Under the pieces are notes generated by a model. The model saw only the letters and a program-made list of their open reading frames with translations, ran no database searches and was not told the DNA's origin. 64,000 nt of DNA from an uncultured Candidatus Rokubacteria bacterium (GTDB lineage Bacteria > Methylomirabilota > Methylomirabilia > Rokubacteriales > DASRDR01). Each line of letters begins with the position of its first letter. Within the stretch, counting starts at the first letter, position 1. The stretch lies in assembly GCA_963805625.1 (NCBI GenBank), contig CAWDVE010000021.1, positions 320,001 through 384,000 on the forward strand, given 5' to 3'. The position numbers were made by a program, and so were the translations under genes. This document shows positions 1-64,000 of this stretch, piece by piece.

Positions 1-260
1 GTGAGTGGCACGAAGGTTCCGACCGACGTGATGAAGGATCCTGGGTCACCCGAGTAGGTGCCGGCGCCGAAACCCTCGAAGTGCTCGGTTACCACGCTCA
101 GACCGCCCAGACTGCTCAGATAGGCGCTCTCCGCGGCCTGGGCTTGGGCGAGAGAGCCGTCCCCATGGACGGTGAAGATGGGAACCGCCTCCGCTTGGAC
201 GATAGCGAATAGGCCGATCACAACCGTCACCAAGCATCCGAGCGTTCGCGGAATGGTCAT
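1..260 (-). CDS. Secreted protein, N-terminal part running off the left edge; possibly PEP-CTERM type
   Basis: Manual translation, not in the ORF track: MTIPRTLGCLVTVVIGLFAIVQAEA-VPIFTVHGDGSLAQAQAAESAYLSSLGG..., open to base 1. Signal peptide with an AEA cleavage site. Confidence 0.7.
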   Translation of the reverse strand, partial: MTIPRTLGCLVTVVIGLFAIVQAEAVPIFTVHGDGSLAQAQAAESAYLSSLGGLSVVTEHFEGFGAGTYSGDPGSFITSVGTFVPL

Positions 261-271
261 ACCCTCGGGAA

Positions 272-288
272 AGCAATTCTAGGACCGG
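272..288 (-). promoter_or_regulatory. Candidate sigma54 promoter
   Basis: Minus strand CCGGTCCTAGAATTGCT fits GG-N10-GC with TTGC at -12. Confidence 0.5.
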
Positions 289-349
289 ATCGGGGAGTCC
301 TTTTATGGCAGCCATTTAGTCCGCTAGGATGTTCCCGCCACCGATCAAA

Positions 350-389
350 TGTAAAGAGAACAGACATCTTGGTGTAACGAGAGAGGACA
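350..389. promoter_or_regulatory. Two tandem TGT-N11-ACA enhancer-like sites
   Basis: TGTAAAGAGAACAGACA (350-366) and TGTAACGAGAGAGGACA (373-389), 60-100 bp upstream of the sigma54 motif. Confidence 0.55.
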
Positions 390-539
390 GCATCGCAACG
401 CCGGGCAAGGCTGAGGCGCCACCCAGGTCAGACCCACAAACCCTGGGCACGCTCGCGACGCCAGGCCGCTTACTGGCGGAGCGTGTCGAGGACAACCTGG
501 TCCGTCTGGGCCATCGGCCAGGCTGCTGCGTTCTGGCAG

Positions 540-720
540 GCCCTCGGAGCCAGTGGTACGCGCACGTGTAGAGATCCCGCGCCCGGACTTGACGCAACGG
601 TTCCGGACGACCATCGAGGTGCCACAAGCCTGGTAGGTCAGCATGCCGGTCAGGAGGTACTTCGAGGCCACGTCATTCGAGGGGCGGCCCCATACTCGGC
701 CGTTGGTGTCCCGGAGGGAC
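540..720 (-). pseudogene. Large serine recombinase zinc-ribbon remnant
   Basis: LRDTNGRVWGRPSNDVASKYLLTGMLTYQACGTSMVVRNR, then after a frameshift LYTCAYHWLRGP; matches the YLLxG..CxxCG..M...YxC pattern. Confidence 0.6.
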
Positions 721-729
721 GATTGCTCG

Positions 730-1290
730 CTCGACCAGGTTCAGCCACGACGCGCTGGGCGGCGTGACGTGCACAGGACAGCGGGGTCGCTTCGCCAATC
801 AGCGTCGAATCAGGCCGTCTTGTGGGTGCCGTAGTTGTCCAGGATGAGATGGACATCCAGGTCAGCCGGGACCTCGACGTCGATCGTATCCAGGAACTTC
901 CGGAACTCGAGGCTGCGATGGCGCCGATGGAGCTGGCCGATGACCGTGCTCGTCTTCGCGTCGAGCGCCGCGAACAGCGAGGTGGTGCCGTGGCGGACGT
1001 CGTCGTGGGTCCGCCGCTCGACTTGGCCGGGCCGCATCGGCAAGAACGGCTGGCTTCGATCGAGCGCTTGAATCTGCCTCTTCTCGTCGACACCCTGCAC
1101 CAGCGCGCGGTCTGGCGGCCGGAGGTACAGGTCCACGAGATCGCGGACCTTCTCGATGAACAGCGGCTCGGCCGACCGCGTGAACGTCTCGTGCGGGGGG
1201 CTGCCCGCGAAGGCGCGCCAGATGCGGTGCACGGCGCGCCGGCTCAGCCCACTGGCCTGCGCCATCGAGCGGGTGCTCCAGTGGGTGGCG
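730..1290 (-). mobile_element. IS630-family transposase pseudogene
   Basis: THWSTRSMA...[12 protein letters not shown]...[12 protein letters not shown]...[12 protein letters not shown], continuing after a frameshift and stop as LIRR*LAKRPR...SASWLNLVER. Both ends truncated. Confidence 0.9.
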
Positions 1291-1291
1291 T

Positions 1292-1660
1292 AGAGGTAGA
1301 GGAAGCGATGGGCGAACTGCCCCCGGTAGAGTAACCGAAGAGATCGAAGCGGTCGCTCTCGACCGCGTGGCAGCCCGCGACCTCCTCCACCATCTGTAAC
1401 AGACACAGGTCATGGCGCACCGTTGTTCCGATGCCTAGCGTCTGAAAGCCGCTCTCGCAGTCGAAGCGGGGTGCGAGTACGAGGCACCGATGTGTGGTTG
1501 CAAAGTCGCGGAAGAGTTCGACGGCGCGATAGCGGGGAATGCGCGGGTGGACCGGCAGGACCGAGACGAGCAGCCGAAAGGCGTGGCGGCCATCATACGT
1601 AGCGGGAACATACAGGTCATAGGTCGCGGCGTCGGCGAGCTGCTTCCAGGGTCATCATCC
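1292..1660 (-). pseudogene. Alpha/beta hydrolase remnant cut off by the IS630 fragment
   Basis: Manual translation YDLYVPATYDG...LVLAPRF...[20 protein letters not shown] shows a GxSxG nucleophile elbow with frameshifts. Confidence 0.6.
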
Positions 1661-2194
1661 ACCTTCCTTTGCGGGCAAGGGCCGAAACCATTCCCCTAGA
1701 CCGAGCTGGTTTGGAGCCAGGATTTTCAGAGGCCAGGGATGCCGCCTATGCCAACCGCAACCCCAACCACTCGCTCCGCCTTCGGTCCCTTTCGCTGCGA
1801 CCCCTTGCCTGCGGCGGCGAAGGTCACCCCTGGCGGAATAGGGAGTCGTGCAGCTTATCCCGCTGGCGTTGGGTTCAGGGGCGGCACGCCGGTTCGGGCG
1901 CGGCGACCGGTTGTAGCGTCGCGTCTAATCGATCACTCAGCCAGATTAGCCATCCGCTGAACCCGCACTATTGTAGGTGTGTTCGCCTTATCAAGGATCT
2001 CCGATGGCACGACTTGGGCCTAGGCTGCCAAGTTGGCCGATAGCCCACCTTCCGCAAATGTCCTGACGGCCGGCGTCAGCCCCCGCCCGGCCACCTTGCC
2101 ACTGGGCGTGACATTCACTAAAGGCTCACTACATTCTATTTTCCTCTGGTTCTTTCTTTAGATACTAATCGCAGACGCTCTGATCGTTGAACAT

Positions 2195-2210
2195 TGGTCC
2201 GTATATTGCT
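2195..2210 (+). promoter_or_regulatory. Candidate sigma54 promoter
   Basis: TGGTCCGTATATTGCT (GG-N10-GC) after an AT-rich stretch, about 80 bp before the ATG at 2288. Confidence 0.6.
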
Positions 2211-2287
2211 AAGTCCTTCGCCCGGCGCAGTGGGATGCCGAATCGAAACCCCGAACGAATGCTGACCGGGCGAGGAGAGAGCCTTCG

Positions 2288-3448
2288 ATGATGCGCTACG
2301 GACGACGAGTCGTGGTCCTGATCGCTGCCGCGTTGGGCGTACTACCGGGGAGCCCTGCCAACGCGGGTCCGATCCTCGTTACGGGCGCAGGGCTCGCCGG
2401 TGGGCCGCACGTGCGGGTCCTTGACGCGGCGACTGGAGCTGAGATCATCTCTTTCTTTGCTTACGATCCCCAGTTCACGGGGGGTGTCCGGGTGGCGACT
2501 GCGGATGTCAACGGTGATGGAGTGCCAGATGTCATCACGTCGGCGGGGCCGGGAGGTGGCCCGCACGTGAAGGTGTTCGATGGAGCCTCGCTACTCGTGG
2601 GCCAGGTCGTCGAGCTGCAGAGCTTCTTCGCCTACGACCCGCTTTTTGCCGGTGGGGTGTTCGTGGCGGCGGCCGACACAGCACAGGCTGGGCCTCCGGG
2701 TCCGCAAGGTCCGCAGGGACCCGTCGGCGCCCAGGGAGCGACGGGCGATGTGGGACCGATCGGCCCTGCCGGTGCTGTCGGCCCCGCGGGGCCTGATGGA
2801 CCTCCTGGGCCGGCGGGACCGACTGGCGCTGCGGGACCAATCGGCCCTGCCGGCCCGACTGGCGCCACTGGCGCTGCGGGACCAATCGGCCCTGCCGGCC
2901 CGACTGGTGCCACTGGCGCCGCGGGACCAATCGGCCCTGCCGGCCCGACTGGTGCCACTGGCGCCGCGGGACCAATCGGCCCTGCCGGCCCGACTGGTGC
3001 CACTGGCGCCGCGGGACCAATCGGCCCCGCGGGGCCCCAGGGTGATCCAGGCCCGAGTGCCTTCATCGTCGGCGGGGGCACCGGAGGCCAAAACCTGAGT
3101 GCCATCGCGGACAGCTTCGTCCCAATGCTCGACAGCCTGCGTACAGCAACCGAGAGCATAGCGCAGCAGGAGATCACGGTCGCCGGCACCCTGTCGAAAC
3201 TCCGCGTTCGGATCGACGGCGCCGCGGGCACCGCCGGCAGCGGCAAGTCCTACACCATCACCGTCCGCGTGAACGGCCTCGACACGGCTGTGACGTGCAC
3301 GATTCTTGAAACCGCGACGACCTGTTCGGACTCTGCGCACACCCTGACCCTGAACGCCGGTGACCTCATCTCGCTGGGCGTGGTGCCGAGCGCCTCGAAT
3401 CCTACTGTGCGGCCGCTACGCTGGACCGCTCAGTTTTCCGCCTCGTGA
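2288..3448 (+). CDS. Secreted collagen-like protein with N-terminal FG-GAP-like repeats and a beta-rich C-terminal domain
   Basis: Signal peptide; two [10 protein letters not shown]...FFAYDP..GGV repeats with DVNGDG; about 40 Gly-X-Y triplets; GAGGAG RBS. Confidence 0.9.
2825..3030 (+). repeat. 45-bp tandem repeat, about 4.5 copies, encoding [15 protein letters not shown]
   Basis: Near-identical units start at 2825, 2870, 2915, 2960 and 3005. Confidence 0.95.
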
Positions 3449-3896
3449 CGTCGCGCTCCGTCCAGCGAACGATCAACGCCTGAGCGGACACGCAGATCTG
3501 GCCGGAGCCACGCCTCAGGCAGGAGGACGGACCGCGTAACCCGGCCCGGGAGACGCCTGCCGTGATACCGGCGCGGGGCTCCACCGAGCTCAGCGTCCGA
3601 AGAGCCGGGGCGTCCCGCCGAACACGGCGACGAACTCGAGTCCGTCCCGCACCAGAACATCCGCTCCGCGATGCTCATCGACCTTCGATCGAGAGGCGGC
3701 GCCTCGGGCAGCACCCGGCATCACCATGTCGCGGTCGTTCACCAAGATGACGACCTCGCTATGTCGGCCACGCGTTGCAGCGTCTGAGCGTCATCGACGC
3801 ACGGCTCTGGCGAGGGAAGGCCACGTGCCCTCCAGGCGGCCGTAGAAATCTGATTGGTGTTCGACCTTCACGGCGAGGTGCAAGGCCGCCCGGGCC

Positions 3897-4361
3897 TCAG
3901 CGTGACGCGAAGACCGTCTGCCGGCCGCCCTTGTCGAACGCCAGCACCTGGTAGGGTGCGGCGGGCTGCCCGGAGGTCTCCATGCCGGGAGACCCGGGCG
4001 GCATACCGGGCACCGCGATGCCCACGACCGACGGACGCTCCCGGAGGAGCCGATCGATCACGTCGGCCGGCACGTGCCCCTCGACGATGTATCCGGCCAC
4101 CAGCGCGGTGTGACAGGCCGCAAGCGCCGACGGCACCCCAAGCTGCCGTCGAAGCCCATCAAGATTCTCCGTGTCCTGGATCGCGACCGGGTAGCCGTGT
4201 GTGCGCAGGCGGCCCGCCCACGCTTCGCAGCACCCTCAACTGGGGGAGCGATGCACCGTGACCAGGGGCCGGCCGGCCGGGGCGGCCGCCGCGAGCCTCG
4301 CCGCTGGAAGGGTTATCAGTCCGCCGATTAGCACTTCGCGCCGTCCCATTCCCCGTACCAT
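3897..4361 (-). CDS. DUF411-family metal-binding protein with in-frame TGA (candidate Sec) at 4236-4238
   Basis: ORFs 4236..4715 and 3897..4136 share a frame: VTVHRSPS*GCCEAW...ACHTA...YIVEGHVPA...GIAVPGMPPGSPGME. The TGA replaces the first Cys of the CGCC motif. Purine-rich RBS before ATG 4361. Confidence 0.8.
4203..4223 (-). promoter_or_regulatory. Candidate SECIS-like hairpin
   Basis: GCGUGGGCG-GGC-CGCCUGCGC forms a 9-bp stem with 2 G-U pairs, starting 12 nt after the UGA. Confidence 0.45.
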
Positions 4362-4793
4362 CTGTCGTCTCCCCTCCCGCACGCGCGGGTTACGCACAGC
4401 CTCGCCAATTGGAAGCACAGTCGCACGCGCTGCCTTGAGGATCATGCAAGACCGATGCCGCACCAGCCCGCGGGGTGAGATATCACACTCGCCTGGACAC
4501 GGCTGTCGGATCGGTGGTTTCTGCGTCGATTCACGGCAGCCGAGACTGTGTCCGGAATCCCGCTGGGGTGCCCCGGCCACGGGATGGTGCGGCTGTGCCC
4601 CAGCCGCCAGGCGATCGGCCACGCTCTTGATCTGGTCGTTCAGGCCCACCACTCCTGGATCACCACGATGCTCCGTGCGCCGGCCGCCGAGAGCACACGC
4701 CTTGCCCCGCCGCATCGGCCCTCTCGAGCGTCGTCGCGACGAGGACTTCCCGTCGCCGGTCGGGGTGAAGCCGGCGCGCTAGCAGACCTCTGA

Positions 4794-4970
4794 CTCCACG
4801 ACCTCCGGCATATGCTCGCGTCTCGGCTGACCATGTCCAGCGTGGATATCCTGACGGTCAACGAGCTCCTCGGCCACAAGACACCCGCGACGACCTTCGA
4901 TACAGCCACCTTTCGCCGGGACACCAGCGGGACGCGGTGGAGCGACTCGTGGCCGTACGTACCCACCTGA
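4794..4970 (+). pseudogene. Tyrosine recombinase/integrase C-terminal remnant
   Basis: LHDLRHMLASRLTMSSVDILTVNELLGHKT, then after a frameshift LRYSHLSPGHQRDAVERL; contains HxLRH, LGH and the catalytic Tyr. Not in the ORF track. Confidence 0.85.
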
Positions 4971-4982
4971 TGATTCCGTTCA

Positions 4983-5216
4983 GGCATCTACACGAGAGAG
5001 GACTCGCTGGCTGTCCCACGCGGGCCCATTGACGCGGTATTTCCCCTTCCGGACTTCAGAGCGCGCTTGCTGCATCAAGATGTCGCTCAGGTCACCTACA
5101 ACAGCGCCGTCACGTATGACGGAGTGGTTCAGCACGCTCGACGCAGCTCGATATGGTCACACACTCCGAACGGGTGGGTACGAAGATTTCACCAGGGCAC
5201 ACCGTATGACGCTTAA
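4983..5216 (+). pseudogene. 5'-truncated DUF4440/NTF2-like protein
   Basis: GIYTREDSL...DVAQVTYNS...ARRSSIWSHTPNGWVRRFHQGTPYDA*; no start codon. Confidence 0.65.
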
Positions 5217-5601
5217 CAGGTGCGCCGGAGCAAGCTGGTGCCGGGAGGGGGCCTCCATGCCCCGAAGCCCACCAGGTTCCTCGTCCAACCGGATCGGCAC
5301 TGCCGGACCGTCACGGCCGGGATCCTGGTCGTCGCTTCCTTGGCGGCCGGCGCCGCCGCGTCGTAACGATCACGATCAGTCCACCTTCAGCTCGACCAAC
5401 TCGTTCACGAGGCGCGGCAACTCCTCCACCTCGCCATCCGCATGGAGCGCCGGGCTGGGTCGCCCGCTCGAGATTGCGGCCAGCGGTGCGGCGACCGTCT
5501 TGCCGGCACCGAGCGACAGCCCCCGTCGGGATCTTTTGCAGTTTGTTACTGTTCTGGGGATGACACTTGCCAGATGCTTGAAATCTTTGGGGCGCGCTGC
5601 C

Positions 5602-5617
5602 TGGCACGAGGCGTGCT
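5602..5617 (+). promoter_or_regulatory. Candidate sigma54 promoter
   Basis: TGGCACGAGGCGTGCT has a perfect -24 TGGCAC and GG-N10-GC spacing; TGT-N10-ACA lies about 40 bp upstream. Confidence 0.6.
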
Positions 5618-5653
5618 TCCTCTTGACTGACAGATTCCGACAGCAGCTGAGCC

Positions 5654-5799
5654 ATGAGGAGCGCCCCGCCTCGTGTTGACTTCGATCACCCCAGCCCTGC
5701 GACCCCCGTCAGCGTCCCGGAATCGACCACGCTCGCGCTGCTCTCGGCGGGCGCCGCGGCCGTGGCACTCGGGGCGCATGCTGGTTCCGCCGCAAGTAG
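5654..5799 (+). pseudogene. Remnant reduced to a PEP-CTERM-like sorting tail
   Basis: MRSAPPRVDFDHPSPATPVSVPESTTLALLSAGAAAVALG, then after a frameshift ACWFRRK*. Confidence 0.55.
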
Positions 5800-5856
5800 T
5801 CCCGGCCCCGCGCGGGGTGCCTGAGAAGGGAGCGAGCTGCGGACGGGGCTACCGCC

Positions 5857-5884
5857 GCCGGGGGTGCTAGTGTGGCCTTCGCTC
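5857..5884 (+). repeat. Left copy of a direct repeat flanking the PEP-CTERM gene
   Basis: GGGGTGCTAGTGTGGCCTTCGCTC matches the 6629-6652 copy at 22 of 24 nt. Confidence 0.75.
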
Positions 5885-5929
5885 TGCCAAGCGTGCTCGG
5901 CAGCACACCTCAAAGAGGAGAAAACAAAA

Positions 5930-6568
5930 GTGAGCCGTTTTGTCTTGGCCATCGCGGTTATTTGCTTGACACTCAGCGCGACCGCACATGCAACTGTCTT
6001 CCGCTTCGACACTGACCCGTTCGCCGGATCAACCGCATTGACAACACCAGGACGACAAATCGTCGGCGGGGAGACTTTTATCACCTTTGACATTGCAACG
6101 GACATCTTTTCGCTGGAATCGACTGTATTCGGTGTGGGAAGCTCAGTCCTATTCGTAAACGATTTGGCTGCCAATCTGCCAACTGGCGGCGTGAACGTGA
6201 TCGTGTTGCAGACTTTTGACAACGATGCCGATCCGACAACGCCGTTCGCCGCCGGTAACGCCGCAAATTTGATTGCGGACCAAATTACATCGCCGGGCCC
6301 AGGGTTCTTCATTTATTTCAACCAAAATCTCGACCTGCCCCGTCTGGTGTTTTCTACCGATCTGGACGACAATACCGCCGACTTGAAGATCCTCTTTCGC
6401 ATGACAAACCTGACCGCTCAAGGTGGCCGTGACGCAATCCCCACGTTCACTGAGGCGAACTTCGAAATCACGACAGTCCCTGAACCATCCACCCTGCTAA
6501 TGGTGACGACGGCTGGCGCATCCCTGGCCTGTCGCTACGCGTGGCGGCGCAGGCGGACGCGGGGTTGA
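5930..6568 (+). CDS. PEP-CTERM sorting domain protein
   Basis: GAGGAG RBS and GTG start; signal peptide ending AHA; C-terminal VPEPSTLLMV-hydrophobic-WRRRR. Visibly lower GC than its flanks. Confidence 0.92.
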   Translation: MSRFVLAIAVICLTLSATAHATVFRFDTDPFAGSTALTTPGRQIVGGETFITFDIATDIFSLESTVFGVGSSVLFVNDLAANLPTGGVNVIVLQTFDNDADPTTPFAAGNAANLIADQITSPGPGFFIYFNQNLDLPRLVFSTDLDDNTADLKILFRMTNLTAQGGRDAIPTFTEANFEITTVPEPSTLLMVTTAGASLACRYAWRRRRTRG

Positions 6569-6625
6569 ACTTCTCCGAACGATCTGTGAATCCAACGCGG
6601 CACACTTGAACGCGGCCGCCGTGGA

Positions 6626-6652
6626 GCCGGGGTGCTAGTGTTACCTTCGCTC
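6626..6652 (+). repeat. Right copy of the direct repeat flanking the PEP-CTERM gene
   Basis: GCCGGGGTGCTAGTGTTACCTTCGCTC. Confidence 0.75.
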
Positions 6653-6699
6653 GAAAGAAGAGAGTGAGGCGAGGGCTAAAGAGGGAGAAAGCGTAAGAG

Positions 6700-6790
6700 A
6701 GAGCTTAGTCGGAGACGCACTCCTGCGATTCGGATTGGCTCCCCCGTGCGGAAGTTGCGCCCGCCGTCGCGCCTGAGGAGCGCGTAGAGC
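6700..6790 (-). pseudogene. Possible HU/IHF fragment
   Basis: RRDGGRNFRTGEPIRIAG resembles the GRNPxTGExI arm motif; very short. Confidence 0.4.
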
Positions 6791-6899
6791 CCCTTGTATG
6801 CTGAGCTGTTGCGGGTTCGCAGGGTCAGCAATCGGTTGGCCTGGAAGCTCGACTCCTGGACCGTGACTGATTCCGCCACCTCGCCGCGCACCAGCGGAT

Positions 6900-7549
6900 G
6901 TAGCCGCCGAGGCGAGCCGGGCCGCTTCCCCTTCCGCGACGAGCGGCCGGTCCTCAGGCACCGGCAAGGCGTCGAGGCTCCGCGCGATGGCCGCCGACCA
7001 GGCGGCGCACGCGGGCCGGTGCGCCTCGGGGATCCCGAGGAGGTCGCCGATGATCGCGCGTGAGAGCGGCTCGGCCAGGTCGGCCACCACGTCCATCCAG
7101 TCGGCCGCCGCCACGCGCTTCAGCAGCACGTCGACGTGGGACTGGACGCGCGGACGGTGCACCTCGACGGCGCGCGGCGTGAAGGCGCGGCTCACCGTGT
7201 CGCGGAGCCGCGTGTGGTGCGGCGGGTCGCGGAAGAGCATCGACTGCCGGTGGCCGCCGGTCGCCGGGCAGCTGGCGAGCGTGAGGCCGGCGCCGGCGCT
7301 GGTCGCCGCCGACCCGCCGCCCATCCCGAAGTAACGCTCGAACCCTTCGCGCCCGAACCGTTGGTCGCAGCGGACCGCCGCCACGTCCGCGTGGCGCGTG
7401 AGGACCCAGAGGCCACCGGTGTCCGGCGGACCGGGGCCGTGGCGTTGAGGCGCGTGTAGCGCGGATACGGGTCGGTGAAGAGCCGCGGGGGCGGGCGGGC
7501 CGAGGAGGCCGTCTGGCTGCCGGGGCGCGTCGAGCGATGGGCGAGTCAT
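6900..7549 (-). pseudogene. Cytochrome P450, N-terminal half only
   Basis: DPYPRY, a frameshift, then WVLTRHADV...SMLFRDPPHHTRLR..VSRAFTPRAV...DVVADLAEPL...DLLGIP; no heme-binding Cys motif. Confidence 0.85.
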
Positions 7550-7663
7550 GCCCGGGGGAGAGGGCAACCGGGGTGCCAGCGCGGCCTCGTCGGCGGGCCG
7601 CGTGTCAATCGGGCTGCCGTGATGCGGCCCTGCCCGGCGCATCGCCCGCCAGCCGCCGCCGGC

Positions 7664-7731
7664 GAATCCGCTCCGAATCCGCACGGAATCCGCTCCGGAG
7701 CGGATTGGGGAGCGGATCACGGAGCGGATTC
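7664..7731. repeat. 3+3 inverted iteron-like array
   Basis: GAATCCGCWCS at 7664, 7675 and 7686, then inverted GGAGCGGATY at 7697, 7709 and 7721. Confidence 0.85.
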
Positions 7732-7913
7732 CGGGCCCGGCCGCGATACGGGACGTGGGCGCCCCAGGCCGCCCGGCGTTCGCGGCGCCGCGACGCAAGC
7801 TCGCGCCGGGACGCACGTGGGGCTGCCGCGTGCCGCGGTCGTCCGGGCGCCGATCGGGCCACGCCCCCGAGTGTCCGCCCGGATGGCGCGGCTCTTGCCC
7901 GGCTCCGTCCCCC

Positions 7914-10016
7914 ATGACGCGCGACCCGGTGACGCTGCCCGCCGTCCTCGCCGAGCTCCGGGGCGTCCAGCGCGCCGGCGCCGGCTGGAGCGCCTTCTGC
8001 CCCGCCCACGAGGACCGGCAGAAGCGCAGCCTGTCGGTCGCGGAGCGGGACGGCCGCATTCTGTTCAAGTGCTTCGCCGGCTGTCCGGTCGACCGCATCG
8101 CGCACGCGCTCGGGCTCGAGATCTCGGCGCTCTTCGCCGCCGGGAGCGGCGGCGCGCATCGACCCGCGCGGCGTCTCGTGGCTCGGTACCAGTACCGCGA
8201 CGAGCGCGGCACGCTCCTCTACGAGGTCTGCCGGTTCGAGCCGAAGGACTTCCGGCCCCGGCGGCCGGACGGACGGGGCGGCTCGGTCTGGGGCCTCGGC
8301 GACGTGCGGCGGGTGTGCTACCGGCTCCCGGACTTCGTGGAGCACGAGCGCGTCTTCTGGGTCGAGGGGGAGAAGGACGTCGAGCGGCTGTGGGCGCTCG
8401 GTCTGCCCGCGACGACGACTCAGGGCGGCGCCCGGAGCTTCCGGCGGGAGTACGCCCGGCAGCTCGCCGATGCGGCGGTCCGCGAGGTCGTCGTCATCCC
8501 CGACGCGGACGCCGCCGGCCACCGGTACGCCGCGGAGGTGGCGGCCGCCGCGGGCGCAGCTGGGCTGACCGTCCGCCGGCTCGAGCTCCCCGGCCTGCCC
8601 GAGCACGGCGACGTGAGCGACTGGCTCCAGGCGGGCCACACGGCGGACGAGCTCCGCGCCCTCGCCGACGCGGCGCCGGCGTGGGACGGAGCGGCGTCAA
8701 GAGACGGATCGTGTGCGCCGGTCGACGGGATCCCGATGGGTGTCGCGAGGCCGATCTCCGGCGCCGCGGGGGCGAGCGATGCGCCCGAGCGCATCGCCGA
8801 GGGCGAGGACGTCCGCATCCGCTGGCCGGGCCCGCCGGCGCTCGAGGTGCTCGCCGTCGCGCCCCACGAGTCCGGCGACGGGATCCACGCGGAGGTGACG
8901 GTCAGCCTCGCGGGCGCCGTGCTGTCGTGGGGACGGTTGAACCTCGTGTCCACCGTGATGCGCGAGGGCCTGGTGAAGAAGCTCCGGGAGACGGCGCCCG
9001 AGGTGCCGTGGCGGGAGCGGCTCGAGCTCGCCTGCCGGCTGATCGCCGAGCAGCTCCGGACCGGGGCGCCCCTCGTCGCCCTCCGCCCGGCGCCCCGCGC
9101 CGGCGGCCGCCGGGACCTGGTCGACGGCATCCTGCCCCTCGGCGAGACGTCGCTCGTCTACGCCGACGGCGACACCGGGAAGGGCTGGGTCGCGCTGCTC
9201 CTGGCGGTCGCCGTCGCGACCGGGCGGGCCTTCCCGCATCTCCGCCCGCTCCGGGACGACGTCACGACGGCCTATCTCGACTGGGAGACCACGGAAGAGG
9301 AGGTGGCCGAGCGCGTCGACGCGATCTGCCGCGGCCTCGGCGTCACCCTGCCGCCGGGCGCGATCCTCTACCGCCCGATGTACCGCGCGCTCGCCGACGA
9401 GGCGTCGCGGCTCCGCGCCGATCTCGCCCGGCACGGCGTCGGCTTCGTGATCGTCGACAGCTTCGCCCCGGCGGCGGGGGTCGAGCCCGAGAGCGCCGAC
9501 AGCACGATCCGCACCATGAACGCCCTGCGGAGCTTCACCGGCACCACACGCCTCGTCCTGGCGCACGTCAGCAAGGCCGCCGCCGACCAGCTGAGCGGCG
9601 CCGCGCGCCCGTACGGGTCCGTGTTCGTCCGCAACCTCGCGCGCTCGGCCTGGGAGCTCCGCCGCGCCGAGGAGGCCGGAGGCGACGAGCTCCTCCTCGC
9701 CGCCTACCACCGGAAGGACAACGGCGGGTGCCGGACGCCCGCGTTCGCCTTGCGGCTCCGCTTCGATCCCGACGGCGCAGTGTCGGTCGCGGACGCCGAC
9801 CTGGCGGACGCGCCCGACCTCCTCGCCCGCACGAGCGTCGCCAAGCGCGTCACCGTCGCCCTCGCGGCCGGGGCTCTCACCGTCCCCGAGCTCGCCGCCG
9901 AGGTCGCGACGTCCAAGGCCACAGTGGGCCGCACCGTGCGGCGACTCCGCGACGAAGGCCGCGTCGTCCTCGTGGACGGCGTCCGGCCCTGCCGGTGGGC
10001 GCTCGCCAGCCGATGA
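7914..10016 (+). CDS. Primase-helicase fusion of mobile-element type: Zn-binding, TOPRIM, RecA-fold/AAA_25 ATPase and C-terminal HTH
   Basis: CPAHED...KCFAGC; VEGEKD and IPDADAAG (TOPRIM); ADGDTGKG (Walker A); YLDWE; VIVDS (Walker B); VLAHVSK; LTVPELAAEVATSKATVGRTVRRL (HTH). Start could be further upstream. Confidence 0.85.
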   Translation: MTRDPVTLPAVLAELRGVQRAGAGWSAFCPAHEDRQKRSLSVAERDGRILFKCFAGCPVDRIAHALGLEISALFAAGSGGAHRPARRLVARYQYRDERGTLLYEVCRFEPKDFRPRRPDGRGGSVWGLGDVRRVCYRLPDFVEHERVFWVEGEKDVERLWALGLPATTTQGGARSFRREYARQLADAAVREVVVIPDADAAGHRYAAEVAAAAGAAGLTVRRLELPGLPEHGDVSDWLQAGHTADELRALADAAPAWDGAASRDGSCAPVDGIPMGVARPISGAAGASDAPERIAEGEDVRIRWPGPPALEVLAVAPHESGDGIHAEVTVSLAGAVLSWGRLNLVSTVMREGLVKKLRETAPEVPWRERLELACRLIAEQLRTGAPLVALRPAPRAGGRRDLVDGILPLGETSLVYADGDTGKGWVALLLAVAVATGRAFPHLRPLRDDVTTAYLDWETTEEEVAERVDAICRGLGVTLPPGAILYRPMYRALADEASRLRADLARHGVGFVIVDSFAPAAGVEPESADSTIRTMNALRSFTGTTRLVLAHVSKAAADQLSGAARPYGSVFVRNLARSAWELRRAEEAGGDELLLAAYHRKDNGGCRTPAFALRLRFDPDGAVSVADADLADAPDLLARTSVAKRVTVALAAGALTVPELAAEVATSKATVGRTVRRLRDEGRVVLVDGVRPCRWALASR

Positions 10017-10081
10017 GCGGGGGCAACCCGAGCCCCATGAGTGCCGGCACCCCGCACATGTTCGCCGGATCGTCTCCGGCC

Positions 10082-10208
10082 TGTCCGCCGAGCTGTCCGC
10101 CCGGACATCCGGATCGCACGTCCGGTTCGCGAGTACCGGGACCCATTCGTGGTCCCGTACGAACCGGACGGACAAGTTCTTTCCTATGGGGTGTCCGCTT
10201 GTCCGCTT
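10082..10208. repeat. Cluster of TGTCCG/CGGACA motifs, candidate replication origin
   Basis: Direct and inverted copies just after the primase stop, including CGGACGGACA-agttctttcctatgggg-TGTCCGCTTGTCCG. Confidence 0.5.
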
Positions 10209-10403
10209 CGGGCGGCAACAGCCGCTCGATCTGGTCTCGGCCGGCCCGCATCGGGGGACTCGAGCCGATCAGGGTGTCGATGGCACCCACATCGGCCGTG
10301 TGCGGCACTGAGGCGTCCGAGTCGTCTAGCCGGTGAGGTACGTGGGTCATCGGGACTCCCCTTCGCGGCTGGCAATCAGCCTTTGATAGACGAATCGGGA
10401 ATA

Positions 10404-10676
10404 GTGGCGCGGGAATTCGTGTGGGAGTCGGATGTCGTGTTCCGGGTCTACGACAAGGAAGACGTTTCGCTGCGGCTCGACGCCGTAGCAGGCCGGCTCG
10501 ATGAGATTCTGGTCGACGCGGTGCTGTCCGCGACTTCGAAGTCCTCGAAGTCCTCGATCACTTCGCGATCGGACCTCGCCGCCCGGTCAGACCTGGCGGC
10601 GCGCTCGGATCTGGCCGCGCGCTCCGATCTCGCGGCCCGGTCGGACCTGACTGCGCGACACCGATTAAGGAGCTGA
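10404..10676 (+). CDS. Small protein with five C-terminal RSDL(A/T)A repeats
   Basis: GTG start in the frame of ORF 10041..10676; repeats at 10566-10655 use different synonymous codons. Confidence 0.7.
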   Translation: MAREFVWESDVVFRVYDKEDVSLRLDAVAGRLDEILVDAVLSATSKSSKSSITSRSDLAARSDLAARSDLAARSDLAARSDLTARHRLRS

Positions 10677-10761
10677 GCTGGTTGGGCAGACGCTTCCCGC
10701 CGGTGGACGGGTGCCCGAGCTCCTCGGGGCGCCCGTGCCGGCGGGTGGGACTCCGATGTCC

Positions 10762-12303
10762 CTAGTTGGCGCCGGCGACGAACACCCCGCCCAGGAAGCC
10801 CGGCGGGTAGGCGAAGAAGCCCTCGAGGGGACCCGCGATCGGGGTGCCCGTGGCGCCGCTGAAGACCCGCACGTGGGGTCCACCGCCCGGCCCCGGGGTC
10901 GTGATGATGTCGGCTCGAGCGTCGCCGGTGAGGTCGCCAGCGGCCGCGACGAAGACGCCACCCGTGAAGCGCGGATCGTAGGCGAAGAAGCTATGCACCT
11001 CCACCGGGGCACCGACGCGCAGGGCGGCGCCGTCGAAGACCTGGACGTGGGGTCCACCGCCCGGCCCGGGCCCGGTGATGAGGTCCGGCACGCCGTCGCC
11101 GGTCACATCCCCGGTCGCCACGTGCACGCCGCCGGTGAAGGCCGGATCATAGGCGAAGAACTCGGCGAGCGACGTGCCCGTGGCCCCATCGAGGACCCGT
11201 ACGTGGGGCCCGCCGCCCGGTCCGGGGCTCATGATGAGTTCCGCTCGATCGTCGTTGGTCAAGTCGGCGGCCGCGACGAAGACGCCCCCCGTGAAGCGCC
11301 GATCGTAGGCGAAGAAGCTTCCGAGGGGACCCGGGATCGGGGCACCCGTGGCCCCGCTGAAGACCTGCACATGCGGGCCGCCGCCGGGCCCGGCGCCGGT
11401 GATGATGTCGGCTCGACCGTCGCCGGTGAGGTCGCCAGCGGCCACGAAGACGCCGCCCATGAAGCCCGGATCGTAGGCGAAGAAGCTATACACCTCCACC
11501 GGGACACCGACCCGCAGGGCGGCGCCGTCGAAGACCTTGACGTGGGGTCCACCGCCCGGCCCGGGCCCGGTGATGACGTCCGGCACGCCGTCGCCAGTCA
11601 CATCCCCGGTCGCCACGTGCACGCCGCCGGTGAACGCCGGATCATAGGCGAAGAACTCGGCGAGCGACGTGCCCGTGGCCGCATCGAGCAGGCGCACGTG
11701 GGGTCCACCGCGCGGCCCGGCACCGGTGACCATCAGCGGTCGGGGCGCCACTGACGCGGGGGTCGAAAAGATGGCGGTGACGATGGTGGTGTCGGCGGTG
11801 ACGGTGCAGGTGGGGCTGGTTCCCACACAACCGCCGCCGCCCCAGCCAGAGAAGACGAAACCCGCGCCGGGAGTGGCAGCCAGGGTGACGCTGGCACCGC
11901 TCGGGTCGATGTGGATGCAGTCGTCGCCGCAGTTGACCGCGTTGGCGGGCGTGATGCTGGTGACGGTGCCGGTGCCGATCTTCGCGATCATGAGCAGAGC
12001 GGCGGCCGTGTGGCAGGCCTCGTTGCTGGGGGCGGAGCTACCTGTAGCATTGTAGGCGCGAACGCGATAGCAGTAACCTTGCCCTGCAGTCGCCGTGGTG
12101 TCGACGTAGCTGGTGACGTCGGCGCCGACGGTCGCGATCTCGGCGTGGGCGCCCGACGGGATGAGGCGGCGCTCGATCCGAGAGCCCAACGCGTTCGTGG
12201 CATTGTTGGTCCAGCTCAGGCTGAGCTGGCCGGCGAGCACGGGGCTGCCGACGAGGATGCTCGCCACGATCGCGGCAAACTGGATCCGGGTGAAGCGAGT
12301 CAT
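10762..12303 (-). CDS. Secreted protein with FN3 domain, InlB-B-like repeat and six FG-GAP-like repeats
   Basis: Signal peptide; LSWTNN...YCYRVRAYN...SAPSN; VTLAATPGAGFVFSGWGGG; six [10 protein letters not shown]...FFAY units. Confidence 0.88.
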   Translation of the reverse strand: MTRFTRIQFAAIVASILVGSPVLAGQLSLSWTNNATNALGSRIERRLIPSGAHAEIATVGADVTSYVDTTATAGQGYCYRVRAYNATGSSAPSNEACHTAAALLMIAKIGTGTVTSITPANAVNCGDDCIHIDPSGASVTLAATPGAGFVFSGWGGGGCVGTSPTCTVTADTTIVTAIFSTPASVAPRPLMVTGAGPRGGPHVRLLDAATGTSLAEFFAYDPAFTGGVHVATGDVTGDGVPDVITGPGPGGGPHVKVFDGAALRVGVPVEVYSFFAYDPGFMGGVFVAAGDLTGDGRADIITGAGPGGGPHVQVFSGATGAPIPGPLGSFFAYDRRFTGGVFVAAADLTNDDRAELIMSPGPGGGPHVRVLDGATGTSLAEFFAYDPAFTGGVHVATGDVTGDGVPDLITGPGPGGGPHVQVFDGAALRVGAPVEVHSFFAYDPRFTGGVFVAAAGDLTGDARADIITTPGPGGGPHVRVFSGATGTPIAGPLEGFFAYPPGFLGGVFVAGAN

Positions 12304-12323
12304 GTGGACGCCCGTGCAGGCAG

Positions 12324-12340
12324 TGCAATGTGTGTACCCG
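12324..12340 (-). promoter_or_regulatory. Candidate sigma54 promoter
   Basis: Minus strand CGGGTACACACATTGCA (GG-N10-GC, TTGCA), preceded by an AT-rich stretch. Confidence 0.55.
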
Positions 12341-12634
12341 TTTCGCCAAGAAGCGAGCATGAAAGCTAAGTAACGTGAACTTCTGCTATTATTTGCAATC
12401 CTGTTCGGACCCGAGATCCCTACCGCCACGGGTGGCCCTGACAAAACTGGGGACTGGAGGTGCCAAAAGACGGCCTGCCCCCCGAGAGACGGGACCCCCG
12501 TGTCCAGCCTCACGGTGGTCTCGTGGCGCTCCTCGACTCAGACCTCACCTCGGGAACGGGAAGCGGTCGCTCCTCGTCAGCGTTCCCTCTCCTCGCTCGC
12601 GGTCGCCCGGCGTGGGGCTACCGGTGGCCGGGTT

Positions 12635-15364
12635 TCAGTAGGCGAAGAACCCGGGGGTGACCGCGGCGCCAGCCGAGGTGAACGGAATGACGTGAGGGCC
12701 GCCGCCGGGGCCCGGCCCCGTGATGATCTCGGCGGCGACGCCGCCAGTGACGTCCCCGGCGGCCACGCGGACGCCCGCGGTGAAGAGAGGCGAATAGGCA
12801 AAGAAGCCGCCGCCAAGCGGGATGCCGGTTCCGTAGAAGGCACGGGCGTGGGGGCCGCCGCCAGGACCGGGGCCCGTGATGATCTCGGCAACGACGCCGT
12901 CGCCGGTGACGTCCCCGGCCGCGACGAACACCCCGCCGGTGAAGGCGGGGTCGTAGGCGAAGAACTCGGCGACGCTCAGCAAGGCGGCACCGGTGAACCC
13001 CAGCACGCGGACGTGGGGGCCGCCGCCCGGGCCGGGGCCGGTGACGATCTCGGCGCGGCCGTCTCCGTCGACGTCGCCGACGGCCACCTGGACGCCGCCG
13101 GTGAAGCCACCGTAGACGAGGGCGTCGAAAACGGGGAGGACGCCACCGGGGGAAGCCGGCGCGTAGCGGAGGATGCGGAGGTGGGAGCCGCCGCCGGCGC
13201 CGGCGCCGGTGACGATGTTGACGATGCCGGGGCCCTCCACGGGCCCGCAGGCGACGAAGACGCCGCCCGTGAAGGCCGGGTCGTACGCGAAGAAGCTGGC
13301 CAGTTCGCCCACCACGCTGCCGGCGGGATCCAGCTTGAAGACCCTTACATGGGGCCCACCGCCGGGGCCCGGGGCGGTGACGATCTCGTCCCGACCGTCG
13401 CCGTCGAAGTCGCAGCCGGAGGCGACGCGGACGCCGCCGGTGAAGGCCGGGGCGTAGGCGAAGAACCCGGGCCCAATCGGGACACCGTTCGCGTCGAAGA
13501 TCTTCACATGAGGGCCGCCGCCCGCGCCGGCCCCGGTGATGATCTCGGCGGGGACGCCGGGTGCGTCGATCCGGCCGGTGGCCACGTAGACGCCGCCCGT
13601 GAAGATCGGGAGGGGCGTGGCGTCGACGGCGTCAAGCGCGTCGGCGCGGCCGAATCCGGAGTCGGCGTCGAAGCCGGCCGGCCCCAGGTCGACCGCGGCG
13701 CCGGTGAGGATCCCGCGAACCTCGGGCGGGGTCAGCCCGGGGTTCTTCGAGAGAGCGAGCGCGGCGATGGCCGCGACGTGAGGAGCGGCCGCGGAGGTAC
13801 CGAAGAAGGGGTTGAAGCCGGGGCGGGTGGTGCTCACCCCGTCGATGCCCGTCAGGTCCGGCTTCGGCCGCTCCTCGGCCGCCGGGAACACGGTCGTCGA
13901 CGGTCCAGCCGAGCTGAACGGCTCGATGACCGTCGGGGTACCGGAGAACGCGGCGGCCACGGCGAGCACCTCGGGGACGGCCGGATGCCCGAAGATGCTG
14001 CCGGCGGGGACGGCGAACTCCTGGAGCGTGCAGCGCAGGCAGTACAGCTTGAGGGGCCGTGCCGCCCCCGAGACGCGCGTGATCTGGATGTCGCCGGCAC
14101 AGCTCGGCCCTGGCGGGCACACGAGCAGTATGCTCTCGATCGGGTCGTCGTTGCCGTCCTGGACGAACTGTGAGCAGCTGAGCCCCACGCCCGGGGTGGT
14201 ACGCACGCAGAGATCGTAATTGTCGCCGGCCGCGCCGAAGGGGTTCGCCCACTGGAGGACGACGAAGGCACTGGCGCCGCCGGGGGCGGTGAAGCGCATG
14301 AGCGTGTCGCCGCCGCCGAAATCGTGCCGCGTGCCGGACACCTCCGGGTCGAACACGCCCGGGGTGAACAGCGCGGCCGCGTAGTGCCCGGTGCGATCGT
14401 TACCGGCGGCGGACACCCGGAGGACGCTGTTGCCCACGGCCCGGTCGTTCAGGGCGATTAGCCCGTCCTGGAAGTAGGGCTCACCGTAGAACCCGAGGTC
14501 GTCGACGATGATCCGCGCCCCGGCGGCCGTCAGGTTGTTCACGGCGTTGACAAAGGTGAGCGCACTCGCAATGCCGGTCGCGAAGAGGAGCGGCGCGCCG
14601 GGCGCGCAGTCGTGGACGATCTCCAGCATCGCGGTGCCCTCGTCCCCGGGAGCGTCGGCGAGGACCGTGACGCCCGCGGGCAGGTCCCCGGTGGCCTGGG
14701 AGGCGGCGAGGCCGGCGACGCCGTCCGAGATCACCCCGACTGCGGCCCCGCTGCCGGTGAAGCCCAGGGCGCGTGCCTGGTCGCAGCGATGGATCGCGTC
14801 GCCCTGGGAGGTGACCGAGCCGGTCCTCGTCGTGCCGTAGCTCGGCGGCCGGACCTTCAGGACGACCGGCTCTCCGGCCAGCGCCTCCAGGTTCTCGATG
14901 GGGATCCAGCCCTCGACAACCCGGAAGTCGGCGTTGACGATCTCGATGTCCAGCCCGTGGCCCCGGAGCTGCATCAGCGTCCCGTCGTCCGCGTCGGCGA
15001 CGGTCACGTCGACCTGTACTCGCCCCGCGTCGTCCACGCGTTGGGCCGCCGACGAGAAGCGCCCGGCGGCGCCCATCGCGGCCGCGTTCTGGGAGGTGAT
15101 GCCGAGCGACTGGAGGTCGGCGATGAGCGCCCGGAGCCGTGACACGATCTTCTCCGAGGCGGCACTGGTCACGGGGCCGGATGAGCTGAGCTGGCCGACC
15201 GCCCGAAAGTCCTGCGCCCCGGCGATCGGGGGTGCCAGGGCGAGCAGGACCACGGCCAAGAGCGCCGCGAGACCGGCGCGGCGGCTGGCCCCCGCGCGTA
15301 TTGCGCACCGCAGCGCGGCACGGCCGGCGGTGGTCGACGAGATCCGACGGGCACTGACTCGCAC
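12635..15364 (-). CDS. Secreted S8/S53-like serine peptidase with C-terminal FG-GAP-like repeats
   Basis: GVISDG, DEGTAMLEIVHD, SAAGN, KPDLTGIDG and FFGTSAAAPH motifs; six GPHV-type repeats; GGAGGGAG RBS before GTG 15364. Confidence 0.88.
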   Translation of the reverse strand: MRVSARRISSTTAGRAALRCAIRAGASRRAGLAALLAVVLLALAPPIAGAQDFRAVGQLSSSGPVTSAASEKIVSRLRALIADLQSLGITSQNAAAMGAAGRFSSAAQRVDDAGRVQVDVTVADADDGTLMQLRGHGLDIEIVNADFRVVEGWIPIENLEALAGEPVVLKVRPPSYGTTRTGSVTSQGDAIHRCDQARALGFTGSGAAVGVISDGVAGLAASQATGDLPAGVTVLADAPGDEGTAMLEIVHDCAPGAPLLFATGIASALTFVNAVNNLTAAGARIIVDDLGFYGEPYFQDGLIALNDRAVGNSVLRVSAAGNDRTGHYAAALFTPGVFDPEVSGTRHDFGGGDTLMRFTAPGGASAFVVLQWANPFGAAGDNYDLCVRTTPGVGLSCSQFVQDGNDDPIESILLVCPPGPSCAGDIQITRVSGAARPLKLYCLRCTLQEFAVPAGSIFGHPAVPEVLAVAAAFSGTPTVIEPFSSAGPSTTVFPAAEERPKPDLTGIDGVSTTRPGFNPFFGTSAAAPHVAAIAALALSKNPGLTPPEVRGILTGAAVDLGPAGFDADSGFGRADALDAVDATPLPIFTGGVYVATGRIDAPGVPAEIITGAGAGGGPHVKIFDANGVPIGPGFFAYAPAFTGGVRVASGCDFDGDGRDEIVTAPGPGGGPHVRVFKLDPAGSVVGELASFFAYDPAFTGGVFVACGPVEGPGIVNIVTGAGAGGGSHLRILRYAPASPGGVLPVFDALVYGGFTGGVQVAVGDVDGDGRAEIVTGPGPGGGPHVRVLGFTGAALLSVAEFFAYDPAFTGGVFVAAGDVTGDGVVAEIITGPGPGGGPHARAFYGTGIPLGGGFFAYSPLFTAGVRVAAGDVTGGVAAEIITGPGPGGGPHVIPFTSAGAAVTPGFFAY

Positions 15365-15450
15365 GGCTCCCTCCCTGGTCCAAAGGCGTGGGGCGCGGAG
15401 TCCGGCAGCGACCTCCCGACATTGGCCCCTGCAGCGGAAGAGCCCCCAGA

Positions 15451-15887
15451 TCATTTCACCGGCTCGGCGATGTAGTTCAGGTCCTTCCGTTCGCCTTCCG
15501 CTTCTTGTCTGTCTACGAGTTCTGGGACAATCCGACCAACGAACACCCCATCTGGATCTTCAAGCGGACGTACCGCTCCTGGCCCGGCTCAAGCACAAAG
15601 GTTAGCTTCTTCTCCGTGGCGGCGGTGACCTCGTAGGTCCCGGAGTCCCGGTCGACGAAGTAGGAACCATGAGGCGTAGCGGTACCGGCCTTCTCTCCGT
15701 TGAGCTCGATGTCGGGCCGCACCGCGGCACCCATGGCGCTCGACCGGTAGAAATAGATCCGACCCTTCTGCGGGGCCAGCGACGGGAAGGTCGAGGCGAC
15801 CATCTAGTACTTCGGCCCGGTGGCGCAACCGGAGAGCAGCAGCACCATCAGCACAGTGGTTCCCCGAGCTGCCGTGTTGATCATCAT
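15451..15887 (-). pseudogene. DUF2846-like lipoprotein pseudogene
   Basis: Lipobox LSGC; in-frame TAG at 15804-15806; GRIYFYR...; frameshift near 15548 into GVFVGRIVPELVD. Confidence 0.75.
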
Positions 15888-15889
15888 GG

Positions 15890-16130
15890 TCACCTCCTCT
15901 GGAAAGAAAGCCGTGTATCCGACCCGGACACCGGGGAGAATGCACGCTCCACTGGTAGGTAGAAGCCCACGATTCGCTCCCCATCGAGGACGAGACACGC
16001 CTCGTGTATGTGAGCCCCCTCGGCCGTAAATACCGGGTCAACCGGCTTGTATACGTCCCTCTCTCCGGTCCATCCGATTCGCGTCCACACGCTACCTTTG
16101 CTAATCACTCGGCTGTACCCTGGGCCCACT
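15890..16130 (-). pseudogene. Fragment of a hypothetical protein
   Basis: GYSRVISKGSVW...VYKPVDPVFTAEGAHIHEACLV...VGFYLPVERAFSP reads as protein, but the upstream part of the ORF does not. Confidence 0.4.
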
Positions 16131-16480
16131 GCGACACCCGGTTGTTGTCTGGCGTGATGACCAGCACGATCGGCCGGCTGCTCGGGACAGACGTCCCTCC
16201 ACCCGAGACGGCGAAGTTCACGGTGCCGCGGTAGGTGCCCGGAAAGATCTGGCTGCTGCTGGAGCAGCACGAGGCCGAGGCCGATCCATCGGATCATCAT
16301 CGCCCCACCTTGTTCTCGCTGTGATCGCCGAGTTCGAGCGGGACCTGATCCCGGCGCCTCGGATTGGACCACGCCACCGATTGGACCCACCGATTGGACC
16401 TCGACAAGACCGCACCCCGCGGGATAGACTCCCCGTCGAACTCGCCCTGGCCTGGACCGGCAGTAAGGGATGGGATCGAC

Positions 16481-17686
16481 ATGGCCTCGGGGCCCAAAGC
16501 GACGGAAACGCCTGCCGTGACGCGCGGAGCGGATGTCGAGTCAGCGGGGCTTGTGGAGCGGGATCTCTCATCTCCTCGTGGCCAGGGTGCGGGCCGGCCG
16601 CGCCTTCGTGTGCTCCGGGATGAACCCGGCGCGCGCGGCCGGCTGATCGCGCGAATCCTCACCGGCGCCTGGCGGATGGCGCCGCCACCGCCCGACTTCA
16701 CGGCCGACGAGTTGGAGGCTGCCGCACCGCTCCTCCATAAGGGCGGATCAGGTGCGCTGGTCTGGTGGCGAATCCGTGGCACACCGCTGGCCGAGACCCC
16801 GACTGGCCAGGGGTTCCGCAACGCCTATCGGCTTTGCACTCTCGAGGCGGAGATCCACGCGATCGAGATGGTCCGGGTGCTACAGCGACTCGACGCGGCG
16901 GGCGTAGAGACCCTCGTCGCTAAGGGTTGGGTGGCCGCGCGCCACTATCCCGAGGTCGGGCTCCGCCAGTATACCGACCTGGACCTGTTGGTCCGACCCG
17001 CGCACGTAGTGGCGGCCCGGACCGCTCTGGCGAGCCTCGCAGGTCTCGAGTATCTGGTGGACCTCCACGAGGGGGCGAGGCACCTGGACGCGCTCAGTTT
17101 CGATGACCTGGCGGCGCGGGCGGAGCACGTCAAGGTCGGTGAACGGGACGTGTGCGTTGTCGGTCCGGAGGACCACCTCCGGGTGCTTGCCGTTCACGCC
17201 CTGCGCCATGGCGTCTTCCGCCCTCTTTGGCTGGTCGACCTCGCCGTGGCGATGGAGGCCCGGCCGACGGACTTCGACTGGACCCGCTGTCTCGGGCCTG
17301 ACCCGCGGCGCGCGGACTGGGTGGCCTGCGCCCTCGGGCTGTCCCACCGCCTACTCGGGGCGGACCTCGACAGTGAGTTGGTGGAGGCGCGCGCGCGGCG
17401 ACTGCCAGACTGGCTGCTTCGGGCCGTCCTGCGGGCCTGGGATCGCTGCGAGGACCCCAGTCTGCACGAACCCTTCGCGTGGGTGCTCGCACGGGAGCTG
17501 CGGCGACCGGCCCGTATCGTCGCGGAGATCCGGCGCCGCTGGGACCGCCCGATCCAGGCGACGGTCGCGGTGGGCGGCCCGTTCAACCGGCTCCCCCGCT
17601 GGCCGTTCCGGCTGGCGGCGATCGTCCGCCACGCGCCCGGGATCGGACGGGTGCTCAGGCAGACGATCGGCGCCAGGGCACGGTGA
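16481..17686 (+). CDS. Nucleotidyltransferase family protein (NTP_transf_5-like)
   Basis: LVAKGW...YPEVGLRQYTDLDLLV...VDLH...HALRHG...WLVDL; start uncertain (16364-16610). Confidence 0.85.
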   Translation: MASGPKATETPAVTRGADVESAGLVERDLSSPRGQGAGRPRLRVLRDEPGARGRLIARILTGAWRMAPPPPDFTADELEAAAPLLHKGGSGALVWWRIRGTPLAETPTGQGFRNAYRLCTLEAEIHAIEMVRVLQRLDAAGVETLVAKGWVAARHYPEVGLRQYTDLDLLVRPAHVVAARTALASLAGLEYLVDLHEGARHLDALSFDDLAARAEHVKVGERDVCVVGPEDHLRVLAVHALRHGVFRPLWLVDLAVAMEARPTDFDWTRCLGPDPRRADWVACALGLSHRLLGADLDSELVEARARRLPDWLLRAVLRAWDRCEDPSLHEPFAWVLARELRRPARIVAEIRRRWDRPIQATVAVGGPFNRLPRWPFRLAAIVRHAPGIGRVLRQTIGARAR

Positions 17687-17744
17687 TCTCCGCCGAGGCA
17701 GGTGGTTCGACGGGCCGTCGCCATGGTCGCGGAGGTCGACGGGG

Positions 17745-18734
17745 TCAGGGCGACGCTGGGCGCTCGAGATCGAGGCTCCTGAGGAGCGCGTCCGCCGTCT
17801 GCCGCGCCTCCCCACGGACGACGCGGAGGATCGGGGCCCTCAGGACAACCTGCTGGATCGCCACGAGGGCTCGCGGAGGGTCCCGCCGGACAGAGACGGT
17901 GTTGGCCAGGAGCTCGAGCGCTCCTTCGGCGGCCGAGAGTCGCCGCGGACGCCAGCGCGCCCCGGCCCGGTAACGGCTTACGACTACGAGGCCCACCGGA
18001 AGCGACCGGGTTCCGGTGCGTCCGCCGAGCGCCGCGGCGGACCAGCGCGATCGGTCCAACCCGCGGTCCCCGCGAAGCGAGAGGCGTCGCGCGTACGGGT
18101 AGACGCGCCCGCGCAGGTCGAGCACGGCGTACTCGTCCGAGTAGTACGTCGCCCCCGCCCGGACCAGGTCTGCGACGAGCCTGCTCTTGCCGCTCATGCT
18201 GGGTCCGGGCAGGAGGATCGCCCGCCCGCGCCAGCCCACAACGCCGGCATGCACGAAGACGCGCCGCGGCGCTCGCTCGGCGACGTAGAGTTGGAGGTCG
18301 GACTCGAGGCTGTCAAGGATGCCTTCCAGGGTCCGGTCCCGGGTCACGGGCGCCGTGTCACCCCAGAGGCGATGCCACCCCTCGCGGCGCGGCACGACCA
18401 GCGAGTACAGGCGATCGACGATCCGCGCGTCGGCCAGGCGCCAGCCGGGCGGTAGCCGGTCGCGCAGCGACGCCAAGACCGACAGTTCGTTCGCACGGAC
18501 CCCGATCCGCAGCCCGTAGGCCGTGATGGCGAAACCCAGCCGACACGCGGGCGGCCCCCAGCGTCCCGAACGTGGAGTCCCGGGCTTCGGGGCGACGCAG
18601 AGATCCTTGAGCCCGCGGCCGATACGGGGAAGCTCCGCGGCCAGGCAGACGATCGAGGCGAACCCCCTGCCCTGGCGGACGGCAAGGCAGGGTCCGGAAC
18701 ACGATGCCGGCGCAGGCGCCGGCTGACCCCTCAC
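17745..18734 (-). CDS. HPr kinase-like P-loop protein
   Basis: FVHAGVV...LLPGPSMSGKS...YYSDEYAVLD; GTG start overlaps the upstream stop (GTGA), though the true start may be later. Confidence 0.82.
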   Translation of the reverse strand: MRGQPAPAPASCSGPCLAVRQGRGFASIVCLAAELPRIGRGLKDLCVAPKPGTPRSGRWGPPACRLGFAITAYGLRIGVRANELSVLASLRDRLPPGWRLADARIVDRLYSLVVPRREGWHRLWGDTAPVTRDRTLEGILDSLESDLQLYVAERAPRRVFVHAGVVGWRGRAILLPGPSMSGKSRLVADLVRAGATYYSDEYAVLDLRGRVYPYARRLSLRGDRGLDRSRWSAAALGGRTGTRSLPVGLVVVSRYRAGARWRPRRLSAAEGALELLANTVSVRRDPPRALVAIQQVVLRAPILRVVRGEARQTADALLRSLDLERPASP

Positions 18735-20287
18735 GTCCCTGGCGGGTGGGCCCGCGGGCTCTCGATGATCGGCGCGACGCCGGCCAGCGCGAGGACGTTC
18801 CGCGCCCCGATTCCGATCGTCGAGGCGACCCGGCCCTCAGCGTCTATCAGCACGGCCGACGGCGTTGCGCGGGCCTCGAAGACCTTGCTCACCTTCAAGC
18901 CCTCGTCGAGGACGACGGTCGAGCGGAAGCCCAGAGCGCGGTTTGCCTCGACCGATCCCGAGGAGACCACGAGCAGACGGGGGGCGCCGCGGGGGGGCTC
19001 GGCCTCCCACCGGTGAAGATCCTCGGCCATCCGCTGGCAATACGAGCAGTCCGGATGCCAGAAGACGAGAAGGGTGTCCCGTCCGCGGTAGTTGCGGAGG
19101 TCGATCATCCGGTTGTCGAGGTCGGGAAGCGTGAATGGCGGCGCGAGCTGGCCGGGGCGGGGCGGCCCTCCGGCCAGCACCGGCAGCGATCCGTGGCTCT
19201 CCCGGCCGTTCGTCCGCGCCGGGAACGGGGCACCAGGTGAGGCGACGGCGTGGGCAACAAGGGCGCGGATGGCAGCGTCCCCGAAGACGACCGGGCCTGC
19301 GATCCGCCCGGTTCGCCCGATGAGGACCGCGCCGGGAGTCCACTGGGCGCCGTAGGCGTCGGCAACTTCACTCCGCGCCTGGAGGAGCATGGCCTCGGAC
19401 GACATCCCACCGAACTTTGTCCGGTTCTCGTCGGTACTCCCGGTCGTGACCAGCGCCAGCGTGAACGCCTCCGCGTGCTCGCGCTGCCAGCGGGCGATCT
19501 CGGGCGCGAGGGCAGTGCAGGGATCACAGGCCGGCCCCACGAAGAGAAGCAGGACCGGCCGGCCAAGTCCAAGGAGGGTGCCGAGCGAGCGTGTCTCACC
19601 GTCGCCAGCGGGCAGGGAGAAGGCCGGCGCCAGCGCGCCCACCGGGAGGGCACCCACCGTGAGGCCCGTGTCGAGTTGTCTGCCCTCACTGGGCGCGCCG
19701 ATTCCCTGTTCCACCCGTGCCTCGATCGCGTCGAGCCGGGTCAGGACCCGCGCCTGCTGGATGAGCAGGCGCAGCACCATCCCGACGACCGTGCCAAGAA
19801 CCGCCAGCGCGGCGAGGCCCAGGACGGCCAGGGTGCGCTCGGCGGGCGGCAGCGCACCGAGCCAGCCCACGACGCTCAGCCCGGAGTCGTTCCATCCGGC
19901 ACCGACAACGAACACGGCCAGCGCGCCAAGAACAACGTTCCGGAGCAAGGTCGGCCAGCCCACTGGGGCCGAGCGCAGCTGGCCAAAGCAGCGGCACTCG
20001 GGCCGCTGGCCCCGCGCGAGACTCAGCGCAATGGCGATCGTGAACGCCACGAGAAGGCCGAGGGCCCCGAGCCCACCCCACCACGCGGAGGTGCGCGGAA
20101 CAAGGGCGGTGGCGACAGACAGCTCTGCGGCCGGGAGAGCCACCGCGAGGGGTCCCACGAGCCAGGCGGGCAACCCGAATCCGGCAAGGCCCTCGCGGGC
20201 GCCGGTCCGGTCCAGGAGCTTGGTGACGCCGGCAACCGTGAACACGCCGGCGAGCGCGAGTCGGGCACTGAGGAGGACCGCGTCCAT
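18731..20287 (-). CDS. MauE/DoxX membrane domain fused to two thioredoxin-like (MauD/TlpA-like) domains
   Basis: TM helices with CRCFG and LLRNVVL; APAFSL...CDPC; APPFTL...FWHPDCSYC...ATPSAVLID. Confidence 0.9.
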   Translation of the reverse strand: MDAVLLSARLALAGVFTVAGVTKLLDRTGAREGLAGFGLPAWLVGPLAVALPAAELSVATALVPRTSAWWGGLGALGLLVAFTIAIALSLARGQRPECRCFGQLRSAPVGWPTLLRNVVLGALAVFVVGAGWNDSGLSVVGWLGALPPAERTLAVLGLAALAVLGTVVGMVLRLLIQQARVLTRLDAIEARVEQGIGAPSEGRQLDTGLTVGALPVGALAPAFSLPAGDGETRSLGTLLGLGRPVLLLFVGPACDPCTALAPEIARWQREHAEAFTLALVTTGSTDENRTKFGGMSSEAMLLQARSEVADAYGAQWTPGAVLIGRTGRIAGPVVFGDAAIRALVAHAVASPGAPFPARTNGRESHGSLPVLAGGPPRPGQLAPPFTLPDLDNRMIDLRNYRGRDTLLVFWHPDCSYCQRMAEDLHRWEAEPPRGAPRLLVVSSGSVEANRALGFRSTVVLDEGLKVSKVFEARATPSAVLIDAEGRVASTIGIGARNVLALAGVAPIIESPRAHPPGT

Positions 20288-20435
20288 CTGGGACTCTACC
20301 TCACACCGATTCCGCTGGGCGCAAGACCGGGGACCTCTGGCGCGTGGGTGTGACGCAGGGCCTGCCGGGGGACCGGAGCCGCCGATCCCCCGGCCCCCTC
20401 AACCCGCTGCCGCTGACCGAACTCGAGCAGCGCTC

Positions 20436-21149
20436 CTAGCGGCTGCCGACCGTTGGCACTCCCGGCGCTGGCAGCGCGGAACCGGCGCCGCCGGGGCACG
20501 GTCCTACACACACACCGGCGGCACCACAGCAGGTGTTCACGACGCAGGCCTGGCCGGATGGGCAGCCTGCACTCGCGGTGCACGCCGTGAGGCCTGCGCA
20601 GGGCGTCGCCCCGTCAACGCAGAATCCCGACCCCTCGGAGGTCGTGGCGCACACGCAAGTTCCCCCGGGACCGCACGTCTGGAAGTTCGTGCAGGTTCTC
20701 CCTGCGCAGGCCGCCGTGGTCTGCGCCGCCGCGGGATGGGGCGCGACCACCGAGGTGACGGCGGGGAGGATCAGGGCTCCGGCGGCCACGCTCAGCCCCA
20801 ACCGCGCTAGCACCTGCCGCCGGGACACCGCCCGCTGCATCGGCAGCCGCTCCTGGAGCAGCTGTGCCCGGTCCAGCTCGGCGAGGGCGAGCCACACGAC
20901 CTCCTCGTTGGCCCCGGGCAGCTCCGGCTGGAGCCGACTCGTGAGCTCCTGGACGCTCGCCCGCCCGTCGCATTCCCGCCACACGAGGAGGGCAGGGCGA
21001 TTTAGCGCGTGCGCCCGGTGCTGATCGAGATCGTAGACCAGCACTTCGTCGGCCACGTCGCGGATGACCAACCCCTCATGTCGGGCCTGCGGTCGGAACG
21101 CCGCAGCCGACACCCACCCCCCTTGCGCCTCGGGTCTCCGTTGCTCCAT
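20436..21149 (-). CDS. PqqD/RRE domain fused to an internal Tat-like signal and a 14-Cys peptide (putative RiPP precursor)
   Basis: DEVLVYDLDQHRAHALNRPALLVWRECDG (PqqD); VSRRQVLARLGL...VVAPHPAAAQ; Cys/Thr/Gly-rich tail; GGAGG RBS before ATG 21149. Confidence 0.85.
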   Translation of the reverse strand: MEQRRPEAQGGWVSAAAFRPQARHEGLVIRDVADEVLVYDLDQHRAHALNRPALLVWRECDGRASVQELTSRLQPELPGANEEVVWLALAELDRAQLLQERLPMQRAVSRRQVLARLGLSVAAGALILPAVTSVVAPHPAAAQTTAACAGRTCTNFQTCGPGGTCVCATTSEGSGFCVDGATPCAGLTACTASAGCPSGQACVVNTCCGAAGVCVGPCPGGAGSALPAPGVPTVGSR

Positions 21150-21418
21150 CGTCGGCCCCTCCACTTTCGAGTCGGGTTGGCTAGTGGTCGACAAACGCTA
21201 CCCTTCCTATCACGCGCTCAGGCCTCAGGTCAACATCTGAAACATCTCTCCGTTGGGCGCTGACGCGTCTGCCCGCGACCCCACGGCCTGCGGATCCGGA
21301 GTGTGGCCGTGCGGGAAGGTCGGGGAAGGGGGCGCGAGTGCTTGAACTTTCTTCTTGCTTTGAGTTCTTCCCTCCTTTTGGGCTCTGCTCTCATCTGAGC
21401 AGCTCACGCCAGACGGGC

Positions 21419-21740
21419 ATGAGCTACTCGTCGCGGACCGGCTGAGCGAGGACGAGGTCGCCGAGCGTGCCGGCACCACGGTCGAACGGATCCGGGAGCA
21501 CGTGTGCCTCGGGCTCCTCGCGCGCGAGGCCGGCGGGCTCGCCCGCCGTGACGTCATGCGCGCTCGCGTGGTCGCCGAGCTTGAGCGCAAGGGCATCGAG
21601 GTCGGCGCGCTCGCCGCTGCGATCGCGACTGGCGAGCTCACGCTCGGGTACCTCGAGAGCGCCGGCCGGAGGACACCGCGCTCGGATCGCCCGTTCGAGC
21701 AGCTCGCGGCGGAGATGGGGATCGCGTTCGAAACCCCGGC
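21419..21740 (+). pseudogene. MerR-like HTH N-terminal fragment, possibly from an adenylate-cyclase-type protein
   Basis: LSEDEVAERAGTTVERIREHVCLGLL...RDVMRARVV...LAAEMGI; frameshift near the start and an abrupt loss of protein-like sequence. Confidence 0.45.
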
Positions 21741-21899
21741 ATCGAGGCGGTCGCCATCGCAGACCTCACTGGGTACAGTCCCTCGAAGGGTTGGTTGGAG
21801 AAATTGGCTTTCGTTAGTCCTTCTGGATTCCCAGGGGGCGGGTCCCGACGTGACCTGGAGACGGACGCCCAGCGCCGCGCTCAACCTTGGCCCGGCTGC

Positions 21900-23552
21900 T
21901 CAGGCGGCGACCTTCATGCGGCAGAAGCAGGAGGCCCTCACCGGCACCTCTGATCTTGCCAGCGCCAGGTCGAGGCGCTGCTTGATCAGGGCCGCCTCGA
22001 CCGTCTCGCCGCGCCGGGTCAGGCATTCGTGCAGTCCGTGCAGGCTCCAGAGATTGTCCGGATGCTGGCAGGCCCGGCTGAGCTTGCCGTCGAGGCCGAG
22101 ATCCGAGCGATAGATCGCCTCGGCCTCGGCGACCCGGCCCTGCTCCAGCAACAGCGCGCCGAGCGCGTGCCGGGTCGGTTGCATCCAGCCCCACGGCTCA
22201 TCGTAGGGCAGCGCATCGTCGAGCTCGACCGAGCGGCGCAGGTGGCCGAAGGCCACCTCGTAGTTGCCGCGCCGGTACTCGATCTCGCCGTTGAGCATCG
22301 CCTCGGCCACCCCAAGCAGGTCCTGGACGGTGTTGTTGTGCACCCGCCGGCTCTCCGGCACCCGGAGCTTCGCCTCCATGAACGCCGCCTTGGCCGCTTC
22401 TGCCTCGGCGATGTGGCCGAGCGCGGAATGCGCCACCGCCTGGGCGTAGAGCATCATCGCGGTCGTCGAGCAGTAGAGCTCCCGGTCACGGGGCAGCTCC
22501 TGCGCGATGATCTCGTGCCACTTGCCGAAGCGCACCAGCACGTGCTGCTTCATCGGCAGGTAACCCTCGACGAAATCGGCCATCGGCGGCGAGGGGATGC
22601 GCAGGAGCTCCTCGGGCGTGGTGTCGATCAGCTCCTGCGCCGCCTCCATGGCCGGCCCGTACTGGCCGAGGAACATGGCTCCGTAGATGGCGAAGTGGTA
22701 GTCGTGGGTGCGGTAGAGCGCATAGACGTTCAACGCTCCCTCGCGGGTCAGGAACTTGCGGTCGGCGGCGATCGCCTTCTGGTTGTAGACCAGCACGTCG
22801 CGGTAGTGGCCGCAGAGCACGTCGATGTGGGTGGGCATGTGGATCAGGTGCCCGGCATCCGGCACCAGATCGCGCAGCCGGTCGCCCGCCCGCAGCGCGC
22901 GCTGCGGGAAGGGCGACATCTCCATCAGGTGGACGTAGAGATGCAGGAGCCCCGGGTGGTCCCACGAGGCGGGGATGTCGCGGAAGGCGCCCTCCAGCAC
23001 GTCGACCGCCTCCGCCGTGCCGGCGCCCTCGGCGACACCCCCGGTCTTGAGGTCCCACATCTTCCAGGGCGTCAGGTTCAAGATCGCCTCGGCGAACACG
23101 GAGCGCACCTCGAGGTCGTGGCGGTGGGCGTGGAACACCCGGCGCATGGCGTCCGCATAGGCGGCGTCCCACGGCGACTGGTCCTCGAGGGTCTCGCGCT
23201 GCGGATAGCGCGCGGGCAGGGCGTGGATCAGCGCCTGCTCGACCGCGCTGGCGCCGCCGGCAAGAGCCAGGGCGCCCTGCATCGCGTCGTAGGCGGCGGC
23301 GAGCGCGGCCGCCTTGCCGGCCGGGTCGTAGAGGTGCCAGGGCAGGTTGTAGTTCGGCCCGGCCGCGTAGGAGATCCCCCAGTAGGCCATGGCGCAGGCG
23401 GAGTCGCGCTCCAGCGCCTTCCGGAAGCAGGCGATCGCCTCGGCGTGGTTGAAGCCGAAGAGCCAGTTGAGGCCCCGGTCGAACCAGAGCTGGGCCTCGG
23501 GCACGGCGGTGGTGACCTTGCGGGTGTACGAGCCAAGGTCGTAGTAGTCCAT
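21900..23552 (-). CDS. TPR-repeat protein
   Basis: AQLWFDRGL...FNHAEA...CAMAYWG; HLYVHLME; HLIHMPTHI; YDEPWGWMQP. Confidence 0.88.
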   Translation of the reverse strand: MDYYDLGSYTRKVTTAVPEAQLWFDRGLNWLFGFNHAEAIACFRKALERDSACAMAYWGISYAAGPNYNLPWHLYDPAGKAAALAAAYDAMQGALALAGGASAVEQALIHALPARYPQRETLEDQSPWDAAYADAMRRVFHAHRHDLEVRSVFAEAILNLTPWKMWDLKTGGVAEGAGTAEAVDVLEGAFRDIPASWDHPGLLHLYVHLMEMSPFPQRALRAGDRLRDLVPDAGHLIHMPTHIDVLCGHYRDVLVYNQKAIAADRKFLTREGALNVYALYRTHDYHFAIYGAMFLGQYGPAMEAAQELIDTTPEELLRIPSPPMADFVEGYLPMKQHVLVRFGKWHEIIAQELPRDRELYCSTTAMMLYAQAVAHSALGHIAEAEAAKAAFMEAKLRVPESRRVHNNTVQDLLGVAEAMLNGEIEYRRGNYEVAFGHLRRSVELDDALPYDEPWGWMQPTRHALGALLLEQGRVAEAEAIYRSDLGLDGKLSRACQHPDNLWSLHGLHECLTRRGETVEAALIKQRLDLALARSEVPVRASCFCRMKVAA

Positions 23553-23700
23553 GGATCCTCCACTGAGCGAGAGTGGCACCGACGATCCGGTTCCCTGGGG
23601 CGTCTGGGCCCGGCCGATTATGACACGCGGACCGCGGCGGGCGCACGGGGCGGCCGCAGCTGGTGATGCGGACGTCGGGGAGGACGCCGCGAGGGCATTC

Positions 23701-24546
23701 CTACCCCTTCACGGCCCCGGCGGTGAGCCCGGACACGTAGTGCTTGACGAAGAACGAGTACAGGATGGCGATCGGGACCGCGCCGAGCACCGCGGAAGCC
23801 ATCAGCGATCCCCAGAACAGGGTGTCCGCCTTGATCAGGTCGCTGACCGTCCCGACCGAAATGGTCTTCATCGAACCGGACGACATGAAGATGAGGGCGT
23901 AGAGGAATTCGTTCCAGGACAGGGTGAAGCAGAAGATGCCGGCCGAGAGGACCCCGGGGAGCGCGAGGGGCAGGATGATCCGGAACAGGGTCTGGAGCCG
24001 GGTGCAGCCGTCGGCCATCGCGCTCTCCTCGATCTCCTTCGGGATCGTGCGGAAGTAGCCCATGAGCAGCCACGAGGCGAACGGGATGAGCTGGGTCGGA
24101 TAGGTGAGGATCAGCGCCCAGTAGGTATTGTAGAGCCCCAGGCTGGAAATCACCTGTGCCAGGGGCAGGAACAGGAGCGTCGGGGGAACGAGATAGGCGA
24201 GGAAGATCCCCACTCCGAGAAAATTGCTCCCGGGGAAGCGCAACCGGGCCAGGGCGTAGCCGATCAGGACGCTGCAGACCAGCGAGATGATGGTGGACGC
24301 GATCGAGACGATCAGGGTGTTCTTCACCCAGGACGGGAAGTCGGTGTCGCGAAACAGGTAGAGGTAGTTCTCGAGCGTGAAGTGCTGGATCCAGAATGGA
24401 TTGTACTTGAGCTCGAACAGGTCGTTGGTCGGCTTGAAAGAGACGATCGCCATCCAGTAGAAGGGGAACAGGAGGAACGCGACGTAGGCACTCAATGGGA
24501 GGTAGATGCTCAGGATGCGACGGCCGAGGCGATTGCTGCCGACCAA
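23701..24546 (-). CDS. Carbohydrate ABC transporter permease (MalG-like)
   Basis: IPKEIEESAMADGC (EAA loop); SWNEFLYAL. Confidence 0.95.
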   Translation of the reverse strand: MVGSNRLGRRILSIYLPLSAYVAFLLFPFYWMAIVSFKPTNDLFELKYNPFWIQHFTLENYLYLFRDTDFPSWVKNTLIVSIASTIISLVCSVLIGYALARLRFPGSNFLGVGIFLAYLVPPTLLFLPLAQVISSLGLYNTYWALILTYPTQLIPFASWLLMGYFRTIPKEIEESAMADGCTRLQTLFRIILPLALPGVLSAGIFCFTLSWNEFLYALIFMSSGSMKTISVGTVSDLIKADTLFWGSLMASAVLGAVPIAILYSFFVKHYVSGLTAGAVKG

Positions 24547-24547
24547 G

Positions 24548-25492
24548 CTAGTCCTCCTTCCGCAGGTACATCAGGAGCAGCGCGGCGAAGAACGCCAGGA
24601 TCGGGAACATGTACAGGGCGATCGCCGCCCCGGTGCCGATCTCGGTTGCCGCCAGCCCGATCTGGTAGGCGTAGGTCCCGAAGATGTGAGTCTGGTTGGC
24701 CGGGCCACCCTTGGTCAGGATGTAGATGAGCTGGAAGTCGGCGAAGGTCCAGATGACTGACAAGAGGCTGGCGATCAGGATCACGCCCTTGATCGCTGGG
24801 ATAGTGACGTGGCGGAATCGCTCCCAGGTGCTGGCGCCGTCGATGGCGGCGGCCTCGTGGAGCTCGTTCGGGACCGCCTGGAGACCGGCCAGAATGGTGA
24901 TACCGAAGAAGGGGACCCCGCGCCAGATGTTGGCCAGGCAGATCGAGGAGATCGCGAGCAGCGGATCGCCGAGGAAGTTGATGTTCGACCCGATCAGGCC
25001 GAGGTGTCGCAGGAGCCAGGAGATCGGGCTGAACACCGGGTCGAAGATCATGAACCAGCCGAGCGTGCTGAGCGCGGTCGGGACGATCCACGGCATCATC
25101 ACCCCGGCTCGGATCACGTTGCTGAAGCGCATGCCCTGGTTGAGCACCAAGGCCAGCCCGAGGCCCAGGACCGCCTTGAACGGGACGGTAACCAGCGCGT
25201 AGACGAAGGTGTTCTTGGTGGTCTGCAGGAAGATGCTGTCGCCGAGCAGGTCGCCGAAGTTGCGGAGGCCGATGAACTTCCCCATGCGGCCAATCATGCT
25301 GTCGGTGAGGGAGAGCCAGATCCCGAGGAAGAACGGGTACGCCATGAAGACCATCAGGAGCAGCGCCCCGGGGATCATGAGCAGGACGCCGAGGCTCGCC
25401 TCGCGGTCCAGGAGGCGCCGGGCCCGCGACGGTAGACTCGGGCGCGCCCGCACCGCGTCCAGCATGGTCGGGATGTCTCCGGCTCTATTCAC
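24548..25492 (-). CDS. Carbohydrate ABC transporter permease (MalF-like)
   Basis: LQAVPNELHEAAAIDGAS; TKGGPAN; start may be 25465. Confidence 0.95.
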   Translation of the reverse strand: MNRAGDIPTMLDAVRARPSLPSRARRLLDREASLGVLLMIPGALLLMVFMAYPFFLGIWLSLTDSMIGRMGKFIGLRNFGDLLGDSIFLQTTKNTFVYALVTVPFKAVLGLGLALVLNQGMRFSNVIRAGVMMPWIVPTALSTLGWFMIFDPVFSPISWLLRHLGLIGSNINFLGDPLLAISSICLANIWRGVPFFGITILAGLQAVPNELHEAAAIDGASTWERFRHVTIPAIKGVILIASLLSVIWTFADFQLIYILTKGGPANQTHIFGTYAYQIGLAATEIGTGAAIALYMFPILAFFAALLLMYLRKED

Positions 25493-25504
25493 CTGGACCT
25501 CCGA

Positions 25505-25539
25505 GACGAGGGTGCCCGGTCGGGCCGGACACCCTCGTC
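25505..25539. terminator. Intercistronic hairpin between the binding-protein and permease genes
   Basis: GACGAGGGTG...CACCCTCGTC 10-bp perfect arms plus inner pairing; no U-tract, so it may stabilise mRNA rather than terminate. Confidence 0.5.
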
Positions 25540-25594
25540 CCTCCGTCCCCCGCCGAGTTCGCGGGGGGCACGAGTTCCGCTACGGAGATGATGG

Positions 25595-26926
25595 TCAGCC
25601 GTAGATGCGCTGCAACTGATCGGCTCCCCACTTGATCGCCCCGGCGGCGTCGCTGCTCTGCACCGCGCGGGCGAAGGTATCGACCACGATGTACTTCGAC
25701 CAGGCGAGCGACGCCTTCTCGTTCGAGGGGCCTGCGTAACCCTGGTCACGGCCGTACTTGGGCTGCTCCCTGAAGGGCGCCATCTTGACGTCCTTCTCCC
25801 ACATCGGGTCGGTGTCGTACTTCACGACGTGCGGCAGATGGTAGCCTTCCTGGAGCCGCCACCATTCGTCGTACTTCTCGGCGAACCACCACTTGAGGAA
25901 CTCCTTCGCCGCCTCGACGTTCTTCGAGTTCTTGAGGATGGCGAAGGTGCGACTGCCGAGCAAGTAGAACCGCCCGGCGGTGCCCTTGGGGATCAGCATG
26001 TGGTGGGTGTCCTGGGCGATGTCCGGCTTGTCCTTCTTGGCCGCGAAGTAGATGCTCGAGCCGTTGTAGGTGCTGGAGATCTGGCCCGACAGATACGCGC
26101 GGTTGTTGTTGCTGTCGTCCCAGGAGGTGCCGGTCTCGTCGTAACCGTCCTTCCACGCCTGGATGAAGCGCTTCATGCCCTCGACGAACTCGGGCTTGTT
26201 GAACAGGATATTCTTCTGGTCTTTGTCCACCTCCATCGCGCCGGTGCTCCACATGTACGGGTAGCAGAATCCCGGCGGATCCCCGGTGCTGTGGCCGAGC
26301 GCCTGACCAAAAGGCTTGCCCTTGGTCTTCAGCGTCTTGGCCACCGCGAAGTACTGCTCCCAGGTCATGTCAATCTTGCGGCCATCATCCGCGTTGGCGA
26401 CTCCGGCTTCCTTGAACATGCTGATCCGGTAGGCCATGGACGCGTTGGACTGTCCGGACGGAATCCCGAGGTACCGGCCAGCGACCCTGGCCGAGTTCAG
26501 AACATAGGCCTGATAGCCGCCACCGCGCTTGCCGACCTCCTCGGCGAGGTCGGTAACGTCCACCAGGTGGTCGCGATACAGCCAGTTCCACGATGGCCAC
26601 AACTCGACGATGTCGACGCCGCCGGCCTGCACTGCCGCCGCGATCTTGGGCTGCAGGTCCGGCCAGTTGAGGAAGTCCGTGTTGATTGTCGCCCCGGCCG
26701 CCTGGGCGAACTCCTGGGCCTGACGCTTGTAGAGGTCCTGGGCGGGAGCGATGAAATACGTACCCTGAAGGATAGCGAGCTTGGCGCCCCTGGCGCCCGT
26801 TGGCGCCTGCGCGCGGACCGGGCGGGGCCCGAGGCCCACGCTTGCCGCACCGAGCCCGGTCAGACCAGCGGTCTTGAGGAATCGCCGGCGATTCACGCGA
26901 CGGTTCGTCCACCTGGTGTCCGACAT
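25595..26926 (-). CDS. Tat-exported ABC substrate-binding protein (sugar family)
   Basis: NRRRFLK signal; GGAGG RBS; lies upstream of the two permeases. Confidence 0.93.
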   Translation of the reverse strand: MSDTRWTNRRVNRRRFLKTAGLTGLGAASVGLGPRPVRAQAPTGARGAKLAILQGTYFIAPAQDLYKRQAQEFAQAAGATINTDFLNWPDLQPKIAAAVQAGGVDIVELWPSWNWLYRDHLVDVTDLAEEVGKRGGGYQAYVLNSARVAGRYLGIPSGQSNASMAYRISMFKEAGVANADDGRKIDMTWEQYFAVAKTLKTKGKPFGQALGHSTGDPPGFCYPYMWSTGAMEVDKDQKNILFNKPEFVEGMKRFIQAWKDGYDETGTSWDDSNNNRAYLSGQISSTYNGSSIYFAAKKDKPDIAQDTHHMLIPKGTAGRFYLLGSRTFAILKNSKNVEAAKEFLKWWFAEKYDEWWRLQEGYHLPHVVKYDTDPMWEKDVKMAPFREQPKYGRDQGYAGPSNEKASLAWSKYIVVDTFARAVQSSDAAGAIKWGADQLQRIYG

Positions 26927-27579
26927 TCAGCACCCTCCTCGATATCAGCTGCGAAACCGCCTTGCCGGCGTTCGGCACACGACGTACCACGTCATGAGGC
27001 TCGGGCACCTCCTCCCTCGGCTGCGGGTCAGCGAGCGGCCCCGCCGGCTTTCGGAGTCCTGCGTCGCTGGCAGCGGTACGGTTTAGAGGAAGACCTCCCG
27101 TTTCAAGGCCTATCAAGTCGCGTGCCAGGGAGGGAGCCCGGGAACTCCCGCGAGGTCCCTGGCGCTTGGGCATGGCTGGTCGCCGTCGCTGGGACAGTGG
27201 TGGGACAGCGAGGCGCCGACGCCACACCAGGAGGGTGCCCTCTGCCGATCGCCACCGTGATGACTGCGGCCCACCGAGCCGCATCAGCCAGGACGACTCC
27301 GCGGCCTAGATGTCAGGAGGTTGTTCACGAGCCTCGCCCGGGAGGCTGGTAGTTCCCCGTATCGGTGGCAAGTCCAGCAACGGATCACGGTTCTGGGAAC
27401 GTGGAGGACCACGGCATGGCGGCGGCGGGTCGCCACCGCGGGGTTAGCGCGAAGACTGTTCGGCGCCGGCGGGACCGCTGGCAGGCCGGCGGGGTGCCCG
27501 GCCTCGTGCCCCGCGCGGAGCTAGCGCGGCGTCAGACCCAGAATGGTAAGCGCAACTCGGCGGTGAACCCCGAGGAGTA

Positions 27580-27840
27580 GGTGGGAGCGAGGCGGTCGCC
27601 TGGCGGGTATCGACCGAGACCTCCTGGCGACGCCCGGTGCGCAATTCCCACAGATCGGAGACGGCGAGGCCGATTACCGCGAGCGCCGCGGCACTGGTCT
27701 CGCCGATGCGGAACGGCGTCGGCGTCGGCAATATTGGATCGGTGCCACCAGTGATCCCGACCGTGCGGGCGCGGGCGGGGGAGGGGCTCCTCGAGGATCC
27801 GCACGACGTTGCCGCTCAGAACGGTCATCCCGCCTGCCAT
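27580..27840 (-). pseudogene. CaiB/BaiF CoA-transferase N-terminal remnant
   Basis: PTPFRIGETSAAALAVIGLAVSDLWELRTGRRQEVSVDTRQATASL, frameshifted and truncated. Confidence 0.7.
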
Positions 27841-28010
27841 GAGCCTCTCGAAGCTCCGCACGTGGCGGAGGCGTGATGTCCAGCCGAGCGCATCGAGGGG
27901 GCAGCCGCACGCACGCTCGTCCAGCCGGAGGTCGCGGAAGAGCCGCGCGGGTACGCCGGTCGCCCGGGGTGGGCCCGCTGCTGGAGGCCTGATCGATGGA
28001 CGTGCCACCC

Positions 28011-28910
28011 TCAGGGTGTTTTCGCGGTCTCCGGAGGACTAGCGGCGCGAAGCGTGAATGATTCCATCGACACCGTGATCTCTCCCGTCGCCGCATTGTG
28101 ACGGAGGCAGGAGGCAGTCGGATAGAATCCGCTGATCGCCACTGCCTTCGGTGACTTTATGGGGAAACACGACTGGGGCTTGCTCAGCAAGACCGCCCGA
28201 CTCACCATCTCCTCGTAGAAGATAACCCTGCCCCCGTAGACCCCGAAGATCCAGCTTCGTGTGAAGGGCTGCTTGTTGAACTCCGGACCGGTGACATCGA
28301 TGAGATGGTTGCCCATCGCGGGGACGACGGCGTCGACATCGCGAAAGTCGGGAGGCAGGTAGTTCGAGGGCACCGGCTGTTTCGCGACCTCGAACTGGTC
28401 GCAGCGGACGAATTCCGGCCCGCAAGGGCCCGACTCGAGCGCGAAGACGTTGGCGATCGGCTCGATGTAGAAGTGAACGTCGAAGTGCGGGACGTCATAG
28501 ATACCGGGCGGAATATGCCCCGCCGGATTCCAGTTCAAGAGCACCCACTTGAACGGGACGTCCCCTCGCCTGGCCACCGCGTCCGGCAGGGGGATGACGT
28601 GTTCGTAGGTGGCGATGCACTCGGTCGCGTGATCGACCGTCCCGTCCTTGTTGCGGTCGAAGCAGTGATGGAGGTCCGAGCCGTCCGTGGGCAACCCGTC
28701 CAATGCGGCGGGCCCGAACACCACGCCGATCGCCGTGGGCTCACCCTGGCGATTCAGCTCGGCATAGCTCGTCACGGTCCCCTTGCCGAGCTCCATCTGC
28801 CCTCCCAAGTGGCGGGCTGCAGGCGCGTCAGAGCCCCGGCCGAGGAGCGCGCACCCGATCAGGATCATCGTGACCAGTGGGACAACTGACAGAGACGTCC
28901 ACCGTGCCAT
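28011..28910 (-). CDS. Exported His-rich protein (DUF5602-like)
   Basis: Signal/lipobox IGC; LNWNPAGHIPPGIYDVPHFDVHFY; VPAMGNHLID; IFYEEM. Confidence 0.75.
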   Translation of the reverse strand: MARWTSLSVVPLVTMILIGCALLGRGSDAPAARHLGGQMELGKGTVTSYAELNRQGEPTAIGVVFGPAALDGLPTDGSDLHHCFDRNKDGTVDHATECIATYEHVIPLPDAVARRGDVPFKWVLLNWNPAGHIPPGIYDVPHFDVHFYIEPIANVFALESGPCGPEFVRCDQFEVAKQPVPSNYLPPDFRDVDAVVPAMGNHLIDVTGPEFNKQPFTRSWIFGVYGGRVIFYEEMVSRAVLLSKPQSCFPIKSPKAVAISGFYPTASCLRHNAATGEITVSMESFTLRAASPPETAKTP

Positions 28911-29103
28911 GCGGTCCTCCTCCATGTGTCAGGCGAATCGGGGCCAAGGCGCCCCGGAGGCTATCGATAAGAACGAGATAGCAGGCTCCTGAGACTAGTG
29001 TCGAGGCTCGACCCGGTTCAGGGTGATGTTCCTAGGCGCGGCCCCAGTGCCGCCTCCGCCTTCTTCAGCCAGAAGGTCATGCCCATCCCGCGGTACGTCG
29101 CCG

Positions 29104-29814
29104 TTATCGATGGCCGCGATTCATTCCGTCTCCTGCGTGCCGACGGCCTTGTGGATGATATGTCTTGTTCCCAGAGCCCGTGATCCGCCGAGGATTCGCG
29201 AGCGCCTTCACCAGGGTGTCCGACAGCCAGGCTTGGTACTGGTCCGGCATCCAGCCGCCCTCGCGCACTAGCATCCGATAGACGTCGCGGCTCGTATACA
29301 TCCACAGGAGGCGCCGGGCTTCGTCGAGTCCGAGGCGTTTTGCCTCCATCCCCTGGGCGAAGAGGAGTCTCACGCGCTCCTCCTGCATCTCGTAGCGCAC
29401 TTTCTCGAACTCCTGCTCCAGCTTCCGGAGCGCAGGCGAGAAGGCCGAGGCGCCGCGGATGAGGCCGAGCTCAGCGGCTTCGCTCTCATAGATGGCTCGC
29501 GCCACGTGCGCCGACAGCGCGACGAGCCGGACCGGGTCGGTCACTCCCTCGAGCTTCTCCCTCGCGGCCCGGAAGCGCCGGCCGAAGAGAGACGACCGCA
29601 TCAGCGCGCGCAGGACGCCCTCCTTGGACTTGTAGAGGGCATAGACCGTGGACCCCGAGACCTCCGCCTTGTCCGCGATCTGCGCGATCGTGACCCGGTC
29701 GATGCCATGACGCACGAAGAGCGCCTTGGCGGCCTTGAGCACCCGATCCTTGGTGGCGTCGGCTGCCCGGCTTCGCCGCTTCGAGACGTATGCTCGCTTG
29801 GATCCTCTTGACAT
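29104..29814 (-). CDS. TetR/AcrR family regulator
   Basis: LFVRHGIDRVTIAQIADKAEVSGSTVYALYKSKEG. Confidence 0.92.
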   Translation of the reverse strand: MSRGSKRAYVSKRRSRAADATKDRVLKAAKALFVRHGIDRVTIAQIADKAEVSGSTVYALYKSKEGVLRALMRSSLFGRRFRAAREKLEGVTDPVRLVALSAHVARAIYESEAAELGLIRGASAFSPALRKLEQEFEKVRYEMQEERVRLLFAQGMEAKRLGLDEARRLLWMYTSRDVYRMLVREGGWMPDQYQAWLSDTLVKALANPRRITGSGNKTYHPQGRRHAGDGMNRGHR

Positions 29815-29865
29815 ATTGGATATAGTCTACCACATGCAATACAGATACTGCAGGAGGGTCACCGC

Positions 29866-30128
29866 ATGAGCTTCCAAGCGTACCTCGACAGCATTCGGAA
29901 GAGGACGGGGAAGACCCCGCACGACTTCTTCGCCCTGGCCAAGAAGAAGGGCCTGGTTGGCCCCGACCTCACCGCCGGACGCCTCGTCGCCGGCTCAAGG
30001 ACGCCTTCGGCCTCGGCCACGGCCACGCCATGGCGATCTGGGCAGTCTTCAAGTCGGAAGGCTGGGTCGCCCCCTCGGCCAAACGTGCCCGGGCTGCCGG
30101 GCTTGCCAGACCCGCGAGGGTGAGATGA
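29866..30128 (+). pseudogene. DUF4287 protein with a single frameshift
   Basis: MSFQAYLDSIRKRTGKTP...LVA, shift near 29992, then LKDAFGLGHGHAMAIW. The shifted frame's stop overlaps the next ATG (ATGA). Confidence 0.8.
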
Positions 30129-30805
30129 CCACGGCCGTCTCGTCTCGATCGACGGTGCTCGAGGACCGGACGGGATGGGCGCCACGCTTCGCGGCCGCGG
30201 GAGCCATCGCCGTCGCCCTGATCATCTTGGCCTTGCACGCGATCAAGCCCGAATTCGAGCCATCCTGGCGTTTCATCAGTGAGTACGCGATCGGCCGCCA
30301 TGGCTGGACCATGAGACTCGCCTTCCTGATCTGGGCCGCCGGTTGCGCGGCGCTGGCGCTCGGCCTGCGGCCGGAGATCAGGGGGCGTCGCGGCAGGACT
30401 GGCATCGTCATTCTGCGGACGACCGCCATCGCCCTCGTTGCCGCCGGCCTGTTCCTCCAAGACCCGGTCACGGCAACGCCGGAGGAAGCCTCGACGAGCG
30501 GCATGCTTCACGCAATCGCGTCGCTGGTCGGCATCCCGGGCATCCCGTTGGCCGCGATGCTTCTCAGCTCCAGCCTGTGGCGATCGAGCCCGAAATGGGC
30601 GCGCCATCGCCTTGCCCTCATGGGACTCGCCCATGCCACCTGGATCAGTCTCGCGCTGATGGCGGTCTATCTCGCGTGGGCCGTGCCGCGGGCCGGAGGC
30701 TTCACGCCCGACGTCTGGGCCGGCTGGATGAACCGGCTCGTGGTAGCCACCTATCTGGCCTGGCAGCTGGGGATCGCCTATCGCCTCATCGCTCGAGATC
30801 GGTGA
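30125..30805 (+). CDS. DUF998 membrane protein
   Basis: RFISEYAIG...FLQDP...MLHAIAS...GWMNRL; several TM helices. Confidence 0.82.
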   Translation: MTTAVSSRSTVLEDRTGWAPRFAAAGAIAVALIILALHAIKPEFEPSWRFISEYAIGRHGWTMRLAFLIWAAGCAALALGLRPEIRGRRGRTGIVILRTTAIALVAAGLFLQDPVTATPEEASTSGMLHAIASLVGIPGIPLAAMLLSSSLWRSSPKWARHRLALMGLAHATWISLALMAVYLAWAVPRAGGFTPDVWAGWMNRLVVATYLAWQLGIAYRLIARDR

Positions 30806-31202
30806 GGCAGCGGGCGGGGCCATGATTCCGTTTCTCGTCGGAGTGGAAGCGATGGAATCGTGGCAAGGAGCCACTAGTGTCCGGAGTCCGAGATCCGATG
30901 ACAAGAGCGAGCGACACTCGCTAGGATCTCGTCGGGCTCGCTGAGGAATTCGTCGCGTGCTTCCGGGACCAGGCGGCGCGCAAGCCGCAGAGCCCGGCGG
31001 CGAAACTCGTCGGCCGAGGCTTCGCCGCCAGAGTCGCCGTCAACCCACTGGACCGCTGACGATGTTCGGAGACCGCTGGCGCGGCTGCCCATCGGCTGTA
31101 GTGTCGCCGCGCCCGGGTGAAGCGGACTATGGCCGAGCCGACCGATGGTCTATCCAGCGCCAGGTCTCACCGGGCGCGTTCGTTACTTCGTGGGGCGTTC
31201 GC

Positions 31203-31892
31203 TCACCGCAAGCCTGGCGTAGCGGGATGGGGCGGCGGGGAGAGACCTTCCTCCGGCAGGATCACCACATCGTCACCCTCGAGGCGGAGGGCCCCCTCCA
31301 CGAAGTAGCGCCGCCGCCAGCCGACCCGGCGGTAACCGACGACGCCCAGGTGAAACCAACCCACGGCGGCGGCCCACGCGACGCTCGTGCGGTTCCACGA
31401 CGCGATGAGGCCGACCAGTCGCCGCGCGCCGTGACCGCGCACGCTGTCGAGCTTGGCTTGCAGGAGCATCGTTCCGGCGCCTGCGCGCCGGTGGCCCGGG
31501 AGCGTCCGGGCCTCGATTGTGATGACGTCGCCGGGAGCGCCGCGGAATCGGCGCCCGAGATACGGCAGGTACGCCGCTCCGGCCGCGTCCCACCGGTACG
31601 CCGCGACCTCTGGTCCGATCCAGCACACGAGGCACACCTGCTGCTCGCGCCATCGTCGCCGCACCCCCCGTATTGACATCGCCGGGCAGGCTTGCACGAA
31701 CGCGATCAGGTCCTTCTCCTGCAGGACGTCGTAGCGCGCCGCCGGAAGCGCCGCGACGTCTAGGCGCGCATCAATCGCACCGGCGACGACGTGGAACTCC
31801 CGCGCGAGGAGCCAGCGGGGCGCCATCCGCAGACTCCGGCGCAGGCCGAGGTCCCGGACAATGTCGCGAGTGTGGGTCAGACCGGCCCGCAA
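31203..31892 (-). CDS. GNAT-like acetyltransferase
   Basis: TLPGHRRAGAG (motif A); WNRTS; start uncertain. Confidence 0.65.
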   Translation of the reverse strand: MRAGLTHTRDIVRDLGLRRSLRMAPRWLLAREFHVVAGAIDARLDVAALPAARYDVLQEKDLIAFVQACPAMSIRGVRRRWREQQVCLVCWIGPEVAAYRWDAAGAAYLPYLGRRFRGAPGDVITIEARTLPGHRRAGAGTMLLQAKLDSVRGHGARRLVGLIASWNRTSVAWAAAVGWFHLGVVGYRRVGWRRRYFVEGALRLEGDDVVILPEEGLSPPPHPATPGLR

Positions 31893-32063
31893 GAACAGTC
31901 CCGCCAGCTACGGATCTGGACGGCCACGCCTCGCCGCAGACGCTCTACCCGGACACAGACCGACTTCAACGAGCTTGCCCTCGTCGCAAGGCCTTGCTCC
32001 TGCGAGTCTGCTGCGCCGGGGCGGTTGGCGCCGACATGTGCCAGCATGTGAACGACTCGGCGC

Positions 32064-32450
32064 TCAGCGGAGATCGGCGATGAACCCGAGCAGCAGGCGG
32101 TTGACCTCGTCGGGCCGCTCCTGCTGGGTCCAGTGGGAGCAGCGCCGGATGTTCTCGATGCGGAGACCGGGGATCCACTTCGGCATCGACTCGGCCAGGG
32201 CCGGCCGGAGGATGGGATCGTTCTCCGCGCTCCGCGCCATGGCCGCTCCCAACGAGCGCCAGGTACGCGCCGAAGTAGGCAAGCTTGCCCGTCCCGCCCG
32301 CGAGGAGGACGGGCCCCCGCGCCGCCGGGCGGCCAGGATGTACCCGAGCCCCCAGGCGATGAGTTGATCCAGATGGCGCGAAAGAAGAACGCCTGGAGCG
32401 GGGCGGCGAGGGACAGGGCGGCGCCGTAGAGCTGGGCGAAGTGGCGCGGG
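32064..32450 (-). pseudogene. Epoxide-hydrolase-type alpha/beta hydrolase C-terminal remnant
   Basis: AENDPILRP...CSHWTQQERPDEVNRLL; upstream sequence is fragmented. Confidence 0.6.
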
Positions 32451-32552
32451 GTCGGCGAACGCGCTCGCCCCGCCGACAACGTTCCAGGCGCCCGCGACGT
32501 ACAGTACTCGCCGCCGCCACGTCTCACAGTCATGTCCCCATGCCCCCGCGCG

Positions 32553-33023
32553 TCATGGGTCGAGGTACACGATCTCGCCCCGCACGCCCGAGCCGCGGAT
32601 GGTCAGGAACCCCATCGCAATCGGCAGCGTGAAGCGCCGGGGGCCAATGCTGCCGGGATTCATGAACAGGATGCCTCCCTGCTTCACGAGCGACGGCTTG
32701 TGGGAGTGCCCGGCGATGACGGCGTCGATGGCCGCCGCCTGCGGGTCGACCGCGAGGGACTTGACGTCGTGGAGGATGTGGAGCCGGACCTTCCCGGCCA
32801 CCAAGACCGCCGTCTCGGGCAGCGCGAGCGCCCACGGACCCCGGTCGTTGTTCCCGCGCACGGCCGTGACGGGCGCCACCGCCGCGAGGGCGCGGAGTAC
32901 GTCCGGACTGCCGATGTCGCCCGCGTGCACGATCCGATCGACGCCGCGAAGTCGCCGGAGGGCCTCGGGACGGAGGAGCCCATGCGTGTCGGCGACGACC
33001 CCGATCCGCATCTGGGTTGGCAT
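32553..33023 (-). CDS. Metallophosphoesterase (YfcE-like)
   Basis: DTHG, HAGD, GNND, GHSH and NPGS motifs. Confidence 0.93.
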   Translation of the reverse strand: MPTQMRIGVVADTHGLLRPEALRRLRGVDRIVHAGDIGSPDVLRALAAVAPVTAVRGNNDRGPWALALPETAVLVAGKVRLHILHDVKSLAVDPQAAAIDAVIAGHSHKPSLVKQGGILFMNPGSIGPRRFTLPIAMGFLTIRGSGVRGEIVYLDP

Positions 33024-33056
33024 CGACCGAGCCTGAGCCCGGGCCAACGCCGCCGC

Positions 33057-33410
33057 TCAGCGGTCCGGGGCGAGGTCGGCTTCGAGGGCGCGGCGCTGCT
33101 CGGGCGTCAAGGCCGTCTCGGCGGCGATCGCCGGGAGGTCGATCCCGAGCGCGACGGGGACGCGGCTCCCGACGGCGAACTTCAGGTACTGCACCGAGGA
33201 GACTCGCTCCGTCCCGACTTGCGGGGGTCGAACGTGGGCCGGACGCGCGTGCCGTCCTCGAGGCGAGCGTAGACGTGGTGCGGGAGATCCAGCCACTCGC
33301 GGAGCTTCATGGCCCGCACCGCCGGGTCGTCGATCTCGATGAGGAGGGTGGCGCCGAGCTCGCCCGGGCCGCCCAGGAGCTCGTTGTGCGTCTCAACCTC
33401 GTGGAGGTCT
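33057..33410 (-). pseudogene. DUF3501 family remnant, 5'-truncated and frameshifted
   Basis: EVETHNELLGGPGELGATLLIEIDD..., shift near 33220, then RVSSVQYLKF...LTPEQRRALEADL. Confidence 0.75.
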
Positions 33411-33491
33411 CAGCCTCGACGTGGTCCGGGATGACCCGATGCCACATCGAGGCTGTTCGGTTACGAGACCCCTAGGGCCTATCCTCCGGGA

Positions 33492-35657
<2,166 letters not shown>

Positions 35658-36230
35658 CTATTCTCTCCTTTCGTCCTGCACCCGCCTGGGTGCGACTCCT
35701 TCTCCTGAGGGGCCCGGGCGGGGCCGCGTGGCGTGGGTTCGGGTCCATTCCGAGGCGGGGCGCGCGGCCGGCGGACACGTCTCGCACCGGCCGACGATGC
35801 GAACATCGACGTCCTCGACGACGAAGCGCGGCCGTACCTGGGCGGCCACGCGACCGACCTCCACCGTGGGCGCGTGGACGTCGGTCATGCGGCCGCAGAC
35901 GCGGCAGATCAGGTGCTGGTGGGGCGTCAGGTTCGCGTCGAACCGCCCCGCACCCCCTGTGGTGCTCACTCGTCGGAGCAGGCCGTCCTGGACGAGCGAC
36001 TCGAGGACGCGGTACACGGTGCCCGGCGAGAGCGACGGCATCGCCCCCCGGAGCCGCCGGTAGATCGCGTCCGCTGTCGGATGGCTCGGGTCCTCGGCCA
36101 GCGCCCGGTAGACGGCCAGCCGCTGGGCCGTGACCCGCACCCCCTGCTCCCGGCACCGGCGCGCGAACGAGAGAGACAGCGGGTCGGCGCCGGACGCCGA
36201 GACTGATTCTCTCCTGCGAGTGGTTCTCAT
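35658..36230 (-). CDS. Fur/PerR family regulator
   Basis: TAQR...HPTADAIY...TVYRVL...HQHLICRVC...GRCETC; its stop abuts the katG ATG. Confidence 0.92.
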
Positions 36231-36268
36231 CTGTGAGTCATTCTCACCGAGACCGGGCGGGCTGTCAA
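36215..36268 (-). promoter_or_regulatory. Sigma70 promoter overlapped by Fur/Per-box-like sites
   Basis: TTGACA (36268-36263)-N17-GAGAAT, 9 nt before the ATG; TGAGAATGACTCACA and TGAGAACCACTCGCA resemble 7-1-7 boxes. Confidence 0.65.
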
Positions 36269-36331
36269 GCAAGGGGCCGCCGGCGCCCACCCGGGCGCTC
36301 CCGGCGAGCGCCCAGGTGAGAGGCGCGGGAG

Positions 36332-36847
36332 CTAGCCGCGGCGGGCGGCCGCCAGGGCGGCGTCGTAGTCCGGGTGCTCGGTCACCTCCGGCACGTACTG
36401 GACGTGCTTCAGGTGCCCGTCCCCGCCCACGACGAAGAGTGCCCGCGCCTCGAGCCGAAGCGGCTCGATCAGCGTGCCGTAGGCGCGGCCGAAGCCGGCG
36501 TCGCGGTGATCGGAGGCGGCCTGAACCCGGTCGATGCCCTTGTCGCCACAGAAGCGCGCCTGGGCGAACGGCAGATCCATGCTCACCGTGAGGACAGCCA
36601 CGTTTGCCGGCAGCCGGGCGGCCTCCTCGTTGAAGCGCTTCGTCTGCGCCTCGCACACCGGTGTGTCGAGCGACGGCACCACGCTCAGCACGAGCGTCTT
36701 GCCGGCGAAATCGCGCAGACTGACGTCACGGAGGCCCTCGGGCCCGCGCTGGTGCAGCTTGAAGTCGGGGGCGCGGTCGCCGGCCCGGAGCTCCGGGCCC
36801 AAGACGGGCAGCGGGTTGCCACGCATCTTCACCGTTCGTGCGGACAT
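36332..36847 (-). CDS. tpx: Thiol peroxidase
   Basis: VPSLDTPVC...SMDLPFAQARFC...EVTEHPDYD. Confidence 0.96.
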   Translation of the reverse strand: MSARTVKMRGNPLPVLGPELRAGDRAPDFKLHQRGPEGLRDVSLRDFAGKTLVLSVVPSLDTPVCEAQTKRFNEEAARLPANVAVLTVSMDLPFAQARFCGDKGIDRVQAASDHRDAGFGRAYGTLIEPLRLEARALFVVGGDGHLKHVQYVPEVTEHPDYDAALAAARRG

Positions 36848-36954
36848 GGGCGTCTCCTCCCTGAGGGGAACCATGGGGATCGGACCGCAGGCCGGCACCG
36901 ACGGTGCCGCGCGATGCGATCCAGATTCATCCTACCACCCGCAGCCGGTAGGGG

Positions 36955-37257
36955 TCAGGCGGGTTCAGTCCGGCGGGGCCCCTGGAGATAGCGGTCGCGG
37001 AGGGCGTCAAATCCGGTCTCGAGCGCGCGCGCCCGGGCCTCGGCCACGGAAGTGGCCGCGCCGGCGGCGTCCTCCGGGGGCCCCACGTGCCACTCGGCGA
37101 GGTACGCGTCCTCGCCCCCCAGCCCGTCCTGCATGGCGATCCGGTCGACGAGGTCCTGGAATGCCGGCCCGAGCGGCACGCTGACCTCGTCGCCGCCGTC
37201 CCGGGCCGTCACCAGCATCGGGATGTCGCGCCAGTAGGTGATCCGGACCGTTGTCAT
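36955..37257 (-). CDS. Small 'Virulence_fact' family protein
   Basis: YWRDIP..V...FQDLVDRIAM...DAYLAEW; GAGGAG RBS. Confidence 0.8.
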   Translation of the reverse strand: MTTVRITYWRDIPMLVTARDGGDEVSVPLGPAFQDLVDRIAMQDGLGGEDAYLAEWHVGPPEDAAGAATSVAEARARALETGFDALRDRYLQGPRRTEPA

Positions 37258-37304
37258 GGCTCCTCGCTCGGCGTCTGGCCCGGGCCCTAGCGACGGCTCC
37301 GGCG

Positions 37305-37333
37305 TTGACACCCGGTAACCGTCCAGCTAGAGT
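37305..37333 (+). promoter_or_regulatory. Sigma70 promoter
   Basis: TTGACA-N17-TAGAGT, 11 nt before ATG 37345. Confidence 0.7.
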
Positions 37334-37344
37334 CGGGCTCGTCG

Positions 37345-38472
37345 ATGATCAGCGTCGCCGCCCACCGCATCAAGCAGTACGGCATCGAATTCTACCAGGC
37401 CTCCTTCTCGGCCCGCGAGATCGACCGACTCGTCAAGTTCGAGGTCCTGGGCTACAGCGGGCTCCCCGAGGACAAGTCCAAGCGCCGCGTTGCCCGGACG
37501 CGGGTAAACTGGGAGATCCTCGAGAGCCGGATCGGTGAGACCTCGGATGCCTACCAGCGCCCCGTGATCCGCCGCAAGATCGAGGAGCTGGTCGCCTACT
37601 TCCGGGACTGCCGGGAGGCCGGGAAGCTCCCCGCCATCCCCGGCGCCGTCATCATCACTTCCGACAAGCGCCTCAGTTTTCGGCCCGTGCCCCACCACCC
37701 GGACCTCGGCTTTCTCGAGATCCCCGAGGAGGCGGGCGTGCTCCGCGTCCTGGACGGCCAGCACCGGCTGCTCGCCCTCCACGCGCTCGCGGCCGAGGGC
37801 GACCTCCGGGGGCTCGACGTGCCTGCCGTCCTCTTCGACACGCTCGACGCCCAGCAGATCGTGGAGCTATTCGTCACGATCAACGCCAAGCACACGCGGC
37901 TCAACCCGTCGCACCTCGTGAGCCTGGCCGGGCGGAAGCTCTATCCGGACGAGACCCAGGCGCTCGCGCACGACATCATCCGGGGGCTCAACGAGGACGA
38001 GACCTCTCCCCTCCAGGGCGAGATCAAGATGCTCGGGATCGGCCGCGGCCGCGTCGCGCAGGCGCCGCTCGCCGAGGAGATCGTGGACCTGGTCGAGAGC
38101 GTCGAGAAGATGGGCGGGCGCGGCCGGGCGAAGGAGCTCCGCGAGGCGGGGCGTCGCTTCTTCCTGAACTACGTGAAGGCGCTCGCCCAAACCTTCCCGC
38201 ACGCGTGGGCCGGCCGCAAGTACTCGATCAAGACCGGGACGGCGCTCCGCGCCTTCATCCGCGTCGTCCCGGACGTGATGGCGCAGGCGCGCGAGCTCCG
38301 GGGCGACCCGTACGAGCTGCGCGCCATCCGGGAGGCCCTCCGCCCCTGGGCCGAGCGGCTCGGCGACCGGCGCTTTCTGACCGAGGGCGAGTGGCGACAG
38401 AAGCTCGCCGGCGGCACGCGAGGGACCGTCGAGACCCTCGCCCGCGAGCTCCGCGACGCCCTCCGGGTCTAG
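37345..38472 (+). CDS. DGQHR domain protein (DndB/ParB-related)
   Basis: YQRP...IPGAVII...VLDGQHRLLAL...LFVTIN. Confidence 0.9.
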   Translation: MISVAAHRIKQYGIEFYQASFSAREIDRLVKFEVLGYSGLPEDKSKRRVARTRVNWEILESRIGETSDAYQRPVIRRKIEELVAYFRDCREAGKLPAIPGAVIITSDKRLSFRPVPHHPDLGFLEIPEEAGVLRVLDGQHRLLALHALAAEGDLRGLDVPAVLFDTLDAQQIVELFVTINAKHTRLNPSHLVSLAGRKLYPDETQALAHDIIRGLNEDETSPLQGEIKMLGIGRGRVAQAPLAEEIVDLVESVEKMGGRGRAKELREAGRRFFLNYVKALAQTFPHAWAGRKYSIKTGTALRAFIRVVPDVMAQARELRGDPYELRAIREALRPWAERLGDRRFLTEGEWRQKLAGGTRGTVETLARELRDALRV

Positions 38473-38562
38473 TCCCGCTCCCGCTTCCTCGGACGACGCA
38501 GGCGCCGCATCGGGCGGAGCGTCAGCCCGCGCCGCGCGGCCCGGCCTCGTGGCGCGCGCCCG

Positions 38563-39054
38563 CTAGCTGCCCGCGCCGGCGGCCGGCCAGGGGAAGTTCG
38601 CCGCCACGATCTCGAGCTCGCGCGCCCCGCCGGGCGCCTGCACCTTCACCTCGTCGCCCACCTCTTTGCCGATCAGCGTCCGGGCGATGGGCGAGAGGAT
38701 CGAGATGCGCCCGAGCGCGGGGTCGGCCTCGTCGGAGCCGACGATCTGGTAGCGCATCTCCTTGCCGTCGGGGGCGCGCAGCCTGACCGTCGACCCGAAG
38801 GTGATGCGCGTGCCGTCCTTCGGCGGCTCGATGACCTCGGCCCCGCTCAGCTTGGCCTCGAGCTCCCGGATCCGCCCCTCGATGAATCCCTGCCGCTCCT
38901 TGGCGGCATGATACTCGGCGTTCTCGGAGAGGTCGCCGTGCGCCCGCGCCTCGGCGATGGCCTTGATGATGCTGTGGCGCTCGACGCGCTTGAGCTGGTC
39001 GAGCTCCTGCTGGAGGCGGGTGTGCCCTGCTCGGGTCATCGGGGTCCGTGGCAT
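38563..39054 (-). CDS. greA: Transcription elongation factor GreA
   Basis: ARAHGDLSENAEYHAAKE; ISILSPIARTLIGK. Confidence 0.97.
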   Translation of the reverse strand: MPRTPMTRAGHTRLQQELDQLKRVERHSIIKAIAEARAHGDLSENAEYHAAKERQGFIEGRIRELEAKLSGAEVIEPPKDGTRITFGSTVRLRAPDGKEMRYQIVGSDEADPALGRISILSPIARTLIGKEVGDEVKVQAPGGARELEIVAANFPWPAAGAGS

Positions 39055-39147
39055 GGGTCGTTCCCTCGCGCGCGGAGCGTCGGCAGCGCCGGCGGGCGCC
39101 GCCCGAGCGGCCATTGTACTACCCCCCTGGTACAATGAACGCCTCCC

Positions 39148-40536
39148 GTGGCGCCCACACCCAGGCCCCCCCGCTACTCCGCCTCCCGCGCGCCCATCGC
39201 CGCCGTCCTGTTCTTCGGACTCGGGGGGCTCCTGCTTCCGTGCGGCGCGGGGGCGCAGCCGCGCGCGCCCGGGCCGGCGAAGGGCGGCGCCACCCCGGCC
39301 GAGCCCGCGCCTCTCCGCGTCACGACTGCCCTCGTCGAGGGCCGCACGGTCCAGCGGAGCATCGATACGGTCGGGAGCCTCCTCGCGTGGGAGGAAGCCG
39401 TCGCCCGCTCGCAGCTCTCGGGCACGGTCGTCCGGCTCCACGTGGACCTCGGGGACGCCGTTCGGGAAGGCCAGCCGCTCGCGGATCTGGACCGTCGCGA
39501 GGCGGACCTCACGATCGACCAGCTCCAGGCGGATCTGAGCGCGGCCCGCGAGAACTTCGCGCGGGCGCGGTCGGCGGCGGACGCGAGCCGTGCCAACCTC
39601 GAGCGGGTGCGGGACAGTCGCCGGGCCCTCGCGGCCGACGTCGAGCGGGCCCGCGCCGACGCCGAGTGGAAGCGCCGCGAGCTCGAGCGGAACCAGGAGC
39701 TTCTGGCCAAGGAGCTGATCGCGGCGCGCGATGTCGACCAGGCGCGCGCGCAGTCCCAGGCCGCCGAGGCCGTCGTCCAGATGGCCGAGACCTCGCTCGG
39801 CCAGCACGCAGATCAGGTGCGGACCGCCGAGTCTCAGCTCGAGGCGGATCTCGGCGCCATCAAGGCCGCCGAGGCGCTGGTCCGCCAGCGGGAGGCGGCC
39901 GTCGAGCTCGGGCGGAAGCGCCTCACCGACACGGTCGTCCCGGCCCCGCTCACGGGGGTCGTGGCCAAGCGCCACGTCTCCGTGGGCGAGTTCGTCAAGG
40001 ACAACACCCCGCTCTTCACGGTGGTCGCTACCGACCCGTTGAAGTACACGGGCACCGTCGCGGAGCGCGCCGCGCCCGAGATCCGCGCCGGCCAGGAGGT
40101 GCGCCTCACGGTCGACGCCTTCGGCGCCCGCGCCTTCCCCGGGCAGGTGACGCGCGTCGCCCCCGTGGTGGACGTGCCCACGCGCACGCTCGCCCTCGAG
40201 GCGCGCGTGCCGAACGGCCAGGGTCTCCTGCGGCCCGGATTCTTCGCGCGGGGCGCCGTCCACGTCCGCCGCGAGAGCCGGGTGCCGTTCGTCCCCGCCG
40301 AGGCCCTCGCCTACACCGTCGGGATCAGCAAGGTGTTCGTGGTGGCGAACGGCCGGGCGCAGGAGCGCCTGGTCAAGGCCGGCCTCCGCGAGGCCGGCTG
40401 GGTCGAGATCCTGGACGGGGTCAAGCCCGGCGAGACGGTTGCCACCTCCGGGCTCGGCCAGCTCTACGACGGCGCGCCGGTCGCGCCCGCGGTCCCCGCC
40501 TCCGGACCGGCCGCGGGGCGGGCCGCGAAGCCGTAG
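39148..40536 (+). CDS. RND efflux periplasmic adaptor (MFP)
   Basis: VDLGDAVREGQPLA, long coiled coil, APLTGVV, DVPTRTL, LRPGFFA. Confidence 0.92.
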   Translation: MAPTPRPPRYSASRAPIAAVLFFGLGGLLLPCGAGAQPRAPGPAKGGATPAEPAPLRVTTALVEGRTVQRSIDTVGSLLAWEEAVARSQLSGTVVRLHVDLGDAVREGQPLADLDRREADLTIDQLQADLSAARENFARARSAADASRANLERVRDSRRALAADVERARADAEWKRRELERNQELLAKELIAARDVDQARAQSQAAEAVVQMAETSLGQHADQVRTAESQLEADLGAIKAAEALVRQREAAVELGRKRLTDTVVPAPLTGVVAKRHVSVGEFVKDNTPLFTVVATDPLKYTGTVAERAAPEIRAGQEVRLTVDAFGARAFPGQVTRVAPVVDVPTRTLALEARVPNGQGLLRPGFFARGAVHVRRESRVPFVPAEALAYTVGISKVFVVANGRAQERLVKAGLREAGWVEILDGVKPGETVATSGLGQLYDGAPVAPAVPASGPAAGRAAKP

Positions 40537-40540
40537 CGCC

Positions 40541-40675
40541 GTGTCGCTCGTCGATCTCTGCCTCCGCCGGTCCGTCTTCGCGACGATGCTCGTCGTCGCC
40601 CTCGTGGTGCTGGGGCTCGCCTCCTACCGAGACCTCGGCCTCGAGGCGGGATTGAACGGCCAGCGGGAGACATGA
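40541..40675 (+). pseudogene. AcrB-type RND transporter stub (first ~35 codons)
   Basis: VSLVDLCLRRSVFATMLVVALVVLGLASYRDLG, then an early stop. Confidence 0.8.
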
Positions 40676-41277
40676 CGCCCCCGAGCCGGCGCGAGGCGCT
40701 CGCCGCGCTCGCCGCCCTCACCCTCGGGCTCCGGCCCACGCGGCCGAGCTGGGCCCAGCCGGTCCCGCCACCCCCGACGCAGCCCAAGCCCCCCCGGTCG
40801 CCGGCCGCCCCCAGCCCTTCCGCGGCCCCCGCTCAACCCGCTGCGCCCGCTCAGCCCAGAGTGCCCGCTCTGCCGGCAACGCCGACGGCGGACCCGCGCC
40901 CCGGCACCCCAGCTCCGCCGGCCGTGGTCGAGGAAATCCGCGCCACGCTCGCCCGCGCCGTGGAGCGCTTCGAGGCGCGAGACGCGGAGGGCGTTCTCGC
41001 AAACGTGTCCGAGGAGTACTGGACCGGCCCCCTGGGGAAGCCCGCCGTCCGGGCCCAGCTCCTCACGATCCTCCAGGTCCACCAGCAGGTGCGCGCGCGC
41101 GTCCAGCTCGACGAGGTGCGGCTGGTCGGCGCGCATGCCTGGGTCTGGACGACCGGTGACATGAGCGGCCAGCTCGCGCTCGTCGGGCAGTGGATGCGGC
41201 TCTTCGTCTGGGAGCGGGAGCTCGAGGTCGCGCGGCGCGAGCAGGGCGTCTGGCGCCTCTACGGCTACCAGCAATAG
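40672..41277 (+). CDS. Tat-exported protein with Pro-rich linker and NTF2/SnoaL-like domain
   Basis: SRREAL signal; Pro/Ala linker; FEARDAEGVLANVSEEY...EQGVWRL. Confidence 0.7.
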   Translation: MTPPSRREALAALAALTLGLRPTRPSWAQPVPPPPTQPKPPRSPAAPSPSAAPAQPAAPAQPRVPALPATPTADPRPGTPAPPAVVEEIRATLARAVERFEARDAEGVLANVSEEYWTGPLGKPAVRAQLLTILQVHQQVRARVQLDEVRLVGAHAWVWTTGDMSGQLALVGQWMRLFVWERELEVARREQGVWRLYGYQQ

Positions 41278-41323
41278 GAGGCGATCCAGCGCGAGGCGCG
41301 GCGGCGCGCCGCGGGGCCGCCGG

Positions 41324-41731
41324 CTAGTCGAAGCCCCAGGCGTAGATGCGCCGGGGCGTGATCTCGACCACGACCGAATCCCGGTCGCCCAGCGTCGCCT
41401 CGCGGGCGTACTGCGGGTACTTCGCGTAGAGCCGCCGGCGGATCCGGCGGAACGTCGGGTTCCGCGCGTGCACCGCGGCGGAGCCCTGCACCACAACACC
41501 CCGGAGACCCTTCCAGGCCTCGGTGTAGTCGTCCGCGCTCACGGCGATCTGTGGGTTCGTCCGGAGATTCTCGAGCTTCCGCCCGGTCTTCCCGGACGCG
41601 AAGTAGAGCCGGCCCCGCTCCACGACCAGGCACACGGGCACGACGTGCGGGCCGCCGCGCGAATCGGCGGTCGCCACGTGGGCCACGCGCTGGAGCGCGA
41701 GGAAGTCGGCGTAGGCGCGGCGGAGCCGCAT
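41324..41731 (-). CDS. Pyridoxamine 5'-phosphate oxidase-like flavin/F420-binding protein
   Basis: VAHVAT...PHVVPV...KLENLRTNPQIA...GVVVQG. Confidence 0.88.
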   Translation of the reverse strand: MRLRRAYADFLALQRVAHVATADSRGGPHVVPVCLVVERGRLYFASGKTGRKLENLRTNPQIAVSADDYTEAWKGLRGVVVQGSAAVHARNPTFRRIRRRLYAKYPQYAREATLGDRDSVVVEITPRRIYAWGFD

Positions 41732-41747
41732 TGTCGGCGGCCCGGGC

Positions 41748-43658
41748 CTAACTGTCGGAGAGGAGGCCGCGGTTGACCTCGATCTTCGCGCCCGCGCGGG
41801 CCGCGGCCAGCCACGCCTGCCAGAGCCGCGCCCGCTTCTCGCGAAGAAGCCGCGTCTCGAGGGCGGCCCGCGCCGGCTCGAAGCCCGCCGGATCCGGCCG
41901 TTCGCGCGCGAGGAGCTTCACCACGTAGAAGCCGCCCGGGCCCTCGACCGGCCCGCCGATGCCGCCCTCGCCGAGGGTGAGCGCGACGGGGCTCAGAACC
42001 TGCCCCAGCGCCCGGTCGCCGAGGGGCTCGGCCCGGGAAAGCGGCCCCACCTCGCTGTAGGTGACGTTCCCCTGGCGCGCGAGCGCCCGCGGGTCCTCGC
42101 CCTTTCGGGCCGCCTCCGCGAGCTTCTCGGCCCGCCCCTTCGCCTCGTCGAGCGCCTTCTGGCGGCGAACCGCGCGCAGCACGTCCTGGCGCGCCTCGTC
42201 GAGCGGCAGGAGCCGCGCGGGCTCGATGCCGACGAGCCGGAAGATGACGAGCCCCTCCGGGACGCGGACGGGACTGCTCACGCCGTCGGGAGGCAAGGCG
42301 AAGATGGCGTCGCTCGCCTCGGCCACGCGGCCGACGCCCTCGACCGGGTCCCCCCGGCGGAGCGGTCCCGCTTCCCGGACCGTGAGGCCGAGCCGGCGCG
42401 CCTCCGTCGCGAAATCGGGCGCGACTAGGAGCGCCCGCTGGGCCTCCTGCGCCCGGTCCCGGTGAGCCTTCAACTGCCCCTCGGCGGCGAGCGTCGCTCG
42501 GAGGGTCGGGGCCACCTCCTTCAGCTCCTTCCGCGAGCCCGGCACGACCTCGAACACCTTGAGGATGTGGTAGCCAAAGGGGCTCCGGACTGGCCCGCCG
42601 AGTTCGCCGGACTTCAGGCTCTGGATCGCCTTGTCGACCTCGGGCACGAGCTCGCCCGCGCCGATTAGGCCCAGGTCGCCGCCGCGGCTGGCCGTCGACG
42701 GGTCCTCTGACGTCTCCTTCGCCACCTGGGCGAAATCGGCGCCGCCGCGGATCCTGGCGAGCGTCGTCTCGGCCCGGGCCTTGGCCTGGTCCTCGGCCGC
42801 GCTGCCGCCGACCGCGGGCACCTTGATGAGGATGTGCGAGACCTTCGTGCGGGCCGGCTGCTCGAACTGGCTGCGGCGGGCCTTGTACGCTGCCTCGACG
42901 TCGGCATCGGTGACGGCCGGCGCCGGCACGCTCGCGGCCGGCAGGATCGCTGCCAGGGCGCGCCGGCGCTCCGGCTGGGTGAACTCCGCGGGGTGCGCCT
43001 TGTAGTAGGCGTCAAGCTCGGCGTCGGTCGCCGAGAGCCCCTCGCCGCCGCCGACCGCGACCAGGACGTAGCCCGCGCGCACGCGGCTCCGGTCGGCCTC
43101 CCAGGCCTGGCGCGCCTCGGTCTCGGAGATTTTGGCGCCCTCGGCGATGAGGGTCTGCAGGCGCTGCCGCACCAGTTCCGCCCGGAGTTCGGTCTCGAAA
43201 TCGCCGGGGGTCATCGGGGGCTGGGTCATCGCGAGGAGCCGCACGTAACGGTCGCGGGAGAAGCGCCCGCCCTCCTGGAACGCGCTGATGCGCGTGATCT
43301 GCTCGACGAGCTCGGCGTCGGAGACCGTGATGCCCTCGCGGGCCGCCCCCTGGGCGACGAGCCGCTCGTCGATCAGGCGCTCGACCACCTGCTCGCGGAG
43401 GCGCAGCATCCGGGGCAGATCCTCCGTCCAGCGGTCGCCCGCCCTCTGCCGGGTCTGCTCCACCGCCGCGCGGTACGCGCGGTCAAAGGTCACGGCGGAG
43501 ACCGTCTCCCCGTCCACCGTCACGACCGCGGCCCCGCCGCCGCCCCCGCCGCCCGAGTCCCGCTGGGTCCCGAAGTACGCGAGGCTCACGACGAACGCGA
43601 TCAGCACCGCGGCGAGCAGATACGGCGCGACTCGCCGCATCCAGGTCATCATGGCCAT
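41748..43658 (-). CDS. ppiD: PpiD/SurA-family membrane-anchored parvulin PPIase
   Basis: N-terminal TM and SurA-N domain; VSHILIK...FAQVAKETSED...GGDLG...SPFGYHIL. Confidence 0.88.
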   Translation of the reverse strand: MAMMTWMRRVAPYLLAAVLIAFVVSLAYFGTQRDSGGGGGGGAAVVTVDGETVSAVTFDRAYRAAVEQTRQRAGDRWTEDLPRMLRLREQVVERLIDERLVAQGAAREGITVSDAELVEQITRISAFQEGGRFSRDRYVRLLAMTQPPMTPGDFETELRAELVRQRLQTLIAEGAKISETEARQAWEADRSRVRAGYVLVAVGGGEGLSATDAELDAYYKAHPAEFTQPERRRALAAILPAASVPAPAVTDADVEAAYKARRSQFEQPARTKVSHILIKVPAVGGSAAEDQAKARAETTLARIRGGADFAQVAKETSEDPSTASRGGDLGLIGAGELVPEVDKAIQSLKSGELGGPVRSPFGYHILKVFEVVPGSRKELKEVAPTLRATLAAEGQLKAHRDRAQEAQRALLVAPDFATEARRLGLTVREAGPLRRGDPVEGVGRVAEASDAIFALPPDGVSSPVRVPEGLVIFRLVGIEPARLLPLDEARQDVLRAVRRQKALDEAKGRAEKLAEAARKGEDPRALARQGNVTYSEVGPLSRAEPLGDRALGQVLSPVALTLGEGGIGGPVEGPGGFYVVKLLARERPDPAGFEPARAALETRLLREKRARLWQAWLAAARAGAKIEVNRGLLSDS

Positions 43659-43722
43659 AGGGGGATTAGCCTACCACACGGCTCCAGCCGGGCCGGCGCA
43701 TCGCCCCGGGGCCGAGCGGAGC

Positions 43723-45081
43723 CTAGTGGAGCCCGAAGTACAGCAGGAACGCGGCGGCCGCGACGTACAGGAGCGGGTGGACGGCGCGCGCCCGCCCCCG
43801 GACGAGCTTGATGACGACGTAGCTCACGAAGCCCGCGCCGATCCCGTTCGTGATCGAGTACGAGAACGGCATGATCGTCATGGTGAGGAGCGCCGGAAAG
43901 CCCTCCTCCAGGTCCGAGAACGGAATCTCCCGGACGAGCGCGCACATGAGGTAGCCCACCACGATGAGCGCCGGCGCCGTGGCCTCCGGGGGCACGATCC
44001 CCGCCAGCGGCGCGACGAAGAGCGCGAGCGCGAAGCAGCCGGCCACGACGACCGAGGTGAGCCCGGTCCGGCCGCCCGCCGCCACGCCCGCCGCGGACTC
44101 GATGTAGGTGGTCGCGGAGGACGCGCTCGCCGCCCCGCCGGCGGCGGCGGCCAGAGAGTCGACCAGCAGCACTCGATTCATGCGTGGCAGGCGTCCCGCC
44201 TTGTCGAGCCACCGCGCCTCGGCCCCGATCCCGATCACGGTGCCCATCGTGTCGAAGAAATCCGACAGCATGATCGAGAAGATCGCCAGACAGGCAGCGA
44301 GGACGCCCAGCCGGGCAAAGACCTCGAAGTTGATGCCTGCGCCGAGCGTCGAGAAGTCCGGCCAGGCCACGACCGAGGTCGGCACCACGGCCACCCCCGG
44401 GATCGTCCACACGCCCCCCCCGTGGAGCGTGTTGACGAAGGTCGCCAGGATGGTCGTGCCGAGGATCCCGAGGATCAGCGCCGCGCGAACACCGCGCGCC
44501 AGGAAGAGCAGGGTCAGGAACAGGCCCGCCACGGCGACCAGGACCTTCGGACTCGTCAGGGCCCCGAGCGTCACCGGGATGCCCTGGCCGGGCCGGACGA
44601 GGCCGCCGTTCACCAGGCCGATGAAGAGGATGAAGAGGCCGATCCCGACCGAAATGGCTCGCTTCAGCGCGAGGGGGATGGCGTTCACCACCGCCTCCCG
44701 CACACCGACCAGCACGAGGACGGTGATGGCGACGCCTTCGAGGAAGATCACGCCCATCGCGGCCGGCCACGGGAGCTTCTGGGCGGCGATCAGCTGGAAG
44801 GCCACCACGGCGTTCAGCCCCATCCCGGACGCGACGGCCAGCGGGTAGTTCGTGACGAGCCCCATCGCCGCCGTGGCGAGGGCGGCAACCAGGCACGTGG
44901 CCGCGAGGGTGGGCGCGAACGGGACGCCCTGGGCCTGGAGCGGCGGGATGCCGGCAAAGGACAGGATCGCCGGGTTCACGAAGATGATGTAGGCCATGAC
45001 CATGAACGTCGTGAGGCCCGCTACGACCTCGGTGCCGACGGTCGTGCCGTGCTCCTGCAGCCTGAAGTAGCTCTCGAGCAT
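43723..45081 (-). CDS. NCS2/AzgA-family purine permease
   Basis: EVVAGLTTFMVMAYIIFVNP; GMGLNA; DFFDTMGT; YIESAAGV..GGRTGL. Confidence 0.95.
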   Translation of the reverse strand: MLESYFRLQEHGTTVGTEVVAGLTTFMVMAYIIFVNPAILSFAGIPPLQAQGVPFAPTLAATCLVAALATAAMGLVTNYPLAVASGMGLNAVVAFQLIAAQKLPWPAAMGVIFLEGVAITVLVLVGVREAVVNAIPLALKRAISVGIGLFILFIGLVNGGLVRPGQGIPVTLGALTSPKVLVAVAGLFLTLLFLARGVRAALILGILGTTILATFVNTLHGGGVWTIPGVAVVPTSVVAWPDFSTLGAGINFEVFARLGVLAACLAIFSIMLSDFFDTMGTVIGIGAEARWLDKAGRLPRMNRVLLVDSLAAAAGGAASASSATTYIESAAGVAAGGRTGLTSVVVAGCFALALFVAPLAGIVPPEATAPALIVVGYLMCALVREIPFSDLEEGFPALLTMTIMPFSYSITNGIGAGFVSYVVIKLVRGRARAVHPLLYVAAAAFLLYFGLH

Positions 45082-45953
45082 CACGCCCCCTCCAGGTCGG
45101 AGCGCTCTGCCTGGTCGGCGTCGGCGGGCGCGCCGGGCGGGGGCGGCCCCGAGCTGCCGCCGGCGTCCGGCTGGACCCGGCGGGCCAGGGTGAGAAAGCC
45201 GGTGTGCGCGACCATGCGGTGGGCCGGCCGGACGGAGGGGCCGGCGATGTTCCAGGGTCGGAGAAGAGTCTCGAACGTCTCGGCGAGCGCGAACGCCGGG
45301 TGCGCGACGAGCGCCTCGTGGACGCGCTGGGACTGGGGGATAGTGGGGACGTAGGCGCAGAAGATGCCGCCCGGGCGGACGGCCACGGCCGCCGACTCCA
45401 CCAGCCGCCACGGCTCGGGCAGGTCCAGCACGAGCCGGTCCACCTCGCGCTCCTCGATCCCGAGGTAGATGTCCTGCGGCCGGACCGTCAGGGGGACGGC
45501 CGGGCCCAGCCGCGCCTCGATGTTCCGCTGGGCGCGGCGGGCGAACTCCTCGCGCATCTCGTAGGAGATGACGCGGCCCGTGGGGCCCACCAGCCGCAGG
45601 AGGACGAGCGTCAGCGCCCCCGAGCCCAGGCCGGCCTCGACGACCGTCTGGCCGGGGCCGATGTCCGCGAAGAGCGCGATCATCGCGAGGTCCTTCGGGT
45701 AGATGATCTGGGCGCCCCGCGGCATCTCGAGCACGTACTCGGCGAGCGTCGGGCGCAGCGCGAGATACCGGGCCCCGCGGGTCGTCACGGCCACCACGCC
45801 CTCGGGCAGGCCCACCAGGGTGTGGTGCGAGATGAAGCCGCGGTCGGAGTGGAACGCCTGGCCCAGGCGGAGGGTCACCAGGTGACGCTTGCCGCGACGG
45901 AGGTCGACGAGAAGGACCACCTCCCCCGCGCGGAGCAGCGTCTCGTCGCCCAT
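45081..45953 (-). CDS. trmI: tRNA (adenine-58-N1)-methyltransferase
   Basis: MPRGAQIIYPKD; EAGLGSGALT; LDLPEPW; MVAHTGFL. Confidence 0.93.
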   Translation of the reverse strand: MGDETLLRAGEVVLLVDLRRGKRHLVTLRLGQAFHSDRGFISHHTLVGLPEGVVAVTTRGARYLALRPTLAEYVLEMPRGAQIIYPKDLAMIALFADIGPGQTVVEAGLGSGALTLVLLRLVGPTGRVISYEMREEFARRAQRNIEARLGPAVPLTVRPQDIYLGIEEREVDRLVLDLPEPWRLVESAAVAVRPGGIFCAYVPTIPQSQRVHEALVAHPAFALAETFETLLRPWNIAGPSVRPAHRMVAHTGFLTLARRVQPDAGGSSGPPPPGAPADADQAERSDLEGA

Positions 45954-45961
45954 GGTGCCGC

Positions 45962-47131
45962 TCAGGCGAAGGCGTCCAGCCCCGTCAGGTCCCGCCCGAT
46001 GATCAGCGTGTGGACGTCGTGGGTGCCCTCGTAGGTGATCACCGTCTCGAGGTTCAGGAGGTGCCGGATGATCGGGTGCTCGTCGACGATCCCCGCCGCG
46101 CCCAGGATGTCGCGGGCCATCCGCGCCGTCTCGAGCGCCATCGACACGTTGTTCATCTTGGCCATCGACACCTGCTGGGGCCGGGCGCCGGCGCCGTCCT
46201 TGAGGCGCCCGAGCTGAAGGCACAGTAGCTGCGCCTTCGTGATCTCCGTGACCATCCACACGAGCTTCCGCTGGACGAGCTGGAACCCGGCGATGGGCTT
46301 GCCGAACTGGACGCGCGTCTTCCCGTACTGGAGCGCCCAGTCGTAGCAGGCCTGGGCGGCGCCGACGGCGCCCCAGGCGATCCCGTAGCGGGCCTGGGAC
46401 AGGCAGGCGAGCGGCGCCCCGAGGCCCTTGGCGCCGGGGAGCCGGTTCGCGAGCGGGATGCGGCAGTCCTGGAAGGAGAGCTCCGAGGTGATCGAGGCCC
46501 GCATCGAGAACTTGCCGTGGATGTCGAGGGCGCCGAAGCCCGGGGTGCCGCGCTCGACCAGGTAGCCGCCGATCTCGCCCGACTCGTCCTTGGCCCACAC
46601 GACGGCGACGTCGGCGATCGAGCCGTTCGTGATCCAGAGCTTGGTGCCGTTGAGGACGTAGTGGTCCCCCCGCCGGACGGCGCGGGTCGCCATCCCGCTC
46701 GGGTCGGACCCGTGGTCGGGCTCGGTCAGCCCGAAGCAGCCGATCGCCCCGCCCCGCTGGAGCTCCGGCAGCCACCGGTCCTTCTGCGCGTCGGACCCGA
46801 AGCGATGGATGGGGTACATGACGAGCCCGCTCTGCACCGAGGCGAAGGAGCGGAGTCCCGAGTCCCCGCGCTCGAGCTCCTGCATGATCAGCCCGTAGGC
46901 CACATTCGACAGGCCCGCGCACCCGTAGCCCTTGAGGCTCGCGCCGAAGATGCCGAGCTCGCCCAGCTGCGGCACGACCGTCACGGGGAAGGTGCCGGCC
47001 CGGTGATGCTCGGTAACGAGCGGCAGGAACTCGGCCTCGACCCAGTCCCGAATGGCGTCGCGCACCATCCGCTCCTCGTCCGAGAGCAGGGCCTCGACGC
47101 CATAGTAGTCCACGCCGCGGAACTTCTCCAT
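45962..47131 (-). CDS. gcdH: Glutaryl-CoA dehydrogenase-like acyl-CoA dehydrogenase
   Basis: ELERGDSGLRS; CFGLTEPDHGSDP; TYEGTHDVH. Confidence 0.88.
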   Translation of the reverse strand: MEKFRGVDYYGVEALLSDEERMVRDAIRDWVEAEFLPLVTEHHRAGTFPVTVVPQLGELGIFGASLKGYGCAGLSNVAYGLIMQELERGDSGLRSFASVQSGLVMYPIHRFGSDAQKDRWLPELQRGGAIGCFGLTEPDHGSDPSGMATRAVRRGDHYVLNGTKLWITNGSIADVAVVWAKDESGEIGGYLVERGTPGFGALDIHGKFSMRASITSELSFQDCRIPLANRLPGAKGLGAPLACLSQARYGIAWGAVGAAQACYDWALQYGKTRVQFGKPIAGFQLVQRKLVWMVTEITKAQLLCLQLGRLKDGAGARPQQVSMAKMNNVSMALETARMARDILGAAGIVDEHPIIRHLLNLETVITYEGTHDVHTLIIGRDLTGLDAFA

Positions 47132-47192
47132 TCCGTCCTCTCCTTGGCGTCCGTCCGGCGGCCGCTGGGGCCGCCCCTCCGGAGTCTCGGCT

Positions 47193-47687
47193 CTAGCCGC
47201 CGGTCAGCAGGGTGAACATCCGCCGCAGCAGGGCCTCGTGCTCCTCGACGTTCTGGCGGAAGATCCGGAGCTCGTCGTGGGCATGGAGATCCAGCGCCGT
47301 GACGGCGCTGCCCGTCGCCCAGGGCCCGAGATCCACGACCTGAAAGCACGACCGCCCCGCTTCGGGATGGTCGGTGACGAAGACGAACACCAGGGCCGGC
47401 CAGTGCCGCTTGGCGACCGTGAACAGGGAGTGCGGGCCGCGCTGGGATTCGATGAGCAGGTACTGGGCCACCTGGGGTCGATAGCGCACCTCGACGACGC
47501 ACGGGGCGGGGACGTGGCCCCCGCCCGCGGCCGGGAGGGTCGCCTGGAAGTCGGGAATGAGGTCCTCTCGCCCCAGGCGCTGCGACGTCTCGACGGCGAC
47601 GGGAGGGGAGAGGGTGAAGCCGGCCCGACGGAAGATCGATTCCACCAGGGCCACCGCGATGCGCCCCTTGATCTCGAGGAGGTCCAC
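47193..47687 (-). CDS. Hypothetical protein, possibly a degenerate PD-(D/E)xK fold
   Basis: KGRIAVALVESIFRRAGF...IPDF...VEVRYR; starts 3 nt after the upstream gene's stop. Confidence 0.55.
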   Translation of the reverse strand: MDLLEIKGRIAVALVESIFRRAGFTLSPPVAVETSQRLGREDLIPDFQATLPAAGGGHVPAPCVVEVRYRPQVAQYLLIESQRGPHSLFTVAKRHWPALVFVFVTDHPEAGRSCFQVVDLGPWATGSAVTALDLHAHDELRIFRQNVEEHEALLRRMFTLLTGG

Positions 47688-47690
47688 GGG

Positions 47691-49088
47691 TCAGCTCGTC
47701 GCCCGGGGGAGGCGGTCTACGCACAGCACGCGGCGGAACGCCTCGGTGAGCTCGCCGTCGTGGCGATGGTCGCGCGCGAAGATCCGGCACTGGGCCACCT
47801 TGCCCGGAAGGTACTTGAAGAGCGCCGCCAGCGCCTCCCGGGACACGCGGCCGGTCACCCCATCGTAGACGTAGATCTGCCGATCCCCCATCGCGAGGGG
47901 ATTCTCCGGGCGCGGGTCCTGGAACGCGAGGTCGACCTGGAACTCGAGCCCCTGGAGCGCCCGCGGGAGCGCGGCCCGCACCTCGGTCGCGACGGAATCG
48001 GGGCGCATGCCCGCCCAGCCGGGGATCTCCGCGTCGTCGAGGACCTCCTCGTGGACCATGCGCCATCGGATCCGCCGGTCGAGCACCTGCCGCCACTCCC
48101 GCCCGAGCGCGCGCCGCTCCGGGTCATCCGCGTCGTGCCAGCGGCCGACCTCCTCGAGCAGCGTCCACTCCGTGAGATGGAGGTAGGGGTGGAGGTCCTT
48201 CCGGAGGTCCCACGGGAAGACGATGCGCATCGTCGGGCGGAAGATCTCCTTGAGGTGGAGATCGATGGCGCGTGTCGTCCGATGGTAGTAGACGTTCGTG
48301 TACATGTAAAAGCGCGCGGTCAGGAACATGATGAGCGCCTGGGTCCCGCTCCGGTCGAGCGTCAGACCCTCCGGCGTGAAGAAGCTGTAGTAGATGATCC
48401 GGTCGAGGTCCGCCCCCACCGCGACGCCGCACATGTGGGCATCCCGGAGCACGTAGTCGAGGTTGTCCGCGGTGTAGATCCCGGAGAGCACGGGCTTCAG
48501 GAACGCGAGCCAGCGCGGATCGCCCGGGGCCGGCTGCGTGTAGGCCTTCCCCATGAGGTAGCAGATCCACTCGGGCTCGATCGCCTCGCCGGGGGCGAAC
48601 ACGCCATGGGGGCTCCGCCGGAGCCCGCGGATCGCGTCCCCGAGCTCTTCCCGGATGATCCGCTGGCCGACCAGCTCGTGGGTGAGGTCGATGTCGGCCA
48701 GGAAGTTGTCGTCGAAGAAGTGCCCGAACGGTCCGTGACCCACGTCGTGGAGGAGCCCGGCGACGCGGAGGAGCTCCTCCACGAGCGGGGCCGAGGGGGC
48801 GTCGGGAAAGACGGCCCGGAGCGACGGCCAGAGCTGCTGCGCGAAGCGGCCGGCGACGTGCATCGCGCCGAGGGCGTGCGGAAAGCGGCTGTGTTCGGCA
48901 GTGGGGAACACCCAGCGCGCCGACTGGAGCTGCGGGATCCGCCGGAGGCGCTGCACCCACGGCGTGTCGATCAGGTCCTGCTCGGTCGCCTCGCCGGCGA
49001 TGAGGCCGTCGGCCCGCGTGTAGAGGAGGTACCCGTGGATCGGGTCGACGATGAGGCCCTTGCCGCGGTAGGTCTCGGCACCCGTCAT
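47691..49088 (-). CDS. HD-domain phosphohydrolase (SAMHD1/dNTPase-like)
   Basis: DPIHG...QRLRRIPQL...HSRFPHALG...LLHDVGHGPFGH...ADNLDYVLRD...VYYHRT. Confidence 0.92.
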   Translation of the reverse strand: MTGAETYRGKGLIVDPIHGYLLYTRADGLIAGEATEQDLIDTPWVQRLRRIPQLQSARWVFPTAEHSRFPHALGAMHVAGRFAQQLWPSLRAVFPDAPSAPLVEELLRVAGLLHDVGHGPFGHFFDDNFLADIDLTHELVGQRIIREELGDAIRGLRRSPHGVFAPGEAIEPEWICYLMGKAYTQPAPGDPRWLAFLKPVLSGIYTADNLDYVLRDAHMCGVAVGADLDRIIYYSFFTPEGLTLDRSGTQALIMFLTARFYMYTNVYYHRTTRAIDLHLKEIFRPTMRIVFPWDLRKDLHPYLHLTEWTLLEEVGRWHDADDPERRALGREWRQVLDRRIRWRMVHEEVLDDAEIPGWAGMRPDSVATEVRAALPRALQGLEFQVDLAFQDPRPENPLAMGDRQIYVYDGVTGRVSREALAALFKYLPGKVAQCRIFARDHRHDGELTEAFRRVLCVDRLPRATS

Positions 49089-49093
49089 GTCCG

Positions 49094-50161
49094 CTACACG
49101 AGCCCGACCTGGCTCCGGTCCCCCAGCATGAGGTTGTAGGCGCGGGGCTTCGTGGCCGCGCGGTAGACGCGGACGCCCCGGCCGAGGAGGCTCGACTCGA
49201 TCCGCGCGCCCACGTCGGTCACCGACGAGCCCTCGAGGATGATCGAGTGCTCGATCTCGCTCCCGCGGATCGTCACGCCGTCCCCGAGGGCCGTGAAGGG
49301 CCCCACGTAGGCGTTCTCGATCACGGCGCCCCGGCCGATGATGGCCGGGCCGCGCACGACGCTCCGCACGACGCGCGCCTCCGCCTCGATCACCACCCGG
49401 CCGGTGACCTCGGAGTCCTCGACGAGGCCGTCGACGCGCCGGTCCAGCGTGTCGAGCACGATCCGGTTGGCCTCGAGGAGATCCTCGAGCTTCCCGGTGT
49501 CCTTCCACCACCCCTCGATCACGTGGGGGCGGACGGCCAGGCCGTGGTCGATGAGGTACTGGATGGCGTCGGTGATCTCGAGCTCGCCCCGCCCGGACGG
49601 CCGGATGCCCCGGGCCGCGTCGAAGATGTGGTCGTCGAACATGTACACGCCCACGAGCGCAAGATCGGACGGCGGCACGGGCGGCTTCTCGACGAGCCGC
49701 ACGACGCGGCCGCCCTCCAGGATGGCGACCCCGAACTCCTGGGGGTTCGGCACCTTCGCGAGCAGGATCTGGGCGGCGGGCGCCTCGGCCTGGAACCGCG
49801 CGACGAGCGGAGCCAGCGGCTCGCGTATCAGGTTGTCGCCGAGGTACATCACGAACGGCTGGCCCCGGAGGAATGGCTCGGCCGTCAGCACGGCGTGCGC
49901 CAGTCCAAGCGGGGCCTCCTGCGGGATGTAGGTGACCCGCACGCCCCAGCGGCTCCCGTCACCCACGGCGTCGCGGATCTCCTGGTGAGTATCGCCGACG
50001 ACGATCCCGACCTCCTCGAGGCCTGACGCGGCGAGCGCCTCGAGCCCGTAGAACAGGATGGGCTTGTTGGCGACCGGCACGAGCTGCTTGGCCGACGTGT
50101 AGGTGATCGGCCGGAGACGGGTGCCGCGCCCTCCCGAGAGGATCAGCCCGCGCATGCCCAT
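49094..50161 (-). CDS. Glucose-1-phosphate thymidylyltransferase, long form
   Basis: LSGGRGTRLRPIT...KQLVPVANKP; YLGDN; RGELEITD; WKDTG. Confidence 0.93.
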   Translation of the reverse strand: MGMRGLILSGGRGTRLRPITYTSAKQLVPVANKPILFYGLEALAASGLEEVGIVVGDTHQEIRDAVGDGSRWGVRVTYIPQEAPLGLAHAVLTAEPFLRGQPFVMYLGDNLIREPLAPLVARFQAEAPAAQILLAKVPNPQEFGVAILEGGRVVRLVEKPPVPPSDLALVGVYMFDDHIFDAARGIRPSGRGELEITDAIQYLIDHGLAVRPHVIEGWWKDTGKLEDLLEANRIVLDTLDRRVDGLVEDSEVTGRVVIEAEARVVRSVVRGPAIIGRGAVIENAYVGPFTALGDGVTIRGSEIEHSIILEGSSVTDVGARIESSLLGRGVRVYRAATKPRAYNLMLGDRSQVGLV

Positions 50162-50171
50162 CGCCCCCACA

Positions 50172-51572
50172 TCACCCGAGATGGCGGTGCTGCCACGCGC
50201 GGTAGAGCGTGAGGATCATGATCTTCAGGTCGAGCGCCAGCGACCAGTTCTGGATGTAGTAGAGATCGTACTCGATGCGCTTCTCAAGGGAGGTGTCCCC
50301 CCGAAGCCCGTTGACCTGTGCCCACCCCGTCAGCCCGGCCTTGACCTTGTGGCGCAGCATGTACTGCGGGATCCGCGTTTTGAACTGGTGGACGAAGAAC
50401 GGGCGCTCCGGCCGGGGCCCGACGAGGCTCATGTCCCCGGTGAGGACGTTCCAGAGCTGGGGCAGCTCGTCGATCGAGAAGCGCCGGAGCATCCGCCCGA
50501 ACCGGGTCGCCCGGCGGTCGCCGCGGCGCGCCCACACGGGTCCCGACCCGCCCTCGGTGCCCTCGGGCATCGTGCGGAACTTGACGATGTCGAACGAGCG
50601 CCCGTCGAGCCCCGTACGCTCCTGCCGGTAGAAGACGGACCCCGGCGACGTCAACCGGATCGTGAGGGCGATCGCGCCGAGGACCGGGGCCAGCAGGACC
50701 AGCCCGAGCGTCGCCAGCAAGAGGTCCATGCCTCGCTTGAGGAGGCGCGCCCAGCCGATGATGGGCGACTGCGCGAGGCTGATCACGGGTAAGCCCTCGA
50801 GCTCCTCGACGGCCGCTCGAAGCGTGACGAACTGGAGCACGTCCGGAACCATCTTGACGTCGACCAGCTCGCCCTCGATGGCGTTCAGGACCTTCAGCAC
50901 CTCGTGGTGCGCCTCGAGCGGCAGCGCCAGGAAGATCTGGTCCACGCGGTAGTCGGCGAGGACGCGCGTGACCGCCTCACACCCCCCGAGGACTTCCTTG
51001 CCCTCGATCCGCTCGCCGACGGGGATGCGGTCGTCGAGATAGCCCACCACGCGCACACCGAACTCCGGGTGGCCCCGGAGCCGGCGGGTGACCTCCTGGC
51101 CGAGATCCCCAGCCCCGACGACGAGCGCGCGACGGACGAAGCGCCCGTGGCGCCGGAGCGCGCGGACCACGTCGCGGATCGCGAGCCGGACGCCAAAGAC
51201 CGCGACGACGTCGAACGCCCAAAACACCAGCATGAACCAGCGCGAATAGGAGAAGCTCCGGAGGAAGAACGTCCCCGCCACCAGGAGGAGCGTGGCCAGC
51301 GTGACGCCCTGGAGCACGACGAAGGCCTCGTCGGCCTTGGTCCGCTCGTGGCGGTACTCGTAGAGACCCACCGCACGGAGCGACAGGGCGTGGAGCGGCA
51401 GGAGCAGCGCCAGGAGCAACAGATAGGGCTCCATCGGGGGGATCCCGAGCGGCGCCGGGATCATGTCGGCCCGGAAGCGGACGAAGTAGGCCGCGATGAG
51501 GGCGACGGCCCCCGCGAGGGCATCCCCCGCCGCGAGGGCAAGGACCAGCCAGAGCCGGCGTTCCTTCAGCAC
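50172..51572 (-). CDS. Undecaprenyl-phosphate sugar phosphotransferase (WcaJ-like)
   Basis: KFRTM; DELPQLWNVL.GDMSLVGPRPERP; GLTGWAQV; DLYYI. Confidence 0.95.
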   Translation of the reverse strand: MLKERRLWLVLALAAGDALAGAVALIAAYFVRFRADMIPAPLGIPPMEPYLLLLALLLPLHALSLRAVGLYEYRHERTKADEAFVVLQGVTLATLLLVAGTFFLRSFSYSRWFMLVFWAFDVVAVFGVRLAIRDVVRALRRHGRFVRRALVVGAGDLGQEVTRRLRGHPEFGVRVVGYLDDRIPVGERIEGKEVLGGCEAVTRVLADYRVDQIFLALPLEAHHEVLKVLNAIEGELVDVKMVPDVLQFVTLRAAVEELEGLPVISLAQSPIIGWARLLKRGMDLLLATLGLVLLAPVLGAIALTIRLTSPGSVFYRQERTGLDGRSFDIVKFRTMPEGTEGGSGPVWARRGDRRATRFGRMLRRFSIDELPQLWNVLTGDMSLVGPRPERPFFVHQFKTRIPQYMLRHKVKAGLTGWAQVNGLRGDTSLEKRIEYDLYYIQNWSLALDLKIMILTLYRAWQHRHLG

Positions 51573-52678
51573 GCGGCGCGCGACTCCTGGCCCGCGCCGA
51601 GCGCGGCCTCGACGAGCGCGGTCATCTCCGCCCGGAACCCCTCCTCGCCGAAGCGGAGCGCGTGCGCCCGAATCTTCTCGGCGCTCCAGCCCGTCACCTC
51701 GCCCTGCCCGAGCGCGTCAATCAGCGCCGCCGCCGTCTGCTCCCGGAAGAAAAGCCCGGTCACACCCTCCACCACCGTCTCGGTGAGGGCGCCCCGCCAG
51801 TAGGCGATGACCGGCCGCCCGGCCGCCGTCGCCTCGAGCGGCGCGATTCCGAACTCCTCCTCCCCGGGAAAGAGGAACGCGCGGCAGCGGGCGACCGCCA
51901 GGCGCACCGCCTCGTCGGGCTGCCATCCGAGGAAGCGCACCGTGGGGCCGGCGCGCCGGCGGAGCCGCGGAAGCTCGGGGCCCGTGCCGATGACGTCGAG
52001 CCGGCGCCCGAGCCGGGTGCACGCGTCCACCGCGAGGTCCACGCGCTTGTACGGCGTCAGCGCGGACACGCACAGGTATGCGTCGCCGACTGCGCCGGGC
52101 GCGACCGGCCGGAAGAACGCCGTCCGCACCGGGGGGTAGACGACACGCGCCTCCCGCTCCCAGACCCGCCGGATGCGGGCAGCCACGTGCCGCGAGATGC
52201 ACCCGAGGCGGCCAGCGCGCCGGCCGGCCGCGCGGTCCCACCGGCGGAGCGCGGCCAGGGCCACCCGGAGCGGCCCGCGTGCGAGCGGCGGCACCCGCCC
52301 CACGTAGGCACCTTCGAACGTCCACGCATAGCGCATCGGGGTGAAGCAGTAGACGACGTGCGCCGCGCCGGCGGGCGGCCGGGCCCCGACCGCGACGCAG
52401 TGGCTCGTCGCCAGGACGAGATCGTAGCCCCGGAGGTCGAAGCGGCGCACCGCGAGCGGGAACAGTGGTAGGTACTGGCGGAATCGACGCGGCGCGCCGG
52501 GCAGCCGCTGGATGAAGGACGTCCGGATGGGCCGCGCCTCGATGGCCGGCACGACGCTGCCGGGGACGTGGACGAGCGTGAAGATGTCCGCCGCGGGAAA
52601 GAGGCCGACCAGGGCCTCGAGGACGCGCTCCCCTCCCCGCATGCCGGTCAGCCAGTCATGGACCAGCGCGACCCGCAT
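51566..52678 (-). CDS. GT4 glycosyltransferase
   Basis: HDWLTGMRGGERV; EEFGIAPLEA. Confidence 0.93.
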   Translation of the reverse strand: MRVALVHDWLTGMRGGERVLEALVGLFPAADIFTLVHVPGSVVPAIEARPIRTSFIQRLPGAPRRFRQYLPLFPLAVRRFDLRGYDLVLATSHCVAVGARPPAGAAHVVYCFTPMRYAWTFEGAYVGRVPPLARGPLRVALAALRRWDRAAGRRAGRLGCISRHVAARIRRVWEREARVVYPPVRTAFFRPVAPGAVGDAYLCVSALTPYKRVDLAVDACTRLGRRLDVIGTGPELPRLRRRAGPTVRFLGWQPDEAVRLAVARCRAFLFPGEEEFGIAPLEATAAGRPVIAYWRGALTETVVEGVTGLFFREQTAAALIDALGQGEVTGWSAEKIRAHALRFGEEGFRAEMTALVEAALGAGQESRAAC

Positions 52679-52694
52679 CAGTCACCCACGTTCC

Positions 52695-53807
52695 TCAGGC
52701 CCCCAGCGCCTCACGGTAGACGGCGACCGTGGCTTCGGCGACGTGCCGCCACGAGAATGCGCGCGCGCGGGCCAGTCCACGGGCCCGGAGCGCGGCGCGG
52801 AGAGGTTCTTGACCGGCCAGAGTATACATAGCCTCACGCAGAGCGTCAACGTCGGTGGGGTTAACGAGCAGACCCGCATCGCCCACGACCTCGGGCAGAC
52901 CGCCTCGGTTCCCGGCGACGACGGGCGCGCCGCACGCCATCGCCTCGAGCGCCGCGAGCCCGAACCCTTCCCAGAGCGACGGGCACACCACGACGGTGGC
53001 GCTCTGGTAGAGACGCGCCAGGACGGGCGCCGGCACCGCGGCCAGCACGCGCACGCGACCCCCGAGGCCGGGCCTGGCACAGAGACCGTCGACCCAGGCG
53101 CGCGCGGCCGGCGGAATCCCCACCAGCACGAGCCGGCCCAGGACCGGGGGGAGCCCGGCGAAGGCGTCGAGGAGCCGGGTGACGTTCTTGTGCGGGAGCG
53201 GGTTGCCCACGAAGAGGAAATACGGCCGCGACACGCCGAGCTCGTCGAGCGTCGGGGCCGCGGTCCCGGAGGAATCGGCGGGCCCGAACGGCGCGCCCAC
53301 GCCGTTCGGGATCACACGGATCCGCTCCGGCCGGGCGCCGAGCCGCTCGACGAGGTCCCGGCGCGTGGACTCGGAGACGGTGATCAGCCGACGCGCCCGT
53401 CGCACCGCCAGGCGGAGCATCAGGCGCGCGTAGAGCGGCGCCAGGAGATGGCGATGGCGCACCGGGAAGCGAAGATGGATCAGGTCGTGCACGGTCACGA
53501 CCGCCGGACACGGGAGCCACGGCGGGCAGACGTAGTGCGGCGCGTGATAGAGATCGACCCGGTCTCGGCGCGCGGCGAGCGCGAGCTGCCAGAGCTCGGA
53601 CACGGAGTAGGGGCCCGCCGCCACCGGACGCCAGAGGGCACGCGCACCCCACGCCGCGGCAGCGGGCGCCGACGGCGGCCGGCCCGGCGGGAGATAGGCC
53701 ACCAGCCCCTCGGGCTGGCCCACCCCCGGAAGCGCCTCGAGGAGTCCCTGGATGTACGTGCCGATGCCGAAGTCGTCGATCTTGCGCGCGTCGACCGCGA
53801 CCTTCAT
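52695..53807 (-). CDS. GT4 glycosyltransferase
   Basis: MKVAVDAR...PHKN...EGFGLAALEAMACG. Confidence 0.93.
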   Translation of the reverse strand: MKVAVDARKIDDFGIGTYIQGLLEALPGVGQPEGLVAYLPPGRPPSAPAAAAWGARALWRPVAAGPYSVSELWQLALAARRDRVDLYHAPHYVCPPWLPCPAVVTVHDLIHLRFPVRHRHLLAPLYARLMLRLAVRRARRLITVSESTRRDLVERLGARPERIRVIPNGVGAPFGPADSSGTAAPTLDELGVSRPYFLFVGNPLPHKNVTRLLDAFAGLPPVLGRLVLVGIPPAARAWVDGLCARPGLGGRVRVLAAVPAPVLARLYQSATVVVCPSLWEGFGLAALEAMACGAPVVAGNRGGLPEVVGDAGLLVNPTDVDALREAMYTLAGQEPLRAALRARGLARARAFSWRHVAEATVAVYREALGA

Positions 53808-54955
53808 CGGTGGCTTCGCCGGCCGTGCACGGCCTCGTACACCGCCAGCGTCTGGCGGGCGACCGTGTTCCACTCGAACCGCGCCGCGCGCGCGTGCCCG
53901 CGTGCGATCAGGCGCTCCCGGAGCTCTCCGTCGGTGAGCACGGCCTCGATCGCCGTCGCGAGCTCGCCCGGCACGCGGGCGTCGACGAGGAGGGCCGCGT
54001 CGCCCGCCACCTCGGGGATCGAGCCCGCGCGGGCCGCGACCACCGGCGCGCCCGCGGCCATTGCCTCCAGCACCGGCAGCCCAAAGCCTTCGTAGAGGGA
54101 CGGAAAGACGAAGCACGTCGCGCCCGCATAGAGCGCCGGCAGGTCCGCGATCGGCACGTAGTCGGTGAACGCGACGGCGGTCCCGAGGCCGTGCTCCTCG
54201 ACGGCGCGAAAAATCCCGGCATGGAGCCAGGCTCGCGTCCCGGCGAGGACGAGCTGTGCCGAGCGGCCCGCGGTCCCGAGGCGCCGCCGCACCTCCGCGA
54301 ACGCCTCGATCAGCCCCGGTAGGTTCTTGCGCGGCTCGAGGTTCCCGACGAAGAGGCAGTAGGGGCGCTGGAGCCCGTAGCGGCGGACCACGGCGTCGAC
54401 CGCCTCGGGGGACAGGGGCCGGGCGAACTCCGGCCCGACCGCCTCGTGGATCACGACGATCTTGGACGGGGGCACGCGGAGGATCTCCACGAGATCGGCC
54501 TTCGTGGCCTCGGACACAGCGATGATCCGATCCGCGGACCTCACGGCGAGCCGCGTCATGAGGCGCATGTAGAGGCTGTACTTCCGCGGCACGGTCTCGG
54601 GGAACAGGAACGAGACCAGGTCGTGGATCGTGACGACGGTGCGGTAGCCGAGCTTCACGTGCGGCAGGAAGACGGCCGGGCCGTGGTAGACGTCCGTCCG
54701 GAGGGTGCGAAGCCGGAGCGGCAGGTAGCCGAGGAGCCAGAGATCCCCCCGGAGATGGTCCTCGAAGGACACGCGGGTCGGCAACGCCGCGACGTTGGCC
54801 TGGCGGACCGGCAGCCCCGGGCCATCGGCCGCCACGAGGCACGTGTAGCGGTTGTCGTGATCGATCGTCGCGAGCCCAGTGAGGAGGCGCTGGGCATACG
54901 CGCCCACGCCCGACTGGCGCCGCGCGATGTACCGGGCGTCGAGGACGACGTGCAT
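53804..54955 (-). CDS. GT4 glycosyltransferase
   Basis: MHVVLDARY...EPRKN...YEGFGLPVLEAM. Confidence 0.93.
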   Translation of the reverse strand: MHVVLDARYIARRQSGVGAYAQRLLTGLATIDHDNRYTCLVAADGPGLPVRQANVAALPTRVSFEDHLRGDLWLLGYLPLRLRTLRTDVYHGPAVFLPHVKLGYRTVVTIHDLVSFLFPETVPRKYSLYMRLMTRLAVRSADRIIAVSEATKADLVEILRVPPSKIVVIHEAVGPEFARPLSPEAVDAVVRRYGLQRPYCLFVGNLEPRKNLPGLIEAFAEVRRRLGTAGRSAQLVLAGTRAWLHAGIFRAVEEHGLGTAVAFTDYVPIADLPALYAGATCFVFPSLYEGFGLPVLEAMAAGAPVVAARAGSIPEVAGDAALLVDARVPGELATAIEAVLTDGELRERLIARGHARAARFEWNTVARQTLAVYEAVHGRRSHR

Positions 54956-56409
54956 CACCCCACCCCCGCCGCGGAGGTCGGGCCGGAGCGGCCGAGGGCG
55001 CCGCGCAGGAGCCGCAGGCAGACCGAGCGCGGGATGGGCCGCAGCACGATGAGCGCCACCGCGTACGCGAGGAGAGCGCCGGCGAGCCGGCCGGCGCCCG
55101 CCGGCAGGAGATTCGCGACAGCCAGGCCGGCCGCGGCGGCGGCCAGGCCCTTGGCCGCCCCGCGCCCGAGCGGCCAGCCGGCAAGCCGACGGACGCCCAC
55201 GAGACTCGCGGCCAGGGTCACGCCCTCCACGACCAGGACGCCGACGGCCGCGCCCAGGGCTCCGCCTGCCGCCACGAGGCCCGGGATGGCGGCGAGCCCC
55301 GTCACGAACGCCAGCGTCGCGACCGCGCGCAGCCGACGGGGCCGATCGAGCGCCAGCAACACGACCCCGAGAAGGTGTCCCAGCATCGCGCAGGCGACGG
55401 CGGCGCCCAGGACCGCCAGGACCGGGCCCGTGGGACCGTACCCGACCCCGTAGATCCGCGGCGTCAGCCAGGACGCGCCCACGCCGAGCCCAAGGGCGAT
55501 CGGCAAGGCGACGAGCAGTAAGGCCTCGAACGCCTGGGTCGTGAGCGCCCGGAAACGCGGGAGCGCGGGCGGCGTCCGCGCCAGCACCGGGAAGACGGCC
55601 GCCTCCAGGCTCGCGAGCACGACCCACGCGACGTCGTAGACGCGGAACGCCGCCCCGAAGTGCCCCGCGGCCTGGTCGCCCGTGAGGAGCACGAGGGCGA
55701 CGGGCGCCAGGCGCGAGGTGGCGACGCCGAGGAACTGCGCCTGAGCGACCGGGGCCAGCTCCCGGGCCAGGCTCCGCGCCCCCGCGGGGCGCCACCACCG
55801 GTCGAGCGGGGCGACCCGGCGATGGATGCGCCCGATCGCGAAGACGAGCGACACGGCCGGGGCCAGGACGAACGCCGCCGCGATCCCGAGGAGCCCGGCA
55901 CCGAGCCCGAGGGCGGCGAAGCCGACCGTCACGAGCACGCCCTTCTCCAGGAGGCGCATCTGAAATTCCTGCTCGAGCCGCTGGACCGCCGTGAAGATGG
56001 ACACCCCGTTCTCGAGGAACGCCTGGAGCGTGATGGCCAGGCCGAGGAGCCACACGGCCGCCGTCGTGTCCCACGGGCGATGCAGGAGGAGGGGCACGGC
56101 GAGATAGACGGGCCCGACCAGGCCCAGCAGGAGGAGCTTCAAGGTCGACGCCGTCCCCCATCGCTCGGCGGTCGCGCCCGGGTCCCGCGCCACCGCCCGC
56201 GTGAGCACGACCGAGATGCCGAAGTCGAGCGCGATCCCCAGGACCGTCGCCAGGGCGTACGCGAAAGTGAACTTGCCGAACTCGGCGGGGCCGATGACCC
56301 GCGCGGTGACGATGATGAGGACGAGGGATCCGAACCGGGTCGCCTGGCCCAGGACCTTGAGGGCCGCGCTTCGCGCGACGCGCTCGGCGCTGCCTGGTGC
56401 CGCGATCAT
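54955..56409 (-). CDS. Wzx-like polysaccharide flippase
   Basis: Many TM helices; ARVIGPAEFG...DFGI; lies within a glycosyltransferase cluster. Confidence 0.88.
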   Translation of the reverse strand: MIAAPGSAERVARSAALKVLGQATRFGSLVLIIVTARVIGPAEFGKFTFAYALATVLGIALDFGISVVLTRAVARDPGATAERWGTASTLKLLLLGLVGPVYLAVPLLLHRPWDTTAAVWLLGLAITLQAFLENGVSIFTAVQRLEQEFQMRLLEKGVLVTVGFAALGLGAGLLGIAAAFVLAPAVSLVFAIGRIHRRVAPLDRWWRPAGARSLARELAPVAQAQFLGVATSRLAPVALVLLTGDQAAGHFGAAFRVYDVAWVVLASLEAAVFPVLARTPPALPRFRALTTQAFEALLLVALPIALGLGVGASWLTPRIYGVGYGPTGPVLAVLGAAVACAMLGHLLGVVLLALDRPRRLRAVATLAFVTGLAAIPGLVAAGGALGAAVGVLVVEGVTLAASLVGVRRLAGWPLGRGAAKGLAAAAAGLAVANLLPAGAGRLAGALLAYAVALIVLRPIPRSVCLRLLRGALGRSGPTSAAGVG

Positions 56410-57503
56410 GCCGCCGCCGCCCGGTAGACTGCCAGGGTCTCGCGCGCCGTGCGCGCCCAGGAGAACTCGGCCGCGCGCGCGAGGCCGGCCGAGCGTAGCC
56501 GCTCCCGCAAGGCCGGCTCGGCAAGGAGCCGCGCGAGGGCGTCGGCCAGCGGCTCGGGCGCGGGGTCGACCAGTAGCGCCCCGCCCGCTGTCACCTCGGG
56601 CAACGCCCCTCGGTTGGAGGCAACGACGGGCGCGCCGGTCGCCATCGCCTCGAGGGCCGGCAGTCCGAACCCCTCCCACAGCGACGGAAACGCGAACGCG
56701 AGCGCCCCGCCGTAGAGGGCCGGCAGGTCGGCGTCCGGCGCCGCGCCAACGAAGCGAACCGCACCGTCAATCCCGAGCGCGTGAGCACGCCGGGCTGGGT
56801 CCGGGCCCCAGCCGGGCGCCCCCACGACCACGAGCTCGGTCTCGCCCCACACGCGGGCGCGACGCAGCCGGGCCACGGCGTCGAGGAGGACGTCCAGGTT
56901 CTTCTTCGGCTCGAGGAAGCCAACGAACAGGACGTACGGGCGGATGAGCCCGTAGCGGGCGCGCGCCGCGGCGAGCGCCGCCGGACCGGGGGGCACGAAG
57001 TGAGGCGCGGCGGCCTCGGGCACGACCACGACGCGCGCGGGCGGCAGACGATAGCGGGCCAGGATTTCTCCCCGCGTCGTCTCCGAGACTGCGATGACGC
57101 GGGAGGCCCGGCGCAGCGCCCCGCCCAGGAGACACCGGACGGCCCACCGATGCCGGGCAGGCACGAGGCCCGGCAAGCGAAACGGCACCAGGTCGTGGAC
57201 CGTGGTCACAAGCGCCCACGGCCCGCGGCCCGGTAGCTCGAATCCTGTCACGCCGTGGAAGACGTCGACGGGGCGCCGCCGAAGGTCCCGGGGGGCGTGC
57301 CAGAGAGACCAGAGGAGCCGCTGGGGCCATGGCAGGCACCGCACCTCCGCCCCGCCGAGGGTCGGCCCGGGAGCGCGATCGACATAGAGGATCCACTGCT
57401 CCTCCGGGGCAAGCTGGAGGAGGTGCTCCATCAGAGAGCGGGTGTATCGACCGATCCCGCTCCGGGGCTCCGCCCAAAGCCTCGCGTCGATCGCGATGCG
57501 CAT
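56406..57503 (-). CDS. GT4 glycosyltransferase
   Basis: MRIAIDAR...EPKKN...WEGFGLPALEAM. Confidence 0.93.
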   Translation of the reverse strand: MRIAIDARLWAEPRSGIGRYTRSLMEHLLQLAPEEQWILYVDRAPGPTLGGAEVRCLPWPQRLLWSLWHAPRDLRRRPVDVFHGVTGFELPGRGPWALVTTVHDLVPFRLPGLVPARHRWAVRCLLGGALRRASRVIAVSETTRGEILARYRLPPARVVVVPEAAAPHFVPPGPAALAAARARYGLIRPYVLFVGFLEPKKNLDVLLDAVARLRRARVWGETELVVVGAPGWGPDPARRAHALGIDGAVRFVGAAPDADLPALYGGALAFAFPSLWEGFGLPALEAMATGAPVVASNRGALPEVTAGGALLVDPAPEPLADALARLLAEPALRERLRSAGLARAAEFSWARTARETLAVYRAAAA

Positions 57504-57690
57504 CTATCAGCCAACATTAGCCAATTTTTGATTCTTACCCGGGCGACTCAGTCTAGCCCGCCCCAGAGGATGGCTCAAGGAAGAAATATCCACCTGGACC
57601 CGATCGGGATATGTGGTAATGTCTCCATTCGGGCGGGCCGAGGGGGGCTCGGCCCTGGCTCGATCACCCGCGCGCCTGAGGAGTTACCTG

Positions 57691-58884
57691 ATGAAGACGT
57701 ATCGCGATCTCGTCGCCGAGGCCAAGCGCGCCATCCCCGAGGTCACCGTGGAGAACGTGCACGCCCGTCTCGCCCGGGGCGAGACCCTGGCCCTCATCGA
57801 CGTCCGGGATCCGGACGAGTACCGGGAGGGGGCCGTCGCCGGCGCCGTGCCGATCAGTCGCGGCTTCCTCGAGTTCAAGGTCCCGGAGGCCTTCCCCGAC
57901 CCTGAGACCCCGCTGGTGCTCTACTGCCTGTCTGGGCTCCGCTCGCTGCTCGCGGGCAAGGTGCTCCACGACCTCGGGTACACCAACGTGACCTCGATGG
58001 CGGGGGGCATCCGGCGCTGGAAGGAGCTGAAGCTCCCGCTCGTCAAGGACCAGCCGCTCACGTCGGACCAGATGGAGCGCTACAGCCGCCACTTCATGCT
58101 GGCGCAGGTGGGTGAGCCGGGGCAGAAGCAGCTCCTCCGGTCGAAGGCCCTCCTGATCGGCGCGGGGGGGCTCGGCTCGCCGGCCGCATTCTACCTCGCC
58201 GCCGTCGGCGTGGGCACGCTCGGCATCGTCGACGATGACGTCGTCGACCTGTCGAACCTCCAGCGTCAGATTCTCCACCGGACGTCGGACATCGGCCGGC
58301 CGAAGGTCGAGTCCGCCCGGGACTCGATCACGGCGCTCAATCCCGACGTAACAGTAATCCCGTACGCCGAGCGACTGACCGTGGACAATATCGAGCGGAT
58401 CATCAAGGACTACGACGTCATCGTGGACGGGTCGGACAACTTCGCGACCCGGTACCTCGTCAACGACGCCTGCTACCTTGCCGGCAAGCCGAACGTCCAC
58501 GGCTCGATCTTCCAGTTCGAGGGCATGGTCACGGTGCTGGCGCCCGACCGCGGGCCCTGCTACCGCTGTCTCTACCCCGTCCCGCCTCCCGCCGGGCTCG
58601 TCCCGTCCTGAAACGAAGCCGGCGTCCTGGGCGTGCTCCCGGGACTCATCGGAGTGGTGCAGGCGACCGAAACCGTCAAGTTGCTCCTCGGTAAGGGGGA
58701 GTCGCTGATCGGCCGGCTCCTGACGTACGACGCGCTCGGGATGCGCTTCCGCGAAGTGCGGCTTCGCCGGGACCCGAAGTGCCCGCTCTGCGGCGAGGCG
58801 CCGGTGATCCGCGACCTGTCGATCCACGCGGCGGGCGACGAAGCGTGCGCGGAGCCGTCTCCGGCGACGCCGGTGGCCCGCTAA
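57691..58884 (+). CDS. moeB: Rhodanese-MoeB/ThiF adenylyltransferase with in-frame TGA (candidate Sec307) at 58609-58611
   Basis: ORFs 57613..58611 and 58633..58884 share a frame. LYCLSGLRS; GAGGLG; SNLQRQ; CYRC; VPS*NEAGVLGVLPG; CPLC. GAGGAG RBS before ATG 57691. Confidence 0.9.
58624..58645 (+). promoter_or_regulatory. Candidate SECIS-like hairpin
   Basis: GUCCUGGG-CGUGCU-CCCGGGAC forms an 8-bp stem with 1 G-U pair, starting 12 nt after the UGA. Confidence 0.55.
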
Positions 58885-58900
58885 CCGTCCGGCGCGGCGG

Positions 58901-59998
58901 TCAGCGCGGCGGGCGCGGCGGGCGCGGCGGCGCGGCCTCGTCCGGGAAGCGGCCGACCGTCACGGTCAGCTCCTGGGCCTGACCGTCCCGCCAGAGCGAG
59001 ACCCGCACCGGCGTCCCCACCGGCGTGATCGAGATGACCCGCTGGAGCTCCCGCGGGCTGGCGATGACCCGGCCGTCCACCTCCAGGATCACGTCCTTGG
59101 CCCGGATCCCCGCCTGGGCCGCCGGCTGTCCCGGCAGGACGCCCTCGATGCCGACGCCGCGCGGTGCCTCGAGCCCGTAGTCCCGGACGTTGTCCTCGGT
59201 GATCTCGTCGATGCGCACGCCGAGCCATCCCCACTCGACCGTGCCCTTGGCGAGGAGCTGCGGGAGGAGCGTCTTGATCAGGTTGATCGGGATGGCGAAC
59301 CCGATCGAACCGTTGCGCGCGGCCATGGTGTTGACGCCGACGACCTGCCCACCCATATCGACCAGCGGGCCGCCGGAGTTGCCGGGATTCACGGCCGCGT
59401 CGGTCTGGATGAAGTCGAACCCCGGGGCCGCCGCCTGGAGCGGCGCGCCCTTCCGGCTCACGATCCCGAGCGACACGGTCTGCTCGAGCCCGAACGGGTG
59501 CCCGAGCGCGAGCACGAGCTCCCCGACCGCGAGCCGCTCGGAGTCGCCGAGCGGGAGTACGGGTAGCGCCTCCGACGCGTCCACCTTCACCAGGGCCAGG
59601 TCCACGCGCCGGTCCCGCCCGATGACGGTCCCTGCAAGGCGCCGCCCCGCGGCCAGCCGCACCTGGACCGATGTCGAGCCCTCGACGACGTGGGCGTTGG
59701 TGACGACGTACCCGTCGGGGTGAATGACGAACCCCGAGCCGAGCGCCCGTCGTGGGCCCTCTTCGGGGTCCGGCTCCTCGGTTGGCCGCTGGACGCGGAT
59801 CTGGACCAGCGCCGGCTTCAGCCGCTCCGCGAGGCGGGTCAGCGCCGTGTTGAGCCGGACGAGCTCCGGCTCCGGCGAGACGCCTGGCCCCTCGCGCCAG
59901 AGTTGCGCCGGGGGCGCCCCCGCCGGCTGAGCCGCGACCGGGCCCGCGAGCGCGAGGCCCGCAACGACGCCGAGGATCCACCGCCCAACCGCCCTCAT
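58901..59998 (-). CDS. HtrA/DegP-family serine protease with one PDZ domain
   Basis: TNAHVV; DLAL; NPGNSGGPL; GWLGV. Confidence 0.95.
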   Translation of the reverse strand: MRAVGRWILGVVAGLALAGPVAAQPAGAPPAQLWREGPGVSPEPELVRLNTALTRLAERLKPALVQIRVQRPTEEPDPEEGPRRALGSGFVIHPDGYVVTNAHVVEGSTSVQVRLAAGRRLAGTVIGRDRRVDLALVKVDASEALPVLPLGDSERLAVGELVLALGHPFGLEQTVSLGIVSRKGAPLQAAAPGFDFIQTDAAVNPGNSGGPLVDMGGQVVGVNTMAARNGSIGFAIPINLIKTLLPQLLAKGTVEWGWLGVRIDEITEDNVRDYGLEAPRGVGIEGVLPGQPAAQAGIRAKDVILEVDGRVIASPRELQRVISITPVGTPVRVSLWRDGQAQELTVTVGRFPDEAAPPRPPRPPR

Positions 59999-60071
59999 GC
60001 TCCCCTCCCCGGCTCGCCGCCCTCCGGCCCGAGCCTCATCACTCTATCCGAGATCGCCGGCGGCGGCACGG

Positions 60072-60614
60072 CTATCGGCCGAGGAGGCCGGCGATGTGCG
60101 AGAGCTCGGGCAGGATCAGCCGCTCGACCGCGAGCCGGCACGCGGCCGGCGAGCCGGGCAAGGAAAAGACCACCCGACCCGCCCGCACCCCCGCCTGGGC
60201 GCGGGAGAGCATCGCGGCCGATCCGATCTCCTGATAGGAGAGCAGCCGGAACAGCTCGCCAAACCCGGGCAGACGCTTCTCCAGCAAGGTGTCGATCGCC
60301 TCGAAGGTCTGGTCGCGGGGCGCGATACCCGTGCCGCCCGTGAAGATCACGGCCTGGACTCCGGGATGGGAGCACGCCTGGTGGATGACCGCGTGCACCT
60401 GGCTCGGCTCGTCGCGCACGAGGTGGTAGCCCACTACCTCGTGGCCGGCGCCGGCGAGGAGCTCGCGAATGAGGCGGCCGCTCGTATCGGTCTCGAGGGT
60501 CTTCGAGTCCGAGACCGTGCACACCACGCAGCGGACCCGCGTCGGGGCGTGGGCCTTGTGCTCGTCGACGGGCGACCGCCCGGGGGCTCCGGCCGGCGCG
60601 CCGGGCTCCGTCAC
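60072..60614 (-). CDS. moaB: MoaB/MogA molybdenum cofactor biosynthesis protein
   Basis: TVSD...DTSG; TGGTG..PRDQT; PGFGELFR; LSRA; LPGSP. Confidence 0.92.
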   Translation of the reverse strand: MTEPGAPAGAPGRSPVDEHKAHAPTRVRCVVCTVSDSKTLETDTSGRLIRELLAGAGHEVVGYHLVRDEPSQVHAVIHQACSHPGVQAVIFTGGTGIAPRDQTFEAIDTLLEKRLPGFGELFRLLSYQEIGSAAMLSRAQAGVRAGRVVFSLPGSPAACRLAVERLILPELSHIAGLLGR

Positions 60615-61966
60615 GGCGGCGAGCGCTCCGCCGCCGCATACGCCCGGTCCAGGACCTCGACGACGTGGAGCACCTCCACGTCTCGCCCGCGCGCGCGGAG
60701 GCCGGCGGCCAGCTGCAGGATGCAGCCCGGGTTCGCCGTCACCACGGTCGCGGCGCCCGTGGCCTCAACGTGAGCCATCTTGCGATCGAGCAGCCGCTGC
60801 GCCATCACGGGCTCGGTCAGATTGTAGATCCCCGCCGAGCCGCAGCACATCTCGGCCTCGCCGAGCTCGACCAGCTCGAGTCCGGGCACGGCCCGCAAGA
60901 GCGCGCGGGGCGCGCTCCGGACCTGCTGCCCGTGCGCCAGGTGACACGGGTCGTGATACGTCGCGCGGAGCGGGAGCGGCCCGAGCGGCTCCGCCAGCGG
61001 CGCGCGCGCGAGGAACTCGGTGACGTCCACGACCTTCCGGGCGAAGGCCGCCGCGCGCCCGGCCCATGCCGGATCCCCTCGGAGCAGATGCCCGTAGGCT
61101 TTCATGTGTGCCCCGCACCCGGCGGCGTTGACCACGACGGCCTCGAGCTCCGCGGGCTCGAACGCGGTGATGGTGGCGCGGGCCAGGGCGCGGGCGCGCT
61201 CGGGCTCGCCCGCGTGAGCGTGGAGCGCGCCACAGCAGCCCTGGGCGCGCGGGACCCGCACCTCCACGCTCTGGCGCACGAGGCACCGGATAGTCGCCTC
61301 GTTGTGCGGGCGGAACACCGCGTCCTGCACGCACCCGTGAAGGAGCCCCACCCGCCCCCGCGGCGCCCCGCGCGCCGGGATCGTCTCGGGCAGGGCTCCG
61401 CTCCGCCCCGCCGGTGGAAGCGGCGGCAGAAGCGCCTCTGACGCCGCGAGGGTCGCCGGAAACAGGCGCAGGAGGCCGCTCGCCCGGACGAGGCGCTGGA
61501 GCCCGCTCCGCTGGTAGACGCGGAGCGCGCCCGCGACGAGGCGCAGGAGGGCCGGTCGGGGCAGGAGACCGTCGAACGCAGCGCGCCGCACCAGGCGCCG
61601 CGCCGGAGCGCCCGGGCGCCTCGCCTCGAGCTCGGCGCGGGCCGCCTCGATCAGGTGACCGTAGGGCACCCCCGAGGGACACGCGCTCTCGCACGCCCGG
61701 CATCCAAGGCAGAGCGAGAGATGCTCGGCCGCGGAATCGCCGAGCGCGATCCGGCCGTCGGCGAGCGCCTTGATGAGGTAGATGCGGCCGCGCGGCGAGT
61801 CCGGCTCCTGCCCGAGCTCGGCGTACGTGGGGCAGCTCGGCAGACACAAGCCACAGTGGACGCACTGGAGGAGCTGCCCGTACTCGAGCTCGGCGAGGAC
61901 GCCCGGCCGCCGGGCCGCGGGCGGCGGCCCGCCCGGCGGGGTGGAGGTGGTCGTCGCCGTTGTCAT
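60611..61966 (-). CDS. glcF: Glycolate oxidase Fe-S subunit
   Basis: CVHCGLCLPSCP; CLGCRACESACP; two CCG domains. Confidence 0.92.
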   Translation of the reverse strand: MTTATTTSTPPGGPPPAARRPGVLAELEYGQLLQCVHCGLCLPSCPTYAELGQEPDSPRGRIYLIKALADGRIALGDSAAEHLSLCLGCRACESACPSGVPYGHLIEAARAELEARRPGAPARRLVRRAAFDGLLPRPALLRLVAGALRVYQRSGLQRLVRASGLLRLFPATLAASEALLPPLPPAGRSGALPETIPARGAPRGRVGLLHGCVQDAVFRPHNEATIRCLVRQSVEVRVPRAQGCCGALHAHAGEPERARALARATITAFEPAELEAVVVNAAGCGAHMKAYGHLLRGDPAWAGRAAAFARKVVDVTEFLARAPLAEPLGPLPLRATYHDPCHLAHGQQVRSAPRALLRAVPGLELVELGEAEMCCGSAGIYNLTEPVMAQRLLDRKMAHVEATGAATVVTANPGCILQLAAGLRARGRDVEVLHVVEVLDRAYAAAERSPP

Positions 61967-61985
61967 GCGCCGCGCGCCCGGCCCA

Positions 61986-63329
61986 TCAGATCCCGCCCAC
62001 GAAGCGGCCGGGATTCAGGACGCCCTGCGGGTCGAGCCGCGCCTTCAGCCCCCGCATGAGATCCACGCCCGGCCCCGGAGGATCCCACACCGGGCACGCC
62101 TCGCGCACGCCGAGCGGCGCCCACTCGACGGCAAGATGCCCGCCGCGCGCCCGCGCGGCATCGCGCCACGCGGCCAGCACCACGGCCGTGGCGGCGGCTG
62201 GGCGGGGGGCGCCGCCAGGGGCGAGGACGAGCGTCACAAGCCCGTGGCCCGCGTGCGCGACCGTGGCGAGCTCGAACCCTCCCGCCTGGGCGGTCGTCTG
62301 GGCCGCCCCGAGGTAGGCCCCGACCTCCGCCGGGACCACGCCCACGGTGGCGATCGCCACCGGGCTTGCGAGAAGACGTCGCGTCTCGCGCACGGCCCCG
62401 AGCGCGCGCGCCGTCCCGCCGGCGTCGAGCGCCTCGACGGCGCGCGCCCCGGCCCCACGAAGACGCCGCGCCGCCTCCTCCCTCTCCCACGCGACGGCGC
62501 GGGCGAGGCCGTCGAACGCGACCAGGACGGCGGGGGCGGCGGCGGCCGGGAGGCCGACCACCGGCGCGCAGGCGTCGGCCGCCCGCGCGTCCAGCAGCGT
62601 GAGCGCCACCGGTCCGAGCTCCGAGCCCGCGAGGACCCCCGCCGCGCCCGCCGCCGCGTCGAGGCTGGCGAACGTCGCCCAGCAGGCGCCCTCCGCCTCC
62701 GGCCGGGGGCGGAGCTTGAGCGTCGCGTCCACGATGATGCCGAGCGTGCCGAGGGATCCAATGTAGAGCTTCACGAGATCGTAGCCGGCCACGTTCTTCA
62801 CGACCTTCCCACCCGCCCGGATCAGCTGGCCATCGGCCGCCACGACGCGCATCCCGATGACGAGGTCCCGCGCGGTGCCGTACCCGTGCCGCCGGGGCCC
62901 GGCGGCGTTGGCCGCCAGGACGCCCCCGAGCGTTGCCGTTCCGGGCGCCGGGGGATCGAGCGGGAGCCACTGGCCGCCCGTCCCCAGCGCAGCCTGGAGC
63001 GCGTCAAGCGTGATCCCGGCCTCGGCCGTGGCGGTGAGGTCGCCCGGCTCATGCTCGAGGACGCGCCCGAGGCGCCGGAGGCCGACGACGAGCGCGCCGT
63101 CCCGCGGCGGGGTGCCCCGGGACATCTGGGTCCCCCCGCCCCACGGGACCACCGGCACCCCCACCGCCGCGGCGGCCCGCACCACCCGCGCCACCTCGTC
63201 GGCCGAGCCCGGCAGCACGACCCCGCACGGGGTGCGCCCGTCCACGACGTACGGCGCGCGATCGGCGCCGCCCAGGCAGTGGGCGGGGCCGACGATCTCG
63301 GCGAGACTCCGGAGCAGGGTAGCGGTCAT
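61986..63329 (-). CDS. glcE: Glycolate oxidase FAD-binding subunit
   Basis: GGKVVKNVAGYDL.KL..GSLGTLG; DPQGVLNPGR. Confidence 0.88.
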   Translation of the reverse strand: MTATLLRSLAEIVGPAHCLGGADRAPYVVDGRTPCGVVLPGSADEVARVVRAAAAVGVPVVPWGGGTQMSRGTPPRDGALVVGLRRLGRVLEHEPGDLTATAEAGITLDALQAALGTGGQWLPLDPPAPGTATLGGVLAANAAGPRRHGYGTARDLVIGMRVVAADGQLIRAGGKVVKNVAGYDLVKLYIGSLGTLGIIVDATLKLRPRPEAEGACWATFASLDAAAGAAGVLAGSELGPVALTLLDARAADACAPVVGLPAAAAPAVLVAFDGLARAVAWEREEAARRLRGAGARAVEALDAGGTARALGAVRETRRLLASPVAIATVGVVPAEVGAYLGAAQTTAQAGGFELATVAHAGHGLVTLVLAPGGAPRPAAATAVVLAAWRDAARARGGHLAVEWAPLGVREACPVWDPPGPGVDLMRGLKARLDPQGVLNPGRFVGGI

Positions 63330-63355
63330 GCGAGCCGGCGCACCCGGGGCGCGCC

Positions 63356-64000
63356 CTACAGGCGCTGGATCAGCCCGCTCGCCTCGAGCGGATGCGGCTG
63401 GTAGGCGATCTCCCCGGGGGCGCAGGACTTGCGCGTCGGGAAGACCTTGCCGGGGTTGCACCGCCCGGTGGGATTGAACACGGCCTTGATCGCGGCCATC
63501 GTGGCGAGATCGGCCTCGGAGAAGATCCACGGCATGAAGTCGCGCTTCTCGAGGCCGATGCCGTGCTCGCCCGAGATCGTGCCCCCCACGTCCACACAGG
63601 CCCGCATGATCTCGGCGCCCGCGGCCAGCACCCGCGCCTCCTCGCCCGGCTTCTGCGGGTCGTAGAGGATGTTCGGGTGGAGGTTACCGTCGCCCGCGTG
63701 AAAGACGTTCCCGACCCGGAGCGCGTGAGCCGTGACGATCCGCTCGATGTGGCGCAGGACCTCGGGGAGCCGCGTCCGCGGGATCACGCCGTCCATCACC
63801 ATGTACGCGGGCGCGATCCGCCCGTAGGCGCCGAAGGCGTGCTTGCGCCCCTTCCACAGAAGCTGACGCTCGGATTCGTTCTGGGCGAGCCGAACCTCCC
63901 GCGCGCCGCTCTCGCGGCAGGCGGCGGCCACGCGCGCGGCCTCCTCGTCGAGCCCGGCGTCGAGCCCGTCCAGTTCGATGAGGAGCGCCGCCGCCGCATC
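63356..64000 (-). CDS. glcD: Glycolate oxidase subunit, C-terminal part (start lies beyond the window)
   Basis: FHAGDGNLHP; SGEHGIG; CNPGK; frame open to base 64000. Confidence 0.9.
   Translation of the reverse strand, partial: DAAAALLIELDGLDAGLDEEAARVAAACRESGAREVRLAQNESERQLLWKGRKHAFGAYGRIAPAYMVMDGVIPRTRLPEVLRHIERIVTAHALRVGNVFHAGDGNLHPNILYDPQKPGEEARVLAAGAEIMRACVDVGGTISGEHGIGLEKRDFMPWIFSEADLATMAAIKAVFNPTGRCNPGKVFPTRKSCAPGEIAYQPHPLEASGLIQRL

Follow-up and report, generated by a model that had tools for sequence, protein, structure and literature searches.

An RRE-bearing precursor with an internal Tat-type leader and a 14-Cys core, linked to an HprK-like kinase and a nucleotidyltransferase: a putative pathway for exported disulfide-rich peptides

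Background

The closest described counterpart of the locus analyzed here is the LPP family, described in 2026 and typified by the lppA/K/B/S/D/N genes of Paenibacillus alginolyticus, where the precursor motif is YxxPxVLxHQxIxFETxxS, the phosphorylated Ser lies at P+15, that is, 15 residues after the motif proline, an S3T variant is not phosphorylated by LppK, and deletion of lppN causes no detectable change (PMC13381572). W/Y/LxxP has been published as a recognition sequence of RREs (PMC12710340). A further component of the locus, MauE, is reported to be a DsbB-like oxidase: in E. coli, DsbB can be replaced by either of two MauEs whose CXC motif is predicted to be periplasmic, and thioredoxin-fused forms make up 8.2% of MauEs (bioRxiv 10.64898/2026.03.05.709764). 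As far as the citation in that preprint conveys, an earlier study suggested a reductase role for MauE. Here we analyze a locus in a stretch of 64,000 nucleotides (hereafter, the window) from an uncultured Candidatus Rokubacteria bacterium, in which these themes meet.

Results

A precursor that carries its own RRE

The precursor, P0001 (237 amino acids; 20436..21149, minus strand), the ATG of which is preceded by GGAGG, combines an RRE, an internal Tat-type leader and a Cys-rich core in a single chain. The PqqD-type RRE domain (residues 18-100; 20850..21098, minus strand) was detected by profile search (PF05402, E 7e-5; bit score 23.5, just over the cut-off of 23.4), and its AF2 model consists of three strands followed by three helices, with pLDDT >90. 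Foldseek and VIA searches retrieved TbiB1 and 6jx3 as structural matches, and structure comparison with 6jx3, a lasso B1 protein, gave a Z of 9.6 and an rmsd of 2.4 over 82 aligned residues. Winged-helix regulators occur among the lower-ranked structural matches. The RRE is followed by SRRQVL, a hydrophobic stretch, AAA and 95 residues with exactly 14 Cys; the 15th Cys of the protein is located inside the RRE.

Three other genes accompany the precursor: a MauE-Trx-Trx fusion (18731..20287, minus strand), an HprK-like P-loop kinase (17745..18734, minus strand), the gene of which overlaps that of the fusion by GTGA, and an NTP_transf_5 nucleotidyltransferase (16481..17686, plus strand) that ends at 17686, convergent with the kinase gene. 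The preliminary description of this DNA had listed three co-oriented genes converging on a nucleotidyltransferase, a PqqD-signal-14-Cys protein, a MauE with two CxxC thioredoxin domains and the GTGA overlap, and the open reading frames and profile matches bear it out on all these points. The P0001 family comprises 10,903 representatives at E<=1e-3, perhaps including discrete RREs, and 2,135 at 1e-30. A second copy of the precursor locus in the same genome lacks both the kinase and the nucleotidyltransferase.

RNA-library contigs that cover parts of the precursor gene come from four studies, and one contig spans nearly the whole gene (785 nt, 23 differences), but such contigs cannot show transcription or its level. 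A 13-bp hairpin 3' of the gene (20364..20394, minus strand) is a weak candidate for the transcript end, with a z of -1.46 that is not significant; RNA-library contigs from two studies stop nearby, at 20358 and 20360. Across 107 precursor genes, 3' hairpins with z < -2 were found in 18 cases, compared with 6 among 107 control positions (median z -0.39 versus -0.02), a weak excess by z-scores that come from a crude shuffle. The promoter and terminator scan yielded a single sigma-70-like site, at 16401 (9 of 12 matches), and no terminator.

The leader is the constant part of the family

The twin-arginine motif SRRQVLA (residues 109-115; 20805..20825, minus strand) is strongly conserved among 166 homologues, with R110 kept in 100% and R111 in 99%, and TatC is encoded in the host genome. 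A TatFind-like rule with the position limit removed (RR, then a hydrophobic stretch free of charged residues) is satisfied by 153 of the 166 homologues versus 1 of 119 controls; the consensus Phe is rare in the Tat motif of the family. An internal restart ahead of the signal is not favored, since a Met occurs within 25 residues 5' of the RR in only 52 of 166 sequences, and P0001 itself has no Met between the RRE and the RR except M104. A lipoprotein reading was rejected as well, since the first Cys of the core is not preceded by a lipobox.

Within the h-region of the signal lies L126-x-x-P129-x-V131 (20757..20774, minus strand), the predicted RRE-binding motif, with P129 conserved in 94% of the aligned homologues. 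With a deep alignment of 150 sequences, the AF2 model gains a strand at residues 131-134 and reaches a pTM of 0.64, up from 0.48, with the leader segment at pLDDT 56-66 only; residues 15..137 of the model align with residues 137..1019 of the NisB-NisA leader chain (Z 8.0, rmsd 3.4, 95 aligned). In the fused form, the LxxPxV motif is predicted to sit in the groove of the protein's own RRE. The hydrophobic stretch is followed by A-x-A (residues 140-142; 20724..20732, minus strand), a predicted signal peptidase I site, with Ala in 61% of 147 homologues at -3 and in 78% at -1. Just beyond it, the putative acceptor Thr144 (20718..20720, minus strand) occupies mature position +2, which is also P+15, where the same 147 homologues have Ser or Thr in 89% (Thr share across the family, 27%), compared with only 5-23% at the other positions between P+10 and P+23. 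This Ser/Thr is kept although the cores are otherwise unrelated, and the leader rather than the cysteines is what is constant in the family.

Gene linkage and split relatives

Among 78 loci, the kinase is present in 51, the nucleotidyltransferase in 61 and both in 47; in the 37 full-length (20-kb) loci, the respective counts are 28, 32 and 26. Neither enzyme was found within the available DNA of 13 of the 78 loci, some of them partial. As the gene co-location recurs across phyla, with the two enzymes flanking the precursor, it is not due to chance, and the conserved unit is the trio of kinase, RRE-precursor and nucleotidyltransferase. MauE-Trx-Trx joins it in only 4 of 78 loci; L124, L081, L100 and L179 have all four genes in the same orientation, and the available sequence of L126 ends after MauE. 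Among the 37 full loci, 19 contain Wzc, Wza, WecA or Wzy genes and 18 a C25 peptidase; none of the former four was matched on this contig or in the Gemmatimonadota loci, which keep the trio. B2 peptidase and macrolactam cyclase are not among the recurrent neighbors, and the only PF13471 (B2) match in the genome is unlinked (contig C16). Neither a SipW-like peptidase nor an MsbA-like exporter was seen among the window ORFs scanned or among the recurrent neighbors.

We further identified a split form: in 12 of 15 loci with a discrete RRE, a small ORF encodes the same leader. These split precursors carry the canonical RRE motif, [F/Y/W]xxPx[I/V/L], with the -3 position aromatic in 11 of 12 and RR or KR likewise in 11 of 12; nine of them have a Ser immediately behind A-x-A, at P+15 or P+16, and three lack Ser there. 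Ten of the 12 lack Cys altogether.

These comparisons reshape the earlier picture of the locus. Its expectation that kinase and nucleotidyltransferase would co-occur with the precursor in other genomes is upheld; of the proposed four-gene system, the trio stands and MauE-Trx as a constant member does not. Similarly, the Cys-free split relatives are at odds with a Cys-rich peptide as the defining trait, and the supposedly undescribed enzyme logic has a precedent in LPP, with its RRE, HprK kinase, NTP transferase and signal-peptidase-type cleavage (PMC13381572).

The two enzymes

The kinase has a His, the Walker-A Lys and an Asp-Glu pair; among 59 sequences, K, D and E are invariant and H is kept in at least 90%. 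It has no match in Pfam, and its match to TIGR04352 (HprK_rel_A; E 1.8e-14) reaches 53.5 of 200 bits, far under the cut-off. Most homologue alignments begin at residue 60-67, and one at residue 10. Among solved structures, no relatives were found by sequence, and profile search returned only P-loop noise (E 0.4-0.7). The nucleotidyltransferase (PF14907, E 4.1e-23) retains a DxD motif and groups with those of the co-oriented loci L124 and L126 (FastTree support 1.0), which also contain its closest homologues. Its ATG at 16481 is doubtful because homology begins only near nt 16620 and the first base shows A>C in two contigs from RNA libraries of close strains; GTG 16610 is the likelier start. 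A mobile-element remnant 5' of this gene was considered and dismissed, with no Pfam match and no repeat in the genome.

Variable cores and the MauE-Trx-Trx fusion

The 95-residue core (20439..20723, minus strand), with its 14 Cys, has a calculated mass of 8651.7 when reduced and 8637.6 with seven disulfides. The cores of the family are hypervariable, and tandemly duplicated in some loci. The number of Cys is even in 150 of 157 and in 105 of 109 cores, 31 of 50 six-Cys cores have C-C-CC-C-C spacing, and His content is below 1 per 100 residues. Median length is 66 residues in cores adjoining MauE-Trx versus 37 otherwise, and 7 of 10 versus 2 of 99 cores have at least 60 residues, a link that spans three nucleotidyltransferase lineages only. 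The RRE dominates every structure-search list, and an Atlas search with the core gave no usable match. The same core type occurs in P0289, which lacks an RRE and has an N-terminal Tat leader containing WVAPVI in front of the core; the Atlas matches of P0289 are weak or belong to unnamed clusters.

The MauE-Trx-Trx protein (518 amino acids, five predicted membrane helices; PF07291, E 1.6e-26) has two thioredoxin-like domains, with the motifs CDPC and CSYC. The hallmarks of DsbB-like MauE, namely, the CXC-F-G loop, the helix 1 Lys and the helix 2 Glu, are all present, and K23, E55, C98, C100, F101 and G102 (C98-R-C100-F-G) are invariant in 35 sequences. The Trx domains resemble ResA. No PF02975 (MauA) match was found in P0001 or the host genome, and control genomes are equally silent. 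MauE-Trx is best read as an accessory, general Tat-client oxidase that would also serve RRE-less Tat clients and is not specific to MADH. With helix boundaries placed by hand, all 112 fusions have Lys and Arg on the CXC/Trx side (means 3.9, 4.1 and 2.6 versus 0, 0.3 and 0.7), whereas two mutually similar stand-alone MauEs show the opposite, with 3-5 K/R at the N-terminus and an acidic CXC loop. These loop charges hint that the fusion faces the cytoplasm, opposite to the tested MauEs. The host genome also encodes VKOR.

Discussion

A putative pathway

The anatomy of the precursor, the gene linkage, the motif register, the split form and the RRE fold are established here, and the best reading of the module, by analogy, is LPP/paeninodin-type phospho(glyco)sylation in which the leader doubles as a Tat signal, supplemented with a DsbB-like oxidase. 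The product would best be read, as in the preliminary description, as an exported, disulfide-rich, Ser/Thr-modified peptide. In the proposed scheme, the RRE of P0001 likely binds the LxxPxV of its own leader, which also serves as the predicted internal Tat signal, and, because the RRE covers the h-region, export of the unmodified peptide would be held back. If the analogy with LPP and pseudomycoidin holds, the neighboring kinase would phosphorylate Thr144, and the nucleotidyltransferase would then cap the phosphate, most likely with a sugar; MauE-Trx-Trx likely forms the seven disulfides of the core, and Tat together with signal peptidase would release the 95-residue core outside the membrane, with the RRE staying inside. 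The mature product would probably be a mini-protein of the surface or matrix, with a link to exopolysaccharide biology.

We lean, with modest confidence, towards this self-chaperoned pathway as a whole, from RRE-leader binding through Thr144 tagging to MauE oxidation. Against it speak the Thr acceptor, given the inactivity of LppK on the S3T variant, the Asp-Glu of the kinase where PadeK-type kinases have Asp-Asp, the silent lppN deletion in LPP, the pLDDT of the leader, the rarity of the Tat consensus Phe, the uncleaved Class V precedent, the loci without either enzyme, the split precursors without Ser at the expected position, and the absence of Wzc, Wza, WecA and Wzy matches from this contig. 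A bolder version, in which the RRE is a built-in Tat proofreading chaperone until the phospho-sugar tag is placed at +2, an inverted MauE-Trx-Trx oxidizes before export, and uncultured soil phyla make thousands of knottin-like cores, seems to us rather unlikely.

The order of oxidation and export is where the scheme is most evenly poised. We give a slight preference to a variant, compatible with all other steps, in which MauE-Trx-Trx faces the periplasm and oxidizes the core after export, as the predicted periplasmic CXC of the MauEs that replace DsbB, the tolerance of Tat for small unfolded substrates, and the presence of conserved structural residues among the K/R counted would suggest; the uniform charge bias of the 112 fusions, its reversal in the two similar stand-alone MauEs and the presence of VKOR point the other way. 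Our literature search found no paper on an inverted DsbB or VKOR. If the core were instead a metallothionein-like carrier, kept reduced by the thioredoxin domains and exported metal-loaded, its 14 Cys, the export of cofactor-loaded proteins by Tat, the ResA-like Trx domains and the reductase role once suggested for MauE, as relayed by the citing preprint, would fit; the nearly strict even parity of Cys, the knottin-type spacing, the scarcity of His and the oxidase activity of the tested MauEs make this highly improbable.

The remaining alternatives concern the fate of the precursor. It could be an ordinary exported disulfide mini-protein, with the enzymes acting elsewhere, for example, on a surface-glycan intermediate or on the RRE itself. 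The glycan genes and C25 peptidases of many full loci, and the precursor loci devoid of both enzymes, one of them the second copy in this genome, are compatible with that view, which we nevertheless consider unlikely given the Ser/Thr fixed at mature +2 over unrelated cores and even in Cys-free split precursors, the Gemmatimonadota trios without such glycan gene matches, and the action of related enzymes on precursors in LPP and paeninodin. We attach still less weight to P0001 being an uncleaved, FecR-like membrane sensor, with the Cys-rich domain outside and a winged-helix-like RRE signaling inside: Class V Tat substrates are indeed uncleaved and the fold does resemble winged-helix regulators, but the A-x-A site is conserved, RRE and leader also exist as separate genes, the top structural matches are RREs, and the cores are hypervariable, with tandem duplication in some loci.

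If true, the proposed self-chaperoned pathway would extend RRE-guided tailoring to leaders that also act as Tat signals, in a protein that unites the enzyme adaptor with its substrate, and would provide a natural client for MauE, only lately shown to be a DsbB-like oxidase. It names a single residue as a testable target for the poorly understood HprK/NTP_transf_5 pair, and the topology prediction for MauE bears on where Tat substrates gain their disulfides. The P0001 family, moreover, offers a large pool of natural scaffolds rich in disulfides.

Comparison with known systems

In our literature search, we found no self-chaperoned Tat-export route for a modified mini-protein, but each component has recognizable parallels. 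The HPr-rel-A system (TIGR04352, TIGR04353) likewise pairs an HprK-related kinase with a PqqD-family protein; however, the window kinase falls short of TIGR04352 and P0001 has no TIGR04353 match at E 0.1. Class V Tat substrates (FecR) also have a folded cytoplasmic domain ahead of an internal twin-arginine signal, but the FecR signal is uncleaved (PMC13673990), whereas the P0001 family keeps A-x-A and its N-terminal domain is a putative peptide chaperone. Like the DsbB-like MauEs, the window fusion keeps K, E and CXC-F-G, has its thioredoxin partner fused and adjoins a Cys-rich putative client; it differs in the two Trx domains behind the fifth helix and in the opposite charge pattern, and, whereas the client in the MADH system is MauA, the putative client here is not.

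The phospho(glyco)sylated lasso peptides paeninodin (PadeK) and pseudomycoidin (PsmK, PsmN) involve the same three accessory protein types (PMC9266682), and lasso B1 is structurally closest to the P0001 RRE. However, lasso loci have B2 and a cyclase, both missing from the window locus, their acceptor is a C-terminal Ser whereas the predicted acceptor of P0001 is N-terminal in the core, and PadeK-type kinases have H-K-D-D against H-K-D-E in the window kinase. LPP comes closest: in both cases, an RRE, an HprK-like kinase and an NTP transferase occur together without a lasso cyclase, often within polysaccharide loci, the leader has xxPxV with the acceptor at P+15 near the core N-terminus, cleavage is of the signal-peptidase type (predicted here), and the cores are variable. 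P0001 does not match the full LPP motif, with only xxPxV and the P+15 Ser/Thr in common, and the dedicated SipW-like peptidase LppS and MsbA-like ABC exporter of LPP, a Bacillota system, have no counterpart found in the window locus. Whereas the RRE and the precursor of LPP are separate proteins, P0001 fuses the RRE to its substrate, and adds a twin-arginine leader, a Cys-rich core and Thr at the putative modification site.

Organization of the locus

The 237-aa precursor P0001 (21149..20436, minus strand) matches PqqD at a borderline level, and its RRE fold is clear from the structure model: the best match of the AF2 model is to lasso B1 proteins (Foldseek E 2.4e-4; VIA Z 9.6, rmsd 2.4, 82 aligned). 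The RRE is followed by SRRQVLA and a hydrophobic stretch of 20 residues, then by AAA and a 95-residue tail that contains 14 Cys. Downstream, on the same strand, lie the genes for MauE-Trx-Trx and then the kinase, which overlap by 4 bases; the nucleotidyltransferase gene converges on the other three across a gap of 58 bases, and its true start is probably later than 16481. The four-gene layout of the preliminary description is thus borne out by the ORFs, the domain searches, and the structural match of the RRE.

Window positions 1-15500 are island-like, with a DDE transposase fragment (810-1265), a 45-bp repeat array (2822-3027), and a primase-AAA fusion (7755-10016); two secreted proteins with FG-GAP repeats, one of which also has a subtilase domain, are encoded at 10762-15454. 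On another contig of the host genome (C2; L001:8654-9091 and 7881-8553), a further RRE-Tat precursor, this one with an 8-Cys core, is divergent from an adjoining MauE-Trx-Trx copy that is frameshifted and carries an internal deletion; neither a kinase nor a nucleotidyltransferase match was found within the 19.9 kb examined there.

A constant leader and variable cores

The precursor profile, built from 17 sequences, matches 10,903 representatives at E<=1e-3, which may include discrete RREs, and 2,135 at 1e-30. Within the host phylum, 29 of 251 genomes have a match, discrete RREs being counted too. Among the best 78 of 562 confirmed loci, the named records that carry the fused gene include Blastocatellia, Gemmatimonadota, Methylomirabilota, Nitrospinota, Armatimonadota, Dehalococcoidia, and one Clostridia bin. 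Across 166 sequences (the query, the 17 first matches, and 148 representatives), the RRE and the leader are conserved (R110 100%, R111 99%, P129 94%, P137 98%) and the cores are variable. Six unparsed precursors and the second copy of the host aside, 150 of the 157 parsed cores have an even number of Cys, 6 have an odd number, and one has none; for the 109 locus-derived cores, the corresponding numbers are 105, one, and three. The pattern C-C-CC-C-C, which we take to be the cystine-knot framework, occurs in 31 of 50 six-Cys cores.

Judged by sequence comparison, the constant feature of the system is the leader. A survey of 15 of the 16 discrete-RRE matches in the host phylum (one unpublished genome was left out) recovered this leader on a small ORF in 12 of 15 loci, a different YxxPxI peptide in one, and no leader ORF in the two others. 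Among these 12 split leaders, 11 have RR or KR and 11 have F/Y/W three residues before the Pro; 10 tails are Cys-free, and 9 precursors have Ser at P+15 or P+16 (15 or 16 residues after this Pro), two residues after A-x-A. The split systems (L028, L204, L206-L213, L216, L217) combine a discrete RRE, a kinase and/or nucleotidyltransferase, and a Tat-leader peptide of 45-85 aa, the tails being mostly Cys-free, short, and charged. A 46-aa ORF between a discrete RRE and a kinase (L215:8261-8413) has YEAPRI and no twin arginine and resembles an LPP/lasso-type precursor. In the fused form, an aliphatic residue occupies position -3 of the Pro (F in only 4%), and Ser/Thr is found at P+15 in 89% of the sequences that fit the anchoring pattern (147/166). 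For lasso peptides and LPP, the RRE motif given in the literature is [Y/W]xxPx[L/V/I], with YxxP-to-LxxP variation known (PMC12710340), and the phosphorylated Ser of LPP, counted from the motif in PMC13381572, also lies at Pro + 15.

The RRE-less protein P0289 has a core 49% identical to that of P0001, preceded by a Tat leader at the N-terminus that contains WVAPVI. When AF2 was given 150 sequences, residues 131-134 became a strand (pLDDT about 66) that was absent with 17 sequences. Residues 15..137 of the P0001 model align with 137..1019 of the NisB-NisA leader structure, in which residues above about 1000 would be the leader, going by the title of the entry and the 700+300-residue size of NisB.

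Export

A TatFind-like rule for Tat signals, applied without a position limit, is satisfied by 153 of 166 precursors versus one of 119 control segments, and the host genome encodes TatC. Because A-x-A is conserved, we infer that the precursor may be cleaved there. In Class V Tat substrates such as FecR, a folded cytoplasmic domain precedes an internal signal that stays uncleaved (review, PMC13673990).

Linkage of the putative tailoring genes

In the best 78 of 562 confirmed loci, a selection biased towards alignment with the query, the kinase is present in 51, the nucleotidyltransferase in 61, both in 47, neither in 13, and MauE-Trx in 4; among the 37 of these with 20 kb of sequence, the numbers are 28, 32, 26, 3, and 1. 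The anticipated recurrence of kinase and nucleotidyltransferase beside the precursor is therefore real, and of the proposed four-gene unit this linkage stands, whereas MauE-Trx as a constant member (4/78) does not. The closest homologues of the window genes, a MauE-Trx 64% identical and nucleotidyltransferases 53-56% identical, both occur in L124 and L126, where precursor, transferase, and MauE-Trx (followed in L124 by the kinase) lie in that order on a single strand. Given this co-oriented arrangement, and the clade (support 1.0) that these transferases form with that of the window, the convergent nucleotidyltransferase belongs to the gene set.

Beside MauE-Trx, cores have a median length of 66 aa versus 37 aa without it, and reach at least 60 aa in 7 of 10 versus 2 of 99, a contrast in which the loci with MauE-Trx fall into only three lineages and some loci without it end early. 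MauE-Trx is an accessory that accompanies longer cores. A reverse search from the fusions gave 80 metagenome loci, many of them short: an RRE precursor is present in 4, and a strict filter finds an RRE-less Tat-type Cys-rich ORF in 16 others. Four further genomes of the host phylum carry the fusion and have no RRE-precursor match; in two of these, an ORF of the RRE-less type accompanies the fusion. Many-Cys Tat proteins of this RRE-less type, with leaders of the form FD.L...SRR, adjoin the fusions at L121:9299-10030, L123:9059-9517, and the 16 metagenome loci (among L124-L203).

Kinase fusions also lie directly 3' of the precursor, to a 2OG-Fe(II) oxygenase in L026:8354-9859 and L027:8150-9787. 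Of the 78 loci, 26 (for example, Blastocatellia L099:5539-8871) encode a relative of the PorU sortase, a C25 peptidase, at a distance of up to 10 kb, often together with genes for TPR proteins, Wzy, WecA, or Wzc.

Proposed disulfide formation and orientation of MauE

Two MauEs replace DsbB, with the CXC active site predicted to be periplasmic (2026 bioRxiv preprint 10.64898/2026.03.05.709764). The window MauE retains K23, E55, and C98-x-C100-F-G, and in a five-helix model of MauE-Trx-Trx the CXC loop and the Trx domains share one side. Of 119 fusions, 112 were aligned, and in every one of these K+R favor a cytoplasmic placement of this side; two stand-alone MauEs are biased the other way. We would give slightly less than even weight to an inverted MauE-Trx-Trx with its CXC side in the cytoplasm. 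The host genome encodes VKOR and has no DsbB match.

Proposed kinase and nucleotidyltransferase chemistry

According to PMC9266682, PadeK and PsmK phosphorylate Ser of lasso precursors; the phosphorylated Ser receives one or two hexoses from PsmN, or is first nucleotidylated by it. LppK polyphosphorylates Ser3 and rejects Thr, and no effect of lppN was visible (PMC13381572). Compared with PadeK-type enzymes, the window kinase keeps the His, Lys, and Asp, but its second Asp is replaced by Glu. As the end modification, we favor a putative sugar cap because of the PsmN precedent, the fusion of the kinase to a family 2 glycosyltransferase directly 3' of the precursor in L025 (7469-9151), and the polysaccharide genes near the loci. 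Such genes accompany 19 of 37 full loci versus about 1% of random windows of the host genome, a rough control in that the windows come from a different genome than the loci and kin among the loci are not independent. The window locus itself has no polysaccharide-gene neighbor; a co-oriented ORF run about 28 kb away (49094-57431) resembles a polysaccharide cluster by eye, from N-terminal sequences.

Relation to known systems

Taken together, these findings indicate that the system is real and conserved, and its proposed mechanism as a whole seems to us somewhat favored. The literature searched, which took in few subscription papers, holds no account of a fusion between an RRE and a Tat-leader precursor. 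In PMC12710340, 21% of PF05402 proteins exceed the length of discrete RREs and lack annotation; as far as examined, it names no RRE-precursor fusion. What is new is that the RRE and its predicted substrate form one chain, that the leader is predicted to serve also as a Tat signal, and that the probably disulfide-rich cores come with an optional MauE-Trx-Trx, to which the possible inversion of this enzyme may be added. Tailoring would work as in LPP or paeninodin, yet the window system is a member of neither.

Follow-up and report, generated by a model that had tools for sequence, protein, structure and literature searches.

A gene for a rhodanese-fused MoeB protein in the genome of an uncultured Rokubacteriales bacterium carries an in-frame UGA, at codon 307, that is almost certainly decoded as selenocysteine (Sec). 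In the best explanation we have for it, which we hold with moderate confidence, the enzyme relays its carrier proteins from a selenoester on Sec307 to a persulfide on Cys79 and then to the thiocarboxylate. The gene lies in the window, by which we mean the whole stretch of 64,000 nucleotides that was analyzed, and an earlier note on this DNA had already proposed Sec at the crossover-loop cysteine of a rhodanese-fused sulfur-carrier activating enzyme. That proposal is now supported by the alignment column in which the UGA falls, its conservation among relatives, the freezing of the codons downstream and the sel genes of the genome.

The frame at 57691–58884 on the forward strand has 397 codons and a single internal stop, the TGA at 58609–58611 (peptide context VPS*NEAGVLG). 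It stays open for 90 further codons, which supply the motif CPLC; the single TGA, the intact frame after it and CPLC are as the note had described. The features in and around the gene are as follows.

57678..57683, forward strand: Shine-Dalgarno-like GAGGAG, 7 nt 5' of the ATG (seen in the sequence, its function presumed)
57691..58884, forward strand: rhodanese-MoeB gene, 397 aa with UGA as Sec (NCBIfam NF006444, 536.7 bits, cut-off 449)
57748..58026, forward strand: N-terminal rhodanese domain, aa 20–112 (Pfam PF00581, E 2.7e-15)
57925..57927, forward strand: rhodanese active-loop Cys79, codon TGC, a putative persulfide carrier judging from its family
58081..58785, forward strand: ThiF/MoeB adenylation domain, aa 131–365, spanning the UGA (Pfam PF00899, positions 1–237 of 238, E 3e-86)
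58159..58176, forward strand: nucleotide-binding loop GAGGLG, aa 157–162 (alignment to MoeB, ThiF and Uba4)
58558..58569, forward strand: first zinc-binding CxxC, CYRC, aa 290–293 (sequence and alignment)
58609..58611, forward strand: in-frame UGA, codon 307, predicted selenocysteine at the crossover-loop Cys column (alignment, conservation, short-read contig)
58619..58652, forward strand: predicted bacterial SECIS (fold, rule test, codon invariance, pair counts)
58780..58791, forward strand: second zinc-binding CxxC, CPLC, aa 364–367, which needs read-through of the UGA (sequence and alignment)
58901..59998, reverse strand: convergent htrA-like protease gene (context)
60072..60614, reverse strand: moaB-like gene, on the strand opposite to moeB (context)

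The NF006444 match covers residues 4–374 of the read-through protein, whose adenylation domain aligns to residues 4–249 of 1JW9. The adenylation residues named for MoeB are Gly41, Arg73, Lys86 and Asp130 (PMC12355090); equivalents of all four are retained in the alignment, as are the nucleotide loop, both CxxC motifs and the rhodanese Cys. The fold appears clear from the alignment, and the gene likely encodes one full-length sulfur-carrier activating enzyme.

Codon 307 aligns with Cys187 of E. coli MoeB, Cys184 of ThiF and the crossover-loop Cys of Uba4 (residue numbers counted from alignments), the MoeB and ThiF column being the one to which the note had assigned the UGA. The TGA is not a sequencing error, since it stands at this column in all 42 genes checked among the TGA-flagged orthologues and a short-read contig from run X2, covering 58213–58660 with the TGA included, shows no differences; X2 may be the source sample, so its match tests the base call and not independent occurrence. 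A contig from run X1, over 58498–58828, has two differences, neither listed at codon 307, and contigs from the RNA run X15 cover parts of the gene, none of them bridging the UGA. That the short-read contigs show TGA, and not TGC or TGT, disposes of the doubt that the note had raised about the base call. An internal TGA is listed for all 53 orthologues found in 61 genomes. Where loci were fetched it is at the codon 307 column in 30 of 30, and likewise in 12 of 12 further TGA-flagged genomes, giving the 42 Methylomirabilota orthologues checked at the column, among which there are kin, so that they are not independent. The column, the 53 of 53 orthologues and the X2 contig together place the position of the UGA beyond chance. 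Across the phylum, 126 of 170 genomes match at E 1e-110 and 116 of the 126 have a copy with an internal TGA (these figures include the unpublished G055, which is one of the 30 loci, G093 and G108; leaving the three out gives 29 of 29 and 113). The other 10 have copies without TGA only, three of them in the same order, where the TGA copy is kept in 112 of 115 matching genomes. Close relatives, then, do not all have Cys, which the note had named as a possibility that would count against its proposal. Among 80 named homologous loci the column holds TGA in 15 and TGC or TGT in 65.

The 8-bp hairpin that the note had reported 12 nt after the UGA is there as described: an upper stem (58624–58631 with 58638–58645) containing one G–U pair, to which a weaker lower stem (58619–58622 with 58649–58652) can be added. 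The 6-nt loop, CGUGCU at 58632–58637, comes 20 nt after the UGA and has G at its second position. A rule for bacterial SECIS elements, given in extracts of PMC13188914, specifies a loop of 3–9 nt, a stem of 4–16 bp, G in the first two loop positions, a distance of 16–37 nt from the UGA and an energy of at most −7.5 kcal/mol. In our own implementation of that rule, which is not bSECISearch, the hairpin passes (loop 6, stem 8, spacing 20, −13.1 kcal/mol), as do 30 of 30 TGA orthologues. So, too, do 27 of 65 Cys homologues and 583 of 3956 ordinary Cys codons, which makes the hairpin by itself weak evidence; as sole proof the rule was dropped for being too loose. Folding energy is unremarkable (z −0.25 to −1.40 across five windows) and, not being significant, was dropped as evidence as well. 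Codon freezing is the stronger test. Codons 312–316, the core of the hairpin, are identical in 30 of 30 TGA genes, set against one invariant column among 163 other four- or six-fold codon columns (mean pairwise codon identity 0.55), and the 17-nt core occurs in none of the 65 Cys genes although 42 of them encode the same six residues. Across 14 TGA sequences none of the inner six pairs is broken: five never vary, and there is a single U–A/U–G change; the outer two are broken in 8 and 5 of the 14, and no compensatory change on both sides of a pair was found among these sequences. Three more distant TGA genes have a shifted stem and a 7-nt loop.

The sel genes on which the proposal depended are all present: selA (above cut-off), selC, selD and selB, the last once completed by a short-read contig. 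selA, selB and tRNA-Sec (selC) form a cluster some 150 kb upstream of the rhodanese-MoeB gene, on the same contig as the window. The UCA tRNA scores 76.9 bits to tRNA-Sec and has an 8-bp acceptor stem and a G discriminator, and selD has an in-frame TGA and hairpin of its own. As assembled, selB is frameshifted, split at G000:C21:223609-225488 (L126:5589-7501, − strand) with one base missing in a C/G homopolymer run. It is whole in five of five relatives and the X2 contig over it carries the missing base with no other difference, so the frameshift is very likely an assembly slip, and the idea of a broken Sec machinery was rejected on the same evidence. The missing base does mean that this assembly holds indel errors able to mimic broken genes. 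In the phylum selA is found in 152 of 170 genomes; at E 1e-100 there was no match in 14 of the 116 TGA genomes. Twelve of these 14 are published, all of them fragmented assemblies, and when they were re-searched five showed a piece of selA or, at the end of a contig, an entire selB, while neither gene was found in the remaining seven. Because all 12 assemblies are fragmented and the sel genes form one cluster, a missing contig is the likely reason for these absences.

A read-through scan of the genome gave 204 candidates, 35 of which pass the SECIS rule. Sixteen were picked by eye, and four of them pass NCBIfam cut-offs for selenoprotein-type families (GrdA selenoprotein A, YciW-related, PDO_seleno_TRX and WAxxUGC), one, at the dapA/dapB junction, was a false positive made up of two adjacent genes, and the rest were below cut-off or unmatched. 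Some 14 further in-frame UGA genes with hairpins 16–23 nt downstream (L159–L170, L173, L174) are spread over contigs C1, C4, C10, C11, C14, C16, C17, C19 and C24 of the genome (G000). They include GrdA, proteins resembling peroxiredoxin and thioredoxin, a UGSC-like protein, a rhodanese fusion and a flavin disulfide reductase whose UGA falls at a redox Cys position.

Selenoproteins of this sort have a history. A "molybdopterin biosynthesis MoeB protein" family of 11 sequences was predicted from the Sargasso Sea in 2005 by Zhang, Fomenko and Gladyshev (PMC1088965), appeared again in GOS in 2008 with 19 sequences (PMC2398784), and is listed in reviews of 2022 (PMC9312934) and 2026 (PMC13188914), the latter giving MBT7809913.1, with one Sec, as its example; all four sources are cited from extracts. 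The note had suspected that a Sec-containing MoeB might already be in the surveys, and the 2005 survey, with its UGA at the same column, proves it right. The 2005 family has the same MoeB/ThiF domain as our gene (COG0476/PF00899), and in seven of seven entries compared, of the 11, the UGA comes after VPS and before GVLGVLPG and the hairpin core is near-identical. With the TGA at the same column and nearly the same core, the gene belongs to that family, though with another domain order, and is not a new kind. The Sargasso sequences have the rhodanese C-terminal to the MoeB domain (complete in three of six proteins, cut short in the others), whereas the Rokubacteriales gene has it at the N terminus; and where the 2026 inventory, in its extracts, has one Sec for MoeB, five relatives of our gene have two UGAs. 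Those second UGAs are one of two less ordinary aspects of the system, the other being that a sole MoeB/ThiF-type enzyme is usual in a sister family.

The domain order is that of NF006444 (PRK08762), the rhodanese-MoeB adenylyltransferases, whose cut-off the gene exceeds; the family has a Cys codon at the crossover loop in those 65 of 80 named loci, whereas our gene has UGA. Uba4 of yeast and MOCS3 of humans likewise join an adenylation domain to a rhodanese and share the two CxxC motifs and a crossover-loop nucleophile at the same column, but their rhodanese is C-terminal, the nucleophile is Cys and not Sec, and the partner of Uba4 is Urm1. By analogy, Uba4 would be the best model for how the gene product works, without the gene being a member of the Uba4/MOCS3 group. 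The adenylation domains of E. coli MoeB and ThiF align over their full length; these enzymes have no rhodanese and one carrier each. The read-through protein falls below the cut-offs of TIGR02355 (231.2 against 376.55) and TIGR02356. Thermus thermophilus TtuC is a single E1-like enzyme common to several carriers and is not described as a selenoprotein in the extracts of PMC3980101; there the sharing was shown, whereas for the rhodanese-MoeB of the sister family we infer it. Our literature searches turned up nothing relevant on Rokubacteria selenoproteins, and the main text of the deep-Sep paper (PMC12013277) does not mention MoeB. Deng et al. (2026), as cited in a review, describe groundwater selenoproteomes that include a Methylomirabilota genome with 63 selenoproteins, and they or Haft and Tolstoy (2025) may already list these genes.

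A second TGA, at the position of rhodanese Cys79, is found in four genomes of the order belonging to four genera (G058, loci L036/L153; G174, L135; G152, L134; G025, L127) and in a Planctomycetota record (L060), five double-UGA genomes in total. In all four the same 7-bp hairpin, with no sequence difference, follows this TGA at 18 nt; the SECIS rule is passed at the Cys79 position by three of 29 single-TGA genes. Going by its sequence, the double-UGA gene is a candidate double-selenocysteine enzyme, and no two-Sec MoeB was found in our literature searches. Four of the five genomes gave a selA match, and a search of G025 found no selA, selB or tRNA-Sec. Variation also runs the other way. Cys-307 copies occur in six genomes of the order, three of which have no other copy and three of which have a TGA copy too. 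A quick tree with partial support (100 rows, built without bootstrap, with 30 of 130 distant rows dropped to thin the set and G055 omitted) scatters the Cys copies over several positions among the TGA genes, which suggests reversions. Sec is evidently not indispensable, given that Cys versions are nested among Sec ones and that three genomes with selA have the Cys version only. In three genomes a second-type selD, 46–48% identical to the source genome's own and Cys-type in the one read, adjoins rhodanese-MoeB (L151:4032-5078, L136:3590-4801, L137:6108-7379), and other Cys-type MoeB copies stand next to genes for thioredoxin, glutathione peroxidase or OsmC (L138, L139, L140); these loci are possibly selenium-independent backup sets.

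Which carriers does the enzyme serve? Quite probably several, and not MoaD alone. In a sister family, f2, sampled as 23 high-completeness genomes chosen among those known to match, the TGA gene is present in 21. None of the 21 has another full-length MoeB-like gene, and 17 of them have no other PF00899 match above cut-off. Each of these genomes has 3–11 ThiS-family genes in addition to the TGA gene, and it is from this pairing of a sole MoeB-like gene with many carrier genes that a general activator suggests itself. The source genome has six ThiS-family genes, some of which are neighbors of moaE, of thiG, of a cysteine synthase accompanied by a JAB peptidase, of a threonine-synthase-like gene and of selC. 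It also has a second MoeB, Cys-containing and with neither a rhodanese match nor such a hairpin, directly following the carrier of the threonine-synthase-like operon.

How, then, might the enzyme work? SelB with Sec-tRNA would almost certainly bind the hairpin and insert Sec at 307. From homology, the ThiF domain would very probably adenylate the C-terminal glycine of ubiquitin-like carriers of the MoaD, ThiS and CysO types. Sec307 may then attack the acyl-adenylate to give a selenoester, with the carrier passing to the Cys79 persulfide and a reductive step releasing the thiocarboxylate; by analogy with Uba4 we think this course of events reasonably probable. Selenolate is a better nucleophile and a better leaving group than thiolate. 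In Uba4, C225 forms a thioester and C397 then an acyl-persulfide, and E. coli MoeB/MoaD uses no thioester (both from extracts of PMC6007339 and PMC7527816). This last point counts against the best explanation, as do the N-terminal rhodanese, unlike that of Uba4, and the second, Cys-containing MoeB in the genome. Literature searches found no biochemical study of Sec-MoeB, and no evidence of Sec at the protein level was found either.

The main rival has Sec acting after sulfur transfer, resolving an acyl-persulfide or guarding the active site against oxidation and stray conjugation, with no selenoester on the main path, and we judge it unlikely without dismissing it. E. coli ThiF Cys184 reportedly forms an acyl-disulfide with ThiS, and most other UGA genes of the genome encode thiol-redox proteins. 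According to extracts of PMC7527816 the same Cys helps to resolve reactive intermediates during oxidative stress, and those of PMC6007339 mention earlier reductive-cleavage models besides the MoeB/MoaD case. In the rhodanese-fused Uba4, however, the same Cys is the thioester site, and release did not need the second Cys (PMC6007339, extracts). A more skeptical position is that Sec is nearly neutral, the residue being dispensable or Cys its equal, and that the UGA persists as the coding of VLGVLPG easily forms a SECIS. E. coli MoeB Cys187 is said to be dispensable, and the Cys homologues that already pass the SECIS rule and the Cys groups nested among Sec genes in the quick tree lean the same way. 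The TGA copy retained nearly throughout the order and the frozen hairpin codons imply selection nonetheless, and we find near-neutrality improbable.

Still less do we credit the idea that the enzyme moves selenium, making selenocarboxylated carriers for selenium metabolism, which we regard as highly improbable. A ThiS-family gene lies just upstream of selC, selD adjoins the gene in three of 47 loci searched, and five genomes have UGA at both reactive positions. Yet two of the three selD neighbors flank Cys versions, the one read encodes a Cys-type SelD, and ordinary sulfur carriers have this enzyme as their only activator in most genomes of the sister family. Sec in enzymes is, moreover, normally catalytic and not cargo. 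It is scarcely credible, finally, that the UGA is a true stop, through truncation, pseudogene formation or sequencing error, or that it is decoded as Cys or Trp. Of the 120 closest database homologues 73 end at the UGA codon, and selB is frameshifted as assembled; a standard gene caller would, however, give such truncated records anyway. A 306-aa product would lose some 60 residues of the domain together with the second zinc CxxC, and the frame downstream of the UGA is conserved across the order. Genome-wide recoding was rejected, TGA terminating 1503 of 2245 long coding frames, and the UCA tRNA scores as tRNA-Sec. What those 73 database proteins call for is a correction of annotation, a core enzyme of an abundant soil lineage having been recorded as truncated.

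A natural Sec at an E1-type crossover Cys offers a handle on the debated covalent ester intermediate in bacterial MoeB-type enzymes, and the Cys, single-Sec and double-Sec versions, at 65–70% identity, lend themselves to direct comparison. Should this enzyme be the only carrier activator in most of the order, several sulfur cofactor pathways would be limited by the supply of selenium. We put forward, tentatively and as something we rather doubt than believe, that in most Rokubacteriales the sole activator of ubiquitin-like sulfur carriers is a selenoenzyme that uses a selenoester, with a few lineages running a two-Sec relay (two UGAs, two SECIS hairpins). Were that true, the molybdenum cofactor, thiamine and carrier-based cysteine synthesis would all depend on selenium. 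No description of a two-selenium relay for sulfur was found in our literature searches.

The gene stands alone, with a divergent glycosyltransferase gene on one side and the convergent htrA on the other. The note had placed it near moaB, which holds for distance (1.2 kb), but the link is weak, since moaB lies beyond htrA and on the other strand; an operon was rejected on orientation. A tie to moaB and molybdopterin alone, as the note implied, is not supported. moaD-moaE is on another contig, and two queries against 47 loci found no cysO- or moaD-like gene beside any TGA gene. htrA and moaB are convergent with rhodanese-MoeB in 18 of the 47 loci, many of which are too short to tell, and the upstream polysaccharide genes are likewise retained at relatives' loci; the neighborhood looks like conserved gene order. 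Its outer parts are ordinary. On the reverse strand at 60611–64000, glcD/glcE/glcF-like glycolate oxidase genes lead into moaB and htrA on one strand, and at 49094–57503, also reverse, a polysaccharide cluster divergent from moeB holds a nucleotidyltransferase, a sugar transferase, GT4 glycosyltransferases and a flippase-like gene.

Some carrier genes elsewhere in the genome deserve mention. One gene of the ThiS/MoaD family, with a GG ending (G000:C21:228323-228493; L126:10321-10560), is found immediately upstream of tRNA-Sec, on the strand of selC, selA and selB. About 4 kb before the operon of the threonine-synthase-like gene, a GGW carrier and the Cys-type MoeB is selD (G000:C10:162221-168707; L125). 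The MoaD-like carrier L131:1489-1740 and the CysO-like carrier L125:12580-12858 continue past GG (GGAA and GGW) and would have to be trimmed; the genome does have a JAB peptidase gene (L130).
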